64,000 nt of DNA. Origin: Limisphaerales bacterium. GTDB lineage: Bacteria; Verrucomicrobiota; Verrucomicrobiia; Limisphaerales; UBA8199. The notes under the pieces are model-generated. The model was given only the letters and a program-made list of their open reading frames with translations. It was not told the DNA's origin and made no database searches. The stretch covers positions 21,841 to 85,840 of the forward strand of contig JBGALR010000026.1 in assembly GCA_044223735.1 (NCBI GenBank), given 5' to 3'. The position numbers and the translations under genes were made by a program. Below, piece by piece: positions 1 to 64,000 of the stretch; within the stretch, counting starts at the first letter, position 1; each line of letters starts with the position of its first letter.

Positions 1-7
1 CCGTTGC

Positions 8-11
<4 letters not shown>
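1..11 (-). CDS. First codons of a gene running off the left edge. Its position after hsdM suggests a type I R-M specificity subunit, but only 3 codons are visible.
   Basis: The reverse complement of nt 1-11 reads ATGAGCAACGG. The ATG (9-11) overlaps the TGA stop (8-10) of the upstream methyltransferase gene as ATGA. Confidence 0.3.
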
Positions 12-1684
<1,673 letters not shown>

Positions 1685-1884
1685 AAGCGAAGAATAGCGA
1701 CACTCGCAGTGAATGGAAAGGGCGCGTTTTTTGCGGCACAAATTGGATGCGACCTTTTGGACGGGGTCGGCTTGTTTTACGTGTTCCCCATGAAGTCCCC
1801 CGGCAGGTCAACCCCCGGCTGTCGGAGAGACCCGGGCTAAGTTGGAATAATTGCCCCATCGCAACCGGTGAGCTATGGTTTAGG

Positions 1885-2046
1885 ATGTTAAACCCAAAAG
1901 ACGTCGATGGACGCATCAAGGCAATCCGCAAGTTGATACAGAAATCGGACAAGCTTAAGGCGAAGCTGGAAAAGCGCATCCTCGCCCTGGAAAAAATGCG
2001 GACGAAAGCCGCCCCGAGCAAGCCCCGCAAAAAGAAATCCAAGTAG
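1885..2046 (+). CDS. Small lysine-rich coiled-coil-like hypothetical protein (53 aa)
   Basis: Internal ATG of ORF 1747-2046 giving MLNPKDVDGRIKAIRKLIQKSDKLKAKLEKRILALEKMRTKAAPSKPRKKKSK. No family was recognised and no clear RBS is present. Confidence 0.25.
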   Translation: MLNPKDVDGRIKAIRKLIQKSDKLKAKLEKRILALEKMRTKAAPSKPRKKKSK

Positions 2047-2358
2047 GGAGCGGTCGCCCCGTCAACATTCCCAGATAGGTTGGCCGGGGGCGTTGGTCCC
2101 AGGGTTTGAAAGTTGGCGGAGTCCGCCGGCACCGGTAAGGGTTAAGTGGACCGCTTGAATTCTATAAGGGATCACAGAGCTGCCCCGCCGTAGTCCTCCG
2201 GCGGGACCGCCATGGCGGGGATAATTCAATTCGTCCGGGATTTCCGAGGAACGAAACTACTCAGCGCGATCCTGCCAAACGTTTGTGGTCTGTTGGTTCA
2301 CCGGGCCGGCATCATCGCCCGTCCTCCCGGAGACAGCGCCCTGCCCGATCAATTGCCG

Positions 2359-2817
2359 CGGGACCATTGGACAGCATTTGTCCAACCCCCTCGTTTAGAA
2401 TGGCGGGGTTATTGAAATACTGAATGATGATTTTAGAATGCAAAATGACGAAAGGTTTGGGCGTGCTCCGCGAGCTCGCCGAGAGATCGCTTTTTCCTTC
2501 CGTACCGCAGGCGAGCCCCGGGGTCCATCGGAGGGGAAACCCGGGATTTGAAGGACGGCCTTGTCTGAGCGTTTGCACGGGGTTAATGGGCGTGAAGGGC
2601 TGCGTTGAATCGCCTTGGGGTCGTGTTGCGGAGGGGATGGGAATGCGCTGGCTACGGCGTGCAGGCGCCCTGGTTCGGATGAGTCGTGGAGGGATACGGC
2701 ATGTTGCGCCCTGTGGCTCGCCGTGGAGCAGCGCAGTTTTTTTGGGCCGCCAGACGGCAATTGACACCCATGTAGATTTTACCAAACGAACCCAAAATGG
2801 GCCAAATCAAACCCAAC
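2359..2817 (+). repeat. Copy A (shorter, more diverged) of a three-copy conserved non-coding element
   Basis: Shares ordered blocks with 39472-40076 and the reverse complement of 60379-60936. The blocks are GGACCATTGGACAGCATTTGTCCAACCCCC (2361-2390), TTGGGCG plus hairpin (2457-2480), GAGAGATCGC (2481-2490), GAAGGACGGCC (2550-2560), GCGCCCTGGTTCGGATGAGTCGTGGAGGGATACGGC (2665-2700) and ATTTTACCAAACGAACCCAA (2776-2795). It lacks the boxA-like block and the distal 3' module. Confidence 0.85.
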
Positions 2818-2906
2818 AGCAGGGTGCAGTGCCGTGGCTTGCGGGCAAAACCGCACGTTCGGCGGTACGAAGCTTCTCCGAAGGCGAGGTCCCCCGGCTT
2901 GAAGCC

Positions 2907-2937
2907 TTGACGGAGGACCACTTTTGACGGTTAATAT
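2907..2937 (+). promoter_or_regulatory. Candidate sigma70-type promoter for the S1/P1 nuclease gene
   Basis: TTGACG (2907-2912) is followed after 18-19 nt by TTAATAT (2931-2937), about 45 nt upstream of ATG 2982. This is a pattern match only. Confidence 0.25.
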
Positions 2938-2981
2938 TGAAGATAAGCAGCGCGTAGTACTGAGTGAATATTGCCGGACCG

Positions 2982-4103
2982 ATGAAATTCTCGAAGCACC
3001 CCCTCCCCGTCGTTTTATTTTCACTTGTTGTGGGCGGATTACTCCTGACAGGCGTTTGCCAAAATGCGCGGGCGTGGAACGCGGAGGGCCACATGGTGGT
3101 GGCGCAGATCGCGTACAATCATCTGAAGCCCGAGGTGAAATTGAAGTGCAACGCGTTGATCGCGCTGCCGGTTTATAATTCGACCACGGCGAACAGCAAT
3201 TTCGTCACGGCGGCGTGTTGGGCGGATGACATCAAATCTTTCACCTCGGTCTACAACAACTGGCATTACATCGACATCCCGTTCAGTTTGGACGGGACGC
3301 CGACAAACACTTTCGTTCCGCCGTCGTTCGACGTGGTGCAGGCAATCAATCAATGTGTCGCGGCGCTGCAAAATCCCTCCACGTCGATCAGCAATCAGGC
3401 GATGAATCTGCGGCTGCTGATCCATTTCGTCGGGGACATTCAGCAGCCGCTGCATTGCACCACCTCCATGTCCGCAGCGCATCCTTCGGGCGACGGCGGT
3501 GGGAACGGCTTCTCGCTTAACTACTCGCCAAATAACCTGCACTCGCTTTGGGATCAGGGCGCGGGATATCTGACGGACTCCGTCGGGCGGCCGTTGAGCG
3601 CGGGCGGTCAGAATAATTTGAACAACAAGGTGGCGAACGTCGAGACGGCCCACCCTTACGCCCCGGTTTTCACGTCCATCCCCAACCCGATGAACTGGGC
3701 GGTGGAAGGCTTGCAGTTATCGCAAACGAACGTGTACGTCGGCATCACCGAGAGCAACGCTCCCAGCGGCGCCTACTTGACCGCCGGGCAAAATGTCAGC
3801 CGGCAAAGAATGGCGGCGGGCGGACAACGGCTGGCCGATTTGTTGAACGTGCTTTTTGGGGCGAAAGCGCCAGGGAATATCACGGGGACGCGACTCACGA
3901 ACGGCACGTTCCAACTTGGCTTTACGAATGTTGCCGGCGCGAGTTTTTCGGTGTGGACCAGCACCAATGTAATGCTGCCGTTGAGCAACTGGACGTCGCT
4001 CGGTTCCGCCGCGGAGTCGCCCGCCGCCTCCGGCAATTACCAATTCATCGATTCGCAATCCACAAACAACGTCAACCGATTCTATCGCGTGCGTTTGCCG
4101 TGA
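2982..4103 (+). CDS. Secreted S1/P1-family nuclease with an extra C-terminal module ending FYRV
   Basis: A signal peptide (MKFSKHPLPVVLFSLVVGGLLLTGV) is followed by the family-typical mature start WNAEGHMVVAQIAY. Later metal-ligand-like motifs are WHYID, HFVGDIQQPLH and NLHSLWD. The C-terminal ~75 aa end in NRFYRVRLP. Confidence 0.8.
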   Translation: MKFSKHPLPVVLFSLVVGGLLLTGVCQNARAWNAEGHMVVAQIAYNHLKPEVKLKCNALIALPVYNSTTANSNFVTAACWADDIKSFTSVYNNWHYIDIPFSLDGTPTNTFVPPSFDVVQAINQCVAALQNPSTSISNQAMNLRLLIHFVGDIQQPLHCTTSMSAAHPSGDGGGNGFSLNYSPNNLHSLWDQGAGYLTDSVGRPLSAGGQNNLNNKVANVETAHPYAPVFTSIPNPMNWAVEGLQLSQTNVYVGITESNAPSGAYLTAGQNVSRQRMAAGGQRLADLLNVLFGAKAPGNITGTRLTNGTFQLGFTNVAGASFSVWTSTNVMLPLSNWTSLGSAAESPAASGNYQFIDSQSTNNVNRFYRVRLP

Positions 4104-4116
4104 CCGGTGGCGCCGC

Positions 4117-6726
4117 CTAGTTTCCTTTCGATTCCGCCAGTCCGAAGTCAATATATTGTCCGCCGTTGGTTTGGCGACAGTGGATGGCGATCAGATTTTT
4201 GCCCCGCTTGAACGCAGAGCTGCCACGCCCGTTAAAATCAACCGCTTCGTATCCCGTGGAAAATCCACGCGCCCGCAACGCCAGCACGCCGTTCACAAAC
4301 ACCTCGGCGTCTTCATCGTGATGCAGCCACGCGATCAGGTTGGAGAGATCGCGCTGTGGCAATTCGATTTCGCGACGCAGCCAGATATCGGGGCCATTCC
4401 AAATGGTCCCCACGCTGGCACCGGGCGTATCGGAAGTTCCGAAACCACTCTTCCCCTCCTGCCAGGAAGATGCGTCAAAATTAGCCTGAGCCCAATTAGC
4501 GCCTGGGCGGTTGGTGGTGTAAAGCCATGTGGCGGCCTGCGCGTCGGCGGCCGGCACCACCGTTCTCAACTGCGGCATATCTGGCATCGGCGCCCATTTC
4601 GACGCCTTCGTTTTATCGCGGCTTGCCCATTTTTTCCAAACTGGCTTGTCGTATAACATTTGCGCGAACACACCGCCCACCACGGGCCGCGCGGTGAAGC
4701 CAACCTTGGCTGCGGTCTTCGTGTCATACCAATCGGTCATCGGTGAGCGATTCGGCGTTTCGTTCAGGAACGTGTAGATCGGATCAATCAACGCCTCGAA
4801 GTCGGCGCGGTCTTGCGTAAGCGTCGCTGTCCAGGTGATCCAATCGAGCTTGGTGTAATCCTTGCGATTATCGAGCGGGAGGCCAAAACGATTTTGGACG
4901 GTTTTGTAATAATCCATTTCCTTGCGGGCCACCGACGCCGGAAAAAGATTCAGGCCGAGGATGCGGTCCCAGATCAGATTGTATTTCTGGCTCCATGTGC
5001 CCGGCTTGTCGAATGCGAGACGATAATGATTTCCGTCATCCGCCTCCTTCATCCAGCGTTCCGCGAACCCGCGAGCAAGCTTGAAATATCGCGCCGCCTT
5101 TTCCTTTTCGCCGCGCATCTCACACAGCTTGGCAAACGCGCCCAGCCCGCAGATCGCCTTCGCGCTCAAGTTAACGTTGTGCGCGAGGTGACCCGCGAAG
5201 TCATCGGTGCAGAGTTGATTCTCCGGGTCGAAACCCTTGTCCTCGAGGTAGGCCGCCCAGCGTTGCAATTGCGGCCAATACAAATTCGCGAAGTCCGGTT
5301 TGCCCTCCATTTCCGCGATGGCGGCCATGAGAATCAGCAGATTGCCCGATTCCTCCACCGGCATTTGATTCGATTCGTTGTGTTCGCCGCCGCCATAGAC
5401 TTGTCCGTTGGCTTTTGGATATGTGCCCAGATCGTGCGGCGCGAACGGGAACTTCCAGCGATCGCTCGCTGCGTAATTCATGAACGGCACAAGAAATGAC
5501 TTGGCCAGCGTGGGGCCGAGGAGCAGGAATTGCGGCGCCATCGGATAAAACACGTCCGAGGTGCCGATGCAGCCATTCGAATGGTTCTCTTTGCAGAACT
5601 GCAGCGGCTGGCCGTTCGCATCGGCCACGAATTTACCGGCGGCAAAGCACTGGCGATACGCTAGCGCGCCGATCTGTGCGTATTTGTCGCCACCCGCCTT
5701 CGCGAGGTCCGCCATCAATTCCGCGTCGAACGCTTCGCAACGCTTGTTCAGCGACTTGTATTCGGCGGCTGATTTTTTCAAAAGCGCCGCGGCATCGTCT
5801 CCGTTCCGACGCCAGTAGGGGCGCAGGTTTTTCTTCATGTATTGAATCGAAAACTCGTCGTCATACGCGAGCATGAGCCAGCGGGAGACCGGTTTGTCTT
5901 TTACCATGCCCAGATCGATATGGACCGAGAGCGTTTGCGCGAGTTGATCTTCGAGCACGAAACTGGCCGGCGCGGCATTTGACGCCACCGTTCCATTGTT
6001 TGCCCAGGCCCAACCGGTTTCACCCCGACTCTCCTGCAGCGAAACCGACTGGGTCACTTGACCTTTTACGGCGTCATGATAGGAACCCGGCACCGCCACG
6101 TAGAAATATCCCCAGTCGATCCGAAGGTCATCACCCTTCTTTTGCAGCACGGGCTGGTCAACCGTTCCCACCCCCAGGACGGCGAGACCTTTGACGGCAG
6201 GCAACACCGTGCGCACTTCTTCCTTGCGATCATTCATCGCGACTTCCGGTGACGCCTCGAAATAAACCGCCACCTTGTGTTCCTTCGTGTCGGTCGCGAC
6301 GGCAGTCCACGTCAGATAGGTCACGGGCCGCGATAGGACGTCGATGTCGTACGGCAGCGCGGGCGTCAGGAAAGTCAGCGTCAGGCGGACGCCTTCGCCT
6401 TCAAACGTATAGATCGTCCGCGTCGGGAGGACTTCCACGTTCGTCTGCGGGAATGCGGGCACGCCGGCCGGTTCCTTGCCCATCAGTCGGAATCCCCTGC
6501 CGTCCACGCGCAGGAGGCTGCCCAACCGATTGGGCTTGCCGGTCCAATGCACGGTGTCCGCGTCGGTTAATTTGTCCGCGGGTGACCAGATGCTGAAATA
6601 AGGATCGCACGCCACGAGCGGCACGGCAGGCGGACGCAACGTGTCGGCGCGGAGGGAGACGAAACTTAAGAGCAGTGCGCCGCACGCCAGGGCGACCTTC
6701 GATGGAAGCATTTTTTTAGTCATCAT
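4117..6726 (-). CDS. Secreted glutaminase-A-like glycoside-hydrolase-fold protein (DUF4964/DUF5127/DUF4965/DUF1793 type) with a C-terminal jelly-roll-like domain
   Basis: 869-aa ORF with a signal peptide. The N-terminus LRPPAVPLVACDPYFSIWSPADKL and the overall length and architecture match my recollection of this family. The C-terminal ~150 aa resemble a sugar-binding jelly roll. The call rests on recall only. Confidence 0.7.
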   Translation of the reverse strand: MMTKKMLPSKVALACGALLLSFVSLRADTLRPPAVPLVACDPYFSIWSPADKLTDADTVHWTGKPNRLGSLLRVDGRGFRLMGKEPAGVPAFPQTNVEVLPTRTIYTFEGEGVRLTLTFLTPALPYDIDVLSRPVTYLTWTAVATDTKEHKVAVYFEASPEVAMNDRKEEVRTVLPAVKGLAVLGVGTVDQPVLQKKGDDLRIDWGYFYVAVPGSYHDAVKGQVTQSVSLQESRGETGWAWANNGTVASNAAPASFVLEDQLAQTLSVHIDLGMVKDKPVSRWLMLAYDDEFSIQYMKKNLRPYWRRNGDDAAALLKKSAAEYKSLNKRCEAFDAELMADLAKAGGDKYAQIGALAYRQCFAAGKFVADANGQPLQFCKENHSNGCIGTSDVFYPMAPQFLLLGPTLAKSFLVPFMNYAASDRWKFPFAPHDLGTYPKANGQVYGGGEHNESNQMPVEESGNLLILMAAIAEMEGKPDFANLYWPQLQRWAAYLEDKGFDPENQLCTDDFAGHLAHNVNLSAKAICGLGAFAKLCEMRGEKEKAARYFKLARGFAERWMKEADDGNHYRLAFDKPGTWSQKYNLIWDRILGLNLFPASVARKEMDYYKTVQNRFGLPLDNRKDYTKLDWITWTATLTQDRADFEALIDPIYTFLNETPNRSPMTDWYDTKTAAKVGFTARPVVGGVFAQMLYDKPVWKKWASRDKTKASKWAPMPDMPQLRTVVPAADAQAATWLYTTNRPGANWAQANFDASSWQEGKSGFGTSDTPGASVGTIWNGPDIWLRREIELPQRDLSNLIAWLHHDEDAEVFVNGVLALRARGFSTGYEAVDFNGRGSSAFKRGKNLIAIHCRQTNGGQYIDFGLAESKGN

Positions 6727-6783
6727 TGAATTGCGTTCGAATCAGCCGATGGGGATTCCTTTACGCCCGCGGTCGTTCGAACC

Positions 6784-7460
6784 TTAGACAGCCGAAAATA
6801 TTCTGTTTTGTCGAGCGAGAATGGCCACCCACCATAAACAACACCAGCATCCAATTGCAAATTGCCCAGCCGGCTGCCGGAGCGTCGTGGAAAATAGGGG
6901 GGGGGGCCAGCGAACCGTCGCCGGTAGCAGCGGTGCTCGATTACTTGGTTGATCCAGCACTTCACGAACCTTGTACGTCATCGCGGCCGGGGTGAAGGGT
7001 TTTTGCAGGAGCGTTAGGCCTTCCTGAAGAGCGATTTGATGGATGATCGCGTTGTCCGGGCAGGCGGAGGTAAGGAGTATTTTGGCGAGCGGATGCAAGC
7101 CACGAACCCGTTCGGCAAGTTCTTTGCCGCTTATGTGCGGCATGACGGCGTCGCTAAACATCAAATCAATGTGCCCGGCTTCGCGCATGGAATTTAATTC
7201 CAGGCAGCCGCGCCGCCAGCCGCGGTGAGGACCGCGTAACCCAGCCGCCGCAACAAATTCGCCGCCATTTCGCGCAAGGCCGGCTCGTCTTCGACCAATG
7301 AGATGGTCTCCGTGCCGCCCGGCCAATCCGCCGGGTCGGGTGGCAAAATCGAAATGCGGATCGCATGCTCAACCTGCGGCAAATATATTTTGAAGGTGGT
7401 GCCGCGGCCCGGTTCGCTGTCCACGGTGATATGCCCGACAGCGTAATACTTTGCCTCCAC
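6784..7460 (-). pseudogene. Remnant of a hybrid sensor histidine kinase (HATPase_c tail plus frameshifted receiver domain)
   Basis: ORF 7194-7460 encodes only the end of an ATPase domain ([21 protein letters not shown]) and the start of a REC domain ([26 protein letters not shown]). The REC domain continues in another frame in ORF 6784-7326 (IDLMFSDAVMPHISGKELAERVRGLHPLAKILLTS...LQKPFTPAAM). No HisKA or sensor part lies upstream. Confidence 0.6.
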
Positions 7461-7711
7461 CTAGCGATTGCGCGACGCACGCGACCTCCGCGTCGATGCC
7501 CCGCAAAGAAGCATGATCAATGGCGACTTTCCCAGCTTTGAATTCCACGTTTTTTTACAATGCCTTCACTTCGACAGCTCGGGCCAACGTAGCGAGAGGA
7601 GAGTTTTGTTACAACTTTGGATGGCTTTATCCTATGCGGCCCGCGCCACGGCGTGCCAGATTGATAGCGTCGATCAAATTCCATTATGAACAACGCGGGC
7701 GGCGTTTACCC

Positions 7712-9715
7712 ATGCATCACATACCCCCTGGCATCACTGCCAATCCTGTCGGCCGGATAAAAATCGGTTTCACCGCCCTGCTGGCGCTGCTCTGCGCCGG
7801 TCATTCCCTGCTGGCTGCGCCGGCGCTGCCCGTAATCCCGGCGGGCTCGTTTTACGTCACCAACTACGGCGCGATCGCGGACGGAGTGTTCACCAACTCT
7901 GCCGCGTTTCAGGCCGCGCTCGACGCCGCCAGCGCGGCTGGTGGCGGCACGGTCGAAGTGACCCCGCCCGGCGTCTATCTGTGCGGCCCGTTGAGCATGC
8001 ACAGCAACACGCGCTTTCGCATCAACGCGGGCGCGACAGTGAAGCTGCTGCCTTACCTGCAATATCCCGGCAATCCGCTGATCAGTCAGAGCACCCCCTT
8101 CATCGAACTCGACCGGCACGGCAGCAATTTCGAAATCTGCGGACCGGGCCTGCTTGATGGACAGGGCAAGCCGTGGTGGGATGCCTCATTGACCGCTTCG
8201 CAACGCCCGTATGAAATTCACATGCGCGACGTCAGCACGTTCTTTCTCCATGATTGGAACTCCACCAATCCGCCGATGAAGCACATCGTGATGGATGGCA
8301 ACAACGACAACATCACCATCAAGAACGCCACCAACCGCGCGCCGTATCTCAGCCCTTCACAAAACACCGACTGCATCAATCTGCTCGGCCGCAATTGCCT
8401 CGTGCAGGACTGCGTGTTAAGCGGCTGCGATGACAACATCGCCATGGGCCGCAGCACTGGCCAATGCATCGATATTCTCATCACCAATATCACCTGCGGC
8501 ACCGGTCACGGTATCTCCTTTGGCAGTCTGCTGCCGGTCGGGGGCATATCCAACGTGACCGTCATCGATTGCACCTTCAGCGGCACGGATAACGGCATCC
8601 GGTTCAAGTCGGACACCAATCTCGCCAACGGCTGCGTGCTGCGCGACGTTCGTTTCTTCAACATAGGCATGACGAACGTCCGCCGGCCGATCATCATTTA
8701 CAGTTACTACAATGAATATGGCTCGCCGGACAGCATCACCCCCACCATCGCCTCCGGCATGGTGGTCTCGCCTCCGGGCACGGATGTTCCCTATTGGCGT
8801 GATATCCTGATCAGCAACGTCTGGGGCACTGCCAGCTCGAACAACAAGCAAGTCGGCATCATCTGGGGTCGCACGGAGGCGTTGGTGTCCAATGTCACCC
8901 TGCAAAACATCAACTTCACGGCTCCCGCAACCTTCAATGTCTATAACACGCGTGGCGTCAAATTCCTCGACTGCAAATTCACACCGTCCACGGGCACATT
9001 TCCGACCTACACGGTTTACAACGCGGATGTCATCGTCACGAACACCACCCCACCCGGCCTGCGTCCGATCACCTTCGACGGTCTGACGGTTACCACCAAC
9101 CAGACGAGCAACTCTTTCGCGCTCTTTAATGCGCAGGCGGGTTTGAGCAAAACCAATCTGCTGAGCATCGCGCCTCAACTGGCCGTCGGCGGCACGGTAT
9201 TGTTGATCACCAATCATCTCAATCTCACCCCGCCGAGTGCCCTCACCTTTTATCTCGGCACGAACAACACGCTCATCGGCGTGCGGAGCAATCTCGCGCT
9301 GGCCGGCAGGTTCAAGATCGTGGACGGCGGCGGCTTCACGAACGGCACCTACATTCTGATGACCAACGGCGGCGCATTTACATGGAATACTCCGGTGCTC
9401 GACAGCGTTCCCTCCGGATCGACCTGCGCCTTCGACACCAACACACCCGGTCAGTTGAAACTGGTCGTCGGGTTCACCCCGCCGCTGACGCCGCCCACCA
9501 TTCTCGGCGAGCAATGGTCCAGCGAAACCGGATTTCAACTCAGCGTCAGCGGTCCCGCTGGTCAGACTTACCAGGTATTAACCAGCACCAACGCCGCCTT
9601 GGCGTTGTCGAACTGGACAATTCTCACGACCGGCTCCTTTCCCATTGCCGGTCCTGTGGTGGACAGCACGGCGACGAACGAACCTGGAAAGTTTTACCGG
9701 GTTATCTCACCCTGA
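7712..9715 (+). CDS. Secreted glycoside hydrolase family 28 (polygalacturonase-like) with a beta-strand-repeat region and a C-terminal FYRV module
   Basis: The start was set at MHHIPPGI (ATG 7712), ahead of a signal-like segment. GH28 motifs occur in order: NTDCINL, GCDDNIAMG, CGTGHGISFGS and IRFKS. The C-terminus ends GKFYRVISP. Confidence 0.85.
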   Translation: MHHIPPGITANPVGRIKIGFTALLALLCAGHSLLAAPALPVIPAGSFYVTNYGAIADGVFTNSAAFQAALDAASAAGGGTVEVTPPGVYLCGPLSMHSNTRFRINAGATVKLLPYLQYPGNPLISQSTPFIELDRHGSNFEICGPGLLDGQGKPWWDASLTASQRPYEIHMRDVSTFFLHDWNSTNPPMKHIVMDGNNDNITIKNATNRAPYLSPSQNTDCINLLGRNCLVQDCVLSGCDDNIAMGRSTGQCIDILITNITCGTGHGISFGSLLPVGGISNVTVIDCTFSGTDNGIRFKSDTNLANGCVLRDVRFFNIGMTNVRRPIIIYSYYNEYGSPDSITPTIASGMVVSPPGTDVPYWRDILISNVWGTASSNNKQVGIIWGRTEALVSNVTLQNINFTAPATFNVYNTRGVKFLDCKFTPSTGTFPTYTVYNADVIVTNTTPPGLRPITFDGLTVTTNQTSNSFALFNAQAGLSKTNLLSIAPQLAVGGTVLLITNHLNLTPPSALTFYLGTNNTLIGVRSNLALAGRFKIVDGGGFTNGTYILMTNGGAFTWNTPVLDSVPSGSTCAFDTNTPGQLKLVVGFTPPLTPPTILGEQWSSETGFQLSVSGPAGQTYQVLTSTNAALALSNWTILTTGSFPIAGPVVDSTATNEPGKFYRVISP

Positions 9716-9852
9716 GCCTTCAGCGTGGCGAATTTCCCGGTCACCGGCCGATTCCCACCGGTTGACCGGAAAGAGTTTCGTCTGACTTTTTGACGTTTTC
9801 CTCCTAGGCAAATCCAAAACCTTCACCGCACACTTTACGGGCACAAATATTT

Positions 9853-12177
9853 ATGTTTCTGTCATCTGAATCCGCCGGCAACGGCGGTCCGACTCTTCGT
9901 CTCCGAATCGTCCAATCGTTTTTGATTACCCTCGTCCTGCTCTGCTTCACGGTTGTCGCGCAGGCGGGCGATGATGATTTGCCGGCATTTCCCGGAGCCG
10001 AAGGTTACGGGGCGTTTACGAAAGGCGGCCGCGGAGGCAAAGTCCTGTACGTCACCACGCTGGAGGATTACGATCCGGCGAAGGGCGACGCGCCGATTCC
10101 CGGCAGTTTCCGGCAGGCGATTGATGCCAAAGGCCCGCGCAATATTCTCTTTCGCGTTTCCGGCACGATCTATCTCAAGGCTGAACTCGTCGTTCACCAG
10201 CCTTTCCTCACCATCGCGGGCCAGACGGCGCCCGGCGACGGCATTTGCATCGCCAAGTATCTGTTCCGGATCGAAACCCACGACGTCATCATTCGTTACC
10301 TGCGTTTTCGGCTCGGCGACCTCACGCACAGCGAAAGCGGAACGTTTCAAGTCGGCAAGGGTCAGGACATCATCATCGATCACTGCTCCATCAGTTGGAG
10401 CACGGACGAAAATTGCACGCTGCACGCGCCGGACGCGCGGAACCTCACGCTGCAATGGAGTTTGATCTCCGAAAGCCTGAACCGCAGCTTCCATCCCAAG
10501 GGCGAACACGGCCACGGTTCCCTGCTCCGCAGCGCCGAAGGCGGATTTAGCATCCACCACACGATCTACGCGCACAACAACGCCCGCAATCCCCGCCCGG
10601 GCGGCTATCCGGACAAGCCGGGCCTGTTGCTTGATTTTCGGAACAACATCGTTTACGACTGGGGCGAAATCTCCGGCTACAGCGGGCTGGAACGCACGCG
10701 TCTCAATTACGCGGGCAACTATTTCAAGCCCGGTCCCTCCACCGCCGAGGGCGTGCATGATTACGGTTTCAGCGCGCGCACCTACCACACGAAATTGTAT
10801 CTCGACGATAATTTCTTCTTCGGCCTGCCGGAAAAGACCGCGAACAACTGGATGATCGTTCGCAAATGGGGCGACTACGACGGCACCGTGCAGAGCACCA
10901 ATATCGTGAGCGAACCCTTCCCCGCGCCACCCATCACCCAGGACCATCCCGAAGTCGCCTTCGAAAAAATTCTCGCGGGCGTGGGAGCCACGCTTCCGAA
11001 ACGCGACCCGATCGACGCGCGCGTGGTGGAGGAAGTTCGCACGGGCAAGGGCCATATCATTGATTCCCAAAAGGATGTGGGGAGCTGGCCGGATCTGAAG
11101 CAGGGCCCGGTTCCCGTCGATTCAGACAATGACGGCATGCCCGACGAATGGGAAAAACAACACGGCTTCAATCCCAACGATCCGAGCGATGCCGCGCAGG
11201 ACGCCGACGGCGACGGCTATACCAATCTGGAGGAATATCTCAACGGCACCGATCCCCGGGTTTCCAACCGGCCGAAGCCCGGCGTGGATTTCGATGCGGT
11301 CCTGGCCAGACTGGCTGCGTCCAACAAGGCCTCCCGGGCGGAAATTGCGGCGGAAGTCCGGGCGCGTCCGCCTGGCTCCGGCTTCGAAGGTTCCGCTCCC
11401 ATTCCCGTTCGCAAAATGGAAGTGCGCCCGGCCACCGATAACAAAAAGGCGTTCATCGTGGTCATCAACAAGGATCTGCAACTGCAAATGAATCCCATTC
11501 CCGCCGGCACGTTCATGATGGGCTCGCCCGAGGACGAACCGGAGCGGCTGGCGGATGAAACCCAGCACCAGGTCACCATTTCAAAACCGTTCTACATGGG
11601 GACAACCTTGATCACGTCCGAGCAATACCACGCCGTCACCGGCGGTAACTCATCCCATTCGCGCAATGACGCCCTGCCAGCCGAGGTGGACTGGCCGGAT
11701 GCGGTCCGCTTTTGCGAAGCACTCTCGCGCAACACCGGGCACACCTTCCGATTGCCCACGGAAGCGGAATGGGAATATTGCTGCCGCGCGGGCACCACCA
11801 CCCCGTTTAACACCGGCGCGACCATTTCCACCGACCAGGCAAATTACGATGGCAAGTTTGTTTATCCCGGCGGCCAGCCCGGCAAGTATCGTCGCGGCCC
11901 GACCCCGGTCGGCAGTTTCGCGCCCAACGCCTGGGGACTTTATGACATGCACGGCAACGCCTTTGAGTGGTGCTCGGATTGGTACGGGCCCTACGCCAGG
12001 GGCGCGGTCATTGATCCACCGGGCGCGCCCGACGGCTCGGACCGCGTCATTCGCGGTGGCAAATACGGGAGCGGCCCCCGCTACCTCCGCTCCGCCTCGC
12101 GCTATTCCTACAATCCAAAAAACTCCTCCGTGGTTTTCGGATTCAGGATTGTCATGAACGCGGACAAAACGAAATAA
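9853..12177 (+). CDS. Fusion protein with an N-terminal pectate lyase (PL1-like), thrombospondin-type-3-like Ca-binding repeats and a C-terminal FGE/SUMF1-like domain
   Basis: The N-terminus reads FPGAEGYGAFTKGGRGGKVLYVTTLED...GSFRQAID...LTIAGQTAPGDGICI...VIIRYLRFRLGD, a PL1-like pattern. DSDNDGMPDEWE...DADGDGYTNLEEYLNGTDP lies at 11119-11256. The C-terminus reads IPAGTFMMGSPEDEP...WGLYDMHGNAFEWCSDWY...RVIRGGKY, an FGE-sulfatase fold pattern. Confidence 0.8.
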   Translation: MFLSSESAGNGGPTLRLRIVQSFLITLVLLCFTVVAQAGDDDLPAFPGAEGYGAFTKGGRGGKVLYVTTLEDYDPAKGDAPIPGSFRQAIDAKGPRNILFRVSGTIYLKAELVVHQPFLTIAGQTAPGDGICIAKYLFRIETHDVIIRYLRFRLGDLTHSESGTFQVGKGQDIIIDHCSISWSTDENCTLHAPDARNLTLQWSLISESLNRSFHPKGEHGHGSLLRSAEGGFSIHHTIYAHNNARNPRPGGYPDKPGLLLDFRNNIVYDWGEISGYSGLERTRLNYAGNYFKPGPSTAEGVHDYGFSARTYHTKLYLDDNFFFGLPEKTANNWMIVRKWGDYDGTVQSTNIVSEPFPAPPITQDHPEVAFEKILAGVGATLPKRDPIDARVVEEVRTGKGHIIDSQKDVGSWPDLKQGPVPVDSDNDGMPDEWEKQHGFNPNDPSDAAQDADGDGYTNLEEYLNGTDPRVSNRPKPGVDFDAVLARLAASNKASRAEIAAEVRARPPGSGFEGSAPIPVRKMEVRPATDNKKAFIVVINKDLQLQMNPIPAGTFMMGSPEDEPERLADETQHQVTISKPFYMGTTLITSEQYHAVTGGNSSHSRNDALPAEVDWPDAVRFCEALSRNTGHTFRLPTEAEWEYCCRAGTTTPFNTGATISTDQANYDGKFVYPGGQPGKYRRGPTPVGSFAPNAWGLYDMHGNAFEWCSDWYGPYARGAVIDPPGAPDGSDRVIRGGKYGSGPRYLRSASRYSYNPKNSSVVFGFRIVMNADKTK

Positions 12178-12210
12178 TCCCCGCCAGCACGTCACCCTAC
12201 GATTCATCGC

Positions 12211-13014
12211 ATGAAGATCGGCACCACCACGTTTGGATTTCGCTACTCATTCCTCGACCGCGCCAACAGCATGAAACTTGCCGAGGTCATCCGGCAGGTG
12301 CGCGCGGCCGGCGTCGAACGGTTGCAAGTTTGCGAGAACGTCCATCCGCTGGAGATTTCGAAAAGCGACTGGGACGACGCCCGCCGTTGTGCCGCCGACC
12401 TCGGAGTTGAACTCCAGCTCGGCTGCAAAACCCTGCGGCCCGAAACCGTGGAAAACTACATGCGCCTCGCGGAGGAACTCCAGTGCAACCAGTTGCGCAT
12501 CGTGATGGAGGAACATGCCGAGCACGCCACGCGGGAAAACGCCGTGCCGCTCCTCGAAAACATCGTTCCCAAAATGCGCGCGGCGGGGATGCGACTGGCC
12601 ATCGAAAATCATTTCGACATTCCGTCCGCGCTGCTTGTCGAACTCGCCGCCGAGTACGCCGCGAAGGACGTCGGCTTCTGCGTGGACACCGCCAACTCCC
12701 TGCGCAGTTTCGAGCCCACTCATGAAGTCTTCGACCTCCTGGGCAGCCGCGCCTTTTGTTATCACCTCAAGGATTTTCGCGTCATCGGCGGCATGATCAG
12801 CTTCTCCGTGGTTGGCACGCCGCTGGGCGAAGGCCAGCTCGATCTCGATGCCTGCCTCAAATACATCTTTGACAACACGCCGGACTGCCCCCTGTTCGTC
12901 GAGACGTGGACACCCGGCGAAAATGACCGCGCCGGTGACGCCGCGCGCGAACTGGACTGGCTGCAACGTTCCGTCACAAACCTGCGCGGCGCACTCAAGA
13001 AATATGTATCTTGA
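12211..13014 (+). CDS. Sugar phosphate isomerase/epimerase (xylose isomerase-like TIM barrel)
   Basis: 267-aa ORF with the family pattern LRIVMEEH, RLAIENH, CVDTANS and YHLKD. Confidence 0.75.
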   Translation: MKIGTTTFGFRYSFLDRANSMKLAEVIRQVRAAGVERLQVCENVHPLEISKSDWDDARRCAADLGVELQLGCKTLRPETVENYMRLAEELQCNQLRIVMEEHAEHATRENAVPLLENIVPKMRAAGMRLAIENHFDIPSALLVELAAEYAAKDVGFCVDTANSLRSFEPTHEVFDLLGSRAFCYHLKDFRVIGGMISFSVVGTPLGEGQLDLDACLKYIFDNTPDCPLFVETWTPGENDRAGDAARELDWLQRSVTNLRGALKKYVS

Positions 13015-13095
13015 CAATCCTTGCCCGCTGCAAATTCGTCCTACATTTCGATAACTTCCTCCTATCTGCCGGGACGTGGGAGACCTACGTTATGG

Positions 13096-13899
13096 ATGCT
13101 TTCAAAAGGGCCGTTCAAGATGCAAGAAGAGCAACCATTCCTGGCTTTCCGCGTGCGCAACGCCGACCCGGAGCGAAAAGGGCGCGCTTTCACCCTGATC
13201 GAATTGCTGGTCGTCATTGCCATCATCGCCATTTTGGCGGCGCTATTGCTGCCTGCGCTGGCCAAGGCGAAGGACAAGGCCATGCGGACCAATTGCATCA
13301 ACAACCATCGCCAGTTGATCGTGGCCGCCCATATGTACGGCATGGACAACGACGACCGTCTCGCCTGGCCCAATTGGGCGTGGACCAACCCCGGCTGGGT
13401 ATTTGGCGCGGTGGGCAGCCAGAACAACATCCCCGATCCGACCAAGTCTCCTTATCTGGCGAACCCGCCGGACGCTTACACGAACGGTCTCTGGTGGCCG
13501 TACATGAAAAGCATGAATTCCTACACCTGCCCCGCGGATCGCAAGGGCCCGAATTTCTCGCTGCGCAAAAACAAGCTCTCCAGTTACAAAATGGACGCGG
13601 CGGTCTGCTCTTATTCGCGGGTGAAGCAAAACATGAAAATGACCGCGGCCTACAGCCCGCTCTGTTATCTGTTGTGGGAACCCGGCGATCCGGGCGCGGC
13701 CAATATGATGGTATGGTGGGATGCCAGCAGCTATCCCGATTCCGGCGAGGGTCTGGGGGCCGTTCACAGCTCGGGCGGCGTCATTTCCGCCATTGGCGGC
13801 AACGTGACCTCCATGAAAACCAACGACTTTCAGAAACTTGTCTCCGACCCCAATAAAAACTTCGTTTGGTGGGCCCCCGACACCGCCAATGGTCACTAG
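13096..13899 (+). CDS. Prepilin-type N-terminal cleavage/methylation domain protein (PVC-type pseudopilin-like, H-X9-GG variant tail)
   Basis: Contains [31 protein letters not shown] and a C-terminal [12 protein letters not shown]. The start choice between ATG 13096 and 13120 is uncertain. GGGAG sits about 13 nt upstream of 13096. Confidence 0.8.
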
Positions 13900-16198
13900 T
13901 CTCGCGCGACTCGTCCTGCTTCCATTTCGTCCTCGGTCCGGTTGCCCTCGTGGCAATCGTCCCGCCGGTCTCGCTTTAATCATCCTGCTGCTTGCCGGCG
14001 TCGCGAACGCGGCCGTATTTCCGGGCACGAGCTGGGACACCAAAAGCCCCGCCCAAGCCGGCCTCGACGGCACCAGGCTCGATGACCTGGCAACGATGCT
14101 CGGCGGCCGGGGTTGTGTCATCAAAGACGGTTACGTCGTGAAAACCTGGGGCGACCAGGCGCAATTGGGTGACTGGTTTTCCTCCGCGAAACCGGTGCTG
14201 AGCACGATGTTGTTCTTCGCCGTGCAGGAGGGGCTCGTCACCAACGTCGATCAACCGATCGCGTCGCTGGGCTGGCCGTTGAAGGAAAAAGACAAGTCGA
14301 TGACCTTCCGCCATCTCGGTGCGATGACCAGCGGCTACGCGCGGCCCGAAGCTCCGGGCACAGCCTGGGCTTACAACGACTACGCCATTCAGCTCTATCA
14401 GAAATCGCTGTTCGACAAGGTTTACCAGGCCGATCCCAAACAAACGTGCGAACAATCCAATCGCCTTGGGGCGTTGCAATTTCAGGACGGCTTGCAGTTC
14501 TCCGACATCCGACGCATCTCGGCTTCGGTTCGCGACTGGGCGCGCATCTGCTGGTTCTGGATGAATCGCGGCCAGTGGGGTGACCGTCAGGTGCTTCCGA
14601 AACATTATTTCGACGATTACATGAAGCCGCAGGTGGCGACCAACATCGCCTTTTCAGCCGACGCGCCCACCGATGATTACTTGAAAATCGGGTCCTACGG
14701 CGGCGAATCCTTTCGGAAGGCGAAGCAGGGGCCCGGCATCTACGGCTTCAACTGGTGGTTCAACGGTTACGGCCCGAAACATCTCAAATCGCTGACCTGG
14801 CCCGATGCACCCGCCGACACCGTCATGTCCCTGGGATATCAGGGAAACAGTTCCGCCATCATCCCCAGTCTCGGCATGGTGATCGTTTGCGCCGGCGGCA
14901 AATGGGACGACCTCAAACCCGGCAAACCGGAATCGGGCATCAACCAGGCGCTCAAGCTCGCGGCGGAATCCGCGGGTTATCATGCGAAGAACACCACTTA
15001 TTTTCCGCCTTCGGACGCGCAGGGCGGCTGGCGCAAAGTCACCACGGCGGAGGACATCCATCGCGTGGCCGGCATGGACAAGGCAAAGTTGGATGAAGCC
15101 TTCAAGCTCGCCGAGGACAGTACCACGAACGGCGCATTGGTGGTCATCCGCCACGGCTGGCTCGTTTACGAAGGCTACTACGGCCGCGCGAATCGCGACG
15201 CGCTATGCAATCTCGCCTCCTGTGGAAAATCCTTCACCAGTATCGCCGTGGGCGCGTTGATGAAGGAAAAGCCCGAGCTATTTCCCGACAAGCTCGATCA
15301 GAAGATTTTCACGCCGACATATCTGCCGCCGGAGGCTTTTCCGCTTTCCGACCCGGAAAAGGCGAACATCAAGCTCGGTCACCTGCTCTGTTTCAGCGCC
15401 GGCATTCGCGGCAATAATCCGAGCTACGTGGACGGCCATCAGGTCACGATTGATCCGGTGGGGCCGGACGGCTACAAGGCCTGCATCGATGCGGTCGCAC
15501 TCGGCCGGCTCGACATGACGAACAAAGGCGAAGTCGTCTCCACCAAAACGCTCTGGTGCAAACCCGGCGAAGGATATTCCTACGCCACGGCTTCGGCTCA
15601 TATCGCCTCCATCATCGTACGGCACGTCAGCGGCATGGAACTCGAGGATTATCTGCGCACCCGCGTCGGCGATCCGATGGGCTGGGGAAACTTCACCTAC
15701 GCCTACAAACAATATGCCGCCGTCAACCACAGTCCCGGCGGCGGCGGCATAGCGGTGCGCCCGACCGATGTCGCGCGCTTCGGCTACATGCTGCTGCACG
15801 AAGGGAGCTGGCAGGAACGCCAGATCATTCCCGCTGACTTTGCGCGTCAATGCGCCCACAAATCCGCGTACAACACGAGCTACCCCTACAGCATGCAGTT
15901 CGCCCAGAACGCGGACGGCATGGTCCCCAAGGTGCCCCGCGACATGTTTTTCAAACAAGGCGCCGGCGGTCACGTTTTGTGGATTGTGCCGTCTCTCGAT
16001 CTCGTCGTCTGGCGGCTCGCCGGTCGCAACGATCAATACGATCAGGACAACACCGGCGCGCCACTTTCCGCTGAATCCTTGAAAGGCGATGAGACCCGCA
16101 AGGATTTCAAACCGACCCTTAATCGCGGCACCGCCGAAACCGAGATCATCCAGAAGGTGGTGGAATCCGTCACGACCAGCAGCCAGGCATCAAAATAA
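13889..16198 (+). CDS. Secreted protein with two tandem beta-lactamase-like serine hydrolase domains
   Basis: The start ATG 13889 overlaps the end of the preceding gene, and a signal-like segment follows. Each half carries an S-x-x-K motif in the expected context ([14 protein letters not shown] and [14 protein letters not shown]). Confidence 0.75.
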
Positions 16199-16200
16199 TT

Positions 16201-19200
16201 TTGAAATTGAACTCCGTCATTGCGCAAGTGGGCGGCGCATTGCTGCTGCTTTTCCTTTCCAATGCAACTCTTCCCGCCGCGCCGATCCGCGTGGATCTGG
16301 CCGGCTTCGCCCGCATCGTGCGTTATGCGGGAAATTCTCCCGAGACGTTCGCCGTCCAGGACCTCAAACGCGAGGCCGATGGCTGGCGCGCTTACCGGGG
16401 CGAAAACGGGCAATACCTGCTGGGTCTCGAATGGGACGAGCCGCGCGACATCGCGGAAGTCAGCGTCGAGTTCGCGACGGACTTTCCCCACTATGACGGC
16501 ATCGGCGTGGAATACGCGCAACAATTCTGGCCGAGCCTGGAAACCGGCGGCTGGGCGCCCATCGACGATCCATTCCACGGAAAATGGACGACGGCGAAAA
16601 CACAGAACGCCTGGCGCGGCGAACGAAATATCACGCTCATCTTTGGTCAACTCAACGAGGAACCGGGGCGTGAAGGTTTGCATGGCCTGCGGTTCCGACG
16701 GACTTATCGGCTCCGTTTGACGTTCGGCACGAACGAGCCGCCGGCAATTCGCGCCGTGCATGCTTATGCCGTCCGCCCCACCGTCGAAGGCCGCTTTGCG
16801 GTGCGCGCAGGCAAAGGCAGCGTCGTTCCCCCACCCTGGCGCGTGCAGGTTGTCAACGGCGCTTTGCTCGACGAACGCGGTTTGCCGTGCAGCGAATTGA
16901 TTTTGGTGTCCGCAACCAATCTGCAAGTCGCTTATTTGCAAAGTGACGTGGAAACTCAAACACGCACAGTGGTCACTGTACGATGCGAGAATGATCCGCT
17001 GCGCGGTTTTTCGTTTCTTCCACAGGAAGCAGAAAGTCGCGGTGAACTGAAAATTCCCGCCCTTGGCGTGGACGTCGCGGCATTGGACGCGACGGGAGCG
17101 CACGCTCCCTTGCAGCCCGGTCAGGCCATTCTGGATCGTGTCGAACGGGAGCCGCAGCAGACCTTCGCCCGGGCGCGACGGGAAATCCCGGCGTTGCGCA
17201 AAAGCGGGCAGCGTGATCGTCCGATGTATCTCCCGCTTGGTCCGCCGGACGCGCGCCAGGAAATTGCGGTGAGTTATGACGGCAGCTTTCTCCTCCACAA
17301 TTCCTCGTTGAAATCCACCGCATCGGATTCGGCGCGCATGCAGTGGCCCGGGCCGGCCTGGTATCTGCGATTGCACGGTGGCGAATCGTCGTTTGAACAA
17401 TCCGCCGAGGGCGCAGTGCGCCAGCGCTTGCTCGATGGCTATCTGCCCATCGTCATCAGCTCCTGGGAAAGCGGCGGCATTCAATACGAGGAAACCTGTG
17501 TCGCGACTTTCCTGAATGGCGAACCCGCCGCGATCCAAGGCGATGAAACCGTGGTGTTGCTCGCGCGGTTGACCATGTCAAACCCGGGGAGCAATTCCGC
17601 CACCGCCACGGTACAATTGCAAACCGAGCCGGGCGAGCGATTGCAACTCACCAACAACGACGTTTACGCCACCGGTTCCGCCGGTGAAACGGCCACGAAC
17701 TATTCCGCGCCGCGATATCGTTTCTGGCTTAGTCATGAACCGACCGCCCGCAACGTTCCTTCTCCCGGCGCAACACTGGTCACTTCCCAATGGTCCGTCG
17801 CGCCCGGAGAATCACGCCGGTTGGAATTGCGCGTCCCCTTCGTGACCCTCGACACCGCCGCGGAACGCGGACAAATCGCCGCGCTCGACTTTGATCGCGT
17901 GCTTGTCGCCGAATCCAATCGCTGGCAGAAAATCATCGCCCAACAGGCGGTCATCGAAGTGCCGGACCGGTTGCTCTCCGATTTTTACAAAGCCAGCCTC
18001 GCGCACATTTTGATCACCGGCGATCGTGATCCGCTGAGCGGCTACGGCCTTCTTTCCGCCGGCACTTTTCTTTACGGCCTGTGCCTCAACGAAGCCTGTC
18101 ATCAAATCCGGTCGCTCGAAATGCGCGGCCTCCATCAGGTCGCGCAAAAATATCTCGACGCCATCATCGCCGGACAGTCCCGCATGACCTTGGGCGGACG
18201 ATTTGGCGACATGGCGGGCGCATTGCGTGGTGTCCGCCTCGGTGATCCCGCCAAAGAGCAGTTGCAAGGCGGACCTTACAATCTCGATCACGGCTTCGCG
18301 TTGTGGATATTGAACGAACATTACCGCTTCACCCGCGATCAGGATTGGTTGCGGCAAAACGCCCCGGCGCTGATCGCTGCCTGTGATTTTGTGACGCGTG
18401 AACGCTCGCAAGGTTCGGGCACCAACACATTGTCGTCCAGCGACGCGCGCTGGGGCAACGGTCTCCTGCCGCCGGGGCAACTGGAAGATCCGCCGGATTG
18501 GTTGTGGTGGCTCTCGGTGAATGCCTACGCCGCGCGCGGCATGCTCGCGACAGCGGAATCACTGAGGGAAATCAATCATCCCGACGCCGGTCGCATCGCC
18601 CGCGATGCCAGCGCGTATCTCCAGGCGGTGCGCGATTCCTCGCGTGAAGCGATGTTGCGCGCGCCGGTCGTGCGATTGCGGGACGGCACTTACATTCCAT
18701 TTCAACCGACGCGAAGCCGGTTGCGGGGACGCGACGTCGGCTGGGTGCGGGACGGTCTTTACGGTCCCGTGCATCTCATCGATTGCGGCATCTATCCGGA
18801 TAATTCGCCGGAGGCCGGATGGATTCTCCGGGATACCGAGGACAACGTTTTCATCGGCGAGGAACGCGGACGCAAGCTCACGGACTTCGAAAGCCAGTGG
18901 TTCAGTTGGGGCGGCATCACCATTCAGGCCAATCTGCTGCCGAATCCGCTGGTGTACATCAGGCGCGACCAGCCCAAGGCGGCGCTCCGCGCGTTCTACA
19001 ACGTGCTCGCGACGTTTGTTTACGAGGACGTCCGTGCGTTTTGCGAACATCCCGTGGACGCGCTTGGCCTGGGCGAGGGACCGTTTTATAAAACGCCGGA
19101 TGAATCCGCCTTCGTCGTCTGGCTGCGAAGTTTGTTAATTTGCGAAAACGGGTCCGACCTGGAATTGTTGCCGGCAGTGCCGCAGGAGTGGCTCGAAGAT

Positions 19201-19470
19201 GGGAAGGAAATCCGCCTGCGCGGCGCGGCGACGTGGTTTGGGCCGGTCGATCTGCACGTCGCGTGCAAGGATGGCCGCATGGATATTAACGTCTCTGGAG
19301 CCAATCGAAATGCGCCCGGCGCGATTCGTCTGCACCTTCGGCATCCTGAATCCATCAGCCGCATTTATGTGAACGGCCAGTCCGTCTCCAGGGCGGAAAT
19401 GAAGGCCGGCGTAGTATTACTCGACGGAAAATCCGGGAAGATTTCCCCGGTGCCAGCTCACAAGGAGTGA
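16201..19470 (+). CDS. Large secreted protein, possibly a six-hairpin (alpha/alpha toroid) glycoside hydrolase; family not recognised
   Basis: 1089-aa ORF beginning at TTG 16201 (alternative GTG 16228) with a signal-like N-terminus. The central region (YNLDHGFALWILNEHYRFTRDQDWLRQNAPALIAACDFV) resembles toroid glycosidases. The functional call is weak. Confidence 0.5.
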   Translation: MKLNSVIAQVGGALLLLFLSNATLPAAPIRVDLAGFARIVRYAGNSPETFAVQDLKREADGWRAYRGENGQYLLGLEWDEPRDIAEVSVEFATDFPHYDGIGVEYAQQFWPSLETGGWAPIDDPFHGKWTTAKTQNAWRGERNITLIFGQLNEEPGREGLHGLRFRRTYRLRLTFGTNEPPAIRAVHAYAVRPTVEGRFAVRAGKGSVVPPPWRVQVVNGALLDERGLPCSELILVSATNLQVAYLQSDVETQTRTVVTVRCENDPLRGFSFLPQEAESRGELKIPALGVDVAALDATGAHAPLQPGQAILDRVEREPQQTFARARREIPALRKSGQRDRPMYLPLGPPDARQEIAVSYDGSFLLHNSSLKSTASDSARMQWPGPAWYLRLHGGESSFEQSAEGAVRQRLLDGYLPIVISSWESGGIQYEETCVATFLNGEPAAIQGDETVVLLARLTMSNPGSNSATATVQLQTEPGERLQLTNNDVYATGSAGETATNYSAPRYRFWLSHEPTARNVPSPGATLVTSQWSVAPGESRRLELRVPFVTLDTAAERGQIAALDFDRVLVAESNRWQKIIAQQAVIEVPDRLLSDFYKASLAHILITGDRDPLSGYGLLSAGTFLYGLCLNEACHQIRSLEMRGLHQVAQKYLDAIIAGQSRMTLGGRFGDMAGALRGVRLGDPAKEQLQGGPYNLDHGFALWILNEHYRFTRDQDWLRQNAPALIAACDFVTRERSQGSGTNTLSSSDARWGNGLLPPGQLEDPPDWLWWLSVNAYAARGMLATAESLREINHPDAGRIARDASAYLQAVRDSSREAMLRAPVVRLRDGTYIPFQPTRSRLRGRDVGWVRDGLYGPVHLIDCGIYPDNSPEAGWILRDTEDNVFIGEERGRKLTDFESQWFSWGGITIQANLLPNPLVYIRRDQPKAALRAFYNVLATFVYEDVRAFCEHPVDALGLGEGPFYKTPDESAFVVWLRSLLICENGSDLELLPAVPQEWLEDGKEIRLRGAATWFGPVDLHVACKDGRMDINVSGANRNAPGAIRLHLRHPESISRIYVNGQSVSRAEMKAGVVLLDGKSGKISPVPAHKE

Positions 19471-20480
19471 GTAAGACCGCCGGCGGTGCTGGCCGCGGCG
19501 GCGTGGCTGCGACGCCATTCGCGCGGTGATTTTTCAAACGCCTGCCGGAAGCGGCGGTCGAAATAGCTCTGGTCCGAGAAGCCGCATTTCACCGCGATTT
19601 CGGCGATGGTCATGTCGGTCTCCCGGAGCATGCGCAACGCGTTCATGATGCGTACGCGAGTGACGTGCGCGACGAATGTCATGCCCGAAACCTTCTTGAA
19701 CACCTTCATGAATTGCGCCTGGCTCATGTGCGCCAGTTGCGTCGCCTGCGCGATGGTGATGCGTTCGGCATAATTTTGCCGCACGTAATCGAACACGCGC
19801 GCGAGCCGCTCGGCCTGCTGGCGATGCTGCAGATATTCGGAACGCAATACTTCCGCCGCCTGAAACTGGCGCGTCAGCAAATGCAAAATCTCCAGGAAGC
19901 TCGCCTTGCAGCCGGACTGCGAATAAACCACTTCCTTCGAGTGAAAATAACGCCGCATCAATTCGGCGAGCGCCACATGGACCGGCGCGGCCAGCGCGTC
20001 GGTCGCGCGCAACACATGCGGGAAGCCCTCGCGCTTGGCGTAAAACGGAATCAGAAACGCGTAGTCACACGAGGGCGAGCCGGCGCCATAGACGAACTCC
20101 GGCAGAAAACTGATCGCAATCAACCGCGTTTTGAAGCCGGGAAAATCAACGAGGTTGTGCAGCTTCAGATTGTCCACCACCAGCATGTCCCCGGGCGCGA
20201 GCTCGACATTCTGTTCACCCATGCACATGCGCGCCGGCGCGTCGAGCGGGATGGCCACTTCGAGACGCTCATGCCAGTTCGAGATCGGGGTGTAATGCTT
20301 GGAGGAAAACTGAAAGAGGCTGATGCGAAACGGAAATTCCTTGTCCAGGTGCAGGTCGTAGTGGCCCCGATTATCCAGCAGGCGCGCGATATCGTGCGGC
20401 TCGAACTTCAAGCCGCGACACGAGGCAAGCAGGGCGTTAAATGCCTTTTGATGATCGTTCGGCTTGCTTTTCAGAGTCAT
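19458..20480 (-). CDS. AraC-family transcriptional regulator
   Basis: Cupin-like N-terminus plus a C-terminal double HTH (ITIAQATQLAHMSQAQFMKVFKK...IAEIAVKCGFSDQSYFDRRFRQAFEKSPREWR). Confidence 0.9.
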   Translation of the reverse strand: MTLKSKPNDHQKAFNALLASCRGLKFEPHDIARLLDNRGHYDLHLDKEFPFRISLFQFSSKHYTPISNWHERLEVAIPLDAPARMCMGEQNVELAPGDMLVVDNLKLHNLVDFPGFKTRLIAISFLPEFVYGAGSPSCDYAFLIPFYAKREGFPHVLRATDALAAPVHVALAELMRRYFHSKEVVYSQSGCKASFLEILHLLTRQFQAAEVLRSEYLQHRQQAERLARVFDYVRQNYAERITIAQATQLAHMSQAQFMKVFKKVSGMTFVAHVTRVRIMNALRMLRETDMTIAEIAVKCGFSDQSYFDRRFRQAFEKSPREWRRSHAAAASTAGGLTHSL

Positions 20481-20548
20481 TCGCTGTCTCGCAGATTACA
20501 CGAAAATACGTGTGATTGAACAGCCCTTTCTCGGTTGTCGCGGCACAT

Positions 20549-21979
20549 TTAAATGGCTCCCTCCGCCAGCCGCACCAGGAAATCGTCGGACCCCACCTGG
20601 CCGCCTTTGCAAATCAACTGGCTCCCGTCGATGGCGGCGCCCGGCGCATGTACCTTGCACCACGGAGCGCCGGTGGCAGCCGGCGCGAGATATTCCAGCG
20701 CCTGGATGCCCAGCGCACGACCAGCTTGAGTCGAGGTATCGCCACCGCAAATGACTGCGCGGCGCGCACCGGATTTCTCCAACGCCAGCGCCATGATTTT
20801 TCCCAGCGAATCCCCCAGGCTCGCCCGGGCGGCCGCCATTTTGGCGGCGGCGCTACGGCCCGCACCATTCCGGGCCGCGCGTTCGAAATCGTGCCGACGG
20901 GTGTCGGCGGCTCCGCGCGCCGTATGAAAAATGACATGCCGTCCCGCGCCCAATGCCAGCGAAGCCTTCGTCACCGCCGCCTGTATGCCCGCGTCGGCTC
21001 GCGCTGTTTGGGCCAGCGCATGGGTATCGCATGCGACTTCGGCAAAGCCCGCCTTCAACGCGCGCGCGATTTGCCGGTCAGTCACCGGCGAACAACTGCC
21101 GGAGATGATCACCATCTGCTTGTTTTTCGCGAGCGGCCCGGCCACAGACGAAGGCGGCCGGATCGCTCCGCAGGCGCGCCAGTACGCGGTCAGAGCCCGT
21201 CCCACACCGCTTGAACCGGCGCAGAATAATTGCTTTCCGTCGGTCTGAAGGCTCGAAATCAAACGTCCGACAAAGGGCAGATCATCCGCGTCCAGCGTAT
21301 CAAAAAGGACTACCGGCGGCAGCTTGGCGACGGCCATCGCGTTCAGGCGGCGTTCGAGCGTTTCAAGATTCTGGAGCGCAACCCGTTTCAGGGCGGTCTG
21401 ACACGCCTTGAGCGCGAGAATATCGACGAGCTCCATCGGCAGCCGTGTCTGGCGGGAAAGATGCACCCGCAAGTCGGCTTCGTTCATCGGCGTCACCGGA
21501 TGATGACTCATGGGGTGACGATCCAGGCGAAAAACGGGCGAATCACCCGAGCGCGCAAAAAGATTTCCGAAGACCACATGGCGTCCAAACGCGGGGAAAC
21601 CCACGACCAGCGGCGTCAATCGTTTGCCGAAAACCTCGCGTCCGATTTCAATCGCCCGGCCGATGGATCCGACCGTGGGCGACGAATCGAACGTCGAACA
21701 GGTCTTGTAATGAAGGATCGCCGCGCCGCTCCGTTTGAGTGCTTTGAATGCCGGCGGCAATTCACGGTTCATTTCGGCCACCGACATGACACGGGACCCT
21801 CCCACAATGCCAAAGGCGCGCAGGCCCGGAAATTGTGCGAGTTGCGCCGGGGTCGGCGGATCAAGAAATAGAACCGTTTTCAATCCCGCCTGCGCGAGGG
21901 ATTCGAGCGCGTCGGTGGAACCGGTGAAATCGTCGGCGTAGTACGCCAGCAACAAGCCCTTTGAGTTGGCGCGCTTCAT
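20549..21979 (-). CDS. Four-carbon acid-sugar kinase family protein (DUF1537; OtnK/DtnK/OiaK-like)
   Basis: The N-terminal YYADDFTGSTDALESLAQAG is typical of DUF1537. Its ATG (21977-21979) directly abuts the stop of the RuBisCO-like gene. Confidence 0.85.
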   Translation of the reverse strand: MKRANSKGLLLAYYADDFTGSTDALESLAQAGLKTVLFLDPPTPAQLAQFPGLRAFGIVGGSRVMSVAEMNRELPPAFKALKRSGAAILHYKTCSTFDSSPTVGSIGRAIEIGREVFGKRLTPLVVGFPAFGRHVVFGNLFARSGDSPVFRLDRHPMSHHPVTPMNEADLRVHLSRQTRLPMELVDILALKACQTALKRVALQNLETLERRLNAMAVAKLPPVVLFDTLDADDLPFVGRLISSLQTDGKQLFCAGSSGVGRALTAYWRACGAIRPPSSVAGPLAKNKQMVIISGSCSPVTDRQIARALKAGFAEVACDTHALAQTARADAGIQAAVTKASLALGAGRHVIFHTARGAADTRRHDFERAARNGAGRSAAAKMAAARASLGDSLGKIMALALEKSGARRAVICGGDTSTQAGRALGIQALEYLAPAATGAPWCKVHAPGAAIDGSQLICKGGQVGSDDFLVRLAEGAI

Positions 21980-23245
21980 TCAGGAATTTCCAAATTTTGC
22001 CAGCGTGGCGCGCAATTCCGGATGCTCCAATGCGTAGGTGCCGAGCGGTATGCCCGCGATCGCCGCCTCCCACGCCTGTTGCAGGCTCAGCACGCCCGCA
22101 GCCGGCCCGAGCGGATGCGCCAGGATTCCGCCGCCCGCCAGATAAAGTAAATCGGTGGTTTGCGTGGCGCGCAACGTGTCCGGCGCCTGCCCGCCCCACT
22201 GCCCGGAACTCACCACCGGCAGCGCGGTATCGTCGGCGCGGAACATCGGTGTCATGCAGGCCTTGATGCTTCGTATCACCGAATCGTCCGGCTCCCAGAA
22301 TTTATTCGCGAGGCCGTTCACATGCAGTTGATCCGCGCCCACGAGCCGCCAGAGCTTTTGCCACGCGACATAATCGATACCCAGAAACGGGTGCCGCGTG
22401 TAAAGCCCCCAGCCGTTGCGATGGCCATGAATCGGCAAATCACAACGGCGACGAAGCTCGGCAAACGCGGAAAATCCCACGCTATGAATGCTCGCCATCA
22501 CGCAGGTGCCGCCCGCGCGCATCACCAGTTCCTGGTTCCGCAACATCCGCTCGTAGTCGTCGGTGATGTTGAAGGCGAACATGACTTTTCGCCCGGTGCG
22601 ATCCGCGACTTCGTTGATGACCCGCATGACTTCCGTCACGCGATCCTTGAACGGACAATACGGCGAGTTCGCCTGCAATTCGTCGTCCTTGATGAAATCA
22701 ATCCCCGCCTCGGCGAGCGTCTTCACCAGCGCGGCCGTCTGCGCGGCGCTGAGTCCCACGCTCGGCTTGATGATCGTGCCGATCAACGGGCGCTTTTCCA
22801 CACCCGCAAGTTTTCGCGTTCCCGCGATGCCGAATTTCGGCCCGCCATAATGTTGAGCGAACCCGGCCGGGAATTGCACGTCCAGCAGCTTGATGCCGGA
22901 AAGCTGGCTTAGCTCAAAAAGATTGCCGCACAACGTCGCGAGCAACGTGGGCAGGTTGGGACCGATGTTGTCATAGGGAAATTCCACCGTCACCCTGGCG
23001 CGGCGATAGGCCGGCTTGCTCCCGGCGTTGCGCGGCGGACGGCAGCCGGGCAGCGACGGTTGCTCAACGGCGTCCAATGGCTCGATGGCAACGACCTGCG
23101 CCCGCGACCGCGCTTTCAACTCATCTGTCTCGCCCGGCACCGCCACGAACGTGCCGGAGGATTGTTCCCCGGCGATCATTTCCGCCGCAAACTCCACCGG
23201 GTGGGGCGTTTCAATCAGGTAGCTGGCAATTATGGGATCTTTCAT
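21980..23245 (-). CDS. RuBisCO large-subunit-like protein (form IV RLP)
   Basis: GTIIKPSVGL carries K-P-S where carboxylases have K-P-K. DFIKDDE retains the carbamylated-Lys/Mg site. IHGHRNGWG and LHVNG are also present. The 421-aa length fits an RLP. Confidence 0.85.
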   Translation of the reverse strand: MKDPIIASYLIETPHPVEFAAEMIAGEQSSGTFVAVPGETDELKARSRAQVVAIEPLDAVEQPSLPGCRPPRNAGSKPAYRRARVTVEFPYDNIGPNLPTLLATLCGNLFELSQLSGIKLLDVQFPAGFAQHYGGPKFGIAGTRKLAGVEKRPLIGTIIKPSVGLSAAQTAALVKTLAEAGIDFIKDDELQANSPYCPFKDRVTEVMRVINEVADRTGRKVMFAFNITDDYERMLRNQELVMRAGGTCVMASIHSVGFSAFAELRRRCDLPIHGHRNGWGLYTRHPFLGIDYVAWQKLWRLVGADQLHVNGLANKFWEPDDSVIRSIKACMTPMFRADDTALPVVSSGQWGGQAPDTLRATQTTDLLYLAGGGILAHPLGPAAGVLSLQQAWEAAIAGIPLGTYALEHPELRATLAKFGNS

Positions 23246-23550
23246 CTATCACTCGTCGCCGGACAACCCCGGAGTGGTTCGTCACCCAGGCGCTGACACC
23301 TTGCATCGGCCACAACTGTACCGACGCGCACCAAGCAGAGCCTAGCAGGAAATAACAGAAGATTAGGACGAAATTTGTACGGCGGCCGCCCTGGTTGCCG
23401 AAAGAAAAATTGTCCAAACTTTTCACGGTGATTCTGCTATGCCATCGGCAGGAGATGTTCATATCGTTGGGCCGGTGGCGACACCGGACCGGGCGGGCTG
23501 CGGCGTTTCGCGGGACCACCGGCGCTGCGGGCGCGGCATCGCATTGGGTC

Positions 23551-24405
23551 ATGAGCATTGATAAGACATCCTCGGTTTTTATGAATTTCAGCGGTTTGGT
23601 TGAATTTACCCCGGCATTCCAGCCGCGGCCTCAGATTTCCCACGTGCTGTTCGACTTCGACGGCACGCTCTCCCTGATTCGCGAAGGCTGGCCGGCCGTT
23701 ATGGTCCCCATGTTCACGGAAATGCTGCCGTCCGCGCCCGGCGAAACCGAGGAGGCCCGCGCCCAGCTTTGCCTCGACGACATCATGCGGCTCAACGGCA
23801 AGCAGACCATCTATCAAATGATCCAGCTTGCCGACCGCATTAAGCAACGCGGCGGCACACCGCAGGAACCGCTTTGGTACAAGAACGAATACCTGCGCCG
23901 CCTGGAACTGCGCATCAGCCACCGTGCCCACGCGCTGCGCAGCGGCGCGACGCAGCCGGACGAACTCCTGGTGTTTGGCGCCCGTAAATTGCTGGAATCC
24001 CTGCGCAAACGCGGCCTGCAACTCTATCTGGCCAGCGGAACCGATGAGCGTTTTGTGAAAGCCGAGGCACAGTTGCTGGGGGTCACGGAGTTTTTCGGCC
24101 GCCATATCTACGGCGCGCAGGATGACTACAAGAATTTCTCCAAGAAAATGGTCATCGAACGGCTCCTGCGCGAGAACCAGATTCCCGGCGACCGCCTGCT
24201 GTCGTTTGGTGACGGCTACGTCGAAATCCAAAACACCAAGGAGGCCGGCGGCCTCGCGGTGGCGGTGGCGAGCGACGAAGCGAACAACGGCTCGGGCCGC
24301 ATGGATCAGTGGAAGCGCGAACGCCTCCTCGGCGTGGGAGCGGACGTCGTGATCCCGGATTTTCGTGACACGGAGCCGCTCCTGGAGCGAATCTTTGCCG
24401 CATGA
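23551..24405 (+). CDS. HAD-superfamily hydrolase/phosphatase
   Basis: HAD motif I is LFDFDGTLS. LASGTDE and FGDGYVE are also present. The start is ATG 23551 (MSIDK), with upstream alternatives possible. Confidence 0.8.
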   Translation: MSIDKTSSVFMNFSGLVEFTPAFQPRPQISHVLFDFDGTLSLIREGWPAVMVPMFTEMLPSAPGETEEARAQLCLDDIMRLNGKQTIYQMIQLADRIKQRGGTPQEPLWYKNEYLRRLELRISHRAHALRSGATQPDELLVFGARKLLESLRKRGLQLYLASGTDERFVKAEAQLLGVTEFFGRHIYGAQDDYKNFSKKMVIERLLRENQIPGDRLLSFGDGYVEIQNTKEAGGLAVAVASDEANNGSGRMDQWKRERLLGVGADVVIPDFRDTEPLLERIFAA

Positions 24406-25460
24406 CCCCCGCCCGCTTCGCCGCCCTCACGGAGAAATATGCCGGCCTGCGGGTCGCGGTGGTCGGCGATTTTTGCCTTGATCGTTACCTCGAAATCGAC
24501 CCTTCGCGCGCGGAGACATCCATTGAAACGGGGCTGCCTGTTTACAACGTCACCAAGGTCCGCGCGCAACCGGGCGGCGCCGGCACCATTACGAACAACC
24601 TGGCCGCGCTCGGCATCAAAACGATTTACGCGGTCGGCTTTGCCGGCCAGGACGGCGAGGGCTTTGAATTGCGGCGGGCGCTCAGCGACACTCCCGGCAT
24701 AAAACTCGATCATTTCATCCAGACCCGCCACCGCCAGACCTTCTGCTATTGCAAGCCGCTGGTGCTCACCCCGGGCGAACCGCCCAGGGAACTCAACCGC
24801 CTCGACCAGAAAAATTGGACGCCCACCACCGCCTCCCTCGAACGCAATTTGAGCGACGCCATGCTTTCGCTTTCCGGCGAAGTGGACGCTTTCATTCTCC
24901 TAAGCCAGGTGGATGTCCCGGACACGGGAGTTTTGACGCAAAACGTCCTGAAGACTTTTAAAGCGGGACTGCCAAAAAAAGACGCGCCGCTGGTGCTGGC
25001 GGACAGCCGGCGGGGACTGCGGGGATTTCCGGCGTTCATTTTTAAAATGAATGCGCAAGAACTCCAGGCTTACAACGGCAAACCGAACGCCGCCGACATT
25101 GAGGACATCGGTTCCGCCGCCGCGCGCGTCGCACTGAAGAATGGCCATCCGGTTTTTGTCACCCTGGCCGAACGCGGCATGCTGGCGGCGTCGCCAAAAG
25201 GACGCGTGGATCATCTCGGGGCTTTTCCCATCAAAGGCCCCATCGACGTGGTCGGCGCGGGCGATGCGGTGACCGCAAATCTTACGGCTGGACTGGCGAG
25301 CGGGGCGACGTTGCGTGAGGCATTGGAACTGGCGAATGCCGCCGGCTCCGTGGTCATCCATCAGCTCGGCACCACCGGCACCGCTTCGGGCGCTCAACTT
25401 CGCGAACGAATGTTTCCGAAAACAGCTACTCCGCCTCCAGCGTCCGGTCGGGCCGCGTAA
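24402..25460 (+). CDS. PfkB-family carbohydrate kinase (ribokinase/RfaE-domain-I-like)
   Basis: Contains VVGDFCLDRY, QPGGAGTITNNLAALG and the C-terminal VVGAGDAVTANL. It overlaps the HAD gene stop as ATGA. Confidence 0.85.
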   Translation: MTPARFAALTEKYAGLRVAVVGDFCLDRYLEIDPSRAETSIETGLPVYNVTKVRAQPGGAGTITNNLAALGIKTIYAVGFAGQDGEGFELRRALSDTPGIKLDHFIQTRHRQTFCYCKPLVLTPGEPPRELNRLDQKNWTPTTASLERNLSDAMLSLSGEVDAFILLSQVDVPDTGVLTQNVLKTFKAGLPKKDAPLVLADSRRGLRGFPAFIFKMNAQELQAYNGKPNAADIEDIGSAAARVALKNGHPVFVTLAERGMLAASPKGRVDHLGAFPIKGPIDVVGAGDAVTANLTAGLASGATLREALELANAAGSVVIHQLGTTGTASGAQLRERMFPKTATPPPASGRAA

Positions 25461-26721
25461 GCAGCCACGCGCCGACCGCGAGGAGATTCAACACCGCCGC
25501 CGTGTAAAAGAACGGCGAGTAACTTCCGGTCCAGCTCAACAAATAAGGAAACGCCAGCGCGGTAATGAACGAACCGACATTACCCGCCATGTTCATCGTG
25601 CCGGAAACCGTGCCGGAGTTTTTCCGCCCGATATCGATGCACACCGACCATGAGGGCGAGATGGTCATATCCGCGCCAAACACGGCCACCGTAAAGCAGA
25701 GGATCGCCCCCAGCGCGGTCTCCATGTGAACACTGATCAGCAGGCCGACCACCGCGAGGCAAAAGCCGATGATTGCCGGAATTTTTCGCGACGCGATGGG
25801 ATGTCCCCGACGGTAGATCCAATCGATCAGCGCGCCGGCCGTCCAATTCCCGAAAGCGCCGGCCAGCGGCGGCAGCGCGGCATACAAACCCGTCTGCACC
25901 GCGGTCAGTCCGTAGCGGTCTTTCACATAAGAAAACAGCCAGGACAGCGCGAAGAAAAACGTAAAATTGGAGGCGAAGTATTGCGTCATCAGCAACCAGA
26001 CATTTTTGGAGCCGAGCAACCGCACCGCCGTCAGGCTGGGAACTTTTTGATCCTCCGCCGCCGAGCTTTCGCGGTGACGCAGGATCAACTCTTTTTCCTC
26101 CTGCGAAATTCGCGGATGCCGCTCCGGGTCATCGCGAAACCAGAGAAACCAGAACACGGCCCACGCCACTCCCACACCGCCCAGCACGCCGAAACTGAGA
26201 CGCCAGCCGAGCTTCTCCACCATCAACGCCACCACCGGCAGCGTGAACGCCGCGCCAACGCGCGCGCCGGAAAACATCACTCCCTGCACCAGCCCGCGCT
26301 CCGTCTTGGGAATCCACGAAAACACCGCCCGGGCGCACGCGGGAAACGCTCCCGCTTCACCGGCGCCAAAGAGGAAACGGTAAATCATCATGGAAAGGAA
26401 GCCCGTGGCCACGCCGGTCAGCGCGGTAAAGACCGACCACGCGGTCACGACCGTGCTGAGAATCAATCGCGGACCGTGACGATCCGCCAGCAATCCGGTC
26501 GGCACCTGAAAGAGCGCGTAACCCAGCGCGAAAATGGAGAGCACCCAGCCCATCTGAGTGCCGGTCAAACCCAGATCAGCGGAAATATGATCCTTGGAGG
26601 CCGAGATGCAGACGCGGTCCACGTATAGCAACATGGAAAGCAGAAACATCCCGAACACCAGCCAGTATCTGGTTGGAATGCGGAATCGGGAGGGCCGCGA
26701 AACGACGTTGGAGTCGATCAC
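25426..26721 (-). CDS. MFS transporter (anionic sugar / ACS-type by resemblance)
   Basis: 431 aa with about 12 hydrophobic segments and the loop motif GLLADRHGPR. Confidence 0.8.
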   Translation of the reverse strand: MIDSNVVSRPSRFRIPTRYWLVFGMFLLSMLLYVDRVCISASKDHISADLGLTGTQMGWVLSIFALGYALFQVPTGLLADRHGPRLILSTVVTAWSVFTALTGVATGFLSMMIYRFLFGAGEAGAFPACARAVFSWIPKTERGLVQGVMFSGARVGAAFTLPVVALMVEKLGWRLSFGVLGGVGVAWAVFWFLWFRDDPERHPRISQEEKELILRHRESSAAEDQKVPSLTAVRLLGSKNVWLLMTQYFASNFTFFFALSWLFSYVKDRYGLTAVQTGLYAALPPLAGAFGNWTAGALIDWIYRRGHPIASRKIPAIIGFCLAVVGLLISVHMETALGAILCFTVAVFGADMTISPSWSVCIDIGRKNSGTVSGTMNMAGNVGSFITALAFPYLLSWTGSYSPFFYTAAVLNLLAVGAWLLTRPDRTLEAE

Positions 26722-26798
26722 GAGGTCAGGATACGAAACGGATTATTGGGTGACGACCAAAAAGCGCAGGCGGACGTGTTCGCATGCGCCAACGTCGC

Positions 26799-27530
26799 TC
26801 AACAGGCGCCTGCGGGAACCAGCGCCGGACGCGCCGCCTTGCCCTGCCGCCCGTCGCGTTCAGTAGCGACGCGATCGAGCAAACGCCGGGCTTCGGCGAG
26901 GCCGGTCAGACCCACCTGCAGAACCGGCACGCGCGTCCGGTGTTGAATTTGCGCGAGGCTGATCTGGCCGAGGACGAGCACGTCCACTTCCTTCGCGAGC
27001 TTGTCCATTTCGCGATGCACCAACTCGTTGTGGCGGTCAATCTCGCCCTTTTGAAGATGTTCAAAGGCCGCTTCGCTGACGGCGGTCTTGATTTCGATGG
27101 TGGTGCCGGCGTCGCGCGCGGCGCGATTCAACTGGCGGATCGTCGCCGCCGGACTCGTCGGCACCGTGGCGATGATGCCCATGCGGCGGCCCTGGCGCAC
27201 GGCATCGCGCGCCATCGGTTCATCGATGTTGAAAACCGGGATGGACGAATAATAACGCGCCGCGGCGATGGCCTCGCCGACGGTGGTGCAGGAGCACATG
27301 GCGACATCCGCCCCCATGGATTCCGCCGCCATCACATAAAACTGGATGCGTTTGAGCACCGAACGCGTCGCGCCGTTGTTCTCCAGCGATTCCGCCAGCA
27401 GGGAATCGTCCATGATATTGAACACGCGAACGTCGGGATTCTGCTTCAGCCACGGCGTGACGAATGGGTTGATGACCGACTGATCGTACCATTTGACCGT
27501 GTGGATTAACGCAAGGGTTTTGGGCTTCAT
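26799..27530 (-). CDS. Asp/Glu/hydantoin-racemase-like family protein
   Basis: 243 aa. The pattern LIHTV...ADVAMCSCTTVG...GIIATVPTS...VLVLGQISL resembles the two-lobed racemase/arylmalonate-decarboxylase fold. The call rests on recall only. Confidence 0.5.
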   Translation of the reverse strand: MKPKTLALIHTVKWYDQSVINPFVTPWLKQNPDVRVFNIMDDSLLAESLENNGATRSVLKRIQFYVMAAESMGADVAMCSCTTVGEAIAAARYYSSIPVFNIDEPMARDAVRQGRRMGIIATVPTSPAATIRQLNRAARDAGTTIEIKTAVSEAAFEHLQKGEIDRHNELVHREMDKLAKEVDVLVLGQISLAQIQHRTRVPVLQVGLTGLAEARRLLDRVATERDGRQGKAARPALVPAGAC

Positions 27531-27536
27531 ATAAAT

Positions 27537-28379
27537 TTACTTGGGGAGCGAAACTTCACGCGCTACTAACAATGGCTTAAGTCCGATGATTTCGCGAGCA
27601 CGATCAGCGCGGGCGACCTTGCGGCCGGCCTTCTCGGCCTCGCGCACGGCATCTTCGACGAGCTCGATATTATTCCGGGCCCGCTTGCCGTTGCTCATAA
27701 ATGGGCTATCTTCATAACCGACGCGCACATGGCCGCCCAGATCCATCACGCGACGCAAGTCGGCCGCCCCCTTTTGATGGTGGCGCACGCAGAACCAGAC
27801 GGCCTTCGCCGGCAGATGATCCACAAATAGATCCAGATAACGGTCCGTGTAGGGCAGCGCCGCCGGCACATCGAAAACAAATTCAAACACATACGGCGGC
27901 GAAAGTTCGCCGTCATCGATCAACCGCTGATAATTGATCATGTGCGAGAGATCGAAGATCGGCATCGTCGGCACAATCCGATTATCCCGCAGCTTGCGGG
28001 TATAGAAAATGATGTCCTCGTAACGATTCTGATAAACCCCATCAAACATGTTGATCGAGCCGAGATTGAGCGAGCCGAGTTCAACTTCCGGCACCGTGAA
28101 GGTGGCACAGCGCTGGTCGAGGGTGTGTTCCGGCGCGCCGCCGGTGGAACCCTCTATAATAATGGAGCTGCTTTCGCGCACCTGCCGCATTTGTTGCGCG
28201 AACAAAGTCGGATCCACGCTTTGCAAATGGTTTTCGTCACGGGCATGCAGATGGGCAATGGCCGCACCGGCGGCATCGCAGCCAAGAATGTCCTCCACCA
28301 CATTTAAAGTCCCCGGAAATTTCTCCTCCTGCTTCTCGCCGGGCACCGGCGCCACAGCGATCATGATATCACTATTCAT
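27537..28379 (-). CDS. Beta-keto acid cleavage enzyme family protein (BKACE / DUF849, 3-keto-5-aminohexanoate cleavage enzyme-like)
   Basis: 280 aa with IMIAVAPVPG, AIAHLHARDE and IIIEGSTGG, typical of DUF849 TIM-barrel enzymes. Confidence 0.75.
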   Translation of the reverse strand: MNSDIMIAVAPVPGEKQEEKFPGTLNVVEDILGCDAAGAAIAHLHARDENHLQSVDPTLFAQQMRQVRESSSIIIEGSTGGAPEHTLDQRCATFTVPEVELGSLNLGSINMFDGVYQNRYEDIIFYTRKLRDNRIVPTMPIFDLSHMINYQRLIDDGELSPPYVFEFVFDVPAALPYTDRYLDLFVDHLPAKAVWFCVRHHQKGAADLRRVMDLGGHVRVGYEDSPFMSNGKRARNNIELVEDAVREAEKAGRKVARADRAREIIGLKPLLVAREVSLPK

Positions 28380-28561
28380 TAGAAAAAAAACTAACTCACG
28401 TCCTTAAATGCGACTAGCAGAAATCCATGAAAAACTTGGACGATATTCCAAAACCTTCCGCGCAAGTCGCGGAAATATCGAGGGTTAGCAAAAAGAGTTT
28501 TATACAAGTTTTTAATTAGTTTGTGCTATGCGACTTTTTGAAAGTCAACTACGGTGAAAGC

Positions 28562-29479
<918 letters not shown>

Positions 29480-29547
29480 TTGATAGTGTTTTTACGGGCA
29501 GCGTTCCAATTCCTACCTGACCTAAAACCAACCACGGAAAGTACTAA

Positions 29548-31881
29548 ATGAAAACCAAATCCCCCCAAGGACGGACGACCGGCATTACCCGGCGCCTTTG
29601 CTCCCTCGTACCAATGTGTGCCGCTGCCTTGTTGTTTTCCGGCGGCGCTTTAACCGCGGCCGTGCCGGCCGATCCCACTGTGGAAATGCGCTTTTCCAAC
29701 GGTCCCGGCTCGGGCAACGGTCTCACCACCCCGAACGACGGTTACCTCTCGGGTCTCGGAACTTTCTCCGATCCGGCAGGCACCAATACCTTTCCCGCCT
29801 TCACCACCAACGTTCCCGCCGGTCCTTATGTCCCCGGCTCGAACGCCTACGCTCTGGATTTGGGCAACTTTGTCCCGGGCGCGGAAGGCCGGGCCGTTGA
29901 TCTCGTGACCACCGCCAACCCTCCCGGCGACGGCACGCTCGGCGCGCTCCCGCAAGTCACCGTGGCCGCGTGGGTCAACGCGCGGACCTTCAGCACCCGC
30001 AATGCGATTGCCTATGCGCTCGCTTCGCAGGACGGCCTTGGTTTCAGTTTCGCCGCCAGTTCGGTCGGCAAACTGATGCTGGGCATCAATGAAGACGCCA
30101 GCGGGCTCTTTACCTCCGTCTATAGCCTCCCGACCGATGGCAACGTGGGCAGCAACAACTGGGTTTTCGTGGCTGCCACGTATAATCCCAATCTATCCTC
30201 CAACCAGCTTAGCTACTATATCGGCCGTCCCAACAAACTCGCCTACCTCGATACGGCCCTGACCTATACCGGCGGCGATATCACCACGTCGAACGTCGAT
30301 GTGACGGGCCCACTGACGGTCGGCAATTACGGCAGTGTCGATGCAAACCGCACCTCGCCCAGCTCCGCGGGCAATCCTCTTTTCCGGGGCGTCATCGACG
30401 AAGTGAAGGTTTACACGAACGCTTTGACGCTCGACCAAATCCAACAGGTTCAAATCAATTCGGCGGTGACGCCCGTGGCGGCCAGCATCATTTCCGGCCC
30501 GGCCAACCAAACCGCCGCTGAAGCCCAAAATGCGACCTTCACGGTGGACGCGACTGGCTCCGGCACGGTGACTTATCAGTGGAAAACCAATGGCGTCGAT
30601 ATCGTCGGTGCCACCAACTCCAGCGTGACCCTCACGAACGTGACCCTCGCGCAAATTGGCCTGCAGGTTCGCGTCGGCGTCAGTAACACGGTCGGTGGCG
30701 TGCTGAGCCCCAATGCCAGTCTCTCCGTCCTGCCGGCGAATCCGCAGTTGATGTATCTCTCCTACGTGGAAGGCAACGACAAGACCACCAATTCCACCAT
30801 CACGGCGGCGAACCAGAACATCACCACCACCAACGTCGGGAACGTCCAGGGCAAAGGTTATTTCCTCCAGAAGAACTCGACCAGCGGCAACTTCATCGGG
30901 GCGGGCACATATCCCGTATTCAGCACCAATGTCCCGGTCGGTCCTTATGCTCCCGCCTTTCCTTACGACCAGTTCGCGCTCAACATGGGCGACATCCGCT
31001 ACACGAACTTCCCCGCCGGCGGGGTCGGCAGCCAGGGCGGACGCGCCGTGGATTACACCAATTCCATCGGCAGCCCCTTGAACTCGCTTGGCAAAATGAG
31101 TGCGCTCACCATCTGCGTCTGGGTAAACGCGGGTAACCTCACGTTCCGCGGCAATAACGGCGGCATGGGACCGCAAATCATCTTCGCGGAAGACGAACCC
31201 GGCCGGAACGGCTTCTCCCTCTCGCACAAGGCCGACTGGTCCGTGCAATTGAATGTCAACGAATGGCCCGGCGGCGCGGGCAATCGCAGCTTCGGCCTCC
31301 TGCCGGTGGTGCAAGGTCCGGATGGCAACGCCATCTTCCCCTCAAGCAACTGGGTCTTTGTGGCGGTGACCTATGACGGCACCCTGACCTCGCAAAACCT
31401 GAATTACTACTTCGGCAGCGGCACCGCCCTCGCCACCCTCGATGCCACCTCCCCTCAGGACTACAACAAGGGCATCATCAATTACGCCACCACCGCTCCC
31501 GTGACCGTGGGTAACCTGAACTCGGTGACCACTCTCTCGGGCCGCACCATCAATGGCGACAACGCCGCCTTCTTCCGCGGACTCATCGACGAGGTGCATA
31601 TCTTCAGCCGCGTGCTGACGCTGGCGGAAATCCAGCAGGTGCAGGTGGCACCCGCCATGCCTTCGTATCTCGCCGTCACCCCGCAAACAGGCGCCGCCAA
31701 ATTGTCCTGGGACCAGGGCGCACAACCCCTCTTCCCCACACTCCAGCTTCAGGCCAGCCCGAGCATCACCGCCGGCGGCTGGACGAACGTGACCGCCGCC
31801 ACCAATGTGACCGGCAGCATCCGCAGCCTGACGGTGCCGACGACCAGCGGGCCGCTGTATTATCGCCTGCTGAGCAAGTAA
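29548..31881 (+). CDS. Secreted protein with two LamG (concanavalin-like lectin) domains and Ig-like repeats
   Basis: Signal peptide present. The two domain endings are FRGVIDEVKVYTNALTLDQIQQVQ and FFRGLIDEVHIFSRVLTLAEIQQVQ. An Ig-like TVTYQWKTNGV segment lies between them, and the C-terminal module ends LYYRLLSK. Confidence 0.75.
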   Translation: MKTKSPQGRTTGITRRLCSLVPMCAAALLFSGGALTAAVPADPTVEMRFSNGPGSGNGLTTPNDGYLSGLGTFSDPAGTNTFPAFTTNVPAGPYVPGSNAYALDLGNFVPGAEGRAVDLVTTANPPGDGTLGALPQVTVAAWVNARTFSTRNAIAYALASQDGLGFSFAASSVGKLMLGINEDASGLFTSVYSLPTDGNVGSNNWVFVAATYNPNLSSNQLSYYIGRPNKLAYLDTALTYTGGDITTSNVDVTGPLTVGNYGSVDANRTSPSSAGNPLFRGVIDEVKVYTNALTLDQIQQVQINSAVTPVAASIISGPANQTAAEAQNATFTVDATGSGTVTYQWKTNGVDIVGATNSSVTLTNVTLAQIGLQVRVGVSNTVGGVLSPNASLSVLPANPQLMYLSYVEGNDKTTNSTITAANQNITTTNVGNVQGKGYFLQKNSTSGNFIGAGTYPVFSTNVPVGPYAPAFPYDQFALNMGDIRYTNFPAGGVGSQGGRAVDYTNSIGSPLNSLGKMSALTICVWVNAGNLTFRGNNGGMGPQIIFAEDEPGRNGFSLSHKADWSVQLNVNEWPGGAGNRSFGLLPVVQGPDGNAIFPSSNWVFVAVTYDGTLTSQNLNYYFGSGTALATLDATSPQDYNKGIINYATTAPVTVGNLNSVTTLSGRTINGDNAAFFRGLIDEVHIFSRVLTLAEIQQVQVAPAMPSYLAVTPQTGAAKLSWDQGAQPLFPTLQLQASPSITAGGWTNVTAATNVTGSIRSLTVPTTSGPLYYRLLSK

Positions 31882-31921
31882 CTCTACCCCACACAGGATA
31901 AACCGGGCTGCCACTCACCAA

Positions 31922-31957
31922 CGGGGCCGGTCGAAAGACCGGCCCCGTTCTTTTTTT
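31922..31957 (+). terminator. Rho-independent terminator after the LamG gene
   Basis: A perfect 10-bp GC-rich stem GGGGCCGGTC / GACCGGCCCC with a GAAA loop is followed by GTTCTTTTTTT. Confidence 0.8.
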
Positions 31958-32293
31958 GGTTGGAAGGAACCAGACCGATCCGCCGCCCCAGTCGAAGTCG
32001 CAACCTGGCTATTCGTGGCGATATTTGTTGCGGTAGGCCGAATAGTTCTGGCCAACTTTTTTTGAAGGCGCATCAAAGGTGTTGTTTACTGGATCGTGGC
32101 CCTCGCGCTAAAAGTCCCCGCCGCCCACGACATCGCGCACATTTTCCTCAAGCTCTCCGGCCGTCAGAAGTTGGGGCCGCCGAAGAGGTGAGCGGAGGGA
32201 CGGTCTCGACCCGCGCAGGCTTTCTCAAACAACCTGCCTGAAGGCGTCAAAGGCCATTACCAAAAGGTGCGCTGGCACAAAACTTTCAAGATT

Positions 32294-32649
32294 CTAGTAC
32301 CCCTTTACGAGTACGAGTTGCTGTTGAAGCGGTGTGCGCTTCCAAGCGGAGGGGATGCCCTCAGGGATTTGCCAGTTGGTCATGTGCGGTAAGCGGGAGT
32401 GCCCAGCGGACTCTGCGGCAGATGCTTGCCGCTGCGCTTGAACCAGAGGAGAACGCGTTCCAATCGCTCTACGAGGGCGCGGCTCTGGTGCGCCCGAAAG
32501 GCCTGGCACAACCGTGGGCCGGCTTTCATCCCACGCAGCTTGGATTCAATGGTGTAAAGATGCTGCAACTGGCGCAGGATCCAGGCAGCGGTCCGGGGAG
32601 ACGATTCCAGTGATTCAAAAATTTTCGGCGCACGTGTGCCCATCAGCAT
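32294..32649 (-). pseudogene. IS66-family transposase fragment (internal part, frameshifted)
   Basis: ORF 32380-32649 reads ILRQLQHLYTIESKLRGMKAGPRL...RALVERLERVLLWFKRSGKHLPQSPLGTPA, which matches my recollection of the central IS66 transposase region. It then breaks frame, and no N- or C-terminal parts are present. Confidence 0.5.
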
Positions 32650-32827
32650 CTCCGTATTTCAAAAGAAGCGCTGACTACTTGAGCCTTATCAGCCAACTAA
32701 TCAGGTACACCAATACACACGCCCCATACCACCACCAAAATCCCCTTGGGTTGGAGTGCTTTGAAAATAGTCGGGTCTTTCTGTTTATCGCCCAAGTAAC
32801 CATAAAGGGGTCGGTCCTGAATGGCAC

Positions 32828-33160
32828 TTAGTTAAGCCCTAAAACCCTTTTGCTGAGGTGTTTACGGCGAGTCACGCTGGCGAACTTTTGGAAGAGGAGA
32901 CGTCTGGAAAGCCGCTGCATGGCCGCCACCGTCGCTTGCAGCCGGCGTTGGTTTTGCGCCGCCTTTTTCAGTTCCCGATATTGCTCTTTGGATAGGGCTA
33001 CGGTGACGGTTTTTGCTTTCACTTTCCGGGTCCAGACATAGCGGCTGCCCTGTTGTCCTGGCTTGCGTTCAAAAACGCTGCCTTGGGTCAGGTAGCCGAC
33101 GCGGGCGAGTTGGCGGCGCAGGCGTTGGTATTGCGCGGGCATGGCAACGGCTTTTGGCAT
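32828..33160 (-). CDS. Small IS-internal accessory ORF (110 aa), divergent from the transposase; DUF6788-like by recollection
   Basis: MPKAVAMPAQYQRLRRQLARVGYLTQGSVFERKPGQQGSRYVWTRKVKAKTVTVALSKEQYRELKKAAQNQRRL. The ATG is at 33158-33160. This is the C-terminal part of the long ORF 32828-34054, the rest of which is antisense to the transposase. Confidence 0.45.
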   Translation of the reverse strand: MPKAVAMPAQYQRLRRQLARVGYLTQGSVFERKPGQQGSRYVWTRKVKAKTVTVALSKEQYRELKKAAQNQRRLQATVAAMQRLSRRLLFQKFASVTRRKHLSKRVLGLN

Positions 33161-33184
33161 GGACGCAGCAGAGCAGAAAGGGCT

Positions 33185-33214
33185 TTGACTGTCAATGTGG
33201 TGAGTATATATACT
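33185..33214 (+). promoter_or_regulatory. Candidate promoter of the IS4 transposase gene
   Basis: TTGACT (33185-33190), an 18-nt spacer, then TATACT (33209-33214), about 16 nt before ATG 33230. Confidence 0.3.
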
Positions 33215-33229
33215 TACTGTAAACAAACC

Positions 33230-34684
33230 ATGCACACCCCCTATTTTCCTTCCTGGCGCTCCCGGCTGGCCGCGTTGGGGTCCCGCCACGCGCTCACTCT
33301 GCGCCAAAGCACACTCGAACAGCTCCAGGGTCATTTGCGCGGCTTGCTGCCGGCGCCGCTGCTTTCCAGCGAGGACGAAGGGCCAAACAGTCGCAACCGG
33401 ATCTTCGGCTTGCGGCTGACCTTTGAGTGCTTCATCTGGCAGATGCTCAAGCCGCGCACCTCCTGCCGTGAAGTGGTGCGCCACGTGCAAGCCTTGCGGC
33501 GCTTGCGCCGCCGCAGTCCCGCAGCCGAGGGAAATTCCGCCTACGTTCAAGCCCGCCAGCGCTTGCCAAAACCACGCCTGGCGCATGCGCTCACGGCGAC
33601 CGCCGAAGTGGCCGAACGGCGGATCACTGCTTCCCCGCAATTGCAGGGCCGGCCCGTCAAGGTCGTCGACGGCACGACGGTTCAACTGGCCGACACCCCC
33701 GCCAACCAGCAGCGCTTTCCCCAAAACAAGGCGCAAAAACCGGGCTGCGGCTTTCCCGTCATGAAACTGGTGGTGCTCTTTTCGCTCAATAGCGGAGCTT
33801 TGCTCCAGGCCGTCTGGGGCAGCCTCCATAACCACGATCTGCGTCTGTTCCAGCAACTCTGGAAGACTTTGGAAATAGGCGACATTCTTTTGGGAGACCG
33901 CGCCTTTGGAGAGTATACCTCGCTGGCCGGACTGTGCCAGCGAGGTATTGATGTGGTGGCGCGCCTGCACCAGCGGCGAGCGATCGATTTCCGCAAGGCC
34001 TGCCGCCTGGCCAAAGGGGACGCGCTCTTTAACTGGACCAAGAGTGACAACCAATGCGCCATCCTAAACCAAAAACGCTGGCGAGCCTTGCCGCGCCAAC
34101 TCACCGTGCGAGTCATTCGCTTTCACGCGCGCATCCGAGGACATCGCAACCGCCGCATCACCCTGGTGACCACGCTCCTGGACCCCAAACTCTATCCGGC
34201 GGAGCAGCTGATCGCCCTTTATGCCCGCCGCTGGCGCCTGGAACTGTGCCTGCGAGACCTCAAATCCATGATGGGCATGGAACAGTTGCGCTGTCAGTCC
34301 CCAGCCATGGCGGAAAAGGAACTGCTGGCCTACCTGATCGCCCACAATTTGGTCCGCTGCCTCATGGCCGAGTCGGTGGCGCAGTTCCACGCCCAGCTCG
34401 ACCGCCTCAGTTTCAAAGGAGCCCTGGACGGATTGCGCCAATTCAGCGCCGCGCTGGATCGAGCTCCCAACCAAAAATGCCGACGAGAACTCTGGCTCGA
34501 TCTCCTCCTTAACCTTGCCCGTGACCTGGTGCCTCTTCGCCCGGGACGGCGCGAACCCCGCGCACTCAAACGCCGACCAAAACAGTACCCCTTGCTCAAC
34601 CGACCACGTCACCAGTTTCGTGAAATCCCACACCGAAATCGCCATTGGAAAGCCAAACCACGAAATTACCGCACCCTTAACTAA
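33230..34684 (+). CDS. IS4-family DDE transposase
   Basis: 484 aa from MHTPYFPSW. It carries the IS4 signature Y-x2-R-x3-E-x6-K in LYARRWRLELCLRDLK, plus VDGTTVQL and LLGDRAFG DDE-region motifs. Confidence 0.9.
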   Translation: MHTPYFPSWRSRLAALGSRHALTLRQSTLEQLQGHLRGLLPAPLLSSEDEGPNSRNRIFGLRLTFECFIWQMLKPRTSCREVVRHVQALRRLRRRSPAAEGNSAYVQARQRLPKPRLAHALTATAEVAERRITASPQLQGRPVKVVDGTTVQLADTPANQQRFPQNKAQKPGCGFPVMKLVVLFSLNSGALLQAVWGSLHNHDLRLFQQLWKTLEIGDILLGDRAFGEYTSLAGLCQRGIDVVARLHQRRAIDFRKACRLAKGDALFNWTKSDNQCAILNQKRWRALPRQLTVRVIRFHARIRGHRNRRITLVTTLLDPKLYPAEQLIALYARRWRLELCLRDLKSMMGMEQLRCQSPAMAEKELLAYLIAHNLVRCLMAESVAQFHAQLDRLSFKGALDGLRQFSAALDRAPNQKCRRELWLDLLLNLARDLVPLRPGRREPRALKRRPKQYPLLNRPRHQFREIPHRNRHWKAKPRNYRTLN

Positions 34685-34744
34685 GTGCCATTCAGGACTG
34701 ACCCTTCATGGTGGACCACCCTCCCAAAATGTATCTAAAAAAGG

Positions 34745-35907
34745 CTAGAGCAGTAAGTTCATGCGCAGTTCTTGATAAAATTCCCGCAGGTAGTCTTCAA
34801 ATTCGTCATTGCGCTTGTCGCACAGCCAGCCGTTTCGATACCACCGATAATACGGAACGTGGATGATGCTCCAACCCGCCCGCGCTAGAATCTCAATTCT
34901 GTCAACGTGAGCCTCAGAATAACTTTTCCCATCTTGTCCGTAATGGCATTGCCCATCAACCTCCACCGCGCAGCATTCCCCGTTGCGTTCATTGAAAAGC
35001 ACAAAATCAAGGCGCTTCTGACCGCAACTTTCTACTTGATTGTACAATTTTAGCACAAGTTCACCACCGTGTTCCGCGATGAATTTGTGCAAAAATTCAT
35101 CGACGCGAATTTCAAATTCGGACTCGCGCAAATGAGGGTGGTATCGCCACGCGTAACGATTCAAAGCAGGCCGTGGCTCTACTTGATTATGCAACAGGCT
35201 ATGCTCAACCCAATGGCGATGAACCGCATGGATGAGGTGTTCTTTCGCCTCGTGCACCCTCACATAATTGTTGCAACTGACCGCGTAGTTGACGGCGTTG
35301 TTCTGATTGTGCGCCCAGATAAACTACCCCGCCTTCTCCTAAGAATTTCTCCAGCTGCCGTCGCACGACTTCGACGGCCGCTCTCTTGTGTGAAACCATC
35401 AAAACGCGCTTCTTCAAGAAAATGGCAGACAGCATCAATGCCGTGATGGTGTGAGACTTACCAGTCCCAGGGGGACCCTGAATATAGGAGATTTCGCTGC
35501 ACCACGCATTGTGCAAGGCCGTTCGTTGGTTTTCCGATAGCAGAATGGGAAGGAAGTTGATTGCTTCGTCAACCTTGCTCCCTGCAACCAAATCAGTCCT
35601 TATCGGAATTTTTCGATGCTCCAAAACGCCTTTGAGCAACTTGGCCAACAGTGGGTTTGTTCTTCTCAACCTGACCAACAAAAAGCCCCAATCCCAAATA
35701 CAAGCCCCTCGTCTGGTCTCTTTGCAGCAGCGCTTTCAATTGCAGCAGGTACTCTGGCATTCGCGCCTTCCTGTCATAATCAAAATAACAAGGATTTTGC
35801 TTTTTTGCCTTTCCATAGAGCACATTTTCAAAGCCCGACCGCAGCAAAATCTTCCTGCTAACTTCTTGCAAATAGTGAAGGTAGGCAATAACTGGGTTGT
35901 CTCCCAT
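34745..35907 (-). pseudogene. Degraded superfamily-1 (Upf1/DNA2-like, AAA_11 type) helicase fused to a DUF559/Vsr-like endonuclease domain
   Basis: Three overlapping ORFs lie in different frames. ORF 35593-35907 is the N-terminus. ORF 35205-35681 carries the P-loop GPPGTGKSHTITAL. ORF 34745-35263 carries the C-terminal nuclease-like CCAVEVDGQCHYG...RIEILARAGWSIIHVPYYRW. The second RecA-like helicase domain is missing. Confidence 0.6.
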
Positions 35908-35918
35908 ACGGCGCGGCC

Positions 35919-36416
35919 TTAGAACTTGATTGATTCTTCGAGGCTCTGCTTTAGAGCTTGGATTTGCTTGGTTGTCTCACCAAGAGCCTGCCTCAATTTG
36001 CCCGCACTTGCTTCCTCAGTCTCGCAAACCGTGGCGAGTCCAGTTTTGATGCTGGCTTCCAGATTTTTCAGCTGTGTTGCAAGTTGGTCCGCTTTCTCGG
36101 CAAGGTTCTGGAGTTTCTTGCCTTGCGCAGCCTGTTCGTCATCGGCTCGCTTCGCAGCGTTGACTTCCTGCGAACCGAGCAAGGAATTTGATTTCTCTAG
36201 CGCAGCCTGTAATGCGCTCAGTATGGAATTCGTTTTGCCTTGCGTGGACTCGATTAAGGAATGAATGGCAACGAGCGATTGAAGATTTAGTTGTGCGTCT
36301 TCCCGTTCTTTTTTGAATCGTTCGGCATTCGCTCGTGCGTTCTTTTCCAAATAGATTGCGATGCAGATAACAGCGACAAAGGTAACAACCCCAGTGATGA
36401 GAAGATAAAGTTCCAT
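35919..36416 (-). CDS. Membrane-anchored coiled-coil hypothetical protein
   Basis: 165 aa with an N-terminal TM segment (LYLLITGVVTFVAVICIAIYL) followed by heptad-like Q/K/E/L-rich sequence. It ends 12 nt upstream of the degraded helicase gene. Confidence 0.55.
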   Translation of the reverse strand: MELYLLITGVVTFVAVICIAIYLEKNARANAERFKKEREDAQLNLQSLVAIHSLIESTQGKTNSILSALQAALEKSNSLLGSQEVNAAKRADDEQAAQGKKLQNLAEKADQLATQLKNLEASIKTGLATVCETEEASAGKLRQALGETTKQIQALKQSLEESIKF

Positions 36417-36554
36417 CTGCGGCCTTTTGTTCCGCGCATACTAGCAATCGTGCATGGGGTGTGCAATTGTATTTTTGGCGGCAGCCCTTCCCGCACCTTA
36501 CTGCGTCGGCCACGAAGTCGTGTCTTCGGGATTTTCGGCCCAAGCAACTCGGAA

Positions 36555-36800
36555 ATGGGTCGGTTCGTAGTATTGACAGATTTGGGTCGCCCGTCATTGT
36601 GCCGAGGAGCGGCGGAGGAATTACGACTGCCCTATCCCGGGGCGATTTATCATGTCATGAGCCGTGGGGATCGGCGGCAGGGCATAGTGCGGACGGACGA
36701 CGGCCGCGAATTGTTTGTCCGGACGCTCGGCGAGGCCTGCGCCAAGACCGACGGCAGGTCCACGCCCGGCGTCTACGGCGCAACCACTTTCATTAGGTAG
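36555..36800 (+). pseudogene. Truncated IS200-like / REP-associated Y1 tyrosine transposase
   Basis: LRLPYPGAIYHVMSRGDRRQGIVRTDDGRELFVRTLGEACAK matches the N-terminal third of Y1 transposases. The sequence then leaves the expected pattern and stops, and no HUH-Y catalytic tail is present. Confidence 0.5.
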
Positions 36801-36974
36801 TCCCGACGCCCAAGCCCACCCTGGGGGAAGGGATGAAATGGTTTTTTGAGCCCTGGGAAGGCAAAAGCGAAAGTTGACAACACTGAGAATTGACCTCTTT
36901 TCAATTGCGGAATTGATTGCGGCTTTTGCAGAGTTCATCAATGCAGTTCGGCATCCGCGGTAAAGCCGGTGCGC

Positions 36975-38216
36975 CTATTTTTTGAACTTTTGCAAAACTC
37001 TGGTGCAGCGGCCCTGCACCAGATCGGCGACAGCTTTTGCCGTCGGATGGCTCGTAATCAGTCCCGGCGCTTTTGAAAGGACGGTTTCCGCCACTTCCCG
37101 CACTCGCCGTTTCACCATTGGCTTTGCTAGTCCCGTTTCATCTGCCAACTGGTCAAAGTTCTTTGGCTGCACCTTTTCAGATTCATACTCCCCGCCGATC
37201 TTCATCGCCATTTTCCTGGCGAGATCGGGGTAATAGGCAGTGCTGAGAACATCATAGAGCGGCGCAAGCCGCGGTTCATTTCCATAAAGCAGGGAGAAAT
37301 TTTTCCCGTGCGCGTCATGGTTTCCAATCAGGAAATTGAAAATGACCGCATCGAGCAAACGTTGCAGGTCGATCACCGGAGCGCTGGATAATTCGCGCAA
37401 TAGGTCAAAGCACTGCTTTAGCGAAGGCCCGCCTTCGTTTTGGTATTTGTTGTCAGGGATGATTCCCAGGGCTTGGCAGAAATCTTCCTGGTGCTGCCGT
37501 TCCAAGTATTCAGCGCCACTGGCATCTTTAAGCATGGTGCGGTCGTAACGCTCGACCAGTAGATAATCAACATCCTCAACCTTGCCAGCTTCCGCCCTCG
37601 CCGTCGGCAAACCGATGGCGTGGGCAAGCGTCATGCAAAATGCTTCGTTGAAAACGATTCCTTCAAAATGCGCAATCGCCGGTTTGAGAATATGTGTGCT
37701 GGGCGCTCCGCCAAGCGGAATCGAAATTTTACCATCATGGACATGCACCGCAATTTTATCCTGCGCTCCGGCTAGTGACAGCCGGATGCCATCCTCCCCC
37801 GCCATCAGCGGACGGCGCGGCAGCCTTTTGAGAATTTCCGTCAGCTTCCCGCTGGTCAACGGTCGGTGGCTGTAATTGCGTTCCGGCGGTTTTTCACCTG
37901 CCGGGATGAAGGTCACCGCTCCGGCGCATTCGCCGCCGATTTGTTCCAGCATGGCAAAATCGTTCCTGGCACTGATACCAAGATTTTTTGCGATGATCTC
38001 GCGCTTGCTTTCATCCGGCAATAGGCCCGCAAAAAATCCCCGGCATTCGTTGCGACTGAATTTTTCTTTTTTAAGCGGCAATGAATGTGACAAGGGCACG
38101 GCGTTGGGGTTGTTAAGCCAACCCTCGGCATAATAAAATGCCAACTGCCCATTCTCGTCCTGAATGAGTCGGCCTGCCAATTCCCGCTGCAAATAGACGT
38201 CCAATGTGCGAGGCAT
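36975..38216 (-). CDS. hipA: HipA-family serine/threonine kinase toxin
   Basis: 413 aa with a HipA N-terminal region (LDVYLQRELAGRLIQDENGQLAFYYAEGW, LPLKKEKFSRNECRGFFAGLLPDE) and a catalytic region (FNFLIGNHDAHGKNFSLLY). Confidence 0.9.
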   Translation of the reverse strand: MPRTLDVYLQRELAGRLIQDENGQLAFYYAEGWLNNPNAVPLSHSLPLKKEKFSRNECRGFFAGLLPDESKREIIAKNLGISARNDFAMLEQIGGECAGAVTFIPAGEKPPERNYSHRPLTSGKLTEILKRLPRRPLMAGEDGIRLSLAGAQDKIAVHVHDGKISIPLGGAPSTHILKPAIAHFEGIVFNEAFCMTLAHAIGLPTARAEAGKVEDVDYLLVERYDRTMLKDASGAEYLERQHQEDFCQALGIIPDNKYQNEGGPSLKQCFDLLRELSSAPVIDLQRLLDAVIFNFLIGNHDAHGKNFSLLYGNEPRLAPLYDVLSTAYYPDLARKMAMKIGGEYESEKVQPKNFDQLADETGLAKPMVKRRVREVAETVLSKAPGLITSHPTAKAVADLVQGRCTRVLQKFKK

Positions 38217-38219
38217 GGG

Positions 38220-38450
38220 TCAGGTTCCTTTCCTGCCGTTACCGGTGGGCGCGGTGAATTCAACTTTGATCCCCAGCGTATGCAGGACGGTCAGCACCTT
38301 GCCGAGCTGGCAAGTGGGCTTGCCTTTCTCCATATCAATGATGAACCGCAGGCCAGTGCCGGAGGTCATCGCCAAAGCTTTTTGGGTCACGCCCATTGTC
38401 TTGCGCGTGTTCTTGACCAGGTCGCCTATGGTTGCAGGGGTATGTTTCAT
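38220..38450 (-). CDS. hipB: HipB-like XRE-family HTH antitoxin
   Basis: 76 aa from MKHTPATIGDLVKNTRKTMGVTQKALAMTSGTGLRFIIDMEKGKPT. Its stop lies 3 nt before the hipA start. Confidence 0.8.
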   Translation of the reverse strand: MKHTPATIGDLVKNTRKTMGVTQKALAMTSGTGLRFIIDMEKGKPTCQLGKVLTVLHTLGIKVEFTAPTGNGRKGT

Positions 38451-38464
38451 GGCTTGTAATCGAT

Positions 38465-38580
38465 ATGTTACCGTGCGGTAACATTGCACCCTTTTTCGTG
38501 TCCAAGCAAGGGAATTATTCCCGAACGGGAACAATGTGGGCTATTGATGCTGGAAAAATGGCTTTATTCCCGTGCGGGAA
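38465..38580. promoter_or_regulatory. Three palindromic candidate HipB operator sites upstream of hipBA
   Basis: The sites are ATGTTACCG-TG-CGGTAACAT (38465-38484), TTCCCG-AA-CGGGAA (38518-38531) and TTCCCG-TG-CGGGAA (38567-38580). Their centres are spaced about 50 and 49 bp apart. Confidence 0.5.
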
Positions 38581-38661
38581 TGTTGCAGAGGTCAATCCCT
38601 GTGAGGCTCCGGCGGCTTCGGCCCTCGGTCTTTGTCAGGGTTGGGCGCCAATGAAATTAAA

Positions 38662-38736
38662 TGGTGCGCGATACAGGGTTCGAACCTGTGACCCCTTCCG
38701 TGTCAAGGAAGTGCTCTACCACTGAGCTAACCGCGC
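38662..38736 (-). tRNA. tRNA-Val (anticodon GAC), CCA encoded
   Basis: The reverse complement reads GCGCGGTTAGCTCAGTGGTAGAGCACTTCCTTGACACGGAAGGGGTCACAGGTTCGAACCCTGTATCGCGCACCA. It has a 7-bp acceptor stem (one G-U), the anticodon loop TTGACAC and the T-loop GGTTCGAACC. Confidence 0.9.
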
Positions 38737-39471
38737 AACTGTGTGGAAGGGCGAACGAGAATGGTTGGTTTTCGTCGCCACTCGCCAAATCTGCGAGGGA
38801 GGAAAACTATGCGGGTTTGCGGTCGCTGGCAAGCTGAAATCCTGGTGAAATCCGGGAACGAAGATTTCACCGCGGAGCCGCCGAGGCGCGGAGGGACGGC
38901 ATATTCGGCTGTTTTACGGGCTACGGTTCTGGAGAATGTCCGCCCGCATCGACGTGATGTCGCTCCGCTGGAGCTTCGGGGTGGGAGGCGCGGGGCAACG
39001 GCGATTTCACGCCTATGGCGTGGTAATTTTGCGGCTGGTGCCGTTGTGAAATCGGTGCGGGACGACCATTTTCGATCAAAAAGACTTCCGCGATTTCCGA
39101 TCCTTCCGGGATTGCCGATAAAAGTGCATTTTATGCGATTTAGGCCCTTGCAATGTTCGTTGGCGGGGGTAAGGTCGCGATGTTGGAGTCCCACAAGGGG
39201 CCTGAACGCTGGACCGCGGGGTGGGGCGATTGATCTTTGATATTTGAATTTTGAGGGGATTAACCGCGGAGGCGCGGAGCGCGGAGAGGCAGGACGAGCG
39301 GGCGTCTGAGCTTTGCCTTCTGTGTGCGGGGTGAACCTCCGGTGCCGCATGGTGGTGTCGGGACTTGGCGGCAAGGTGGTCGAGTTTTCTCATCCGTGAA
39401 AATCGTGATAGCCGTGGTCTTCCTTTCTCTACGAGCTCGGCGTCCTCCTGTTAAATTTTGTTTCGGAAAGT

Positions 39472-40076
39472 CCGGCCGTTGGACCATTGGACAGTATTTG
39501 TCCAACCCCCCGGGCTAAGATCGCTGGGTTGGTAGATGTGCTCTTTGAAAATAGCGGTCGGTTGGTGGTAGGGCGGCCTCTCCGAGGGCGCCGGAAGAAA
39601 AATTGATATCTCGGCGGACTCGACGAGTCTGACCGGGCATTCTGCCTTGGCTTACGTCGATAAGAATGTTTGGGCGGTCGCGGTGACCGCCGAGAAACGC
39701 TTTGTTTTTCGGTCCCGCATGCGGGAGAGAGATCGCGCCACCTTCGGAAGGACGGCCCAGTCCAGCCACGTGTACGGGGTTGCGGCCCACTTTGGTCGGG
39801 TTGGGGACGGGTGAGGAAGTGGGCTGGGAACGCGATGGAGGCGCCTTGGTTCGGCCGAGTCGCGGAGCCGTACGGCATGTTGCGCGCCGTTGCGCGGCGC
39901 AGTTCAATGGAGCAAGAAGGAAGTTCTCGAAAATGTAAATTTTACCAAACGAACCCAACTTTGGAAATTCACAAAGTCTTTACTGATAGTGGGTTATGAC
40001 TGATTTTGAGTTTTGCGATTTGGAAAACGAACCCAACTTGGGAATGTGCGTATGCAGATTTTCGAATTTCGAATGG
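39472..40076 (+). repeat. Copy B (full length) of the three-copy conserved non-coding element
   Basis: Block 1 lies at 39481-39510. Block 2 with TGCTCTTTGAAAA lies at about 39516-39554. The hairpin is at 39673-39691, GAGAGATCGC at 39727-39736, GAAGGACGGCC at 39747-39757, block 5 at 39841-39876 and the 3' module at 39927-40076. ORFs across it are frame-inconsistent between copies. Confidence 0.9.
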
Positions 40077-40250
40077 GGAATGGCGAATGGGAAAACCTGG
40101 GCGCAAAACGGGGTGCGATGAATGGGACGGTCTTAAAGGCAATTCGCAGTAATTCGCACCTTATAGCACCTGTTGAAAGTTCGAATGCTGAGTTTCGAAC
40201 GCCGAATGATTAGGCGGAAGGGGCGGTTTGGCGAGGGGGGCGGCGGGGTA

Positions 40251-41195
40251 TCAGCCGTCTTCTTTGCGAGTGGCGAAGTAGTTGCGGACGTATTGGTGCA
40301 TCGCGGGTTTGTCAGAGTTCCAGCGCCAGCCGCCGTGTTCGTCTTCGGCGAGGTCGACGGCGGGGTCGAATAGGAACTCGCTGAATTCGCGATGCCGGTC
40401 GGCGTAACGGCGATCTTTCAAATCGCCATGCCATAAATGAATCAACGTTCCGTCGATGAATCCCAAGCTCCCGTTGATGCGTTCATAATGTTGGCGGGCC
40501 CAGGCCAGGTAGTGCGCGGCCCAGCGATCGTTCATTTGGTTGTATTGGGAGCCGAAGTCGAACCGGCCGAGTTGGGCGCAGAGGATGGCGCGGTTGCCGC
40601 TGCCCATGATACAGGCGTCATAAAACCCGGTTTCAAGTGCGTCGCGCCGTCCGGCCCAGGCGAGGCCGGAGTTCCAGCCTTTGAGTCGCATGTTTTGCAC
40701 GAGCATGGTGGCATCCACGGTTCCCGTGGCCAGGCCGTAGGCGAAGGCGCGGCCGTGGCGGAGGTTGTCGGGATGTTCGAGTTGCTGCGGCGAAACATCG
40801 CGCGCGAGTTCGCAAACATTTTGAAACGGCTGGACGATGGGAAATTTTTCCAGGGCGTCGCAGGTGCGAGCCGCCCAGTCGGCGGACTGAAATATGACGT
40901 CACAATCGAGCCAGGCGATGTTGCGGCAGGCTTGCGGAACGGCACGCAAGGCGAGATTCAACAACCGTTCCTTGTGCCACATGACATCGCGACCGGGAAG
41001 TTGAATGAGGATGTCGGCTTCGTCCCGGCGCAGGTCGAACCTGCCGTCGAGTGAGTGTTCGACGGTTACGAGCGGAATGTTGAGGTGCTCGCGAAAGAGT
41101 CGGTAATTTTGCAGCCGACGTTGATAGCGCTGGGGATTAAAATAGCAGGTGATGGCCCAGAGGGGAGCTGACGGGGATTTCGCGGTTGCGTTCAT
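40251..41195 (-). CDS. Hypothetical protein, possibly a GT-A-fold glycosyltransferase-like enzyme
   Basis: 314 aa with WAITCYFNPQRYQRRLQNYRLFREHL and a DxD-like LDCDVIF. The family was not firmly recognised. Confidence 0.55.
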   Translation of the reverse strand: MNATAKSPSAPLWAITCYFNPQRYQRRLQNYRLFREHLNIPLVTVEHSLDGRFDLRRDEADILIQLPGRDVMWHKERLLNLALRAVPQACRNIAWLDCDVIFQSADWAARTCDALEKFPIVQPFQNVCELARDVSPQQLEHPDNLRHGRAFAYGLATGTVDATMLVQNMRLKGWNSGLAWAGRRDALETGFYDACIMGSGNRAILCAQLGRFDFGSQYNQMNDRWAAHYLAWARQHYERINGSLGFIDGTLIHLWHGDLKDRRYADRHREFSEFLFDPAVDLAEDEHGGWRWNSDKPAMHQYVRNYFATRKEDG

Positions 41196-41851
41196 GCGCG
41201 CACGGCCGCATCGGGAATTCCGGCTCTGCGGACCAGGGTGACGCCGTCAGAGAACGGTAGATCAAACACCTGCCATTGCGCGTCCCGTTTCAGCGTATCA
41301 ATGAAACATTTTACGCGATGCTCGTAGAGACGGTCTGGCCCGTAGATGCGCGACGTGCGAATGCGGACGCTGTCATGAAACAGCATGATTCCGTTCGGCG
41401 CCAGTCGGTCGCGAAACGCTTCGAAATCGTAGCGTGCCTGTTCCTCGGAATGATAGCCGTCGACAAACACAATTCCCAACGGGCCCAGCGCGCGATACGA
41501 TTCGGTTTCCACAAATTGCTGGGTGGTCAGCGGAAAATGTTGGATATTTCGGAGGCCGAAGCTTGCAAAATAATCAGTAACCGCCGATGGGTTTTTCCAG
41601 AAGTCATCGACCAGCGAAGGATCGATGAAAACGACGTGGCCGGCCTCGACGTTGTCTGCCATCGCCTTGCCTAAAACCATCGGGACGAATCCACGAAAGG
41701 AACCGATGACCACAGAAGTCGTGGGCCGTATGACGCGAGCAAGCGAGTAGTACAGCCAGCCCAAACCGAGGTTCAAATCCTCCACGCGCTGGTTGTGACC
41801 CATGCGGGTTAATTCCGGCGAGGCAAACAGCTTGGCGATCCAGTCAGTCAT
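41192..41851 (-). CDS. Class I SAM-dependent methyltransferase-like protein (Methyltransf_24/CmcI-like)
   Basis: 219 aa with VVIGSFRGFVPMVLG, VVFIDP and IVFVDGYHSEEQARYDFEAF...NGIMLFHD. It overlaps the downstream gene as ATGA. Confidence 0.7.
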   Translation of the reverse strand: MTDWIAKLFASPELTRMGHNQRVEDLNLGLGWLYYSLARVIRPTTSVVIGSFRGFVPMVLGKAMADNVEAGHVVFIDPSLVDDFWKNPSAVTDYFASFGLRNIQHFPLTTQQFVETESYRALGPLGIVFVDGYHSEEQARYDFEAFRDRLAPNGIMLFHDSVRIRTSRIYGPDRLYEHRVKCFIDTLKRDAQWQVFDLPFSDGVTLVRRAGIPDAAVRA

Positions 41852-42018
41852 GTGGAGGCACGTTGAAGGCGCGGAGAAGTGTAGGTGGTAAAAGGCATCG
41901 GACGCGCAAGTTGTCAGACTGGCATGAGCGCGTCAACGTTCTCCGCACGGCGTGGCGTCAACTTAAAAGCGACGGCAACTCGCTTGAGATTTGGGGGAGA
42001 CTCGGGTATTTTTGCCCC

Positions 42019-42252
42019 ATGCCGATTTATGAATTTCATTGCGGGAAATGCGAGCAGGACAGTGAAATCCTGGTGCGCTCGAGCAATTGGGAGGGAAGCA
42101 AGTGTCCGCATTGCGGCTCGACCAAACTATCGAAGAAATTCTCGACGTTCGCGTCCGCTGGCGCCGAGAGTGCCGGACCCGGTGGCAACGGTGGAAAAAA
42201 ATCAAGAGGTTGTGGGGGTTGCGGATGCCGGCCGGGGAAGCATAATCACTAA
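42019..42252 (+). CDS. FmdB-family zinc-ribbon protein
   Basis: MPIYEFHCGKCEQDSEILV...SKCPHCGSTKLSKKFS shows the CxxC...CxxC pattern of this family, followed by a Gly/Cys-rich tail. Confidence 0.75.
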   Translation: MPIYEFHCGKCEQDSEILVRSSNWEGSKCPHCGSTKLSKKFSTFASAGAESAGPGGNGGKKSRGCGGCGCRPGKHNH

Positions 42253-42962
42253 GCTTCTGAGCGCCTTTTACGAGAACGGGAGGTTTTGCCAATCACTTCG
42301 TGGGCGTTAACTTCACGAAGGTTGGGAGCAGCCCAATCGGGTCGGTGGGATTTTAGTTCTTCCAATTTCGCTCCGCCAGTGGCGACTGCTAAAACTTTGG
42401 CGCCAATGGCGCGGGCGCAACGGATGTCGAGCGGAGTGTCGCCGATCACCAAAACCTCGTCGCCACTGAGGCGTCTTTTAAGCAGGCGGCTGCCGCGTTG
42501 GAGCGCGACTGCGGCGATTTGATCGCGATCTTCGTGGTCGTCAGCGAAGCCACCGGTTTCAAAGGGGCCCCAGAGATTGCAGTGACGCAGTTTGAGTTCC
42601 GCTCCGAGACGGATGTTTCCCGTCAGGAGCCCGAGGAGGGGTGGTTCCGCCAGCGTTTGGAGTTCGTCGATAAATTCCACCACGCCCGGGCACAAATGTT
42701 TCACGCTGTCCTGCAGGATGTGGTCGAGCCAGAAAACGTAACGCTCGAAAAAGCGTTGAAAGTTTTCCGGCGTGGGGGCGACTTGATGGACATTGAAAAA
42801 CTCGCGGACGAGACTGTAGTCGGTGCGGCCGGCGAATTTTAGTTTCTCAAAACCGTCAACGGCATTGAACTCAGTGGCGAATACTTTCGCAAACGCCTTT
42901 GCTCCCGCACCACTGGTAAGTGCCAGCGTGCCGTCGATATCGAAAAGTACCAGACGCACCAT
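42249..42962 (-). CDS. HAD-superfamily hydrolase (phosphoglycolate-phosphatase-like)
   Basis: MVRLVLFDIDGTL gives motif I. LLTGN and VIGDTPLDIRCA are also present. Confidence 0.85.
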   Translation of the reverse strand: MVRLVLFDIDGTLALTSGAGAKAFAKVFATEFNAVDGFEKLKFAGRTDYSLVREFFNVHQVAPTPENFQRFFERYVFWLDHILQDSVKHLCPGVVEFIDELQTLAEPPLLGLLTGNIRLGAELKLRHCNLWGPFETGGFADDHEDRDQIAAVALQRGSRLLKRRLSGDEVLVIGDTPLDIRCARAIGAKVLAVATGGAKLEELKSHRPDWAAPNLREVNAHEVIGKTSRSRKRRSEA

Positions 42963-43025
42963 GGGCGAAGCAGATACGAAATCTCCCGATCCAATGCAAT
43001 CCCGCGCCGATATATTTCTGCACGG

Positions 43026-43715
43026 CTACCGCTTTTCGTTATATTCGGTTCTGGAATACTTTTGACGGAGAAGATCCGCCGTCATTTGATTCAGTTCATC
43101 GCTGGACATAAATGGCTGCCAACTTGCTCCGAATCGCGACTCGCCGATTTCACACATGGCATTCTCCCACCTATCCTGGATGGCGCCCAGTGAGGCGGGC
43201 TGCACCGAACCTTGAATTAGCAAGCCGTCCCGCGTTCGTCGTTGCGCGGCGCCGGCAATTTTCCGTCCCCGCCACAGCACATCGAATCGTTCGTAGCCTT
43301 GAAAACACTGGCCGGGTAGAGTTTTCAAACAATCGGGAGCGACTTCGGTTTTGATGTCGAGTTTTGCGAACGCGGCTTGAATCCACTCGTGCACCGTACG
43401 GTAGCTGTCGATGGCGGAAAGCGCATACCATTTGTTGGACGGCGGAAATGCGAGGCTGTACGTCCAATCCGCGTCGTGCGGCACCAGACCACCCCCGGTC
43501 GGACGGCGAATGAGTGGACGCAACACGGTGAGCCGTTCGATCTCCGAATGCTTTTGGAAATAGCCGAATGTTGCCGCCGGCTCCGTCCAACCGTAAAAGC
43601 GAAGCACGGGTCCATTCAGTCGTGGTGCTGATTTTAGGAGGGCTTCATCCAAAGCCATGTTGTGGGCGGGGTCACCGACGCCTGATTTGAGAACGTACCA
43701 TGGGCAATTCTTCAT
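43026..43715 (-). CDS. Lipoate-protein ligase / octanoyltransferase family protein (BPL_LplA_LipB)
   Basis: The start was set at MKNCPWYVL (ATG 43713-43715). Supporting motifs are NMALDEALLKS, VLRFYGWTEPAATFGYFQ and RGRKIAGAAQRR. Confidence 0.75.
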   Translation of the reverse strand: MKNCPWYVLKSGVGDPAHNMALDEALLKSAPRLNGPVLRFYGWTEPAATFGYFQKHSEIERLTVLRPLIRRPTGGGLVPHDADWTYSLAFPPSNKWYALSAIDSYRTVHEWIQAAFAKLDIKTEVAPDCLKTLPGQCFQGYERFDVLWRGRKIAGAAQRRTRDGLLIQGSVQPASLGAIQDRWENAMCEIGESRFGASWQPFMSSDELNQMTADLLRQKYSRTEYNEKR

Positions 43716-43737
43716 AGGCAGGACGCGGAATGGCGAC

Positions 43738-44403
43738 TCAATCCTTGTTGGTGACGACGTCGATGCGTGGACACAGCTCGCGAATTTCACAATGTGAGCA
43801 ATCAGGATTGCGAGCGTAGCAGCGGCGGCGACCGTGCCAGATCAGCAGGTGACTGAACAGGGTCCATTTCTCCGACGGGACGAGTTCCATCAAATCGGTC
43901 TCGATCTTTTCAGGTGAGGTTTCCCTCGTCATTCCGAAACGGTGGGACAGCCGGCCGACGTGGGTATCGACGACCAGACCGTGATTGATGTTGAAAGCAT
44001 TGCCCAGCACGACGTTCGCCGTTTTGCGGCCAACGCCACCGAGCGCGGTCAGTTCATCCATCGTTTGCGGCACTTTGCCGTCGTGCTTTTCGACGAGGGC
44101 GTTGCATGCGGCCTTGATGTTCTTGGCTTTGTTGCGAAAAAAGCCCGTGGTTTTGACGTCCTGCTCGAGGTCGGAAAGCTCGGCGGCGGCGTAGTCTCTG
44201 GCAGTGTGATATTTCTTGAAGAGATCGGTGGTGACGATGTTCACGCGCTTGTCAGTGCACTGCGCCGAGAGAATGGTGGCAACCAAAAGCTCCAGCGGCG
44301 TCGTATGGTTCAGTTCACAATGGGCGTCCGGGTATGCCTTTTCCAGTGCGGCAATAATCTTCCGCAGGCGCGCCGCTTTTTGTTCTTTGGATTCCCGGGG
44401 CAT
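43738..44403 (-). CDS. nth: Endonuclease III (DNA-(apurinic or apyrimidinic site) lyase)
   Basis: Contains the HhH-GPD pattern (LTALGGVGRKTANVVLGNAF, VDTHV) and the C-terminal 4Fe-4S cluster motif CYARNPDCSHCEIRELC. Confidence 0.9.
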   Translation of the reverse strand: MPRESKEQKAARLRKIIAALEKAYPDAHCELNHTTPLELLVATILSAQCTDKRVNIVTTDLFKKYHTARDYAAAELSDLEQDVKTTGFFRNKAKNIKAACNALVEKHDGKVPQTMDELTALGGVGRKTANVVLGNAFNINHGLVVDTHVGRLSHRFGMTRETSPEKIETDLMELVPSEKWTLFSHLLIWHGRRRCYARNPDCSHCEIRELCPRIDVVTNKD

Positions 44404-44494
44404 GGTGCAACGAAGTCCACGGTTCGGGTGGCCGCTGTCGAGCACCTGAACCGTGGTGAAATGTTATACAAGCAAAGGCGTTCGGAAAGCCTGA

Positions 44495-46765
44495 CTATTT
44501 CGCCGGCTCCGGCGCTTTGGTTTCGGGGGCAGGTGCGGGCGAGGCGGGTGCCGGTGCCGGAGCGACTGCCGCCTTTTCGGCTTTGAGAGGTCGTTCAGTG
44601 CCGAGGCGACCATCGCTCCATTGGTAGATGTAGCCCATCTTGTTCAGGATGAAACAAGCTATCAAAACAATGATGATGCCGATGATGATTTTGGGCCACG
44701 GACTTTTTTTCTCGGCGTAGGGATCGGATCCGGTTTCCGCGCCCGGGGGCAGCGTGGCGATCTGGGTCAGAGATTTGCCAAACGGCACGTTGATCTTGGC
44801 TTTGGCGTTCACTGCCCAGCCGTTGGCATCCAGGATGGGCCCGAGGTTGCGTTTGCGGAGTTTGAGCCAGGCCAGCAACATGGACGGACCGGATATGAGG
44901 AGAATGATTGCGATAATCCCGATGGGCATCAGGCCCTTCAAATTCAGGAAACCACTGATGATGCCACCTATCATGCCGCCCAAGCCGGCTGCGCCGACGC
45001 TTAAAGCGGCGATGAGTCCTGGATCGAGCTTTTGTTTGGCGGGTTCGGCGGCAGGAGCCGGCACGGGTGCGGGCGCCGTTGGGGCAACGGTTGACTGTTC
45101 GAGCTTCATTGCCGCTTGCGCCATCTTCGCGGTTGCCGCAGAGTCCGCCGCCGCGGCCCGCTTGGCGATTTGTTCCTGAATCATCCGGGCGACTTTTTTG
45201 TAAGGCGACCAGAATGCTTGGCGGATGCTGATGGGGTTATCAATAATCCTGGTGATGGTCGCATCCCAGTCGCGTCCTTTGCGGTCGTAGAAAATTCCGT
45301 TGCGGCCGACCATCAGATTGTCCGAGTCGCCGTCCGTGAAGGCGGCAAGGATCTGCATCTTCTCGTTGGAGCCTTTCCGCGCACAGTCGCAATAGGCGAG
45401 ATAACTGCCTGCGAGGGAGGCCATGATACCGTGTTTGCCGGGGTCTTCCACGGTCATGCACAGGTCACAACTGCGCTGGTCCAGATACAACGTGCCAGCC
45501 TGGAAAATCGCCTTTTCCTTGCGGCTGTAAAAGTCGCGGAAAGAAACGAAATTATTGCAAAGCTTGTAAAGATCCCGATGATAACGAATCAACCTCTCCA
45601 CCGAGCCAATGGCGTTAAATTCCGGTTCCAGCTTTTTATCATCCGCGATGAGCGCCGTAATTTTTTCCTTTGCTTTGCTGGCGAGGATTTCCTGAATACG
45701 CTTGATACCGAGCTTTTCCACAGTTGCGCCGGTTTTGATCGCATACCAGGCATCGAACGGCGAAAGTTTACCGAGCAGGTCTGACCATTCGGCTTCGGTC
45801 AGTGATGATTTCTCCCCCAGAATCGGTTTTACAGCGTTCATTTGAAAAGCGGCCAGCGCGGCTGCCCAGGCGGGATTGACGCCTTCCTTCAACGGCAGAG
45901 CCCGGCCTGCAGCGATGTGCGCCAGAGGCAAGGCGACAATGTCTTCCGAGGCATTGGTTAGGGATTTGACACCGAGTGCCAGATACTCCTTCTCTTCGCG
46001 ATTCATCCCGCCCACTGAGCGCGGATCGAACGCCGCGAGACGGCAGCGCGTGAAATAATCGTCGGCTTTGACTTTGACGGCTTTGACGGCGTCGGCGGCC
46101 GCAAAGGTGCCTTCACCGCATGGCAGGGTGGCTGCGTTGTCGGCGGCTTTTTTGCGCCAGTCGGCGTAGGCTTGGGCCTCGGCGAAAAACTGGTCCACCT
46201 TTGCCTGGTTCACGCCGGGTTTGCCACTACGATCCGGCTCCGAACCGAAACAAGCGATGATGTCATTGATGACGGACTTGGTCGTTTCGTCGCCTGCCGA
46301 TTCTGCCGGGACGATGCCATCGCCGTTGAACAGGGTCTCCACGAACTTGGACGTGACTGCGGCGGTGTCTTCCAAACTAATGGCGGAGGCATCCTTTTTG
46401 AGCGTGCCGAGAATCTGTTTGGCCGAGGCCAGCAATTGCTGGCCTTCAGGCGTGGCATCGTTGATGGAACTGAGCGGCAGGGCGGCATGGGCCTTCACCA
46501 ACTCGTCGGGATTTTTCAACATTGAATAAGCCCACTTAGCGGCAGTGATCAATTCCGGAGCGCGAATGCGACCATCCTTGTCGGTGTCGATCAGAGCAAG
46601 GGTTGCGGCATCGAACTCCAAACCGGTGGTGGGGCAGGCGAGAGCCACCCACAATTTTTGATCAAGCTGGTCGAGTGCTTCGAGGTCCGCCCCGGTTTCT
46701 AGGCGAACCTGGGCAAAGCCACCCGCGCGAAAGAATTTCCAGTGATGATGCGATTTCATAGACAT
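44495..46765 (-). CDS. Large hypothetical membrane protein with a canonical N-terminal EF-hand loop
   Basis: The start was set at MSMKSHH. The EF-hand loop DTDKDGRIRAPE lies at 46553-46588. A soluble region of about 560 aa is followed by Pro/Ala-rich linkers and 3 hydrophobic segments. Confidence 0.65.
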   Translation of the reverse strand: MSMKSHHHWKFFRAGGFAQVRLETGADLEALDQLDQKLWVALACPTTGLEFDAATLALIDTDKDGRIRAPELITAAKWAYSMLKNPDELVKAHAALPLSSINDATPEGQQLLASAKQILGTLKKDASAISLEDTAAVTSKFVETLFNGDGIVPAESAGDETTKSVINDIIACFGSEPDRSGKPGVNQAKVDQFFAEAQAYADWRKKAADNAATLPCGEGTFAAADAVKAVKVKADDYFTRCRLAAFDPRSVGGMNREEKEYLALGVKSLTNASEDIVALPLAHIAAGRALPLKEGVNPAWAAALAAFQMNAVKPILGEKSSLTEAEWSDLLGKLSPFDAWYAIKTGATVEKLGIKRIQEILASKAKEKITALIADDKKLEPEFNAIGSVERLIRYHRDLYKLCNNFVSFRDFYSRKEKAIFQAGTLYLDQRSCDLCMTVEDPGKHGIMASLAGSYLAYCDCARKGSNEKMQILAAFTDGDSDNLMVGRNGIFYDRKGRDWDATITRIIDNPISIRQAFWSPYKKVARMIQEQIAKRAAAADSAATAKMAQAAMKLEQSTVAPTAPAPVPAPAAEPAKQKLDPGLIAALSVGAAGLGGMIGGIISGFLNLKGLMPIGIIAIILLISGPSMLLAWLKLRKRNLGPILDANGWAVNAKAKINVPFGKSLTQIATLPPGAETGSDPYAEKKSPWPKIIIGIIIVLIACFILNKMGYIYQWSDGRLGTERPLKAEKAAVAPAPAPASPAPAPETKAPEPAK

Positions 46766-47247
46766 TTGTATAGGTTGATTTGAGGGAACGATAAAAGAGT
46801 CCACAATGGCGCGTGTTTAATGTCCCATTCGCGCCGTTTCAGGGTATATTGACGTGAGGCAGCCAAAACCTGCCGGGCCCGATCTTGCGCCCAGCAAGGT
46901 CGGATGACCATTTCCCCGCCGCTTGAATTGATCCTGCCATCAATGCAATCCCTCAGGGCTGCGCCCTCGGGTGAAAGTGAGAATATAGAGAAAATCCGGC
47001 AGAGTATAGGATTTTTACCCGCGCGGATTGTCCCGGCCTGAGACACCAGAGGCGGATCGAGACACACCACAAGACAATCCCCGGGGGGAAAATTACGGAG
47101 AGAAATGGCCGTTGCCGGGAAGTGGGACAAACGATCACAGCAACTGACTCATTTTCGTCCGCCGCTTTTGGAAATGGTATGGAAAGTGCACACGGTGTCC
47201 ACAATTAGGTCTGAGCCGTGACCGAATAAACAGAAAGGCAAATTATA

Positions 47248-47901
47248 ATGAAAAACAGCATAAAATACACAGCCGTGGCGGCCCTGCTTAGCCTGGCTTC
47301 AGTCAATGCGTGGGCGGATCAAACGAACCTGGTACGGAATTTCGACATCCAGCTTTCAGGATTCCAACAGGGTGATACGACGACAACCAAGAACGTGACC
47401 ACCACTGAGGTGAATAAGGTGAAATTCGACGGCAACGACATCGTCGCCGCCATCGGTACGGCCACAGGAAACAGCTTCTCGTCGAACGCGCGCTTGGTAG
47501 TGATCACGGCCGTGCCCAGTGGAGCAAGCCATATTGAAATCCGGGACGGTGCCACGAAATTCGACGCCACGCCGTTTTTCGCCCAAACTTATGTGACTGA
47601 CGCGGTCGGCAAATCCACCGTCAACTCCAAAAACGGAAAGTCGAGCGGCAGCAATTACAGCATCCAACAGTTTTGGCTGGTAGATGGCAACGGTTACTCG
47701 TTGTCCTTTCACTTCTCACTGAGCGGAATCGCCGTTGAGAACTTTTCCATTCCCGCCATTCCTGGCCCGCGCAGCGAATTGAAAGCGGACATTTCAGGTC
47801 AGGGTGACCTTGATGGCCAACTATTGATTCTTCAGGGTTCGCTGAAGGTTACGGGCCAAACTGTGGAAGTCGTCGCCGGTGGCAGCGGCCCGCCCGCATA
47901 A
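47248..47901 (+). CDS. Secreted hypothetical protein
   Basis: 217 aa with a signal peptide (AALLSLASVNAWADQ) and beta-rich Thr/Ser/Gly composition. No family was recognised. Confidence 0.6.
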   Translation: MKNSIKYTAVAALLSLASVNAWADQTNLVRNFDIQLSGFQQGDTTTTKNVTTTEVNKVKFDGNDIVAAIGTATGNSFSSNARLVVITAVPSGASHIEIRDGATKFDATPFFAQTYVTDAVGKSTVNSKNGKSSGSNYSIQQFWLVDGNGYSLSFHFSLSGIAVENFSIPAIPGPRSELKADISGQGDLDGQLLILQGSLKVTGQTVEVVAGGSGPPA

Positions 47902-47947
47902 GTGATGTGGTCGCGATCGGCGCACTCATACAACACGCCGAATCGTC

Positions 47948-47987
47948 CAGGACAGGAGCCTTCGCGTTCCTGTCCTGAAACTTTTTG
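47948..47987 (+). terminator. Candidate rho-independent terminator
   Basis: The stem CAGGACAGGA / TCCTGTCCTG (47948-47977) is followed by AAACTTTTT. Confidence 0.55.
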
Positions 47988-48200
47988 ATGGTCTCAATGT
48001 CTTGAATTCATTGGGATTGCGCTCAAATGCGACTGGCACGGCTTTTGCGATTCTATCTTTTGTAGGTTCCTTGCCTACATCCTCCTGAGTGAGGGCGGTG
48101 CCGAGACCAACAGGTATCGCCCTCCTCTTTTTCACGGTTGGGTTGGGGGCGGCGCGGCCTAACAGCCGAGCCGCCCTGCTTTTGGTTCGGTTGCCGGAGC

Positions 48201-48956
48201 CTAGCTCCGAACGGAGCCACCTTTCAATCCAGATGAATCGTTGATTCGACGGAGTTCGAGGACGAACGTGGGCGATTCTCCCTGCGCTGCCTGCCGCCAG
48301 CACTCATTCACTGCCCGAGCGGCGCGTTTGAATCGTTTGTTGCGGATGGTCCATTGCTTAATAGCCAAATAGAAAGCCGTGCTGAGAGTGGTGGTGATCA
48401 CCAGCGCCAGCTTCCAACCCACGCAGTATATTAACACGAGAAACGTCACCGGCATGGCGAAATAGATGCCCAGCGCGGAATTCTGGATCTTGCGGAAATA
48501 GCTGTAGTCCTCAGCGGCGGCAGATTGTGCCAATTCCGCCCTGGTCGGTGGGTTGAATCCACCTTCTTCCGTTCCGCTGAAACAGCGGAGCGCGTAGTCG
48601 CCTTTCGGAACGTGGATAAGGCTTTCGTCGTCAGTAATTCGGGGTTTGGGAGAGCGGTAATCCTCTACACTTCCGATGACGAGACGGCCCGTTGGAACGC
48701 GAATCAAGAATTCTCCTGCCGGCGGCTTGCACTGTTTTATCACCACCCCTGGTATCTCTTCATTCACAAAAACGTCGATTGGTACACCACCGTCGCCCCC
48801 CGTGTGAATCAGGAAAAGGTAGCCTGCGTTGGCCTCGTCTTCCAACGCCTTCGCACAAGCTTTGCCGTGCGAGTTGCCCAATGGTGAATCGCTTCGGCTG
48901 GCGTCCCAAACGCCGACCATGGCGACGTCCGTTGCAGCGTTGACGCGGTGTTTCAA
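48201..48956 (-). CDS. Hypothetical protein with a soluble N-terminal domain and two C-terminal TM segments
   Basis: 251-aa ORF with the hydrophobic segments ALGIYFAMPVTFLVLIYCVGW and LALVITTTLSTAFYLAI. No family was recognised. Confidence 0.55.
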   Translation of the reverse strand: MKHRVNAATDVAMVGVWDASRSDSPLGNSHGKACAKALEDEANAGYLFLIHTGGDGGVPIDVFVNEEIPGVVIKQCKPPAGEFLIRVPTGRLVIGSVEDYRSPKPRITDDESLIHVPKGDYALRCFSGTEEGGFNPPTRAELAQSAAAEDYSYFRKIQNSALGIYFAMPVTFLVLIYCVGWKLALVITTTLSTAFYLAIKQWTIRNKRFKRAARAVNECWRQAAQGESPTFVLELRRINDSSGLKGGSVRS

Positions 48957-49232
48957 GGAAGCGTTCGTGTTCGGAATGGTTACAGGTTCGTGAGAACGCT
49001 CGCCGGTTTGTAGAAAAGCTTTCTCTGTTTTTCTTCTAAATCAGTCGAGAAATCAACGGCTTTATCTTGCGGTTAGTATTTGCAGGATTATGCACCTCGA
49101 TTATCTTGTCAACCGCCAATCCACTTGACTTTTTAAATCTCCCCACTATTCTCGGCGCGTCGATTCTGAGAAATTTACGCAACGATTATTTAGGGTTGAT
49201 AACTCCGCCGTGTGCATAGGATGGGAACGAAT

Positions 49233-49976
49233 ATGAAATCAATAGCAGGAGCGGTTGCCTTGACAATGGTTCTGGCCGGATCGGTCGAAGCACAAACCAG
49301 TTTTTACAAAAAAGTGGGCGACCGAGTGGTGCCGAAGAATTCTCAGGACTGGAGGGTGATGCGTGATAGATTGGAAGTTGCCGCCGTTAATGCAAACAAG
49401 CTCGTCATTCGTACATTTAAAGTGGAGGAAAAATCGGGAGCTATCAGGCCCGGCACGGTTGCGGCGAACCGCACGCAGAAAAAAACTTACATGGAAGAAT
49501 TCACCCTGATCAACTATCCTGGCACGGGAGGGTTCAAAGGCGGGGACGAGATTCACGGACCAATCATGGCAATGCCCACCGGGACCACCAAGGTTTTGAT
49601 TACTTGGGCGCCAACGGAATTGGACCTTCGCTATGCCAGCGGTCGAGGTTGGGTCGACCTTCCGCTTTACGATTACGGGACGGATTTTACGCCGGCGACG
49701 AGCCCCGTGAAAGTCAAGACGGCAGCCGGGGACACAAACAGCGCATCTTCGACTGGGGGGGCTAAAAAACCTGATGCAGCGGCGGTCGCCACTTTCAAAT
49801 TCCATCTCCAAAAAGCGATGGCGGGCGAAGTGGGGAGCCAATATCGTGTGGGGCAGCTTTACCTTGAGGGCAAGGGTGTGGAACAAAACACCAAGCAAGC
49901 CATCATGTGGTTTGAAAAAGCCAAAGCGCAGGGCAACGAAGAAGCTGCCGCGGAACTTATCACGCTCGGCAAATAG
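49233..49976 (+). CDS. Secreted protein with a C-terminal Sel1-like (TPR-type) repeat
   Basis: Signal peptide MKSIAGAVALTMVLAGSVEAQ. The C-terminus reads GSQYRVGQLYLEGKGVEQNTKQAIMWFEKAKAQGNEEA. Confidence 0.65.
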   Translation: MKSIAGAVALTMVLAGSVEAQTSFYKKVGDRVVPKNSQDWRVMRDRLEVAAVNANKLVIRTFKVEEKSGAIRPGTVAANRTQKKTYMEEFTLINYPGTGGFKGGDEIHGPIMAMPTGTTKVLITWAPTELDLRYASGRGWVDLPLYDYGTDFTPATSPVKVKTAAGDTNSASSTGGAKKPDAAAVATFKFHLQKAMAGEVGSQYRVGQLYLEGKGVEQNTKQAIMWFEKAKAQGNEEAAAELITLGK

Positions 49977-50030
49977 GCGGCCCATCCGCGGGTTCGGCAA
50001 TCGAATCGGTACATTTATCCCTCACCGCCG

Positions 50031-51245
50031 CTAAATCTGGTGGCAGAACATCGCGTCCCGCAATTTTGGCTCAAACCAAGTGCTCTTCGGCGGCATGATG
50101 CCCCCGGCATCGGCGATTGACATCAGGTCTTCGATGCTTGTGGGGAACATCGAGAAGGCGCACACATATTCGCCGCTGTTTACCAATTTTTCAAGCTCGC
50201 CCGTTCCGCGAATCCCCCCGACAAAATTGATGCGTTTACTCGTGCGCGGATTGGTGATGCCGAAAATGGGCTCGAGCACGTACCTTTGCAGCAGCGTGAC
50301 GTCGAGGTTTTCAATCGCGTCGCGATTAGCTGTGAGGCGCGAGTGAAAGCGCAGTCCGTGCCAACGCCCGCCAAGATATAACGCCAAATCATGCTTGGCA
50401 AAAGGTTTGGCGGAAGTCCTCGGCTGGATTTCAAAAACCGCCTTCAGCTTTTCGAGCACTTGCTGTTCCGAATGGCCGTTGAAATCCTTCAGGACGCGAT
50501 TATACGGCAGAATCTGCATCTGATTGTGCGGGAAGATGACGCTAAGGAAGGTCGAGCTGTCCCCCGCACCCTTGCGGCTCTGATATACTCTCCCCGCTGC
50601 AGCACTGCGATGATGACCATCGGCGATGTAAAGAAAGGGAATCGCCGCAAACTCCTGTTCGATCAGAGCGATTTCCTCCTCGTCGGTAATCACCCAGGCC
50701 GTGTGGCGGACCCCATCTTTGGCGGTGAAATCAACATTCGCCTTTTCGGCGGATTTCTTCGCTGCGAATTGGTCGATCCCCTTCGTCGCGCGATAGGTCA
50801 GAAACACCGGACCGGTTTGCGAATTGAGTGTTTCGATATGGCGCACGCGATCATCTTCCTTGTCTGGACGCGTGAGTTCGTGCTTCTTAATGATTCCTTT
50901 GATGTAATCCTCGCAGCTGGCGGCTGCCACCAAGCCGGTCTGCACATGGTTCCCCATGATCTGCCGATAAAAATAAAAGCAAGGTTTCGAGTCCTGTTGC
51001 AGCACGCCTTCCTTGATTAGCCGGGTGAAATTCTCCTTGCCTTGGGCATAAACCTCCGCGGAATAAACGTCAGTCGCCGGCGGCAGGTCAATTTCCGGTT
51101 TACTGACGTGGAGAAAGCTCAACGGATTTCCCGCGGCCATATGGCGCGCTTCGTCGGACGACATTACGTCGTAAGGTAGTTCGCAAATTTGCGCGGCAAG
51201 TTCTGGTTTCGGTCGCAACGCCGCAAAAGGTTTAATCGTGGCCAT
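50031..51245 (-). CDS. DUF1015 domain-containing protein
   Basis: MATIKPFAALRPKPELAAQICELPYDVMSSDEAR is the family-typical N-terminus. Total length is 404 aa. Confidence 0.8.
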   Translation of the reverse strand: MATIKPFAALRPKPELAAQICELPYDVMSSDEARHMAAGNPLSFLHVSKPEIDLPPATDVYSAEVYAQGKENFTRLIKEGVLQQDSKPCFYFYRQIMGNHVQTGLVAAASCEDYIKGIIKKHELTRPDKEDDRVRHIETLNSQTGPVFLTYRATKGIDQFAAKKSAEKANVDFTAKDGVRHTAWVITDEEEIALIEQEFAAIPFLYIADGHHRSAAAGRVYQSRKGAGDSSTFLSVIFPHNQMQILPYNRVLKDFNGHSEQQVLEKLKAVFEIQPRTSAKPFAKHDLALYLGGRWHGLRFHSRLTANRDAIENLDVTLLQRYVLEPIFGITNPRTSKRINFVGGIRGTGELEKLVNSGEYVCAFSMFPTSIEDLMSIADAGGIMPPKSTWFEPKLRDAMFCHQI

Positions 51246-51316
51246 AAATGAGGCGCGAAGATAAGGGAGGCGGAAATCCTTTGCCAATTGAAACTGCGAC
51301 CTCCAAATTCTGCGGG

Positions 51317-53059
51317 GTGACGTTTCTCCCCATAGTCGTGCGGGAATTAAGGGTGGCTGCGCGAAAACGCCGGACGTTCTGGCTTCGGGTCGTGGCGGCC
51401 CTCGTGGCGCTCATTATCGGAGCCGGCATGCTGATCCTAAGCTCGGCGGGCGCGTTTCCCGGGGCGACTCTCGGAGGTGTCTTATTCGGCATCCTTACGT
51501 GGATGTTACTGATTACCGCTCTTGCCGCCGGCGCTTTTTTCACCGCCGATTGCTTAAGCGAGGAAAAGCGGGAAGGGACACTTGGTTTTCTTTTTCTGAC
51601 CGATCTGCGGGGTTATGATGTGACGGGTGGGAAGTTGCTGGCCACATCTCTGCGAGTTTTTTATGCATTGCTGGCAGTATTTCCCGTGCTGGCCATCAGC
51701 TTGACGATGGGCGGCGTGACGGGGGTGCAGTTTTGGAAAACCACGCTCGCTTTGATGAACGCGCTATTTTGCTCGTTGACGGCGGGAATGTTCGTGTCTT
51801 CGATCAGTCGTGAATCACAAAAGGCATTGGGCGGCACATTGTTTGTGATATTTTTGTGGGCTGCGGGCGGACCGATCGCGGATGGCATTATCGCCGCAAA
51901 GAAAGGTATGGGCTTTGCGCCCTATTACAGCCTCTCCAGCCCATACTATATGTTTGGCCAAGCTGACTCCTGGGGGAAGTCGTCGTATTGGACGGGCTTG
52001 ATGATCACGCAAGGATTGGCTTGGACTTTATTTGCCATCGCGAGTTTTCAGATACAGCGTGCGTGGCAGGAAAAGCGCCCGCGTGCGGGCTCGGGTGCTT
52101 CTGCCTTGTCCTATGGCTGGCGTTATGGTGGGCGTCAACGCCGTGATGCGATTCGACAAAAGCTTGTCGGGTTGAATCCCGTCCTGTGGCTGGTGTGCCG
52201 CGAACGCTGGCAATCGAGTGGTGTTTGGGCGATCTTGATCCTTCTGGCTGGTCCGATCGCGCTTTGCTACGCCATGGAGGTGCCGGAGGTCGCCGTGATG
52301 TTGTGGAAGCTTGTTGGCAGTATTTGCGTTTGGGTTCTTTACTTGTGGGCGTCGTCTCAAGCGAGCCGTTTCTTCATTGAGGCTCGGCGCAGTGGCATGA
52401 TGGAATTGCTCCTCGCCACGCCCTTGACGGTGGGAGAAATTCTTCGCGGCCAATGGCGCGCGCTCGGCCGGTTGTTTGGGCTGCCGACCCTCCTCATCCT
52501 TGGAATAATATTTTTTGGCGCTTTAGCAGGCGGTTCTTCCTCCATAATGCGATCCTTCAGTCGCCCCGGCGTGGGACCTGGCTGGGAGAGGGATTTGCTG
52601 ATGGCGTTATTGAACACCTTGGGCACAACTGCGAATCTCGCCGCCCTGCTTTGGTTTGGAATGTGGATGGGGCTGACCTCAAAAAACTTTAGTCTCGCCA
52701 CCTTGAAAACCTTTGGCTTCGTCCAGGTGATACCGAGCCTCATAATCAGTTTTGCCTCCATGATATTTGCGGCAATGGTGATCCTGCCTGCTCTTTCGAA
52801 GCTCTCGATGCAAACTGGCGCTGCTGGCGGAGCAGCCACCTCCACGCTCTTTGGATGGTACCCCTTGTTGACGATGCTGGGAACGTGCGTGCTGACCGTT
52901 CTGAAAGACGTGGCTTTTGTGGCCTGGGCGCGACACCGGATGAATCATTCGTTCCGGCAGCAGGCATCGCGAACTTTTATGCCGGTCCCGGTGGTGCCAC
53001 CCCGCATCCCCATGCCGCCGCCCATAGCCGTCCCACCGCTGCCGCCGCCGCGCATTTGA
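51317..53059 (+). CDS. Fused double ABC-2-type permease-like membrane protein (paralog 1)
   Basis: A GTG start (VTFLPIVVRELRVA) was chosen by analogy with the paralog N-terminus MMTFLPIVSRELRIA, although ATG 51248 is also open. The permease motif occurs twice: CLSEEKREGTLGFLFLTDLRGYDV and MELLLATPLTVGEILRGQW. Confidence 0.65.
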   Translation: MTFLPIVVRELRVAARKRRTFWLRVVAALVALIIGAGMLILSSAGAFPGATLGGVLFGILTWMLLITALAAGAFFTADCLSEEKREGTLGFLFLTDLRGYDVTGGKLLATSLRVFYALLAVFPVLAISLTMGGVTGVQFWKTTLALMNALFCSLTAGMFVSSISRESQKALGGTLFVIFLWAAGGPIADGIIAAKKGMGFAPYYSLSSPYYMFGQADSWGKSSYWTGLMITQGLAWTLFAIASFQIQRAWQEKRPRAGSGASALSYGWRYGGRQRRDAIRQKLVGLNPVLWLVCRERWQSSGVWAILILLAGPIALCYAMEVPEVAVMLWKLVGSICVWVLYLWASSQASRFFIEARRSGMMELLLATPLTVGEILRGQWRALGRLFGLPTLLILGIIFFGALAGGSSSIMRSFSRPGVGPGWERDLLMALLNTLGTTANLAALLWFGMWMGLTSKNFSLATLKTFGFVQVIPSLIISFASMIFAAMVILPALSKLSMQTGAAGGAATSTLFGWYPLLTMLGTCVLTVLKDVAFVAWARHRMNHSFRQQASRTFMPVPVVPPRIPMPPPIAVPPLPPPRI

Positions 53060-53060
53060 T

Positions 53061-54722
53061 ATGATGACCTTTCTCCCGATCGTCAGCCGTGAACTGCGGA
53101 TCGCCTCGCGCCGCGCCAGCACTTATTGGGTGCGATGTCTGGCCGCGTTGTTGCTCATCATCATCGGCACGTGGTTTTTCGTGATGATGCAATCGGAACC
53201 ACCTCAAGAGATGGCGATTTTCCTGTTTCAGGTTTTGACGGCTATTGCCGTCTTCAATTGTTTGCTTCGTGGCGTCTGGTCCACTGCCGATTCGTTAAGT
53301 GAAGAAAAGCGGGAAGGCACGCTCGGTCTCTTATTTCTGACTGACTTGAAGGGCTACGACGTGGTGCTGGGAAAACTGGCAGCCACCTCGCTGAACGGCC
53401 TCTATGGTTTGCTGGCGGTTGTCCCTTTGCTGGCCGTGCCGCTGCTGATGGGGGGCGTGACACCCGGTGAATTCGGGCGAATGGCGCTCGTGGCACTCAA
53501 TACGCTCTTCTTTTCGCTCACGCTTGGCATTTGTGTTTCCTCGATGAGCCGCTCGGCGCGCAGCGCTTTGTCCGTCGCTTTTTTAATTATTTTTTTCATG
53601 ACCGCCGTCCTGCCGGTGTTCGGTGCCTACCTCGCCCATTACTGGCAGGATCCTTCCGTCACGAGTTATTTCCTGATGCCGAACCCCGGCTTTAGTTATT
53701 ACCTCGCCTTCGACAAGTTGTATTCCGCGCGCCAGCATGACTACCTCGTTTCGATGCTAACCATTCACGGGCTGAGCTGGGTGTTCTTTGTGCTGGCCTG
53801 TTTGATCGCGCCTCGCTCCTGGCAGGACAAACCGTCCGGTGTGAAACGGGTTCGCTGGTCGGAGAATTTTCGTTCCTGGAGCTACGGCAATATCGTCGAA
53901 CGGATCGCTTACCGCCGACATCTCTTGAGCAAGAATGCCTATTTCTGGCTGGCAGCCCGCGCGCGCCTTAAACCAATGACCCTCTGGTTCGTGCTCGGTC
54001 TTATTGCCTGCGGCTGGGCGTGGGGCGTCGCTAAATATCATCGGGACTGGTTCAACGAAGGTATTTACGTCGCGACCGGGGTATTGTTGAATTTGCTGCT
54101 CAAAATGTGGTTCTGCATGGAGGCGGGGCAGCAGATTTCGGAGGATCGCAAGAACGGCGCGCTGGAGTTGCTGCTTTCCACCCCGTTAAGCGTTCGGAAT
54201 ATATTGCACGGACAATTCCTTGCCTTGCGACGACAGTTTCTCGGGCCAGTCGTGGTGGTGCTCGTCGCGTTTTTCCTTTTTATGGTGGGTGAATCGGCCG
54301 AATACACCAGCAAGGAAGAACGAACGATGTGGGTATTGTTTTGGTTCGCGAGCATGGTGATGCTGGTTGCCGACCTGGTGGCCTTGTATTGGGTCGGCAT
54401 GTGGCAGGCGCTCACGGCGCGAAATCCGACCCGCGCGGCCAGCCAGAGTTTTTCGCGCATCCTGGTTTTGCCTTGGGCGGCGTTTGGCCTTCTGTCGCTG
54501 CTCGTTGGGCTGCTGTCGATCAACTCCAACGGCGGGCCGGGTCCGGGATTTTTCATGGGACTGTGGTTTGTGTTGGGCCTTGCGGCGGACATTGGTTTTG
54601 GCTTTTGGGCCCGCCATAAATTGCTGACGGAATTTCGGGCCGCCGCCGCTAGGCGCTATAACGCACGAGTGGGATTCTTTAAACGGCTTTTTGGCGGCAA
54701 AGGTCCTGAAATGCCGTCTTAA
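53061..54722 (+). CDS. Fused double ABC-2-type permease-like membrane protein (paralog 2)
   Basis: SLSEEKREGTLGLLFLTDLKGYDV and ALELLLSTPLSVRNILHGQF give the permease motif twice, with many TM segments. The gene starts 2 nt after paralog 1. Confidence 0.7.
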   Translation: MMTFLPIVSRELRIASRRASTYWVRCLAALLLIIIGTWFFVMMQSEPPQEMAIFLFQVLTAIAVFNCLLRGVWSTADSLSEEKREGTLGLLFLTDLKGYDVVLGKLAATSLNGLYGLLAVVPLLAVPLLMGGVTPGEFGRMALVALNTLFFSLTLGICVSSMSRSARSALSVAFLIIFFMTAVLPVFGAYLAHYWQDPSVTSYFLMPNPGFSYYLAFDKLYSARQHDYLVSMLTIHGLSWVFFVLACLIAPRSWQDKPSGVKRVRWSENFRSWSYGNIVERIAYRRHLLSKNAYFWLAARARLKPMTLWFVLGLIACGWAWGVAKYHRDWFNEGIYVATGVLLNLLLKMWFCMEAGQQISEDRKNGALELLLSTPLSVRNILHGQFLALRRQFLGPVVVVLVAFFLFMVGESAEYTSKEERTMWVLFWFASMVMLVADLVALYWVGMWQALTARNPTRAASQSFSRILVLPWAAFGLLSLLVGLLSINSNGGPGPGFFMGLWFVLGLAADIGFGFWARHKLLTEFRAAAARRYNARVGFFKRLFGGKGPEMPS

Positions 54723-54742
54723 TGGAACGGTGGGCTGGACAC

Positions 54743-57229
54743 CTATTCAAAAAGTTCCTGAGCTTTTGCTTGTTCCAGTACAGGATCGGGGAGTTCTGTA
54801 AGGTGGTCGCTCGTGATTCGAGTTCCTTCCGTGGTTTTGAGTTCCCATCCCTTGTCGCGCCATTCGATCGTGGTAGCGCCATCGGCGCGGGTGTAGACCA
54901 CCGGGGTTTTGCGAAGGGCCAGTCGCTGGTGCAATGCGAGACTGGCGCGTTCCAACGGAGGGAATTCCGAATCCACCACCACGATCAAGCGCGGCTGGAT
55001 CGCATCCAGCAGAGCGTCACAGATGGGTTCATTTTGGACCGGCAGGCCGGTGACCACGATGTCAGCACGAAGATTCGGGTTTCTTTCGAGCAAGGCTTCC
55101 TGCCCGGGACGCCCGAGGTCCGAGAGCAGCAGAATGCGGCAACCGTGGAAGGTGCCATCGAGCACGAGCGCGTTGTCATCGGCTTGCGGGAACCGGTCTG
55201 TCGCATTCGGATGCAGGACGGTCCATGGGCCCACGCGATTAGTCCGAGTGACAGTCTGAAGCTTGTTGGTCGTGGCGCTCCAATCCTTGAGGATTTTCCG
55301 ATAAACGGGCGAGCGAAAGCGCACAGGACTCACGTAAACTTTTGGCACCGCAAATAAATTACCCACCAGTTCCGCTCCGCCCACATGCCGTAAGTCGCCG
55401 TGGGTCAGTGCCAACGTGGGAAGGCGATTAACTCCCTGCGCGCGCAGAAATGGCTTGGTGATAAACTGAACCGCATTGGAGTTGCCGCCATCGATCATCA
55501 AGTCGTCCTTCGATCCGGGCGCGTGAAAATAGAGCGCCATGCCGCCGTTCACTGGCAGCAGGCTCAAACGTGTGAGGTTGGAATTCTGCCAGTAGTGCCA
55601 GCCGCAGCCACCCAGGACGACGGCGAGCGCTGCGATTCTCCACTGGCGCAATTTTGGTTTAAACAGCCACCCTGTCACAAGCGCCAGCAGCACGAGATAA
55701 TACAGATAGGTGGTGATGAGAGCTGGCTGCGGCACGTAGTAATAGGCTGCCGGCCATTTTTCAAACCATTGGCTGCTTTTCTGGATGAACCACATAATTC
55801 CCCAGCCGGCGTGGTTGAAGATTTCAGCGGCGGCTGGAAGCCAACCGGCAACCAACAGGCTGCTGAGATTGCAGATTAGAACCAGGCCGCACGCCGGTAC
55901 CGCGACCATGTTGGCCGGCGTGCTGACCGGAGTTACGATATGAAAGTAAAGCGCCACGAGCGGCAGCGATGCGACCCATGCGGCAAGCGAACTGGAAAAT
56001 AGTTCCAGCACAACTCGCGTAACGGTGTCGAGGAACTTTCGCCACTTGGGCCGCAGTTGGTCGGGCAGGAGCGGGTCAGCGAGGGTGAGGCGCTGTCGGA
56101 AACGTTCAAGCGCGGTGAGGGCGATGATGATATAAAAGACCACCACAAAAGAGAGCTGAAAGCCGGCCTGAAACAATTGCGAGGGCTGCCAAAGCAGAAT
56201 CACAATTGCCGCCGCGTAAAGTGAATTCATGGTATCGCTCGGCCGTTTAAGCACCCAGCCCATGATGACAATCGTCAACATAATGTTGGCGCGAATGGCC
56301 GAGGCGGGCCAGCCCGTCAATGCAGTATAAAACCAAATGATGGGCAAAAGGATCAGCGCGCAAGCGGCGCGAGGGACGCGAAGTGCCCGAAGTAGCGCAA
56401 AGAAAATGCCCGAGATGATGGCCATGCGCAGTCCATCCACGGCAAAAATATGATATGTTGCCGCGCGCACGAAAGGTTCGGAAATCTCCTCGGTCATCGC
56501 CTGTTTCCAGCCCAGCGTCAGCGCCCACTCCAGGCGCAAGGGTTCGTCCTCCTCCGGCATGCCCAACGCCAGCGCCCGTTTTGCCCACGCGCGAAAGCGA
56601 TCCGCCACCGGCGGAGTTCCGAAAGGACCGCACAACTGCCAGTCCTTGTCGGATGAAACGCGGAGTTGATAATAAATGCCTTTGTCCGCGAGATACGCGC
56701 GATAATCGAAGGTTCCTTCAGCGGCAGCGATTTTTGGTCGCGCGGCAACGCCGATGATTTCCACTGGCTGACCGCCAAAATAATTCGTGGAAATTGTCCC
56801 CAAAGTCGTGATCGCAATGATTCCCTCCGCTGGCGCCCACGCACCGCCGTTCGTTCGAAGTTCGGTGAGTCTGATTTGGGCAACCGAACTCCAGGATTCC
56901 TTTTCGCCGAGAACAAAAACCCTTTCAGTCGGCGTTTCCAGGAGCACGCCACGGATGCTGGCGATCGCTGGTTCCTGGCCGAGAAGGCGGCGAATGTCGA
57001 ACGGTGAAATGATGGCGGTGTGTAATGAGTAGTTCGTACAGCCGGTCAGGACGCAAAGCGCGTACAGGAGGTAAAGCCGTGCGCGGGACCATGCGAACGC
57101 GACGATGGTAACGCAACCCGAGGCCGCGAGGAGCGGGTAGGGTGAAAGCGGAATGTAGCGGGAAATCAAAATCCCGCACACGTGGAACAACGCCACCCAA
57201 AGAAGTGGTCGCTTCATCAACCCGGCCAA
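54743..57229 (-). CDS. comEC: DNA internalization-related competence protein ComEC/Rec2 (with a C-terminal metallo-beta-lactamase domain)
   Basis: 828 aa with an N-terminal DUF4131-like region and a polytopic competence domain. The C-terminal part (LPTLALTHGDLRHVGG ... LLLSDLG) fits an MBL fold. Confidence 0.85.
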   Translation of the reverse strand: MAGLMKRPLLWVALFHVCGILISRYIPLSPYPLLAASGCVTIVAFAWSRARLYLLYALCVLTGCTNYSLHTAIISPFDIRRLLGQEPAIASIRGVLLETPTERVFVLGEKESWSSVAQIRLTELRTNGGAWAPAEGIIAITTLGTISTNYFGGQPVEIIGVAARPKIAAAEGTFDYRAYLADKGIYYQLRVSSDKDWQLCGPFGTPPVADRFRAWAKRALALGMPEEDEPLRLEWALTLGWKQAMTEEISEPFVRAATYHIFAVDGLRMAIISGIFFALLRALRVPRAACALILLPIIWFYTALTGWPASAIRANIMLTIVIMGWVLKRPSDTMNSLYAAAIVILLWQPSQLFQAGFQLSFVVVFYIIIALTALERFRQRLTLADPLLPDQLRPKWRKFLDTVTRVVLELFSSSLAAWVASLPLVALYFHIVTPVSTPANMVAVPACGLVLICNLSSLLVAGWLPAAAEIFNHAGWGIMWFIQKSSQWFEKWPAAYYYVPQPALITTYLYYLVLLALVTGWLFKPKLRQWRIAALAVVLGGCGWHYWQNSNLTRLSLLPVNGGMALYFHAPGSKDDLMIDGGNSNAVQFITKPFLRAQGVNRLPTLALTHGDLRHVGGAELVGNLFAVPKVYVSPVRFRSPVYRKILKDWSATTNKLQTVTRTNRVGPWTVLHPNATDRFPQADDNALVLDGTFHGCRILLLSDLGRPGQEALLERNPNLRADIVVTGLPVQNEPICDALLDAIQPRLIVVVDSEFPPLERASLALHQRLALRKTPVVYTRADGATTIEWRDKGWELKTTEGTRITSDHLTELPDPVLEQAKAQELFE

Positions 57230-57275
57230 GCTTAGTCACTGTAAACAGGCTCGGCGATAGCAAAATCCAACTGGG

Positions 57276-57770
57276 TCAAGTTACTGTGTCTTGCGCCGCA
57301 AGAGGCTTCGCGCGCCACCATCCCAACGCTTTGCCAACGGCCCACAGGAGCAGCAGCCCGCAGACTCCGCCAGTCGTATCGATCACCACGTCGCGCACCG
57401 AGCCTTCGCGCGAGGGGACGAACAGTTGGTGAAATTCGTCGCTCGCCGCATAAAGCAACACCAGCAGTATGGTTTTTCCCGCGACGGACCATTGCCACGG
57501 ACGGAGATCGTTCCGCTGTGGTTTGCTAAATGCCCGCCAGATGAGCAGGCTCAGAACCGCAAACTCCGTCAGATGTGCGCATTTGCGGACAATGATAACC
57601 GCCAGGTGGACCGCGCCGTCGGAGATGGTCGGGAAGAGCCAGTGCAAAAAGGGTCCGACGATCCGCGAGGAATGCTTGAACGAGCCCTGGTCACTGGAGG
57701 CCGAAAAAATCAGCGCCATGCACACCAGCACCGGCAGCCAGTAATAAATGAACGCGCGCTGCTTGGACAC
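57276..57770 (-). CDS. VanZ-family membrane protein
   Basis: A GTG start at 57768-57770 was chosen, just after the upstream stop. Supporting motifs are LIFSASSDQG, RKCAHLTEFAVLSLLIWRA and SDEFHQLFVPSREGSVRDVVIDTTG. Confidence 0.7.
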   Translation of the reverse strand: MSKQRAFIYYWLPVLVCMALIFSASSDQGSFKHSSRIVGPFLHWLFPTISDGAVHLAVIIVRKCAHLTEFAVLSLLIWRAFSKPQRNDLRPWQWSVAGKTILLVLLYAASDEFHQLFVPSREGSVRDVVIDTTGGVCGLLLLWAVGKALGWWRAKPLAAQDTVT

Positions 57771-57781
57771 GGCACGCCGCG

Positions 57782-59443
57782 TTAGCGGATTTCCGCTTCG
57801 AGCTGCCGCAGGCAATGCGTCAAATACGGCAACAGTTGTTTCTTGCGCGAAACCACATCGGCCAGTTCGTAGATGCCGGGCTCCTGTCGTGGATAATCGA
57901 TGCGGGCCGCGAACGCGCCGTCGCCCACCAACAACAAGAGCGAGAGCTGTTTCGTGACATCGGTTACGAGCAACGCCGAAAAGAAATGCCCGCGCTTGCG
58001 GCGATAATCCTCCAGCGCCAGCAGCAGCTCGGATTTCTGTTTCCAAAATTCGTTGAAGCCTGTCTCTTCAATCTGCGCCACGCTGAACGTCTTTGCGCCT
58101 TCCTGATATTCCTTGCAATCGGTCTTGATCGCTTGCGGCGCCGATTTCAGGCTCAACAGCGAACCGCACGCGAACAGCTTGTCGGTGAAATCCTTCGCGT
58201 CCACGCCCGCCAGCTTTTCGAGCTTCTTTAACACTTCCGCATCCTGCGGAGTCGTGGTCGGCGACGTTAGGTTGAGCGTGTCAGATACCAGGCCCGCCAG
58301 CAACAACCCCGCGATCGGCTTCGGCAACTCGACGTTATGACGAAAGAAACAATCCGCGACGATCGTGCTCGTCGAACCCACCGGCTCGTTGCGGAATAAA
58401 ATGGGCTGATGCGTCGTCAGGCTGCCAATGCGGTGATGGTCAATGATCTCAATGATCTCCACTTCGTCCGCGCCTTGAACCGCCTGCGAAAGCTCGTTGT
58501 GATCCACGAGAATCAGCTTGCGCGTGACTGTTTTCAAAAAGTCCGTCTTCGAAAGAATGCCCACAGTGCGGCCGGCGCTGTCGAGCACGGGAAAGATCTG
58601 AAACCCGGACGATGTGGCCTCGCTCTTTACCGCGGCGAGCGATGCCTCTTCGGGGAAACAGAGAAACGATTCGTTCAGCACGTGCCGGATCGCGACCGCC
58701 GCGCGGCAGAGTGCCGCCGTCGTGGCGGTATCGTGCGGCGAGATGATCAGGCTGACGCCGTTGCGCTTCGCCACCTCCATCGTTTTGGTTTCGACGTTGA
58801 GACCGCCCGTAGCGATGACCACTCGCACCTTTTCGCGGATGGCGAGATTCTGGATGTCCCAACGATCGCCCACCACCACCGCGAGTTTGTCGCGCGGGAA
58901 GGTTTCCAATCGTTCGGCAAACGAGTCGAGACCCATCGCCCCGATCATCATCGTCAAATCCTCCTCTTTGTCGGCGTCACCGGCGGAGATTAATTCACCG
59001 TTCAGTGTTCGAGCGAGGTTGCTCAACGAGGAAAGCACGCGCCGCGAATCCAGCAGCCGCTTCGTCGTCGGAAACAAAAACTTCGTCAGCTTGAAGAGCG
59101 ACAGCAATCCGCGACAGCGATGTTCCGCATCGAGAACCGGCAGGATACGAATATTGTGTTCGTCCATGAGGCCCAGCGTCTCCGCTGCCGTCGTATCCGG
59201 CGTCACGCTCATCACGTTCGGCTGCATCACGTCCCGCACCGTCGGCGAAACATTCGAGACAAATTTCGGCGCCGGCACGCCAAACGTTTTCAGGACGAAA
59301 TCGATGCGCTCATTGGTGTCGCCGCAGCGCGCGGCCACCGCCTCGGGCATCCCCGTCCGGCGCTTGAACTCCGCATAACCGATGGCGGAGCAAATCGCGT
59401 CAGTATCCGGATTGCGATGTCCAATAACGAGAATTTCGCTCAT
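57782..59443 (-). CDS. CBS-domain-containing DHH/DHHA2 family II inorganic pyrophosphatase-like protein
   Basis: The N-terminus ILVIGHRNPDTDAICSAIGYAEF is a DHH pattern. An internal CBS pair and a DRTGG-like region follow, then IIDHHR and a DHHA2-like C-terminus. Confidence 0.8.
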   Translation of the reverse strand: MSEILVIGHRNPDTDAICSAIGYAEFKRRTGMPEAVAARCGDTNERIDFVLKTFGVPAPKFVSNVSPTVRDVMQPNVMSVTPDTTAAETLGLMDEHNIRILPVLDAEHRCRGLLSLFKLTKFLFPTTKRLLDSRRVLSSLSNLARTLNGELISAGDADKEEDLTMMIGAMGLDSFAERLETFPRDKLAVVVGDRWDIQNLAIREKVRVVIATGGLNVETKTMEVAKRNGVSLIISPHDTATTAALCRAAVAIRHVLNESFLCFPEEASLAAVKSEATSSGFQIFPVLDSAGRTVGILSKTDFLKTVTRKLILVDHNELSQAVQGADEVEIIEIIDHHRIGSLTTHQPILFRNEPVGSTSTIVADCFFRHNVELPKPIAGLLLAGLVSDTLNLTSPTTTPQDAEVLKKLEKLAGVDAKDFTDKLFACGSLLSLKSAPQAIKTDCKEYQEGAKTFSVAQIEETGFNEFWKQKSELLLALEDYRRKRGHFFSALLVTDVTKQLSLLLLVGDGAFAARIDYPRQEPGIYELADVVSRKKQLLPYLTHCLRQLEAEIR

Positions 59444-59620
59444 AAAGTCGGCAAACTTAGCACCATACGATAAAACTGATAGTTTTTTATGATGTCGCAG
59501 GCCAACGACTTACGAAGTTGGCGTGGGACATCACCCCATATTGAGCAAAGCGTTTGCCAAGGGAACATCGGTGTGAAAATTTCCCTTAGACTTTTGCTTC
59601 TTTGCCTCTGTTGCCCGGGC

Positions 59621-60307
59621 TCACCGGACTATGTCATCAACGGGCTTTTTTTCAATCCTCACGGATGAGACGCTGGCGGCCAAATCGTTAAGTCTCATTT
59701 CCAGCACGACGGTTTCCAGACGAACGTGGCCCAGGTCGGGCCAAAGAAAGTTCAGCAGTCGCGGGGACACAGCCCCGACGATCTGCTGCGCTTTCTGTGA
59801 TGCTCGACCGCCTGCGTTTCCCCGCATAAACGGATTGTCGATGCCCAGCGGAAACCCGGAACGATACGAGGGGTAACTGATTTCCACCCGGCAAGCCTGT
59901 GCCCCATGCGGGACGAGAATTAAAAACCTTGCGCCCTCCATCGTTGACGGGATGCCATCGGATCGATCCGGCCGAACCATTACGGATTTGGGACAATCCA
60001 CCCAATGATTATCAACACATGCTTGGATCGTCTCCCGTAGGATAGGCACCGGATGGTTGGTGGAAACGTGCTGGCGAGCGGCGAACTCAATTGCGTCGTA
60101 CGCGGGCTGTTCCTGAGTTCCCACATCCAACTCCTCCGACCAATAAAGGCTCTGGCGGTTGGCCGGCAACAGCGGTTTCACGCTCATCGGAATCAGGTCA
60201 AACGGACGTTGCTCCGGCCAACCCCACAGGGCGAAGAGGACCACCATCATCAACGCGATTACACCGCCCGCGATGAGCGCGATATTCTTTAATTTGCGGG
60301 AAAGCAT
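59621..60307 (-). CDS. Hypothetical membrane-anchored protein
   Basis: 228 aa with an N-terminal TM segment (IALIAGGVIALMMVVLFALWGW). No family was recognised. It lies directly downstream, on the same strand, of repeat copy C. Confidence 0.55.
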   Translation of the reverse strand: MLSRKLKNIALIAGGVIALMMVVLFALWGWPEQRPFDLIPMSVKPLLPANRQSLYWSEELDVGTQEQPAYDAIEFAARQHVSTNHPVPILRETIQACVDNHWVDCPKSVMVRPDRSDGIPSTMEGARFLILVPHGAQACRVEISYPSYRSGFPLGIDNPFMRGNAGGRASQKAQQIVGAVSPRLLNFLWPDLGHVRLETVVLEMRLNDLAASVSSVRIEKKPVDDIVR

Positions 60308-60378
60308 GAATTGCCGACCAGTTTGTTACGCGAGCGCCGGCGGTTTGTCACCAGGTTCAGCATGCGTCGGGATCTTTT

Positions 60379-60936
60379 CCATTCGAAATTCGAAAATCTG
60401 CATTCGACATTCCCAAGTTGGGTTCGTTTTCCAAATCGCAAAACTCTAAATCGGTCATAACCCATTATCAGTAATGACTTTGTGAATTTCCCAAGTTGGG
60501 TTCGTTTGGTAAAATTTACATTTTCGCGAACTTCCCCCTCGCTCCGAACAGCCGCGCTGCGCCCCAAGCCGTACCACTCCGCGACTCGGCCGAACCAAGG
60601 CATCTCCATGACCTCCGGAAGGGTGCCGAAGGGTATCGAACCGTCCAAAGGGAAGGCTGGAGAAAGCCAGGGCTGTCCTTCCGACGGTAGGGCGATCTCC
60701 GAGAGCGCCGGGAAAAAATTGATTCCTCAACGGTCCCAGCGACCGCCCAAGCATCACAATTCAATACACCGAACCAAACTAACCAACGGCGCCCTTCCTG
60801 ACAGCGGCCGGGACTGGCATCGAGTCCGGCCTGCCTCCTGCGAGTACTCACCATCTATTTTCAAAGAACAAATCTACCGACCCCGCGATCTTAAACCAGG
60901 GGGTGGGACAAATGCTGTCCAATGGTCCAACGCCGG
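60379..60936 (-). repeat. Copy C (full length, inverted relative to copy B) of the three-copy conserved non-coding element
   Basis: Its reverse complement aligns block for block with 39472-40076. Block 1 lies at 60899-60928, TGTTCTTTGAAAA at 60858-60870, the hairpin at 60729-60747 and the 3' module at about 60379-60525. By eye the 3' module shows about 7 differences in about 150 nt versus copy B. Confidence 0.9.
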
Positions 60937-61133
60937 AATTCTTATCGGATCTCCTAAAAGATTTACCTTGGACCAACTTTGATTAGCCGGGGCGAAGGCA
61001 CCACCATCGTTACCCAATTTCCCCTCCGCCCCTCACGCCCGGGCCCGCGCTGAGTGCCCGGGGGGTGTTCAAAGAGGGCATGCAAAAAGATGGCTTTGGT
61101 CCGCCGTTTCCGTGCATTTTGACGGCCAACGTT

Positions 61134-61496
61134 ATGAAGAAGAACTCCGTTGTTCCTGGTCCCGTGCTGCCCAAATTGCGGGTCGTTTGCAGTCGCAGCA
61201 CGACGCTGGGCCCGGGGCGGGTGGAGTTGATGGAATTGGTCGGCGAAACGGGAAGCCTGCGCGCCGCGGCGTCAAAAATGGGAATGGCCTACATGACGGC
61301 GTGGAAGCACATGAAAGTTTTGAATCGCACCTTTCGTGGGCCAGTGGTGGTGTCGAAGCGGGGCGGCAAAGCGGGCGGGGGAGCTGAGTTGACCGAGGTC
61401 GGTCGACAGGTAGTAAAATTGTATCATCGAATGGAAAAGCAAAGCCACGCCGCCATCCAAAAAGGATTTCGACAGCTTCAGGCGTTGGTGAAGTAG
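61134..61496 (+). CDS. ModE-N-terminal-domain-like winged-helix regulator
   Basis: GPGRVELMELVGETGSLRAAASKMGMAYMTAWKHMKVLNRTFRGPVVVSKRGGKAGGGAELTEVG matches the ModE/LysR-type HTH_1-like N-domain. No Mop domains are present. Confidence 0.7.
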   Translation: MKKNSVVPGPVLPKLRVVCSRSTTLGPGRVELMELVGETGSLRAAASKMGMAYMTAWKHMKVLNRTFRGPVVVSKRGGKAGGGAELTEVGRQVVKLYHRMEKQSHAAIQKGFRQLQALVK

Positions 61497-61510
61497 CGTC
61501 CTGTCGCCCG

Positions 61511-62368
61511 CTATTTGCCGGTGCCCTCGACGTAAACGGGATGAAACAGCGGGCCGCGACCGGTCAGCTTCTCGCCAAAATCGGCGAGAAAACGCTGCAC
61601 TTTGGGCGATAGTAGAAAATCGGAAAGCGCCCGCGCCCCCGCTGCGTTCACACCCGGAAACCTTTTCGGATTCGCCTCCATCACAATGAACGGCCGGCGC
61701 ATCGTGCGATCGCCTTGCACCATGATTTCCATGCCGGTCGCGTTCATCTTGCCGACGCGCGCGGGAATGTAGCCGACAATGACGTATGCGTTATTTGTGC
61801 GGGCGAATTGGAGAATATCGTATTTGGAAACGGTATCGTCCTTGAGGATCCAGTCTCCCTTCGGTTCGATGCCGGCGGCGTCCCAGAGATTGTGGGCGAG
61901 TTCGCGGCTGCCGATGCCCTGAAAATCCACAAAGTGCGTTTTTGTCTTGGCAATTTTTCTCAACGCCGCCGCTCCGTTCGTCATGCCACGAATGTGCGCG
62001 GGGTCGTTCGTGGGGCCGACGATGGAGAGTTCGTTGCGCGTCCATGGGCGCATGTTAACGCCGAAGCCATCTGCCGCCAGATCGGTGGTGATATCGCCGG
62101 AGTGCATCGTGATGAGGTCCGCTTTTCCCTCGCGGAACACCCTGGCGATCTCGGGCCGGGGGCCGGTGGCGGCGAGTTCGCAGCGATAGCCAGTCTCAGC
62201 CTCGAACATTCGGGAAATCTCCAGCCACAGTCCGGTCATCGTCATGCCGCCGATGACTGCGCAACGAACCACTTGGTTCGTGGAGGTGTTTTTTTCAGCG
62301 GCGAGTTGGGGCTGGGCGAAGGCGGTGACGCCAGCCAGCATGAAGACACCGATAAACTTGAGTTTCAT
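61511..62368 (-). CDS. Periplasmic substrate-binding protein (PBP_like_2; tungstate/molybdate/oxyanion-binding-like)
   Basis: 285 aa with a signal peptide. The two-lobe PBP pattern (VRCAVIGGMT..., GKADLITMHSG, VIVGYIPA) resembles TupA-like binding proteins by recollection. Confidence 0.65.
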   Translation of the reverse strand: MKLKFIGVFMLAGVTAFAQPQLAAEKNTSTNQVVRCAVIGGMTMTGLWLEISRMFEAETGYRCELAATGPRPEIARVFREGKADLITMHSGDITTDLAADGFGVNMRPWTRNELSIVGPTNDPAHIRGMTNGAAALRKIAKTKTHFVDFQGIGSRELAHNLWDAAGIEPKGDWILKDDTVSKYDILQFARTNNAYVIVGYIPARVGKMNATGMEIMVQGDRTMRRPFIVMEANPKRFPGVNAAGARALSDFLLSPKVQRFLADFGEKLTGRGPLFHPVYVEGTGK

Positions 62369-62370
62369 CG

Positions 62371-63072
62371 TTAGTAATTTCCCGCAGTCAAATCGCTGTC
62401 GGTGCCGGTCAGCCAGGAGATATCAGCTCGTTTGGGATCGCCCACGCCGCAGCCGACATAGTCCCCGGAGAAGGTACCGGCCTGCCCGCCGAGGAAAAGG
62501 AGATTGGCGCGATTGGAATGGCGAGCAACGGCGCTGTGGGGCTTTACCGACGGGTATGTGGAGGCGTATGGCCCGGGGGCTTCGGCCATGGCGACCACCT
62601 GCATGGGACGAGCGACCTCGGAATATTTGGTCGCAACGGGTAAATTCCACGTGCTCAAATTCATGTTCATGCTGTACGGCAGAAAATGGTTGCTGCCTGT
62701 ATCCCGCGCGGTGGCGCATACGAAAACCGTGCGGGCGCCTGGTTTGAATTTTTGATTCGCGGCGAAAAGCTGCTGGTACGATTTTGAGCCGAAGTAAACC
62801 GGCAGACAATTGAACCAATCCTCAGGCCGGTCGATTTGAAACAGCGCCTGCACCCCCTGGCCGCGTCGCGGCAGAAAGTCGTTGTTGTCGTCGGCATATT
62901 GCCGATACGCAAGACTCCATTGGTGCAGATTGGAAAGGCATTGGGCGGACTGCGCTTTGCTTTTTGCACGAGCCAGCGCGGGGATCAAAAGGCTCGCCAG
63001 CAGGGCAATGATTGCGATAACCACGAGCAACTCGATCAGCGTGAAGGCGTGCCTGGAGCGCGATGGGATCAT
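62371..63072 (-). CDS. Prepilin-type N-terminal cleavage/methylation domain protein (H-X9-GG variant)
   Basis: Contains [30 protein letters not shown] and a C-terminal [13 protein letters not shown]. It overlaps the upstream gene stop as ATGA. Confidence 0.85.
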
Positions 63073-63836
63073 CCGCGGCGGTTTTTACGCGAATACTTGC
63101 GCCGGAGCAATATCGCTCCGCCCAGACCGGCGAGACCAATCGTTCCCGGCTCCGGCACGGCGGTGATGGCAAGAACCGGTCGAAGTGATGCGGTTCCGAA
63201 ACTGCGTGAATTGAACAGGTAGCTGACCGAGGCATCGGCGGCGAAAAGATCTAAACTGACAAGACCACCCCCGAGCACATCGGCTGAAAAACCGGAAGTG
63301 AGGCTGAGATTATTGGTGGTCGAACCGCTGGTACCGCCGGCGAAACTAAAGGTGCCCAGTCCTTCATCACTCCCACCCAGAAACGAGGGCAGGGTGGCAA
63401 ATGTGATACCAGTCGTGATGGGAGCGGCTGGCGTCCCCGTGCCTTCGACCCAGGAATCGTTTTGCATCCAAGTGACGCCGAATTGACCGGCGACGTTCGC
63501 GTTGAAGATGGGATTGCCCGGTGACGTGGCAGCGAGCGAGAGGGTGACGGATTGGATAGTCCACTGGCCTGCGCCGTATTGCGCGTCAAAGGACGATTTG
63601 GCGGCGGCAAGGTTGAATTGAATCACGCTCTGAAACTGGCCTTGGGGCGAACCTGCCGCCGAAATGCCCAATGCGCCCGCGCCGCCGTAGTTGTTGGCGC
63701 CGTTGTTGGCCATAACAAACGCGTCCGCCGTGGGATTAAGTGTGAAAGTAGCGGCGTCGGTTGACCGCGCGAGGAAGAGCGTCGCCGCGGAAAGAAAAGC
63801 CGTCAGCAAACGGAGCAAATTCGGGGTTGTGTTCAT
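63069..63836 (-). CDS. PEP-CTERM sorting-domain secreted protein
   Basis: The start was set at MNTTPNLL, ahead of a signal peptide. The C-terminus [29 protein letters not shown] shows PEP, a TM segment and a basic tail. Confidence 0.8.
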
Positions 63837-64000
63837 TCGATATATAACTATATATATATCGCTACGAAGAAAGACCGGCAACATAAATATGTCCGCGCTA
63901 TTGCGTCCCTGATGGTCTGGGGGGCGGCGCAATTTTATGTGTCGGCGCAAACCACGAATCTTTTGTATCCCTCAGCCGATGCCTTTGTGCGCGCGGCGGT

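Follow-up and report, generated by a model that had tools for sequence, protein, structure and literature searches.

On balance, we lean toward an explanation in which the 64-kb stretch of DNA analysed here (the window) carries two functional units, one made up of a RuBisCO-like protein (RLP), a DUF1537 kinase and an AraC-family regulator, the other of a BKACE-like protein, a one-Cys racemase-fold protein (Rac) and an MFS transporter. The first unit very likely completes an oxidative route for D-apiose, the remaining genes of which are found on contig C5 of the same genome (G000). It is also reasonably likely that the second is a conserved feeder without an oxidoreductase, through which an acidic sugar taken up by the cell reaches the kinase and RLP, and the sugar passed in this way into the apiose end steps is probably a second acidic pectin sugar. 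What the data show directly is the identity of the genes, their residue patterns, and how they are ordered and co-occur; the reactions discussed below are all inferred.

The genes named in an earlier sequence-only reading of this DNA are real and lie where it placed them, and domain searches agree. On the minus strand, the OiaX/OiaT-like RLP (21980-23245; RuBisCO_large domain) is followed by the OiaK-like acid-sugar kinase (20549-21979; SBD_N and NBD_C domains). As had been read, no nucleotide separates the RLP stop codon TGA (21982-21980) from the kinase ATG (21979-21977), the junction reading TGAATG; by this arrangement, the RLP is translationally coupled to the kinase. The assignment of the RLP to form IV also held: the carbamate/Mg site KDDE at 186-189 is kept within the motif DFIKDDE (K186, D188, E189), while catalytic K177 is replaced by Ser162 in the motif K160-P-S162. 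In the alignment, equivalents of RuBisCO K175, K201, D203, E204, H294, R295, H327 and K334 are all retained.

The regulator (19458-20480, minus; HTH_18 and HTH_AraC domains) is the third gene of this unit, at whose AraC end lies a terminator-like hairpin (19450-19433), and the RLP-kinase-AraC order recurs in three contigs of relatives (L082, L109 and one further). Next to it, a 1089-aa protein (16201-19470) has no match in Pfam or the PDB. The sequence-only reading had set the pair beside GH28 and PL1 pectin-degrading enzymes under AraC control. The regulator and its domains are there, but control reaching to the pectinases does not follow from its place as third gene of the RLP-kinase unit. 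The neighbourhood itself was overstated: the window's sole GH28 (7520-9715) is about 11 kb and five genes off, and the window yielded no PL1, matches to PF00544 being confined to contig C17. On the other side of the pair, the divergent intergenic region between the RLP and HAD genes (23246-23550, its length set by the corrected HAD start) yielded no sigma-70-like promoter.

The best NCBIfam model for the kinase is OiaK (NF042436), at 428 bits over the full length and below the equivalog cut-off of 700; the OtnK model gives 173 bits. Kinases of undoubted ApnO clusters themselves score 430-585 on the OiaK model, so the functional group extends beyond what its cut-off admits. Similarly, the RLP reaches 516 bits on the OiaX model (NF042437), again below a cut-off of 700, on a model that cannot discriminate among the three RLP clades since all of them score 450-531. 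Comparison of these clades places the RLP in the ApnO-associated Verrucomicrobiota/Pirellulales clade, outside the Rac-associated one. The kinase is 58-63% identical to those of loci L081 and L082 and has the two-domain DUF1537 architecture of OiaK, with ApnO, ApsD and ApnL linked to it through the clusters of its orthologues and contig C5. Best family models and orthologue context thus bear out the view that the pair is of the OiaK plus OiaX/OiaT type, tied to apiose and rhamnogalacturonan-II (RG-II).

Orthologues of the RLP (71-75% identity) sit in clusters of sister Verrucomicrobiota together with an apiosidase, GFO, the kinase, PGDH_C (ApnO), PF01261, an ABC transporter and apionate lactonase. 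Contig C5 has the same order, its proteins 63-86% identical (a Gfo/Idh/MocA dehydrogenase, an ApnO-type PGDH_C protein, a PF01261 protein, a sugar ABC transporter and an apionate lactonase), with exactly the RLP-kinase pair missing; just 74 bp separate GFO from PGDH_C, where other genomes have the pair. The apiose dehydrogenase, lactonase and oxidoisomerase had been noted as not visible. This is true of the window, which has no dehydrogenase, lactonase or ApnO gene and no complete oxidative apiose cluster, but not of the genome, where C5 encodes them in canonical order. The whole genome has one RLP and one DUF1537 kinase, the latter a single tblastn match, and by sequence it has no other enzymes for the final steps of the known apiose pathway; the two lie apart from the remainder. 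Because the missing genes are present on C5, minus the pair, the known apiose route is most likely one that the pair serves as well. The kinase would phosphorylate 3-oxo-isoapionate, and the RLP would then decarboxylate the 4-phosphate, as an OiaX-like enzyme, or transcarboxylate and hydrolyse it, as an OiaT-like one.

The second unit also lies on the minus strand and comprises the BKACE/DUF849-family zinc TIM-barrel (27537-28379; PF05853, 195 bits against a cut-off of 24.8), Rac (26799-27530; PF01177, 57 bits) and the MFS transporter (25426-26721; MFS_1 domain), which belongs to the anion:cation symporter type. The description of these three as partners of RLP-kinase pairs was confirmed by the neighbourhood check, in three arrangements and two phyla. 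In three contigs of close relatives, BKACE, Rac, MFS, RLP, kinase and AraC follow one another in this order, all co-directional. In a Phycisphaerae MAG (L085-L088), RLP, kinase, BKACE, Rac and MFS form a compact operon whose BKACE, Rac and MFS proteins are 69-79% identical to those of the window, compared with 56% for the RLP and 47% for the kinase. A search of that genome turned up no ApnO homologue, and such compact operons contain no redox enzyme. Across 90 loci, the partner of the RLP-kinase pair, taken as the gene near it and in most loci directly after the kinase, was ApnO in 31 and Rac in 43, with both together in one only. We found no description of an RLP-kinase pair combined with BKACE-like, Rac and MFS genes in the searchable literature; both this type of RLP and BKACE operon and its association with an RLP-kinase pair of the apiose type appear to be new.

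The transporter was rightly taken to be of the anionic-sugar type, its best family being the D-galactonate transporter family TIGR00893 (266 bits); it is 67-69% identical to the MFS proteins of L083, L085 and L087 and presumably imports the acid substrate. Rac keeps the racemase fold (AlphaFold2 model, pLDDT 91.7) and the first catalytic cysteine, Cys81 aligning with MurI Cys70, but the second is replaced by Gln189, invariant in all 35 aligned members. With this replacement and only 12-18% identity to the nearest solved structures, Rac is unlikely to be a two-base racemase, and sequence and model together suggest, presumably, a cofactor-free isomerase. Relatives of the BKACE-like and Rac families include cis-epoxysuccinate hydrolase and maleate isomerase.

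On the plus strand, between the two units, lie a HAD-family hydrolase (23551-24405; Hydrolase and HAD_2 domains) and a PfkB-family kinase (24402-25460; PfkB domain), which overlap, as had been observed; the overlap is 4 nt long. Although the HAD reading frame is open from 23395, we prefer the ATG at 23551 (284 aa), since the 283-aa HAD of L083 is 79% identical and aligns from residue 64; most likely, this is the true start. The PfkB protein is weakly like rfaE domain I (147 bits on rfaE_dom_I against a cut-off of 345). The HAD-PfkB pair also adjoins the BKACE-Rac-MFS module in L083. The suggestion that both are pathway partners did not survive the comparison, as both are missing from the compact operons; they are probably not core, and the pair looks like a lineage-specific insertion.

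The sequence-only reading pointed to a D-apiose route not described before: a genuine beta-keto-acid cleavage enzyme would use acetyl-CoA to split a 3-keto acid sugar, and the racemase, PfkB and HAD proteins would supply further steps in place of the dehydrogenase, lactonase and oxidoisomerase. We regard this as very improbable. Certainly, the BKACE-like protein belongs to PF05853, its gene recurs beside RLP-kinase pairs, and its zinc ligands are intact, HLH and the Glu of YED aligning with Kce His46, His48 and Glu230; the H-x-H, E/D, STGG, Arg and Asp motifs are likewise retained. However, where Kce has Glu143 (chain residue 149), reportedly the catalytic general base, this protein has Pro140. 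This position is Pro or Ala in all orthologues of the BKACE-like protein but Glu in 107 of 131 family representatives. Acetyl-CoA-dependent cleavage is therefore unlikely, and DUF849 is known to include non-BKACE groups. On chemical grounds, C2 of 3-oxo-isoapionate would be quaternary and so would offer no proton to abstract. The usual apiose genes on C5 and the compact operons without HAD and PfkB speak against it as well. One can also envision that BKACE-Rac-MFS is an unrelated catabolic unit for a small acid, such as another beta-keto or dicarboxylic acid, brought beside the RLP-kinase pair by genome shuffling in polysaccharide-utilisation regions. Consistent with this, members of the one-Cys Rac subfamily are found with no accompanying RLP or kinase on Paraburkholderia megaplasmids, beside a sugar ABC transporter; no RLP lies within 10 kb of the module in L083; and cis-epoxysuccinate hydrolase is among the family relatives. 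Adjacency to an RLP-kinase pair nevertheless repeats across two RLP clades, two gene orders and two phyla, with intergenic gaps down to 15 nt, and each of the eight contigs inspected for close homologues of Rac has BKACE next to it, making chance proximity rather improbable.

We therefore return to the feeder as the preferred reading. In it, the MFS protein would import an acidic sugar, Rac, with its one catalytic Cys, and the zinc barrel would convert it without redox to a 3-oxo acid with a free CH2OH, and the same kinase and RLP would process the product; lacking the Glu143 equivalent, the barrel probably performs no acetyl-CoA chemistry. As to the substrate, our favoured candidate, a tentative one, is L-aceric acid (3-C-carboxy-5-deoxy-L-xylose). 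GH127 genes occur in 16 of 43 Rac-type loci compared with 1 of 31 ApnO-type loci, while apionate lactonase is found in none of the former and 16 of the latter. The GH127 proteins of Rac loci score 797 bits to PDB entry 5mqo against 389 for the next entry; 5MQO is reportedly the structure of BT1003. BT1003 (GH127) is an aceric acid hydrolase. Among the Verrucomicrobiota genomes sampled, a BT1003-type GH127 is present in 16 of 19 Rac-positive and 9 of 382 Rac-negative ones, although these counts are dominated by a few families and neither loci nor genomes are phylogenetically independent. RLP-kinase-Rac-SBF cassettes beside BT1003-type GH127, for which we found no description in the searchable literature, share the one-Cys Rac subfamily without the zinc barrel.

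A different acid, derived from apiose, could also be what the module feeds. For example, a PQQ or flavin dehydrogenase acting outside the cytoplasm might form 2-oxo-apionate, which the MFS protein would import, as happens with 2-ketogluconate elsewhere in bacteria. An alpha-ketol rearrangement by the zinc barrel, Rac or both would then yield 3-oxo-isoapionate and stand in for the ApnO step, and the kinase and RLP would in that case meet exactly their usual substrate. This would suit the operon without a redox enzyme and the co-directional arrangement with an apiose-clade RLP-kinase pair. It would also suit close relatives, in which the module adjoins GH140 apiosidases rather than GH127: it directly follows two GH140 genes in L109, and an apiosidase-like gene lies near it in another relative contig. 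One apiose cluster contains a PQQ_2 protein. Moreover, G000 has no BT1003-type GH127, its best GH127 (contig C55) being 6ex6-like (678 bits, against 327 to 5mqo). Both this and the GH140 neighbours in close relatives count against the aceric-acid reading. Still, native compact operons carry RLPs of the Rac-associated clade, other members of which adjoin BT1003-type GH127, and the cassettes beside that hydrolase have the one-Cys Rac with no zinc barrel. 2-Oxo-apionate is not known as a natural metabolite. We consider the apiose-derived acid unlikely, and less so than the other two alternatives.

For L-aceric acid, the zinc barrel could perform an aldose-to-ketose isomerisation; the resulting isomer is a methyl homologue of 3-oxo-isoapionate. 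Alternatively, a retro-aldol reaction by the barrel would give acetaldehyde and 3-oxo-tetronate, but all kinases compared look OiaK-like rather than OtnK-like, so this intermediate is not favoured. Since the window RLP is in the ApnO-associated clade, double duty would need substrate promiscuity or identical intermediates. In its fullest form, the RLP-kinase-BKACE-like-Rac-MFS set could conceivably make up an entire pathway for the catabolism of L-aceric acid, a branched acidic sugar of RG-II, one that is free of redox steps and so far undescribed. The one-Cys Rac would act as aldose-ketose isomerase, the DUF849 zinc barrel, its general base lost, would cleave a quaternary beta-keto acid by retro-aldol reaction or isomerise it, and the RLP would be the finishing enzyme. 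If so, both branched pectin sugars would in this lineage pass through a kinase and RLP of the apiose type.

How does this compare with known systems? The oxidative D-apiose/D-apionate pathways, in the summary of Carter et al. 2018 given in PMC13753588, proceed through ApsD, ApnL, ApnO and OiaK to an RLP, OiaX or OiaT. The window pair is like them in its best models, OiaK and OiaX, and in orthologues that sit in apiosidase/dehydrogenase/ApnO-type/ABC/lactonase clusters. It differs in falling short of the equivalog cut-offs of 700 bits (with 428 and 516), in being split from the rest of the cluster and, unlike described apiose routes, in being joined to a module of BKACE-like, one-Cys Rac and MFS proteins. 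The L-threonate/D-erythronate pathways, which use OtnK kinase and OtnC decarboxylase (Zhang et al. 2016), follow the same logic, a DUF1537 kinase phosphorylating a 3-oxo acid ahead of its decarboxylation. There, however, the decarboxylating enzyme is a class II aldolase-fold protein, not an RLP, and the OtnK score of the window kinase is far under its OiaK score.

With Kce and other BKACE enzymes, the window protein shares the TIM-barrel family, a zinc site made of H-x-H plus Glu, and conserved STGG, Arg and Asp motifs; it differs in Pro140, in having about 30% identity to Kce and in its context, sugar-acid catabolism as opposed to lysine fermentation. Rac resembles the Asp/Glu/hydantoin racemase superfamily (MurI, arylmalonate decarboxylase, maleate isomerase) in predicted fold and first catalytic Cys motif, but not in its invariant Gln or its low identity to any solved member. 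Finally, the window and the RLP-kinase-Rac-SBF cassettes have in common a Rac of the one-Cys subfamily, a carboxylate transporter, and a kinase and RLP that resemble OiaK and OiaX, whereas the window adds the BKACE-like enzyme, has MFS instead of SBF and draws its RLP-kinase pair from the ApnO-associated clade, in a genome without a BT1003-type GH127.

The eight genes at the centre of this analysis were all confirmed in the window by ORF listing and Pfam. An AraC regulator (19458-20480), a DUF1537 kinase (20549-21979) and a RuBisCO-like protein (RLP; 21980-23245) lie on the reverse strand, followed on the forward strand by a HAD gene (23395-24405) and a PfkB gene (24402-25460) and, again on the reverse strand, by an MFS transporter (25426-26721), a protein of the Asp/Glu-racemase fold (Rac; 26799-27530) and a BKACE/DUF849 protein (27537-28379). 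A sequence-only reading had described these genes, the TGAATG junction of RLP stop and kinase start, and the K-P-S and DFIKDDE motifs of the RLP, and in this it was largely right. The pectin-degrading neighbourhood that it added is weaker than stated: the only GH28 enzyme lies at 7520-9715, about 11 kb from the cluster, and no PL1 (PF00544) was found in the window, the family matching only contig C17 of the genome.

Several features of the surroundings were also recorded. From alignment with a 283-aa orthologue, the true start of the HAD protein is probably the ATG at 23551. The convergent MFS and PfkB frames overlap at their 3′ ends by 35 nt (25426-25460). Convergent with AraC is an ORF of 1089 aa (16201-19470) that matches neither Pfam (E <= 0.01) nor PDB sequences; contig C53 carries a weak paralogue of it (25% identity). 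Divergent from the BKACE gene, a prepilin-type N-methyl protein and a LamG-domain exoprotein (28523-31881) recur in the same synteny at a relative's locus (L083:4645-8719), so that conservation of the neighbourhood extends past the catabolic genes. Scans of the window found no sigma-70-like sites, and terminator candidates were not above chance. A stretch upstream of HAD (23409-23428, ATTGTCCAAACTTTTCACGG) matches one upstream of BKACE (28425-28444) at 16 of 20 positions, and the two are oriented alike with respect to their genes. Since shuffled sequence does as well, a shared operator or promoter is a mere lead.

The interpretation given with the sequence-only reading is partly right: the kinase and RLP are of the type used for apiose. 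Their top NCBIfam models are OiaK (428 bits) and OiaX (516 bits) of the oxidative D-apiose pathway, both below the 700-bit equivalog cut-off. These low scores are not diagnostic, because OiaX scores 450-531 in the RLPs of every related clade and related kinases score 384-585, including those in undoubted clusters with the pathway enzyme ApnO; with all clades scoring alike, we rejected the scores as a clade discriminator. The RLP carries K160-P-S162 and DFIKDDE and keeps the equivalents of RuBisCO K175, K201, D203, E204, H294, R295, H327 and K334, with Ser at K177. The homologues nearest to it (67-75% identity) abound in Verrucomicrobiota metagenomes and, on long contigs, stand within clusters of GH140 apiosidase, Gfo/Idh/MocA dehydrogenase, RLP, kinase, PGDH_C protein (ApnO type), PF01261 protein, sugar ABC transporter and apionate lactonase. 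In a quick maximum-likelihood tree, the RLPs associated with Rac formed a well-supported clade (SH-aLRT 99), and the window RLP grouped not with them but with an ApnO-associated Verrucomicrobiota/Pirellulales clade. Residue 306 (the RuBisCO His325 equivalent, about 22328-22330) is Gln in the window RLP, as in 92% of Rac-associated RLPs and in 23 of 120 close homologues of the window protein; all other ApnO-associated RLPs have His. We considered this change as a convergent marker of Rac association and rejected it: although it separates the clades, Gln306 also occurs in canonical apiose clusters, and an RLP adjoining BKACE-Rac-MFS on a co-directional relative contig has His. Inside the window RLP's own clade, the residue does not track neighbouring genes.

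Where, then, is the rest of the apiose pathway? The dehydrogenase, lactonase and oxidoisomerase had been reported as missing, but tblastn places all three on another contig of the same genome, C5, in canonical order. There, C5:17134-26342 (L103:5120-14358) is a canonical apiose cluster lacking exactly the RLP-kinase pair: Gfo/Idh/MocA dehydrogenase, PGDH_C/ApnO, PF01261 protein, binding protein, two permeases, ATPase and lactonase homologue, flanked by housekeeping GTPase and GlmS genes. Identities to the relative locus L081 are 77% for the dehydrogenase, 86% for PGDH_C/ApnO, 81% for the binding protein and 63% for the lactonase. Just 74 bp separate dehydrogenase and ApnO, where relatives carry the pair. 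By whole-genome tblastn, the RLP and the DUF1537 kinase of the window are the only ones in the genome. The pair has thus come apart from its cluster, and most likely it continues to complete the known oxidative route for apiose. A PF01261 gene (xylose-isomerase-like TIM barrel) at 12211-13014 of the window is 28% identical to the one in the C5 cluster.

The BKACE-like protein and Rac, which had been proposed as partners of an apiose-type pair, are real partners, but neither is a canonical enzyme. Close homologues of Rac (70-84% identity) are common, and every readable context has BKACE directly upstream and MFS directly downstream. Three contigs, L109 among them, carry BKACE, Rac, MFS, RLP, kinase and AraC in that order, all co-directional, with gaps down to 15 nt; at L109, two GH140 apiosidase genes lie directly upstream. 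In L085/L086 and the Phycisphaerae loci L087/L088, a compact operon of RLP, kinase, BKACE, Rac and MFS faces a XylR/AraC-type regulator. Its BKACE, Rac and MFS share 69-79% identity with those of the window, compared with 56% for the RLP, which falls in another clade, and 47% for the kinase. The trio thus travels with a pair of either clade, which is hard to explain unless it needs an RLP-kinase pair. In the Phycisphaerae genome there is only one RLP, and no ApnO homologue could be detected. The HAD and PfkB genes, also proposed as partners, follow the trio at L083 in convergent orientation, as in the window; as the compact and co-directional versions lack them, they are not counted as core. 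Among 401 Verrucomicrobiota genomes sampled, only this one gave a BKACE match about as strong as that of the window gene itself, and no close BKACE was found in a plasmid collection.

The two proteins depart from their families at catalytic positions. The BKACE-like protein aligns confidently with the reference BKACE, Kce (PDB 2Y7D), and shares its zinc ligands (H-x-H and Glu) and its STGG, Arg and Asp motifs. Its Pro140 aligns with Kce Glu143, which we take to be the base that deprotonates the substrate at C2. All BKACE-like orthologues have Pro or Ala there; Glu is present in 107 of 131 full-length DUF849 representatives, and the exceptions cluster among the nearest relatives of the window protein (no Rac was seen beside these, on contigs too short to tell). 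DUF849 is known to include cis-epoxysuccinate hydrolase as well as groups without BKACE activity, among them a decarboxylating one. Rac keeps the first catalytic Cys of racemases (Cys81, aligned with MurI Cys70), and the second is an invariant Gln, alike in BKACE-linked, SBF-linked and Paraburkholderia types. Its AlphaFold2 model has the racemase fold (pLDDT 91.7), at 12-18% identity to the nearest solved structures. With only one acid/base residue, a suprafacial proton shift, as in an isomerase, is more plausible than racemisation. The C-terminal ~22 residues (26799-26870) are a low-confidence Arg/Pro-rich tail ending in Cys, common to some close orthologues and lacking in 223-aa forms. The one-Cys/Gln subfamily is broader than the RLP cassettes: homologues on Paraburkholderia megaplasmids come without RLP and kinase, and in P. 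largidicola (L108, AP028202.1:1675777-1680132) one member lies 3′ of a sugar ABC transporter, in surroundings that lack an RLP, a DUF1537 kinase and a BKACE.

Across 90 loci around related RLPs, the partner gene near the pair was ApnO in 31 and Rac in 43, with both in only one, and in most it lay directly 3′ of the kinase. The ApnO-type loci had apionate lactonase in 16, dehydrogenase in 14 and GH127 in 1. Rac-type loci never had the lactonase; they had an SBF-family carboxylate transporter (30), GH127 (16), GH141 (6) and SASA esterase (6). The best PDB match for the GH127 of one Rac-type locus, L019, is 5mqo at 797 bits, with the next GH127 entry at 389; 5MQO is, we assume, BT1003, the aceric acid hydrolase for rhamnogalacturonan-II. 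GH127s of this type (E <= 1e-120) occurred in 16 of 19 Verrucomicrobiota genomes with a Rac-subfamily gene, mostly within 25 kb, and in 9 of 382 without, a contrast overstated by the relatedness of the 401 genomes.

Most likely, the BKACE-like protein and Rac make up a second feeder, one without an oxidoreductase, for an acidic sugar of pectin. The proposed mechanism takes L-aceric acid as a candidate for this sugar. L-Aceric acid is OHC-CHOH-C(OH)(COO-)-CHOH-CH3, and 3-oxo-isoapionate is HOCH2-CO-C(OH)(CH2OH)-COO-. The aldose-ketose isomer of aceric acid, HOCH2-CO-C(OH)(CHOH-CH3)-COO-, is the methyl homologue of the latter and can be reached with neither oxidation nor carbon-skeleton rearrangement, which would explain a cofactor-free isomerase replacing ApnO. 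The kinase would then phosphorylate its CH2OH, and the RLP would either decarboxylate the product to 5-deoxypentulose 1-phosphate or, by transcarboxylation and hydrolysis, give 3-PGA and lactate. Because C2 is quaternary in these acids, it offers a DUF849 enzyme no proton for abstraction. Loss of Glu143 is consistent with an enzyme that makes its zinc-bound enolate through C-C cleavage, in a retro-aldol reaction to acetaldehyde and 3-oxo-tetronate, or with one that isomerises. A serious rival to aceric acid is an apiose-derived acid, for example 2-oxo-apionate made externally. Against aceric acid in this genome speak three results: a search for a BT1003-type GH127 found none, its best candidate being closer to 6ex6; the module of close relatives adjoins GH140 apiosidases; and every kinase resembles OiaK more than OtnK. 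The searchable literature yielded no catabolic route for aceric acid and no link of it to RLPs or DUF1537.

The range of functions served by RLPs, DUF849 barrels and racemase-fold enzymes has yet to be fully mapped, and this locus offers four small soluble enzymes open to direct testing. Such work would assign new reactions to two families that here lack their canonical catalytic residues, and would fill a gap in bacterial consumption of rare pectin sugars. Compared with the known oxidative route, in which ApnO is the feeder, the arrangement here indicates that an apiose-type kinase-RLP pair can be detached from that feeder and wired to a different, oxidoreductase-free one.

Follow-up and report, generated by a model that had tools for sequence, protein, structure and literature searches.

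Putative mobile promoters and Correia elements are repeats with promoter features that lie upstream of, and point at, unrelated genes; their copies are near-identical and recent, often with inverted repeats and target duplications. The three elements considered here likewise combine repetition with promoter-like features upstream of unrelated genes, but they are old, only their blocks are conserved and they have no terminal repeats. A second comparison is offered by the GTAG/CGTC-tagged REPs that have been reported in Planctomycetes and Verrucomicrobia (PMC3733652). In common with REPs and BIMEs, the present elements are non-coding, multi-copy and intergenic, and are composed of a few ordered motifs and G+C-rich palindromic units; many are plausibly transcribed and some members are located within genes. 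They differ in being far longer (0.46-0.6 kb), in comprising six distinct blocks rather than one repeated palindrome, in carrying promoter-like and boxA-like signals and in that no RAYT gene was seen with them. Their anchor motif is, in addition, non-palindromic and the same in different phyla; REPs are usually confined to one species or genus.

A third comparison concerns boxA, the Nus-factor antitermination signal of rRNA operons, suhB and CRISPR leaders (PMC5725501). Two of the three copies carry the boxA-like GCTCTTTGAAA or GTTCTTTGAAA where a long untranslated stretch begins, shortly after a promoter-like site. However, position 8 is a G in both, and the remaining copy has no good match. 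Finally, a motif-bearing Verrucomicrobiia element, described below, recalls integron attC sites, as its motif and inverted copy (ACCCAAC ... GTTGGGT, ~60 nt apart) fit RYYYAAC and GTTRRRY. In contrast, the window copies possess direct motif copies only, in other phyla the arrays consist of direct repeats at intervals of 40-190 nt and lack gene-holding cassettes, and no integron integrase was seen.

The window, by which we mean the whole 64-kb stretch of DNA analysed, has a PVC-type gene content that includes glycoside hydrolases, an FGE-sulfatase domain protein and a prepilin-type N-methylation protein. The original prediction described three stretches within it that carry the same blocks in the same order, and this description proved accurate, with blocks 1, 5 and 6 exact in all three copies. 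The copies and their neighbouring genes are as follows.

2352-2817, forward strand: copy A, the most divergent copy, between hsdM and the S1/P1 nuclease gene
39472-40076, forward strand: copy B, between tRNA-Val and a convergent 314-aa ORF
60379-60936, reverse strand: copy C, between a 228-aa orphan ORF and the HTH_1 gene
8-1741, reverse strand: hsdM, flanking copy A
2964/2982-4103, forward strand: S1/P1 nuclease gene, downstream of copy A
38662-38736, reverse strand: tRNA-Val, flanking copy B
40251-41195, reverse strand: 314-aa ORF, convergent with copy B
59621-60307, reverse strand: 228-aa orphan ORF, co-oriented with copy C and 71 nt downstream of it
61080-61496, forward strand: HTH_1 gene, divergent from copy C

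Copy B has no co-oriented gene downstream and adjoins a low-GC3 stretch that contains an IS4-type transposase gene, hipA and a small ORF upstream of hipA. Blocks 1 and 3 to 6 and the secondary motif cores are placed as follows.

2361-2390 forward (A), 39481-39510 forward (B), 60899-60928 reverse (C): block 1, GGACCATTGGACAG[C/T]ATTTGTCC[A/C]ACCCCC
2460-2480 forward (A), 39673-39691 forward (B), 60729-60747 reverse (C): block 3 hairpin, in B GGCGGTC, loop GCGGT, GACCGCC
39729-39757 forward: block 4 of copy B, GAGATCGC, a short stem CCTT/AAGG, then GAAGGACGGCC
2483-2560: block 4 of copy A, a stem TCCTTC/GAAGGA around ~50 extra nt
60671-60699, reverse strand: block 4 of copy C
2667-2700 forward (A), 39843-39876 forward (B), 60568-60601 reverse (C): block 5, GCCTTGGTTCGGCCGAGTCGCGGAGCCGTACGGC
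2770-2795 forward (A), 39933-39958 forward (B), 60496-60521 reverse (C): block 6, ATGTAAATTTTACCAAACGAACCCAA, which holds the cross-phylum 19-mer TTTTACCAAACGAACCCAA
40022-40047 forward (B), 60407-60432 reverse (C): second direct motif core (GGAAAACGAACCCAACTTGGGAATGT), in the B/C tail
2805-2817: degenerate second core in copy A, AATCAAACCCAAC

In a MAFFT alignment of the three copies, the blocks appear as islands amid poorly aligned sequence, and the spacers between them vary in length among copies, as had been described. Copies B and C resemble one another more than either resembles A; block 2 is indeed limited to these two, copy A having a shortened, degenerate version of it. The further claim that the copies are old and not recent duplicates also holds. 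Block 1 occurs exactly three times in the window, with no occurrence expected (100 shuffles), and the same is true of block 5 (three occurrences, none expected), whilst the block 6 core AACGAACCCAA has five mismatch-free occurrences against 1.5 expected, one in A and two each in B and C. The earlier description can be extended at both ends: B and C also have ~10 nt in common upstream of block 1, and their tail after block 6, ~130 nt in length and ~90% identical, contains the second block 6 core. A k-mer census of the 64 kb revealed no further repeat family. Outside the window, blocks 1-5 have no homologue in species-representative genomes, JGI metagenomes or viral contigs; searched individually, block 5 had no match in species-representative genomes and blocks 1 and 5 had none in viral contigs, in which an 18-mer of block 6 gave six unrelated matches to A+T-rich phage sequence.

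The elements are non-coding. tblastx comparisons between copies gave short, frame-jumping matches with stop codons on both strands, in agreement with the proposal that no conserved protein is encoded, and neither a six-frame chimeric query of A and B nor the 119-aa ORF across C retrieved anything from 5.8 billion proteins. A protein-coding gene or pseudogene was rejected, as no frame is kept between copies and there is no homologous protein. The inability to assign the element to an Rfam family was likewise upheld. A cmscan-type check at gathering threshold gave tRNA-Val as the sole match in the window, copy B searched at E up to 10 gave noise only, 18 motif-bearing loci gave tRNAs only and seven motif-rich loci gave nothing at E up to 1; these scans of the window and the motif loci rule out a known RNA family.

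Features of mobile DNA were also sought. blastn with the element against plasmid and phage collections gave no match, and a 31-nt motif query against plasmids gave chance-level matches only. The copies were originally held to have no transposase, terminal inverted repeats or target duplications, and none was found in the window copies: the ends of A, B and C have no common inverted repeat and no duplicated flank, and the sole transposase gene in the window (IS4-type, 33053-34684) has no block or motif copy nearby. Similarly, no transposase was seen next to the motif in an unsystematic look over the 89 loci listed. The conclusion previously drawn, that the element does not resemble an IS or MITE, stands in these respects but has to be qualified, as block 6 is the core of an interspersed motif that is found in many phyla. 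As to dispersed copies, three were counted within the 64 kb, and in two motif-bearing MAGs the motif lies on at least 17 and at least 12 contigs. Traits of REPs and BIMEs are found both in the window copies, which are intergenic and have ordered blocks and hairpins, and in planctomycete, Acidobacteria and Anaerolineales loci, in which the motif bounds arrays of modules. One GTAG-preceded hairpin can be read from the sequence of a copy B spacer (~39565-39592); the window contains no RAYT gene. Two other arrangements were considered and rejected. Copies A and C do not form the inverted ends of a 58-kb transposon, the intervening genes being ordinary carbohydrate and housekeeping genes, and the motif loci are not CRISPR arrays, since the motif spacing is irregular (10-372 nt) and the 'spacers' recur in other loci and genomes.

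The 5' end of the element has three putative signals in close succession.

2367-2385 forward (A), 39487-39505 forward (B), 60904-60922 reverse (C, with one arm mismatch): operator-like block 1 palindrome, TTGGACA-N5-TGTCCAA
2396-2401 forward (A, TAGAAT), 39516-39521 forward (B, TAAGAT), 60888-60893 reverse (C, TAAGAT): -10-like hexamer
39540-39554, forward strand: boxA-like sequence of copy B, GCTCTTTGAAAATAG
60855-60869, reverse strand: boxA-like sequence of copy C, GTTCTTTGAAAATAG
2408-2420: degenerate boxA-like sequence of copy A, GTTATTGAAATAC

The palindrome is a perfect 7-N5-7 (apart from the one arm mismatch in C) and the hexamer starts 10 nt past it in all copies. A sigma-70 scan made no sense-strand promoter call at block 1/2 of copies B and C, because their -10-like box lacks a canonical -35. 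In block 2 of these copies, GCTCTTTGAAA and GTTCTTTGAAA agree with the gamma-proteobacterial boxA consensus GYTCTTTAANA (PMC5725501) at 10 of 11 positions, with G in place of A at position 8, and GYTCTTTRANA has two matches in the 64-kb window, only in B and C and at the same position of the element (0.33 expected). In E. coli rrnA the corresponding stretches are GCTCTTTAACA in the leader and GCTCTTTAAAA in the spacer, and GTTCTTTGAAAACTGAAT is a conserved 16S-23S spacer primer site in mollicutes (PMC4312986). Copy A has no boxA match, and its boxA-like stretch may instead be the -35 of a TTGAAA-16-TAGAAT promoter; the boxA reading of B and C is offered as a hypothesis and not as a finding. 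The palindrome core is also present at seven loci in JGI metagenomes, none of which has the other blocks. At two of these, on unrelated metagenome contigs (L001 and L002), the palindrome is located 11-12 nt upstream of TATAAT or TAATAT and before a gene; the product of the L001 gene begins MCGRYS, in which we presume, by eye, a likeness to SOS-response-associated peptidases. Readings of block 1 as a sigma-54, MerR-type or sigma-32 site were weighed by eye, and their spacings fit poorly. Of the two natures originally suggested for the element, a structured RNA or a multi-site regulatory module, the latter is the closer fit, given the palindrome with its -10-like hexamer at a fixed distance and the boxA-like block 2 of B and C; the regulatory function itself is putative.

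Block 6 links the window to other genomes. A scan of one genome per species with TTTTACCAAACGAACCCAA covered 1.2e12 positions, in which ~4 chance matches would be expected by our own arithmetic, and found the 19-mer at 89 or more loci. At least 17 contigs with the 19-mer come from the Verrucomicrobiia MAG SPRUCE 672 and at least 12 from the MAG MAS4.bin79, in which the motif sits in 194-nt tandem units. Among the matches listed, the other hosts are Anaerohalosphaeraceae, Phycisphaerales, Pirellulales, Gemmataceae, Acidobacteriaceae, Bryobacterales (Bryobacteraceae), Anaerolineales (Anaerolineae) and seven alphaproteobacterial MAGs. Most of the loci listed are intergenic repeats, and exact matches within mnmG and ferrochelatase genes look like codon coincidences. 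Across the 89 loci listed, 176 copies match the 12-nt core with no more than one mismatch, and they usually lie together on the same strand; the copies that were not selected by the scan have the consensus TTTTTGC-N-AAACGAACCCAA(T/C)T, and the general form of the motif is TTTT(A/G)C-N-AAACGAACCCAA. Outside the motif these 89 loci have nothing in common with the window, and a profile of the 3' module matches only the motif and 10 nt on either side. A full-text literature search for the motif sequence returned nothing relevant. Gene calls in the fetched loci are crude (longest ORFs) and the orientation counts approximate; over all phyla, 21 downstream genes are co-oriented and 18 opposed, such that any bias vanishes. 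Three candidate functions of the motif were rejected: complementarity to rRNA (the best duplex with E. coli rrnA has -14 kcal/mol, compared with a mean of -16.7 for shuffled motifs), a peptide unit (LPNEPN), for which no frame is consistently open, and a sigma-70 promoter in either direction, which is not a general property across loci.

Within single lineages the surroundings of the motif are more regular. In planctomycete loci its copies follow one another on one strand at intervals of 40-190 nt and delimit short modules that are met again at other loci and in other genomes, among them a hairpin AGCTGGCCGCCGGCAGCT, runs of CTTGTATNC, a palindrome headed by GTAG and a unit of ~70 nt, CGCGGCTATGT...CGCGGCATAAA. 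Between the gltX leaders of L031 and L033 the difference amounts to exactly one module plus motif unit. By hand count, 34 of the 56 spacings between adjacent copies on the same strand are multiples of three, and one planctomycete locus (L050) has four motif copies in a single open frame of 351 codons, although motif loci in general have no open reading frame across them. In Verrucomicrobiia, ~215 nt are conserved around the motif, comprising an upstream GGTTGGCA box, the motif, an inverted copy ~60 nt on and a third, direct copy. In 12 of ~20 copies in the Verrucomicrobiia MAG a same-strand module lies 200-330 nt upstream, which consists of a palindrome (TATCG-N-CGATA), a promoter (TGGACG-17-TATAAT, 10/12 matches) and, after 8-9 nt, GTTGTTTGAMATA or GTTCTTTGAAAAA; other copies have a different upstream module. 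Both lineages display an orientation bias: by crude gene calls, ~13 of 16 planctomycete arrays are upstream of co-oriented genes, and in the Verrucomicrobiia MAG 13 of 18 downstream genes are co-oriented. The order of operator, promoter, boxA-like box, variable hairpins and motif is common to the Verrucomicrobiia element and the window. A profile of the Verrucomicrobiia 5' module, however, had no significant match in the window (E = 0.54), and the common architecture is therefore regarded as a parallel, or analogy, rather than as established homology.

The explanation that we favour, tentatively and with rather less than even confidence, is that the element is a modular, non-coding, mosaic interspersed repeat with its own regulated promoter and leader, ending in a widely common motif. 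Each copy would be a member of a lineage-specific family of modular intergenic repeats, rather than one compact RNA fold, in which short conserved modules are separated by fast-changing G+C-rich hairpins. The 5' module consists of the palindrome (likely a repressor or activator site), the -10-like hexamer at its fixed distance and, in B and C, the boxA-like sequence; in the middle, hairpin stems are kept whilst their sequence and length drift; and the 3' module holds, once or twice, the C/A-rich motif TTTT(A/G)C-N-AAACGAACCCAA, which also anchors interspersed repeats in several phyla. Acting in cis, such an element would serve as a portable regulated promoter with an untranslated leader. Transcription would begin after block 1 and cross the element on the sense strand, the boxA-like RNA would recruit NusB/NusE to allow the ~0.5-kb untranslated RNA to escape Rho, and transcription would read on into the next gene, encoding the S1/P1 nuclease (A) or the 228-aa orphan protein (C), with copy B as an orphan copy. 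The family may have spread by duplication or by a transposition route tied to the 19-nt motif. The G-U pairs in the block 3 hairpin of C and the better sense z-scores of B and C (below) favour the sense strand and thereby a promoter with a leader, and the missing sigma-70 call in B and C, the degenerate boxA of A and the want of a co-oriented gene after B speak against one. The favoured reading also draws on the recurrence of the 19-mer in several phyla, on the upstream promoter modules of the Verrucomicrobiia MAG, on the like-spaced palindrome and -10 box of L001 and L002, on the boxA-like matches confined to B and C and on the breaks of short-read contigs at element ends. Terminal repeats, target duplications and a transposase are absent, and mobility is accordingly conjectural. 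If this reading is correct, a single regulator controls genes that are otherwise unrelated, here those for a secreted-type nuclease (A) and an orphan membrane protein (C), through a portable set of operator, promoter and leader in a little-studied PVC-type bacterium. A broader proposal, which is possible if rather doubtful, is that TTTT(A/G)C-N-AAACGAACCCAA marks an undescribed cross-phylum superfamily of non-coding, modular elements whose assembly or movement depends on one conserved partner; the window copies would be long, promoter-bearing members of it. The phyla covered by this proposal would include Verrucomicrobiota, Planctomycetota, Acidobacteriota, Chloroflexota and Alphaproteobacteria, and the candidate partners are a recombinase, a transposase or an RNA- or DNA-binding protein. 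An exact, non-palindromic 19-mer common to the repeats of several phyla implies a conserved, as yet unnamed partner; if found, it could account for the assembly of mosaic intergenic repeats and for their accumulation before genes of Planctomycetes and Verrucomicrobia.

The same features can be read in other ways. A stand-alone family of structured non-coding RNA genes, ~450-600 nt long, with the blocks as core and the spacers as variable peripheral stems, would account for conserved, ordered blocks with spacers of variable length, although we consider it unlikely. The block 3 hairpin is retained in all copies, with two inner pairs changed on both sides between A and B/C (C-G to U-A and U-A to C-G) and two G-U pairs on the sense strand of C that would read A-C on the opposite strand. 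The loop of the block 4 stem measures 3 nt in B and ~50 nt in A, the additional sequence of A being inserted exactly there, and block 5 TTGGTTCG could pair with the complementary block 6 CGAACCCAA, as read from the sequence, with one bulge, both parts being invariant in all copies. Sense-strand MFE z-scores are -2.4 for B, -1.45 (about -1.5) for C and +0.82 for A, those of the antisense strand being -0.97, -0.14 and -0.56, respectively. Whilst the value for B favours a structured RNA, those of C and A are weak or positive, and the covariation term of RNAalifold is about zero (+0.74), in a comparison of three sequences, which cannot show covariation. Of the large structured RNA that had been suggested, a few local hairpins are kept, but the z-scores and the covariation term lend a single large fold little support. 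In addition, blocks 1-5 are without homologue in the collections searched, and a single fold leaves unexplained why block 6 turns up in arrays, in either orientation and in many settings that are unrelated to one another. The hairpin features fit transcription of the sense strand, and REP-like palindromes would show equally the same.

It is also conceivable, if improbable, that the element acts at the level of DNA, its blocks, and above all the 19-nt motif, being sites at which proteins bind to a mobile or recombining element that is not autonomous; the motif would then be a transposase or recombinase site beside which modules are gained or lost. This account overlaps with the favoured reading, a mosaic repeat with promoter and leader, as to how the family spreads. 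It would explain why the 19-mer is exact across phyla in lineage-specific surroundings, the arrays of motif, module and motif, the one-unit difference between the two related gltX leaders, the direct and inverted copies ~60 nt apart in the Verrucomicrobiia element and a further locus (L047) with a perfect palindrome. The spacing by multiples of three (34/56) and the planctomycete locus with modules in an open frame recall in-frame palindromic repeats such as the Rickettsia RPEs, and the GTAG-headed hairpins among the planctomycete modules are REP-like (PMC3733652). Against this, no linked transposase or recombinase gene was found for the motif, neither terminal inverted repeats nor target duplications occur in the three window copies, which are old and give no sign of recent movement, and the gltX indel is equally explicable by recombination between repeats. 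Very unlikely, in our judgement, is a reading on the opposite strand, in which an extended -10 promoter in block 6 (TGGTAAAAT) fires leftwards, turning the element into an extended 5' leader of hsdM in copy A, of tRNA-Val in copy B and of the HTH_1 gene in copy C. It draws on the following site.

39939-39967 reverse (B), 2776-2805 reverse (A), 60488-60515 forward (C): promoter-like site on the antisense strand that overlaps block 6, in B made up of TTTCCA, a gap of 17 nt and TAAAAT with TG before it

It was called by the promoter scan in A, B and C alike (9/12 matches, with the TG extension), and the next gene in that direction is co-oriented in every case. Elsewhere, however, the base before TTTTACC is mostly T, which gives TAAAAA without the final T in other genomes, and promoter function therefore does not belong to the motif as such. 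The -35 hexamers vary from copy to copy and are weak, the G-U pairs of the hairpins become A-C mismatches, antisense z-scores are near zero, and tRNA-Val is 1.2 kb away.

A protein database search with the 228-aa protein beside copy C returned only itself, the S1/P1 nuclease protein had no match with either of two alternative starts, and the look-ups of four neighbouring proteins gave only short contigs, 100% identical to the window, from two activated-sludge samples. The motif explains why short-read assemblies break at such sites in these organisms. At two of the three element ends that these same-strain contigs reach, the break lies inside the element, both times within copy C, in its tail and just after block 1, and the third contig ends ~70 nt short of the tail of copy B.

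The operator-like palindrome of block 1, found in the 5' part of the three non-coding modular repeats (copies A, B and C), also lies 11-12 nt 5' of TATAAT or TAATAT in two metagenome contigs:

L001, around 1190-1210: CCATTGGACAGCATTTGTCC
L002, around 1830-1850: CCATTGGACAGCATTTGTCC

In L001, the palindrome directly precedes a gene whose protein, beginning MCGRYS, is judged by eye to resemble an SOS-response-associated peptidase. This position hints that the palindrome is an operator, bound by a regulator that responds to stress or DNA damage.

The 19-mer motif contained in block 6 is, in planctomycete loci, often followed by a unit of ~70 nt, CGCGGCTATGT...(hairpin)...CGCGGCATAAA, for which Rfam returned no match:

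L031, 2500-2760, minus strand
L033, 5130-5500, minus strand
also present in L023, L022, L050 and L070

The inner stem of this unit appears altered on both sides from locus to locus, and the long gltX leader of L033 carries two diverged copies. The unit may be a structured RNA by itself.

The exact 19-mer is additionally found in frame within conserved genes, where it is translated as FLPNEP(N/K):

L045, 5626-5644, and L092, 1139-1157: Bryobacteraceae mnmG
L019, L065 and L100: Acidobacteriota ferrochelatase

In mnmG, the motif coincides with a putative short extra loop relative to Escherichia coli MnmG. These occurrences are probably coincidental, the lesser possibility being that they represent solo motifs lying in frame.

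Third-position G+C is low across 31900-39400 of the window, a stretch which adjoins a tRNA-Val gene (38662-38736, minus strand) and contains the following:

33053-34684: IS4-type DDE transposase
34745-35681: helicase/nuclease-like gene, in fragments
36975-38216: hipA
38220-38534: small ORF upstream of hipA

This stretch looks like an island integrated next to the tRNA-Val gene, with copy B located immediately across that gene from it. Another boxA-like string, GGTTGTTTGAGAAAG at 32204-32234 (minus strand), was the top match in the window, at a non-significant E of 0.25, to a profile of the promoter and boxA-like module found upstream of the motif in a Verrucomicrobiia MAG. The location of copy B upstream of tRNA-Val is echoed in an Acidobacteriaceae MAG (L047, 6690-6760), where two motif copies form a perfect palindrome, AAACGAACCCAATTGGGTTCGTTT, that lies, together with a third copy, about 50-100 nt 5' of two tRNA genes.

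Downstream of copy C, a 228-aa ORF (59621-60307, minus strand) with a hydrophobic segment at its N-terminus is an orphan gene, having no match in Pfam and no homologue among the 5.8 billion proteins searched. Short CGAATG(G) and TTCGAA repeats crowd the region downstream of copy B (40040-40235), examples being TTCGAATTTCGAATGGGGAATGGCGAATGGG and TTCGAATGCTGAGTTTCGAACGCCGAATG, of which copy C has only the former.

Follow-up and report, generated by a model that had tools for sequence, protein, structure and literature searches.

Is the hairpin at 39673-39691 of this DNA kept as part of a functional RNA, as an earlier note on the sequence had proposed, and if so, what kind of transcript would contain it? 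The window, which here refers to the whole stretch of 64,000 nucleotides (64 kb) analyzed, belongs to an uncultured member of Verrucomicrobiota subdivision 3 (Limisphaerales). The hairpin, called hairpin 2 below, is one small part of a noncoding repeat of 0.45-0.6 kb, of which the window holds three copies. They were delimited by alignments and repeat families, and the strand given for each is its sense strand.

Copy A, about 2355-2801, plus strand: the shortest copy, with a degenerate boxA only.
Copy B, 39472-40076, plus strand: the copy carrying the hairpin reported in the earlier note.
Copy C, 60379-60937, minus strand (60937-60379 in sense order).

Copies B and C are 86-96% identical block by block, and no alignment is possible over 39555-39665, making the pair a mosaic. 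A segment of ~100 nt between hairpins 1 and 2 is missing from copy A. In all copies, block 1 reads GGACCATTGGACAGYATTTGTCC(A/C)ACCCCC, followed by TAAGAT or TAGAAT exactly 12 nt past TGTCC. About 130 nt without mutual alignment come after it in B and C only, and then the TTGGGCG hairpin (hairpin 2) with a T-run. Further 3′ lie block 4 (consensus GGAAGGACRGCC), block 5 (consensus TGGTTCGGnnGAGTCGYGGAG..TACGGC) and block 6 (consensus ATGTARATTTTACCAAACGAACCCAA), in that order. Blocks 4 and 5 were located by sequence match, and B and C share an extension at their 3′ end.

Block 4, 39744-39757 in B (plus), 2547-2560 in A (plus) and 60684-60671 in C (minus): TCGGAAGGACGGCC.
Block 5, 39847-39867 in B (plus), 2671-2691 in A (plus, 3 mismatches) and 60597-60577 in C (minus): TGGTTCGGCCGAGTCGCGGAG.
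3′ extension, 39959-40076 in B (plus): ~120 nt common to B and C only, with 90-96% identity.

When the copies are folded together by RNAalifold, GGUUCG of block 5 pairs with CGAACC of block 6, and since both arms are invariant, this helix has zero covariation. The 3′ extension contains a second AAACGAACCCAACTTGGGAA repeat at 40025-40036, and two of its widely spaced stretches, 39961-39975 and 40059-40073, form a conserved inverted repeat.

No open reading frame is conserved across the copies in any frame on either strand, as frames shift between copies, and a 1175-aa six-frame concatenate of all long frames has no homolog among 5.8 billion proteins. Among the Rfam 15 covariance models, only tRNA-Val reaches its gathering score in the window, and with permissive filters copies B and C match nothing better than E = 2, JUMPstart/ops included. 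Several candidate identities were tried and rejected. A type I toxin-antitoxin locus, marked by a small hydrophobic ORF that an antisense RNA overlaps, is at odds with the lack of an ORF conserved in any frame among the copies, and a small CRISPR array within the 3′ extension would have no more than two repeats, of 24 nt, around a spacer of 54 nt, an arrangement that does not fit. A tRNA-like fold or T-loop in block 5 is unsupported, with ARAGORN finding tRNA-Val only. A CsrA/RsmA sponge was dismissed because GGA motifs are not above dinucleotide expectation. The RfaH ops/JUMPstart element is loosely like the 5′ arm GGCGGTCGCGGTG, with one mismatch and an insertion; the likeness is not kept in A and has no Rfam match.

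The sense strand of all copies is rich in G (33-35%) and poor in C (21-22%), a skew exceeding that of every gene tested, and this composition suits an untranslated RNA that would avoid Rho. GC skew as an indicator of the transcribed strand was dropped, since coding strands give no consistent sign. Folding of the whole element is no better than that of shuffled sequences, with z of -0.9 for the sense and -1.6 for the antisense strand.

Hairpin 2 itself was then read in the three copies, including a stem extension of 3 bp.

Hairpin 2 of B, 39669-39695 with core 39673-39691, plus strand: GGCGGTC-gcggt-GACCGCC, a G.G mismatch and the 3-bp extension (UUU/AGA).
Hairpin 2 of C, 60725-60751 with core 60747-60729, minus strand: GGCGGTC-gctgg-GACCGTT, with two basal G-U pairs.
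Hairpin 2 of A, 2456-2484 with core 2460-2480, plus strand: GGCGTGCTC-cgc-GAGCTCGCC, with the 3-bp extension also present.

On re-reading, the coordinates and bases that the earlier note gave for all three copies are correct, and so are its seven Watson-Crick pairs in B (-12.8 kcal/mol), its two G-U pairs at the base of C and its nine positions with one mismatch in A (8 pairs and a T.T mismatch, -11.7 kcal/mol). Its statement that compensatory changes keep the hairpin in all three copies goes too far. The core changes from B to C are one-sided, two G-C pairs becoming G-U, and the only double change lies in the extension. The inner stem of A, described there as different in sequence, turns out in a register-correct alignment to be that of B with a C-G pair inserted, a U.U mismatch and a changed loop.

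The extension continues the stem by 3 bp past the G.G mismatch (39669-39671 with 39693-39695 in B). Copies A and B have U-A at one of its positions where C has C-G, the only genuinely compensatory change, and another of its pairs is U.G in every copy. The extended helix was recovered unprompted by RNAalifold on a separate MAFFT alignment, and it is also the top-ranked inverted repeat of copy B in a repeat search. The alignment folds at -16.1 kcal/mol in the sense and -9.7 kcal/mol in the antisense direction, and the core of C alone at -9.7 and -6.8 kcal/mol, respectively. The sense strand is favored because the G-U changes and the invariant U.G pair would be A.C mismatches on the opposite strand.

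How much of this could arise by chance was gauged in several ways. Perfect 7-bp hairpins number 42 in the window (0.66 per kb), compared with 34 ± 11 in random sequence, and the local folding z is -1.1, -1.6 and -1.6 for A, B and C, so the stability of the hairpin is not unusual. When the 13 nt between GGCG and CGCC are randomized, a stability equal to that of A is reached with a probability of 0.05-0.09. Of the 37 nt around hairpin 2, 11 differ between B and C; four of these are at paired positions, and every pair remains. If 11 substitutions are placed at random, all 10 pairs survive with a probability of 0.003-0.015, which is optimistic because the extension was defined post hoc and the 5′ arm lies within a block conserved in sequence anyway. 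The covariation term of RNAalifold is -0.42 kcal/mol over the 3′ two-thirds of the element, computed from three paralogous sequences. Three paralogs cannot give statistical covariation, and the earlier note had rightly called its three sequences suggestive. Its case for a functional RNA holds in that no substitution between copies breaks a pair and that the wobbles suit the sense strand, and it is weakened by there being one double change only and by the ordinary folding energy. Taken together, the pairing of hairpin 2 has probably been kept by selection on an RNA of this strand, which reads the changes better than chance does, on thin support.

Two more hairpins flank hairpin 2 on its sense strand.

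Hairpin 1 of B, 39573-39593, plus strand: GGCGGCCTC-tcc-GAGGGCGCC, -13.8 to -15.4 kcal/mol.
Hairpin 1 of C, 60806-60831, minus strand: GGCCGGACU-cgaugcc-AGUC(C)CGGCC, from the centroid fold.
Hairpin 3 of B, 39690-39712, plus strand: CCGAGAAAC-gcuuu-GUUUUUCGG, a purine arm paired with the U-run.

Hairpin 1 is GC-rich and lies about 22-27 nt after the boxA-like sequence in B and C (see below), at the same place and with similar stability in spite of its different sequence. In B, its architecture is that of the hairpin of A (4 bp, a 1x1 mismatch, 4 bp and a 3-nt loop), and by direct reading 15 of the 21 bases match ungapped. The alignment of copy A is thus ambiguous, its single hairpin having a stem that resembles hairpin 1 of B and flanks that resemble those of hairpin 2. 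For this reason, copy A may be a deletion derivative that has lost the sequence between the two hairpins. Hairpin 3 overlaps the extension of hairpin 2 in B, making the two mutually exclusive. Weaker counterparts were found by direct reading, GAGAGA-ucgc-UUUUUC in A (2481-2496) and GGAA...UUCC in C. A terminator-like stem followed by T7 in copy A (about 2705-2745) was discarded, as folding gives it no support (z of +1.0).

The earlier note had also proposed a second stem, 39502-39508 with 39526-39532, which would close the first block onto the next and whose core would be retained in A. It is present in B; in C one pair has become C.C by changes on both sides, and in A the outermost two pairs are missing. 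The -10-like box at 39516-39521 lies inside this stem, and because its 5′ arm precedes the predicted start, it cannot form in a transcript of that promoter.

The promoter in question is suggested by block 1, whose layout is the same in the three copies.

Block 1 of B, 39487-39521, plus strand: the palindrome TTGGACAgtattTGTCCAA, exactly 12 nt, then TAAGAT (39516-39521).
Block 1 of A, 2367-2401, plus strand: the same layout, with TAGAAT.
Block 1 of C, 60922-60888, minus strand: the same layout, with TAAGAT.

The block 1 pattern has three matches in the window, compared with 0.22 expected. TTGGACA-N5-TGTCCAA is a perfect palindrome which, with another TTGGAC one turn upstream, lies over the -35 region, and TAnnAT follows at a fixed 12 nt. 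Block 1 therefore looks like a regulated promoter. In metagenomes, one contig (L001) has the same 20-mer, 12 nt and TATAAT, then 9 nt to the ATG of an SRAP (YedK-like) gene, and in another (L002) the 20-mer precedes TAATAT and another gene. No regulator gene is evident beside the motif in these two contigs or in a further one (L007). A sigma-54 promoter was rejected by direct reading, as neither the spacing nor the GC dinucleotide suits one. The LexA motif of Verrucomicrobia is TGTTC-N4-GAACA, and a LexA box was rejected in the same way because the block 1 motif differs from it.

Downstream of the -10-like box on the same strand, copies B and C carry a sequence resembling boxA.

boxA-like GCTCTTTGAAA of B, 39540-39550, plus strand: 18 nt past the -10 box.
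boxA-like GTTCTTTGAAA of C, 60859-60869, minus strand: the same spacing from the -10 box at 60893-60888.

Exact occurrences of GCTCTTTGAAA or GTTCTTTGAAA within the window are confined to copies B and C and to their sense strand; copy A has only the degenerate GATGATTTTAGAAT at this position. A match to the boxA consensus or to an rrn variant was thus found for B and C, the resemblance having been recognized after the fact. The gamma-proteobacterial boxA consensus is GYTCTTTAANA (PMC5725501), from which GCTCTTTGAAA departs by one mismatch. The very sequence GCTCTTTGAAA is quoted as the boxA of Myxococcus xanthus, in both the 16S (rrn) leader and a CRISPR leader (bioRxiv 10.64898/2026.07.09.737519). 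Beyond boxA in the 3′ direction, B and C have 400-550 nt that are untranslated, in that no conserved ORF is found there, and neither rRNA nor a CRISPR array is present.

The promoter-boxA pairing was sought in 1.36 Mb of related DNA, which contains 24 boxA-like sites. Besides B and C, only one of them has upstream TGGACA motifs. It belongs to the closest relative (locus L089), where a gene-free gap of 670 nt contains three direct TGGAC repeats, CATAAT and then TGTTCTTTGAAAAT. The pairing of promoter and boxA thus seems to recur in the clade, with the remaining element unrecognizable in L089. As an aside, the string GTTCTTTGAAAAC also appears in papers on the detection of mycoplasmas. It is a primer on the conserved 16S-23S spacer.

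At the other end of the element, block 6 contains a promoter-like signal on the antisense strand.

Block 6 of B, 39933-39967, minus strand: ATGTAAATTTTACCAAACGAACCCAA on the sense strand; on the antisense strand TTTCCA-17 nt-TGGTAAAAT, sigma-70-like with an extended -10.
Block 6 of A, 2805-2776, minus strand: the same block.
Block 6 of C, 60488-60515, plus strand: the same block.

A promoter scan of the antisense strand found TT(T/C)CCA or TTGGCC, 16-18 nt and TGGTAAAAT in all three copies, facing into the element. Three of the four TGGTAAAAT occurrences in the window fall in the three copies.

The copies lie among unrelated genes. Copy A is flanked by hsdM and an S1/P1 nuclease gene, copy B by tRNA-Val (with HipA and an IS beyond) and a gene of 314 aa, and copy C by a ModE-like HTH gene and the gene of a 228-aa membrane protein, followed by that of a CBS-DHH pyrophosphatase. 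No protein gene is common to the copies, and the flanking ORFs are mutually unrelated. In the sense direction, a co-oriented gene follows A and C only, and B has none. In the antisense direction one follows all three, namely hsdM (A), tRNA-Val (B) and the ModE-like HTH gene (C).

Further copies were searched for outside the window. The best matches of the pyrophosphatase are 92% identical (two MAGs) and at most 82%. The exact block 1 pattern has zero matches in GTDB genomes, the metagenome scan returned the promoter motif alone with the element absent, three viral scans gave one chance match only, and blastn against plasmids and phages gave nothing. Neither blastn nor nhmmer found a homolog in 80 Limisphaerales loci (1.2 Mb of family-level relatives) or in the loci of the two closest relatives. 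The element is absent from the neighborhood of the nuclease ortholog in relatives, and the genes adjoining copy C are missing there, synteny being interrupted upstream of the pyrophosphatase gene. The failure to find homologs in relatives says little, because even in coding sequence the nearest of them share just about 72% identity with the window, and intergenic counterparts would be hard to see. Logan short-read contigs of the same organism end at or inside every copy, and two contig breaks unaccounted for by the copies of the window hint at more copies elsewhere. An inverted repeat joining the two ends of B or C was not found, nor were a transposase or related ORF or a clear target duplication, apart from a weak AGATCC(C)GA match flanking C by direct reading. 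The terminal inverted repeats and target-site duplication that mark a MITE or other non-autonomous IS derivative are thus not evident.

We conceived, tentatively and with less than even confidence, that the element is a lineage-specific multi-copy unit consisting of a regulated promoter and a Nus-dependent, termination-resistant untranslated leader, in which hairpin 2 would be an RNA module. Each copy would open with a regulator-dependent promoter, the palindrome and the upstream TTGGAC repeat overlapping the -35 region, and transcription of B would start near 39528. The RNA of B and C would then present boxA (G[C/T]UCUUUGAAA) at about +12 to +22 and subsequently a GC-rich hairpin, a boxA-then-hairpin order like that of nut sites and rrn leaders. 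If boxA loads NusB/NusE and partners, the polymerase could become Rho-resistant over 400-550 nt of a leader RNA predicted to be G-rich, C-poor, untranslated and hairpin-rich. Read-through would carry it to the S1/P1 nuclease gene in A, and in C to the row of p228, pyrophosphatase and ComEC genes.

Hairpin 2 would lie about 140-165 nt into the sense transcript. With its extension, and alternating with hairpin 3, which would sequester the U-run, it may form a conserved structural module, most likely an element of stability, processing or pausing. It is not a canonical terminator, as the U-run starts 9-12 nt past the stem and can pair with the intervening purine tract. Its sense-strand setting is consistent with this leader, given a promoter-like block upstream and, in B and C, boxA about 12 nt past the predicted start. 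The conserved blocks, in fixed order among three copies with unrelated flanking genes, also speak for the model. Against it, hairpin 2 persists in copy A although boxA is degenerate there, no gene in the sense orientation follows B, and the inward promoter-like block 6 is unexplained by a simple leader.

The same observations bear differently on other explanations. If the repeat were a selfish or recombining intergenic sequence without RNA function, the founder hairpin would be kept by DNA-level processes, such as template switching in quasi-palindromes or a protein binding the DNA palindrome, and the wobble-compatible changes would be luck. The occurrence of copies in both orientations at variable, island-like sites (hsdM; tRNA-Val with HipA and IS; a synteny break) is what such a repeat would give, as are the missing element beside orthologous genes of relatives, the mosaic of 90% blocks beside unalignable stretches in B and C, the breaks in this organism's short-read contigs at or within each copy, and the ordinary stability of the hairpin. 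We nevertheless regard it as somewhat unlikely. The repeat has no terminal inverted repeats, clear target duplication, transposase or related ORF, and its conserved blocks are recognizable transcription signals in a sensible order. Moreover, the invariant U.G and the new G-U pairs are unexpected in a DNA palindrome, and pair-breaking substitutions number zero. Pure chance, by which an ordinary GC-rich founder hairpin would simply have drifted neutrally since, is very unlikely. The density of 7-bp hairpins, the P of 0.05-0.09 for the stem of A and the weak z-scores would all allow it, but not so readily the 11 differences between B and C in 37 nt with no broken pair, at the optimistic P noted above, or the double change that retains its pair.

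Transcription itself could be read otherwise. The functional transcript might be the antisense one, or the two promoters might form a face-to-face pair, so that the block 6 RNA, polymerase collision or an RNA duplex controls the flanking genes, and hairpin 2 would be a by-product or act in the antisense RNA. In line with this, the promoter-like match with TGGTAAAAT occurs in all three copies with an invariant spacer, a co-oriented gene follows in 3/3 copies compared with 2/3 for sense, and the fold z is lower (-1.6). On the other hand, the call of a promoter in block 6 is a consensus match only, boxA is readable on the sense strand only, the wobbles of the hairpin become A.C mismatches with the loss of stability given above, and an antisense RNA would be C-rich and G-poor, hence a good Rho substrate. 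Altogether, this arrangement appears rather improbable.

A role of hairpin 2 as a terminator or attenuator, in which it would end, together with the U-run and hairpin 3, an RNA of ~170 nt (~90 nt in A) or gate read-through, has little probability in our estimate. Like intrinsic (Rho-independent) terminators, all copies do have a GC-rich stem-loop and then a conserved T-rich run; the extension of hairpin 2 and hairpin 3 exclude each other, and an upstream boxA would render the site conditional. Intrinsic terminators, however, have their U-tract 0-2 nt from the stem, and here the run does not abut it and is pairable with the purine tract. A terminator scan calls none at the hairpin in any copy, and no U follows hairpin 3 either. 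Past the hairpin, blocks 4-6 show conservation equal to that of the upstream part, which argues that the unit does not end there.

Returning to the putative promoter-boxA leader, its context in a three-copy noncoding repeat is a larger point than the hairpin, and the likeness to both boxA leaders and promoter-bearing intergenic repeats is suggestive. boxA-dependent antitermination is established for rRNA operons, lambdoid phages, CRISPR arrays and a few mRNAs. In boxA leaders (rRNA operons, lambda nut, CRISPR arrays, the suhB 5′ UTR), as here, boxA comes soon after the promoter and is followed by a hairpin, within a long untranslated RNA otherwise exposed to Rho. In contrast to them, the present element has no rRNA, CRISPR array or phage genes downstream, occurs three times within 64 kb, in settings unrelated to one another and with boxA lost from one copy, and its Nus binding is predicted.

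The Correia elements of Neisseria, ERIC/IRU and the pneumococcal BOX are likewise multi-copy, intergenic and noncoding, occur in either orientation, and bring promoter-like sequences and hairpins into neighboring transcripts. They measure 100-200 bp, are bounded by terminal inverted repeats or built from short modules, and occur in tens to hundreds of copies, whereas the present element has 450-600 bp, no terminal inverted repeats and three copies in 64 kb. Paralogous small RNA loci such as Qrr1-5, RsmX/Y/Z and the csRNAs also share a regulator site and downstream stem-loops. Those RNAs are 100-400 nt long with clear intrinsic terminators, and the present element differs in having no evident terminator, GGA enrichment or Rfam match.

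A wider version of the proposal is that the repeat represents a dispersed Limisphaerales cassette, which would place a portable promoter and nut-like antitermination before arbitrary genes. Its far-end promoter would make it a convergent-transcription switch, and the L089 unit would be a member. Judged from the sequences at hand, this version is doubtful.

If the repeat is merely selfish, the value of the finding lies in annotation, since such repeats break short-read assemblies and yield spurious ORFs. If the leader model is true, a gene-independent, repeated boxA leader would extend antitermination to a dispersed cassette in a poorly studied, uncultured phylum. Its conserved operator, -10 box and boxA would also provide a handle on the promoters and regulators of Verrucomicrobiota subdivision 3.

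In copies B and C of the noncoding repeat, a boxA-like site, absent from the earlier note, follows the promoter-like head (block 1), and an additional GC-rich hairpin (hairpin 1) lies 22-27 nt downstream of boxA, ahead of the stem-loop described in the earlier note (hairpin 2).

39540-39550, copy B: boxA-like GCTCTTTGAAA, exact sequence, 18 nt past the -10-like box
60859-60869, copy C: boxA-like GTTCTTTGAAA, exact sequence, 18 nt past the -10-like box
39573-39593, copy B: hairpin 1
60806-60831, copy C: hairpin 1

The hairpin 1 sequences of B and C are unrelated to each other. Because copy B's hairpin 1 and the hairpin of copy A have a common 4+1+4 architecture, copy A may be a deletion derivative that fuses hairpins 1 and 2.

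At the other end of the element, block 6 contains ATTTTACCAAACGAACCCAA, which is invariant in all three copies.

2776-2805 (-), copy A: block 6
39939-39967 (-), copy B: block 6
60488-60515 (+), copy C: block 6

Read on the opposite strand, ATTTTACCAAACGAACCCAA resembles an extended -10 promoter, TGGTAAAAT, which would point into the element in 3/3 copies. Block 6 also carries CGAACC (39950-39955), complementary to GGUUCG of block 5 (39847-39852), with equivalents in A and C. RNAalifold pairs the two arms, both of which are invariant across copies A, B, and C and so show no covariation.

Copy B has the following neighbors.

32808-34704: IS element, with a DDE_Tnp_1 transposase ORF (33053-34684) between 29-nt inverted repeats (32808-32836 and 34676-34704, 97% complementary)
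36975-38216 (-): HipA-family kinase toxin gene, adjoining tRNA-Val(GAC)
38662-38736 (-): tRNA-Val(GAC), just upstream of copy B

The HipA-family gene and the tRNA (36975-38736) form an island-like context. After the IS element, the sequence at 35-36 kb is low in GC (48%). Downstream of copy B (40060-40210), the short repeats TTTCGAA, GAATGGG, and CGAATG occur in tandem and dispersed; they are absent from copy C.

Independent short-read contigs from activated sludge (Logan SRR28480385 and ENA ERZ937805; 100% identity to the window) represent the same organism and end at 2674, 40145, 60418, and 60446, inside or beside each copy. Since the window's own copies do not account for the breaks at 2674 and 40145, there may be more copies elsewhere in the genome.

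Beyond this genome, the block-1 20-mer CCATTGGACAGCATTTGTCC is present in three soil and peat metagenome contigs.

L001 1140-1210 (-): 20-mer
L002 1800-1850 (-): 20-mer
L007 330-400 (-): 20-mer

There it lies 12 nt upstream of TATAAT or TAATAT, immediately 5′ of genes; the gene in L001 is SRAP/YedK-like and appears leaderless. In L007, the 20-mer is 10 nt away from a palindrome, AAACGAACC-ATT-GGTTCGTTT, that unites two motifs known from blocks 5 and 6 of the window's element.

In the closest relative (GCA_037024755.1, contig JBAIGB010000392.1), a 670-nt gene-free gap of locus L089 contains three direct TGGAC repeats, CATAAT, and TGTTCTTTGAAAAT (19385-19485), with AAGGGACGGC and GGTTCG farther downstream. 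Possibly, this unit corresponds to the promoter-boxA head of the window's element in diverged form.
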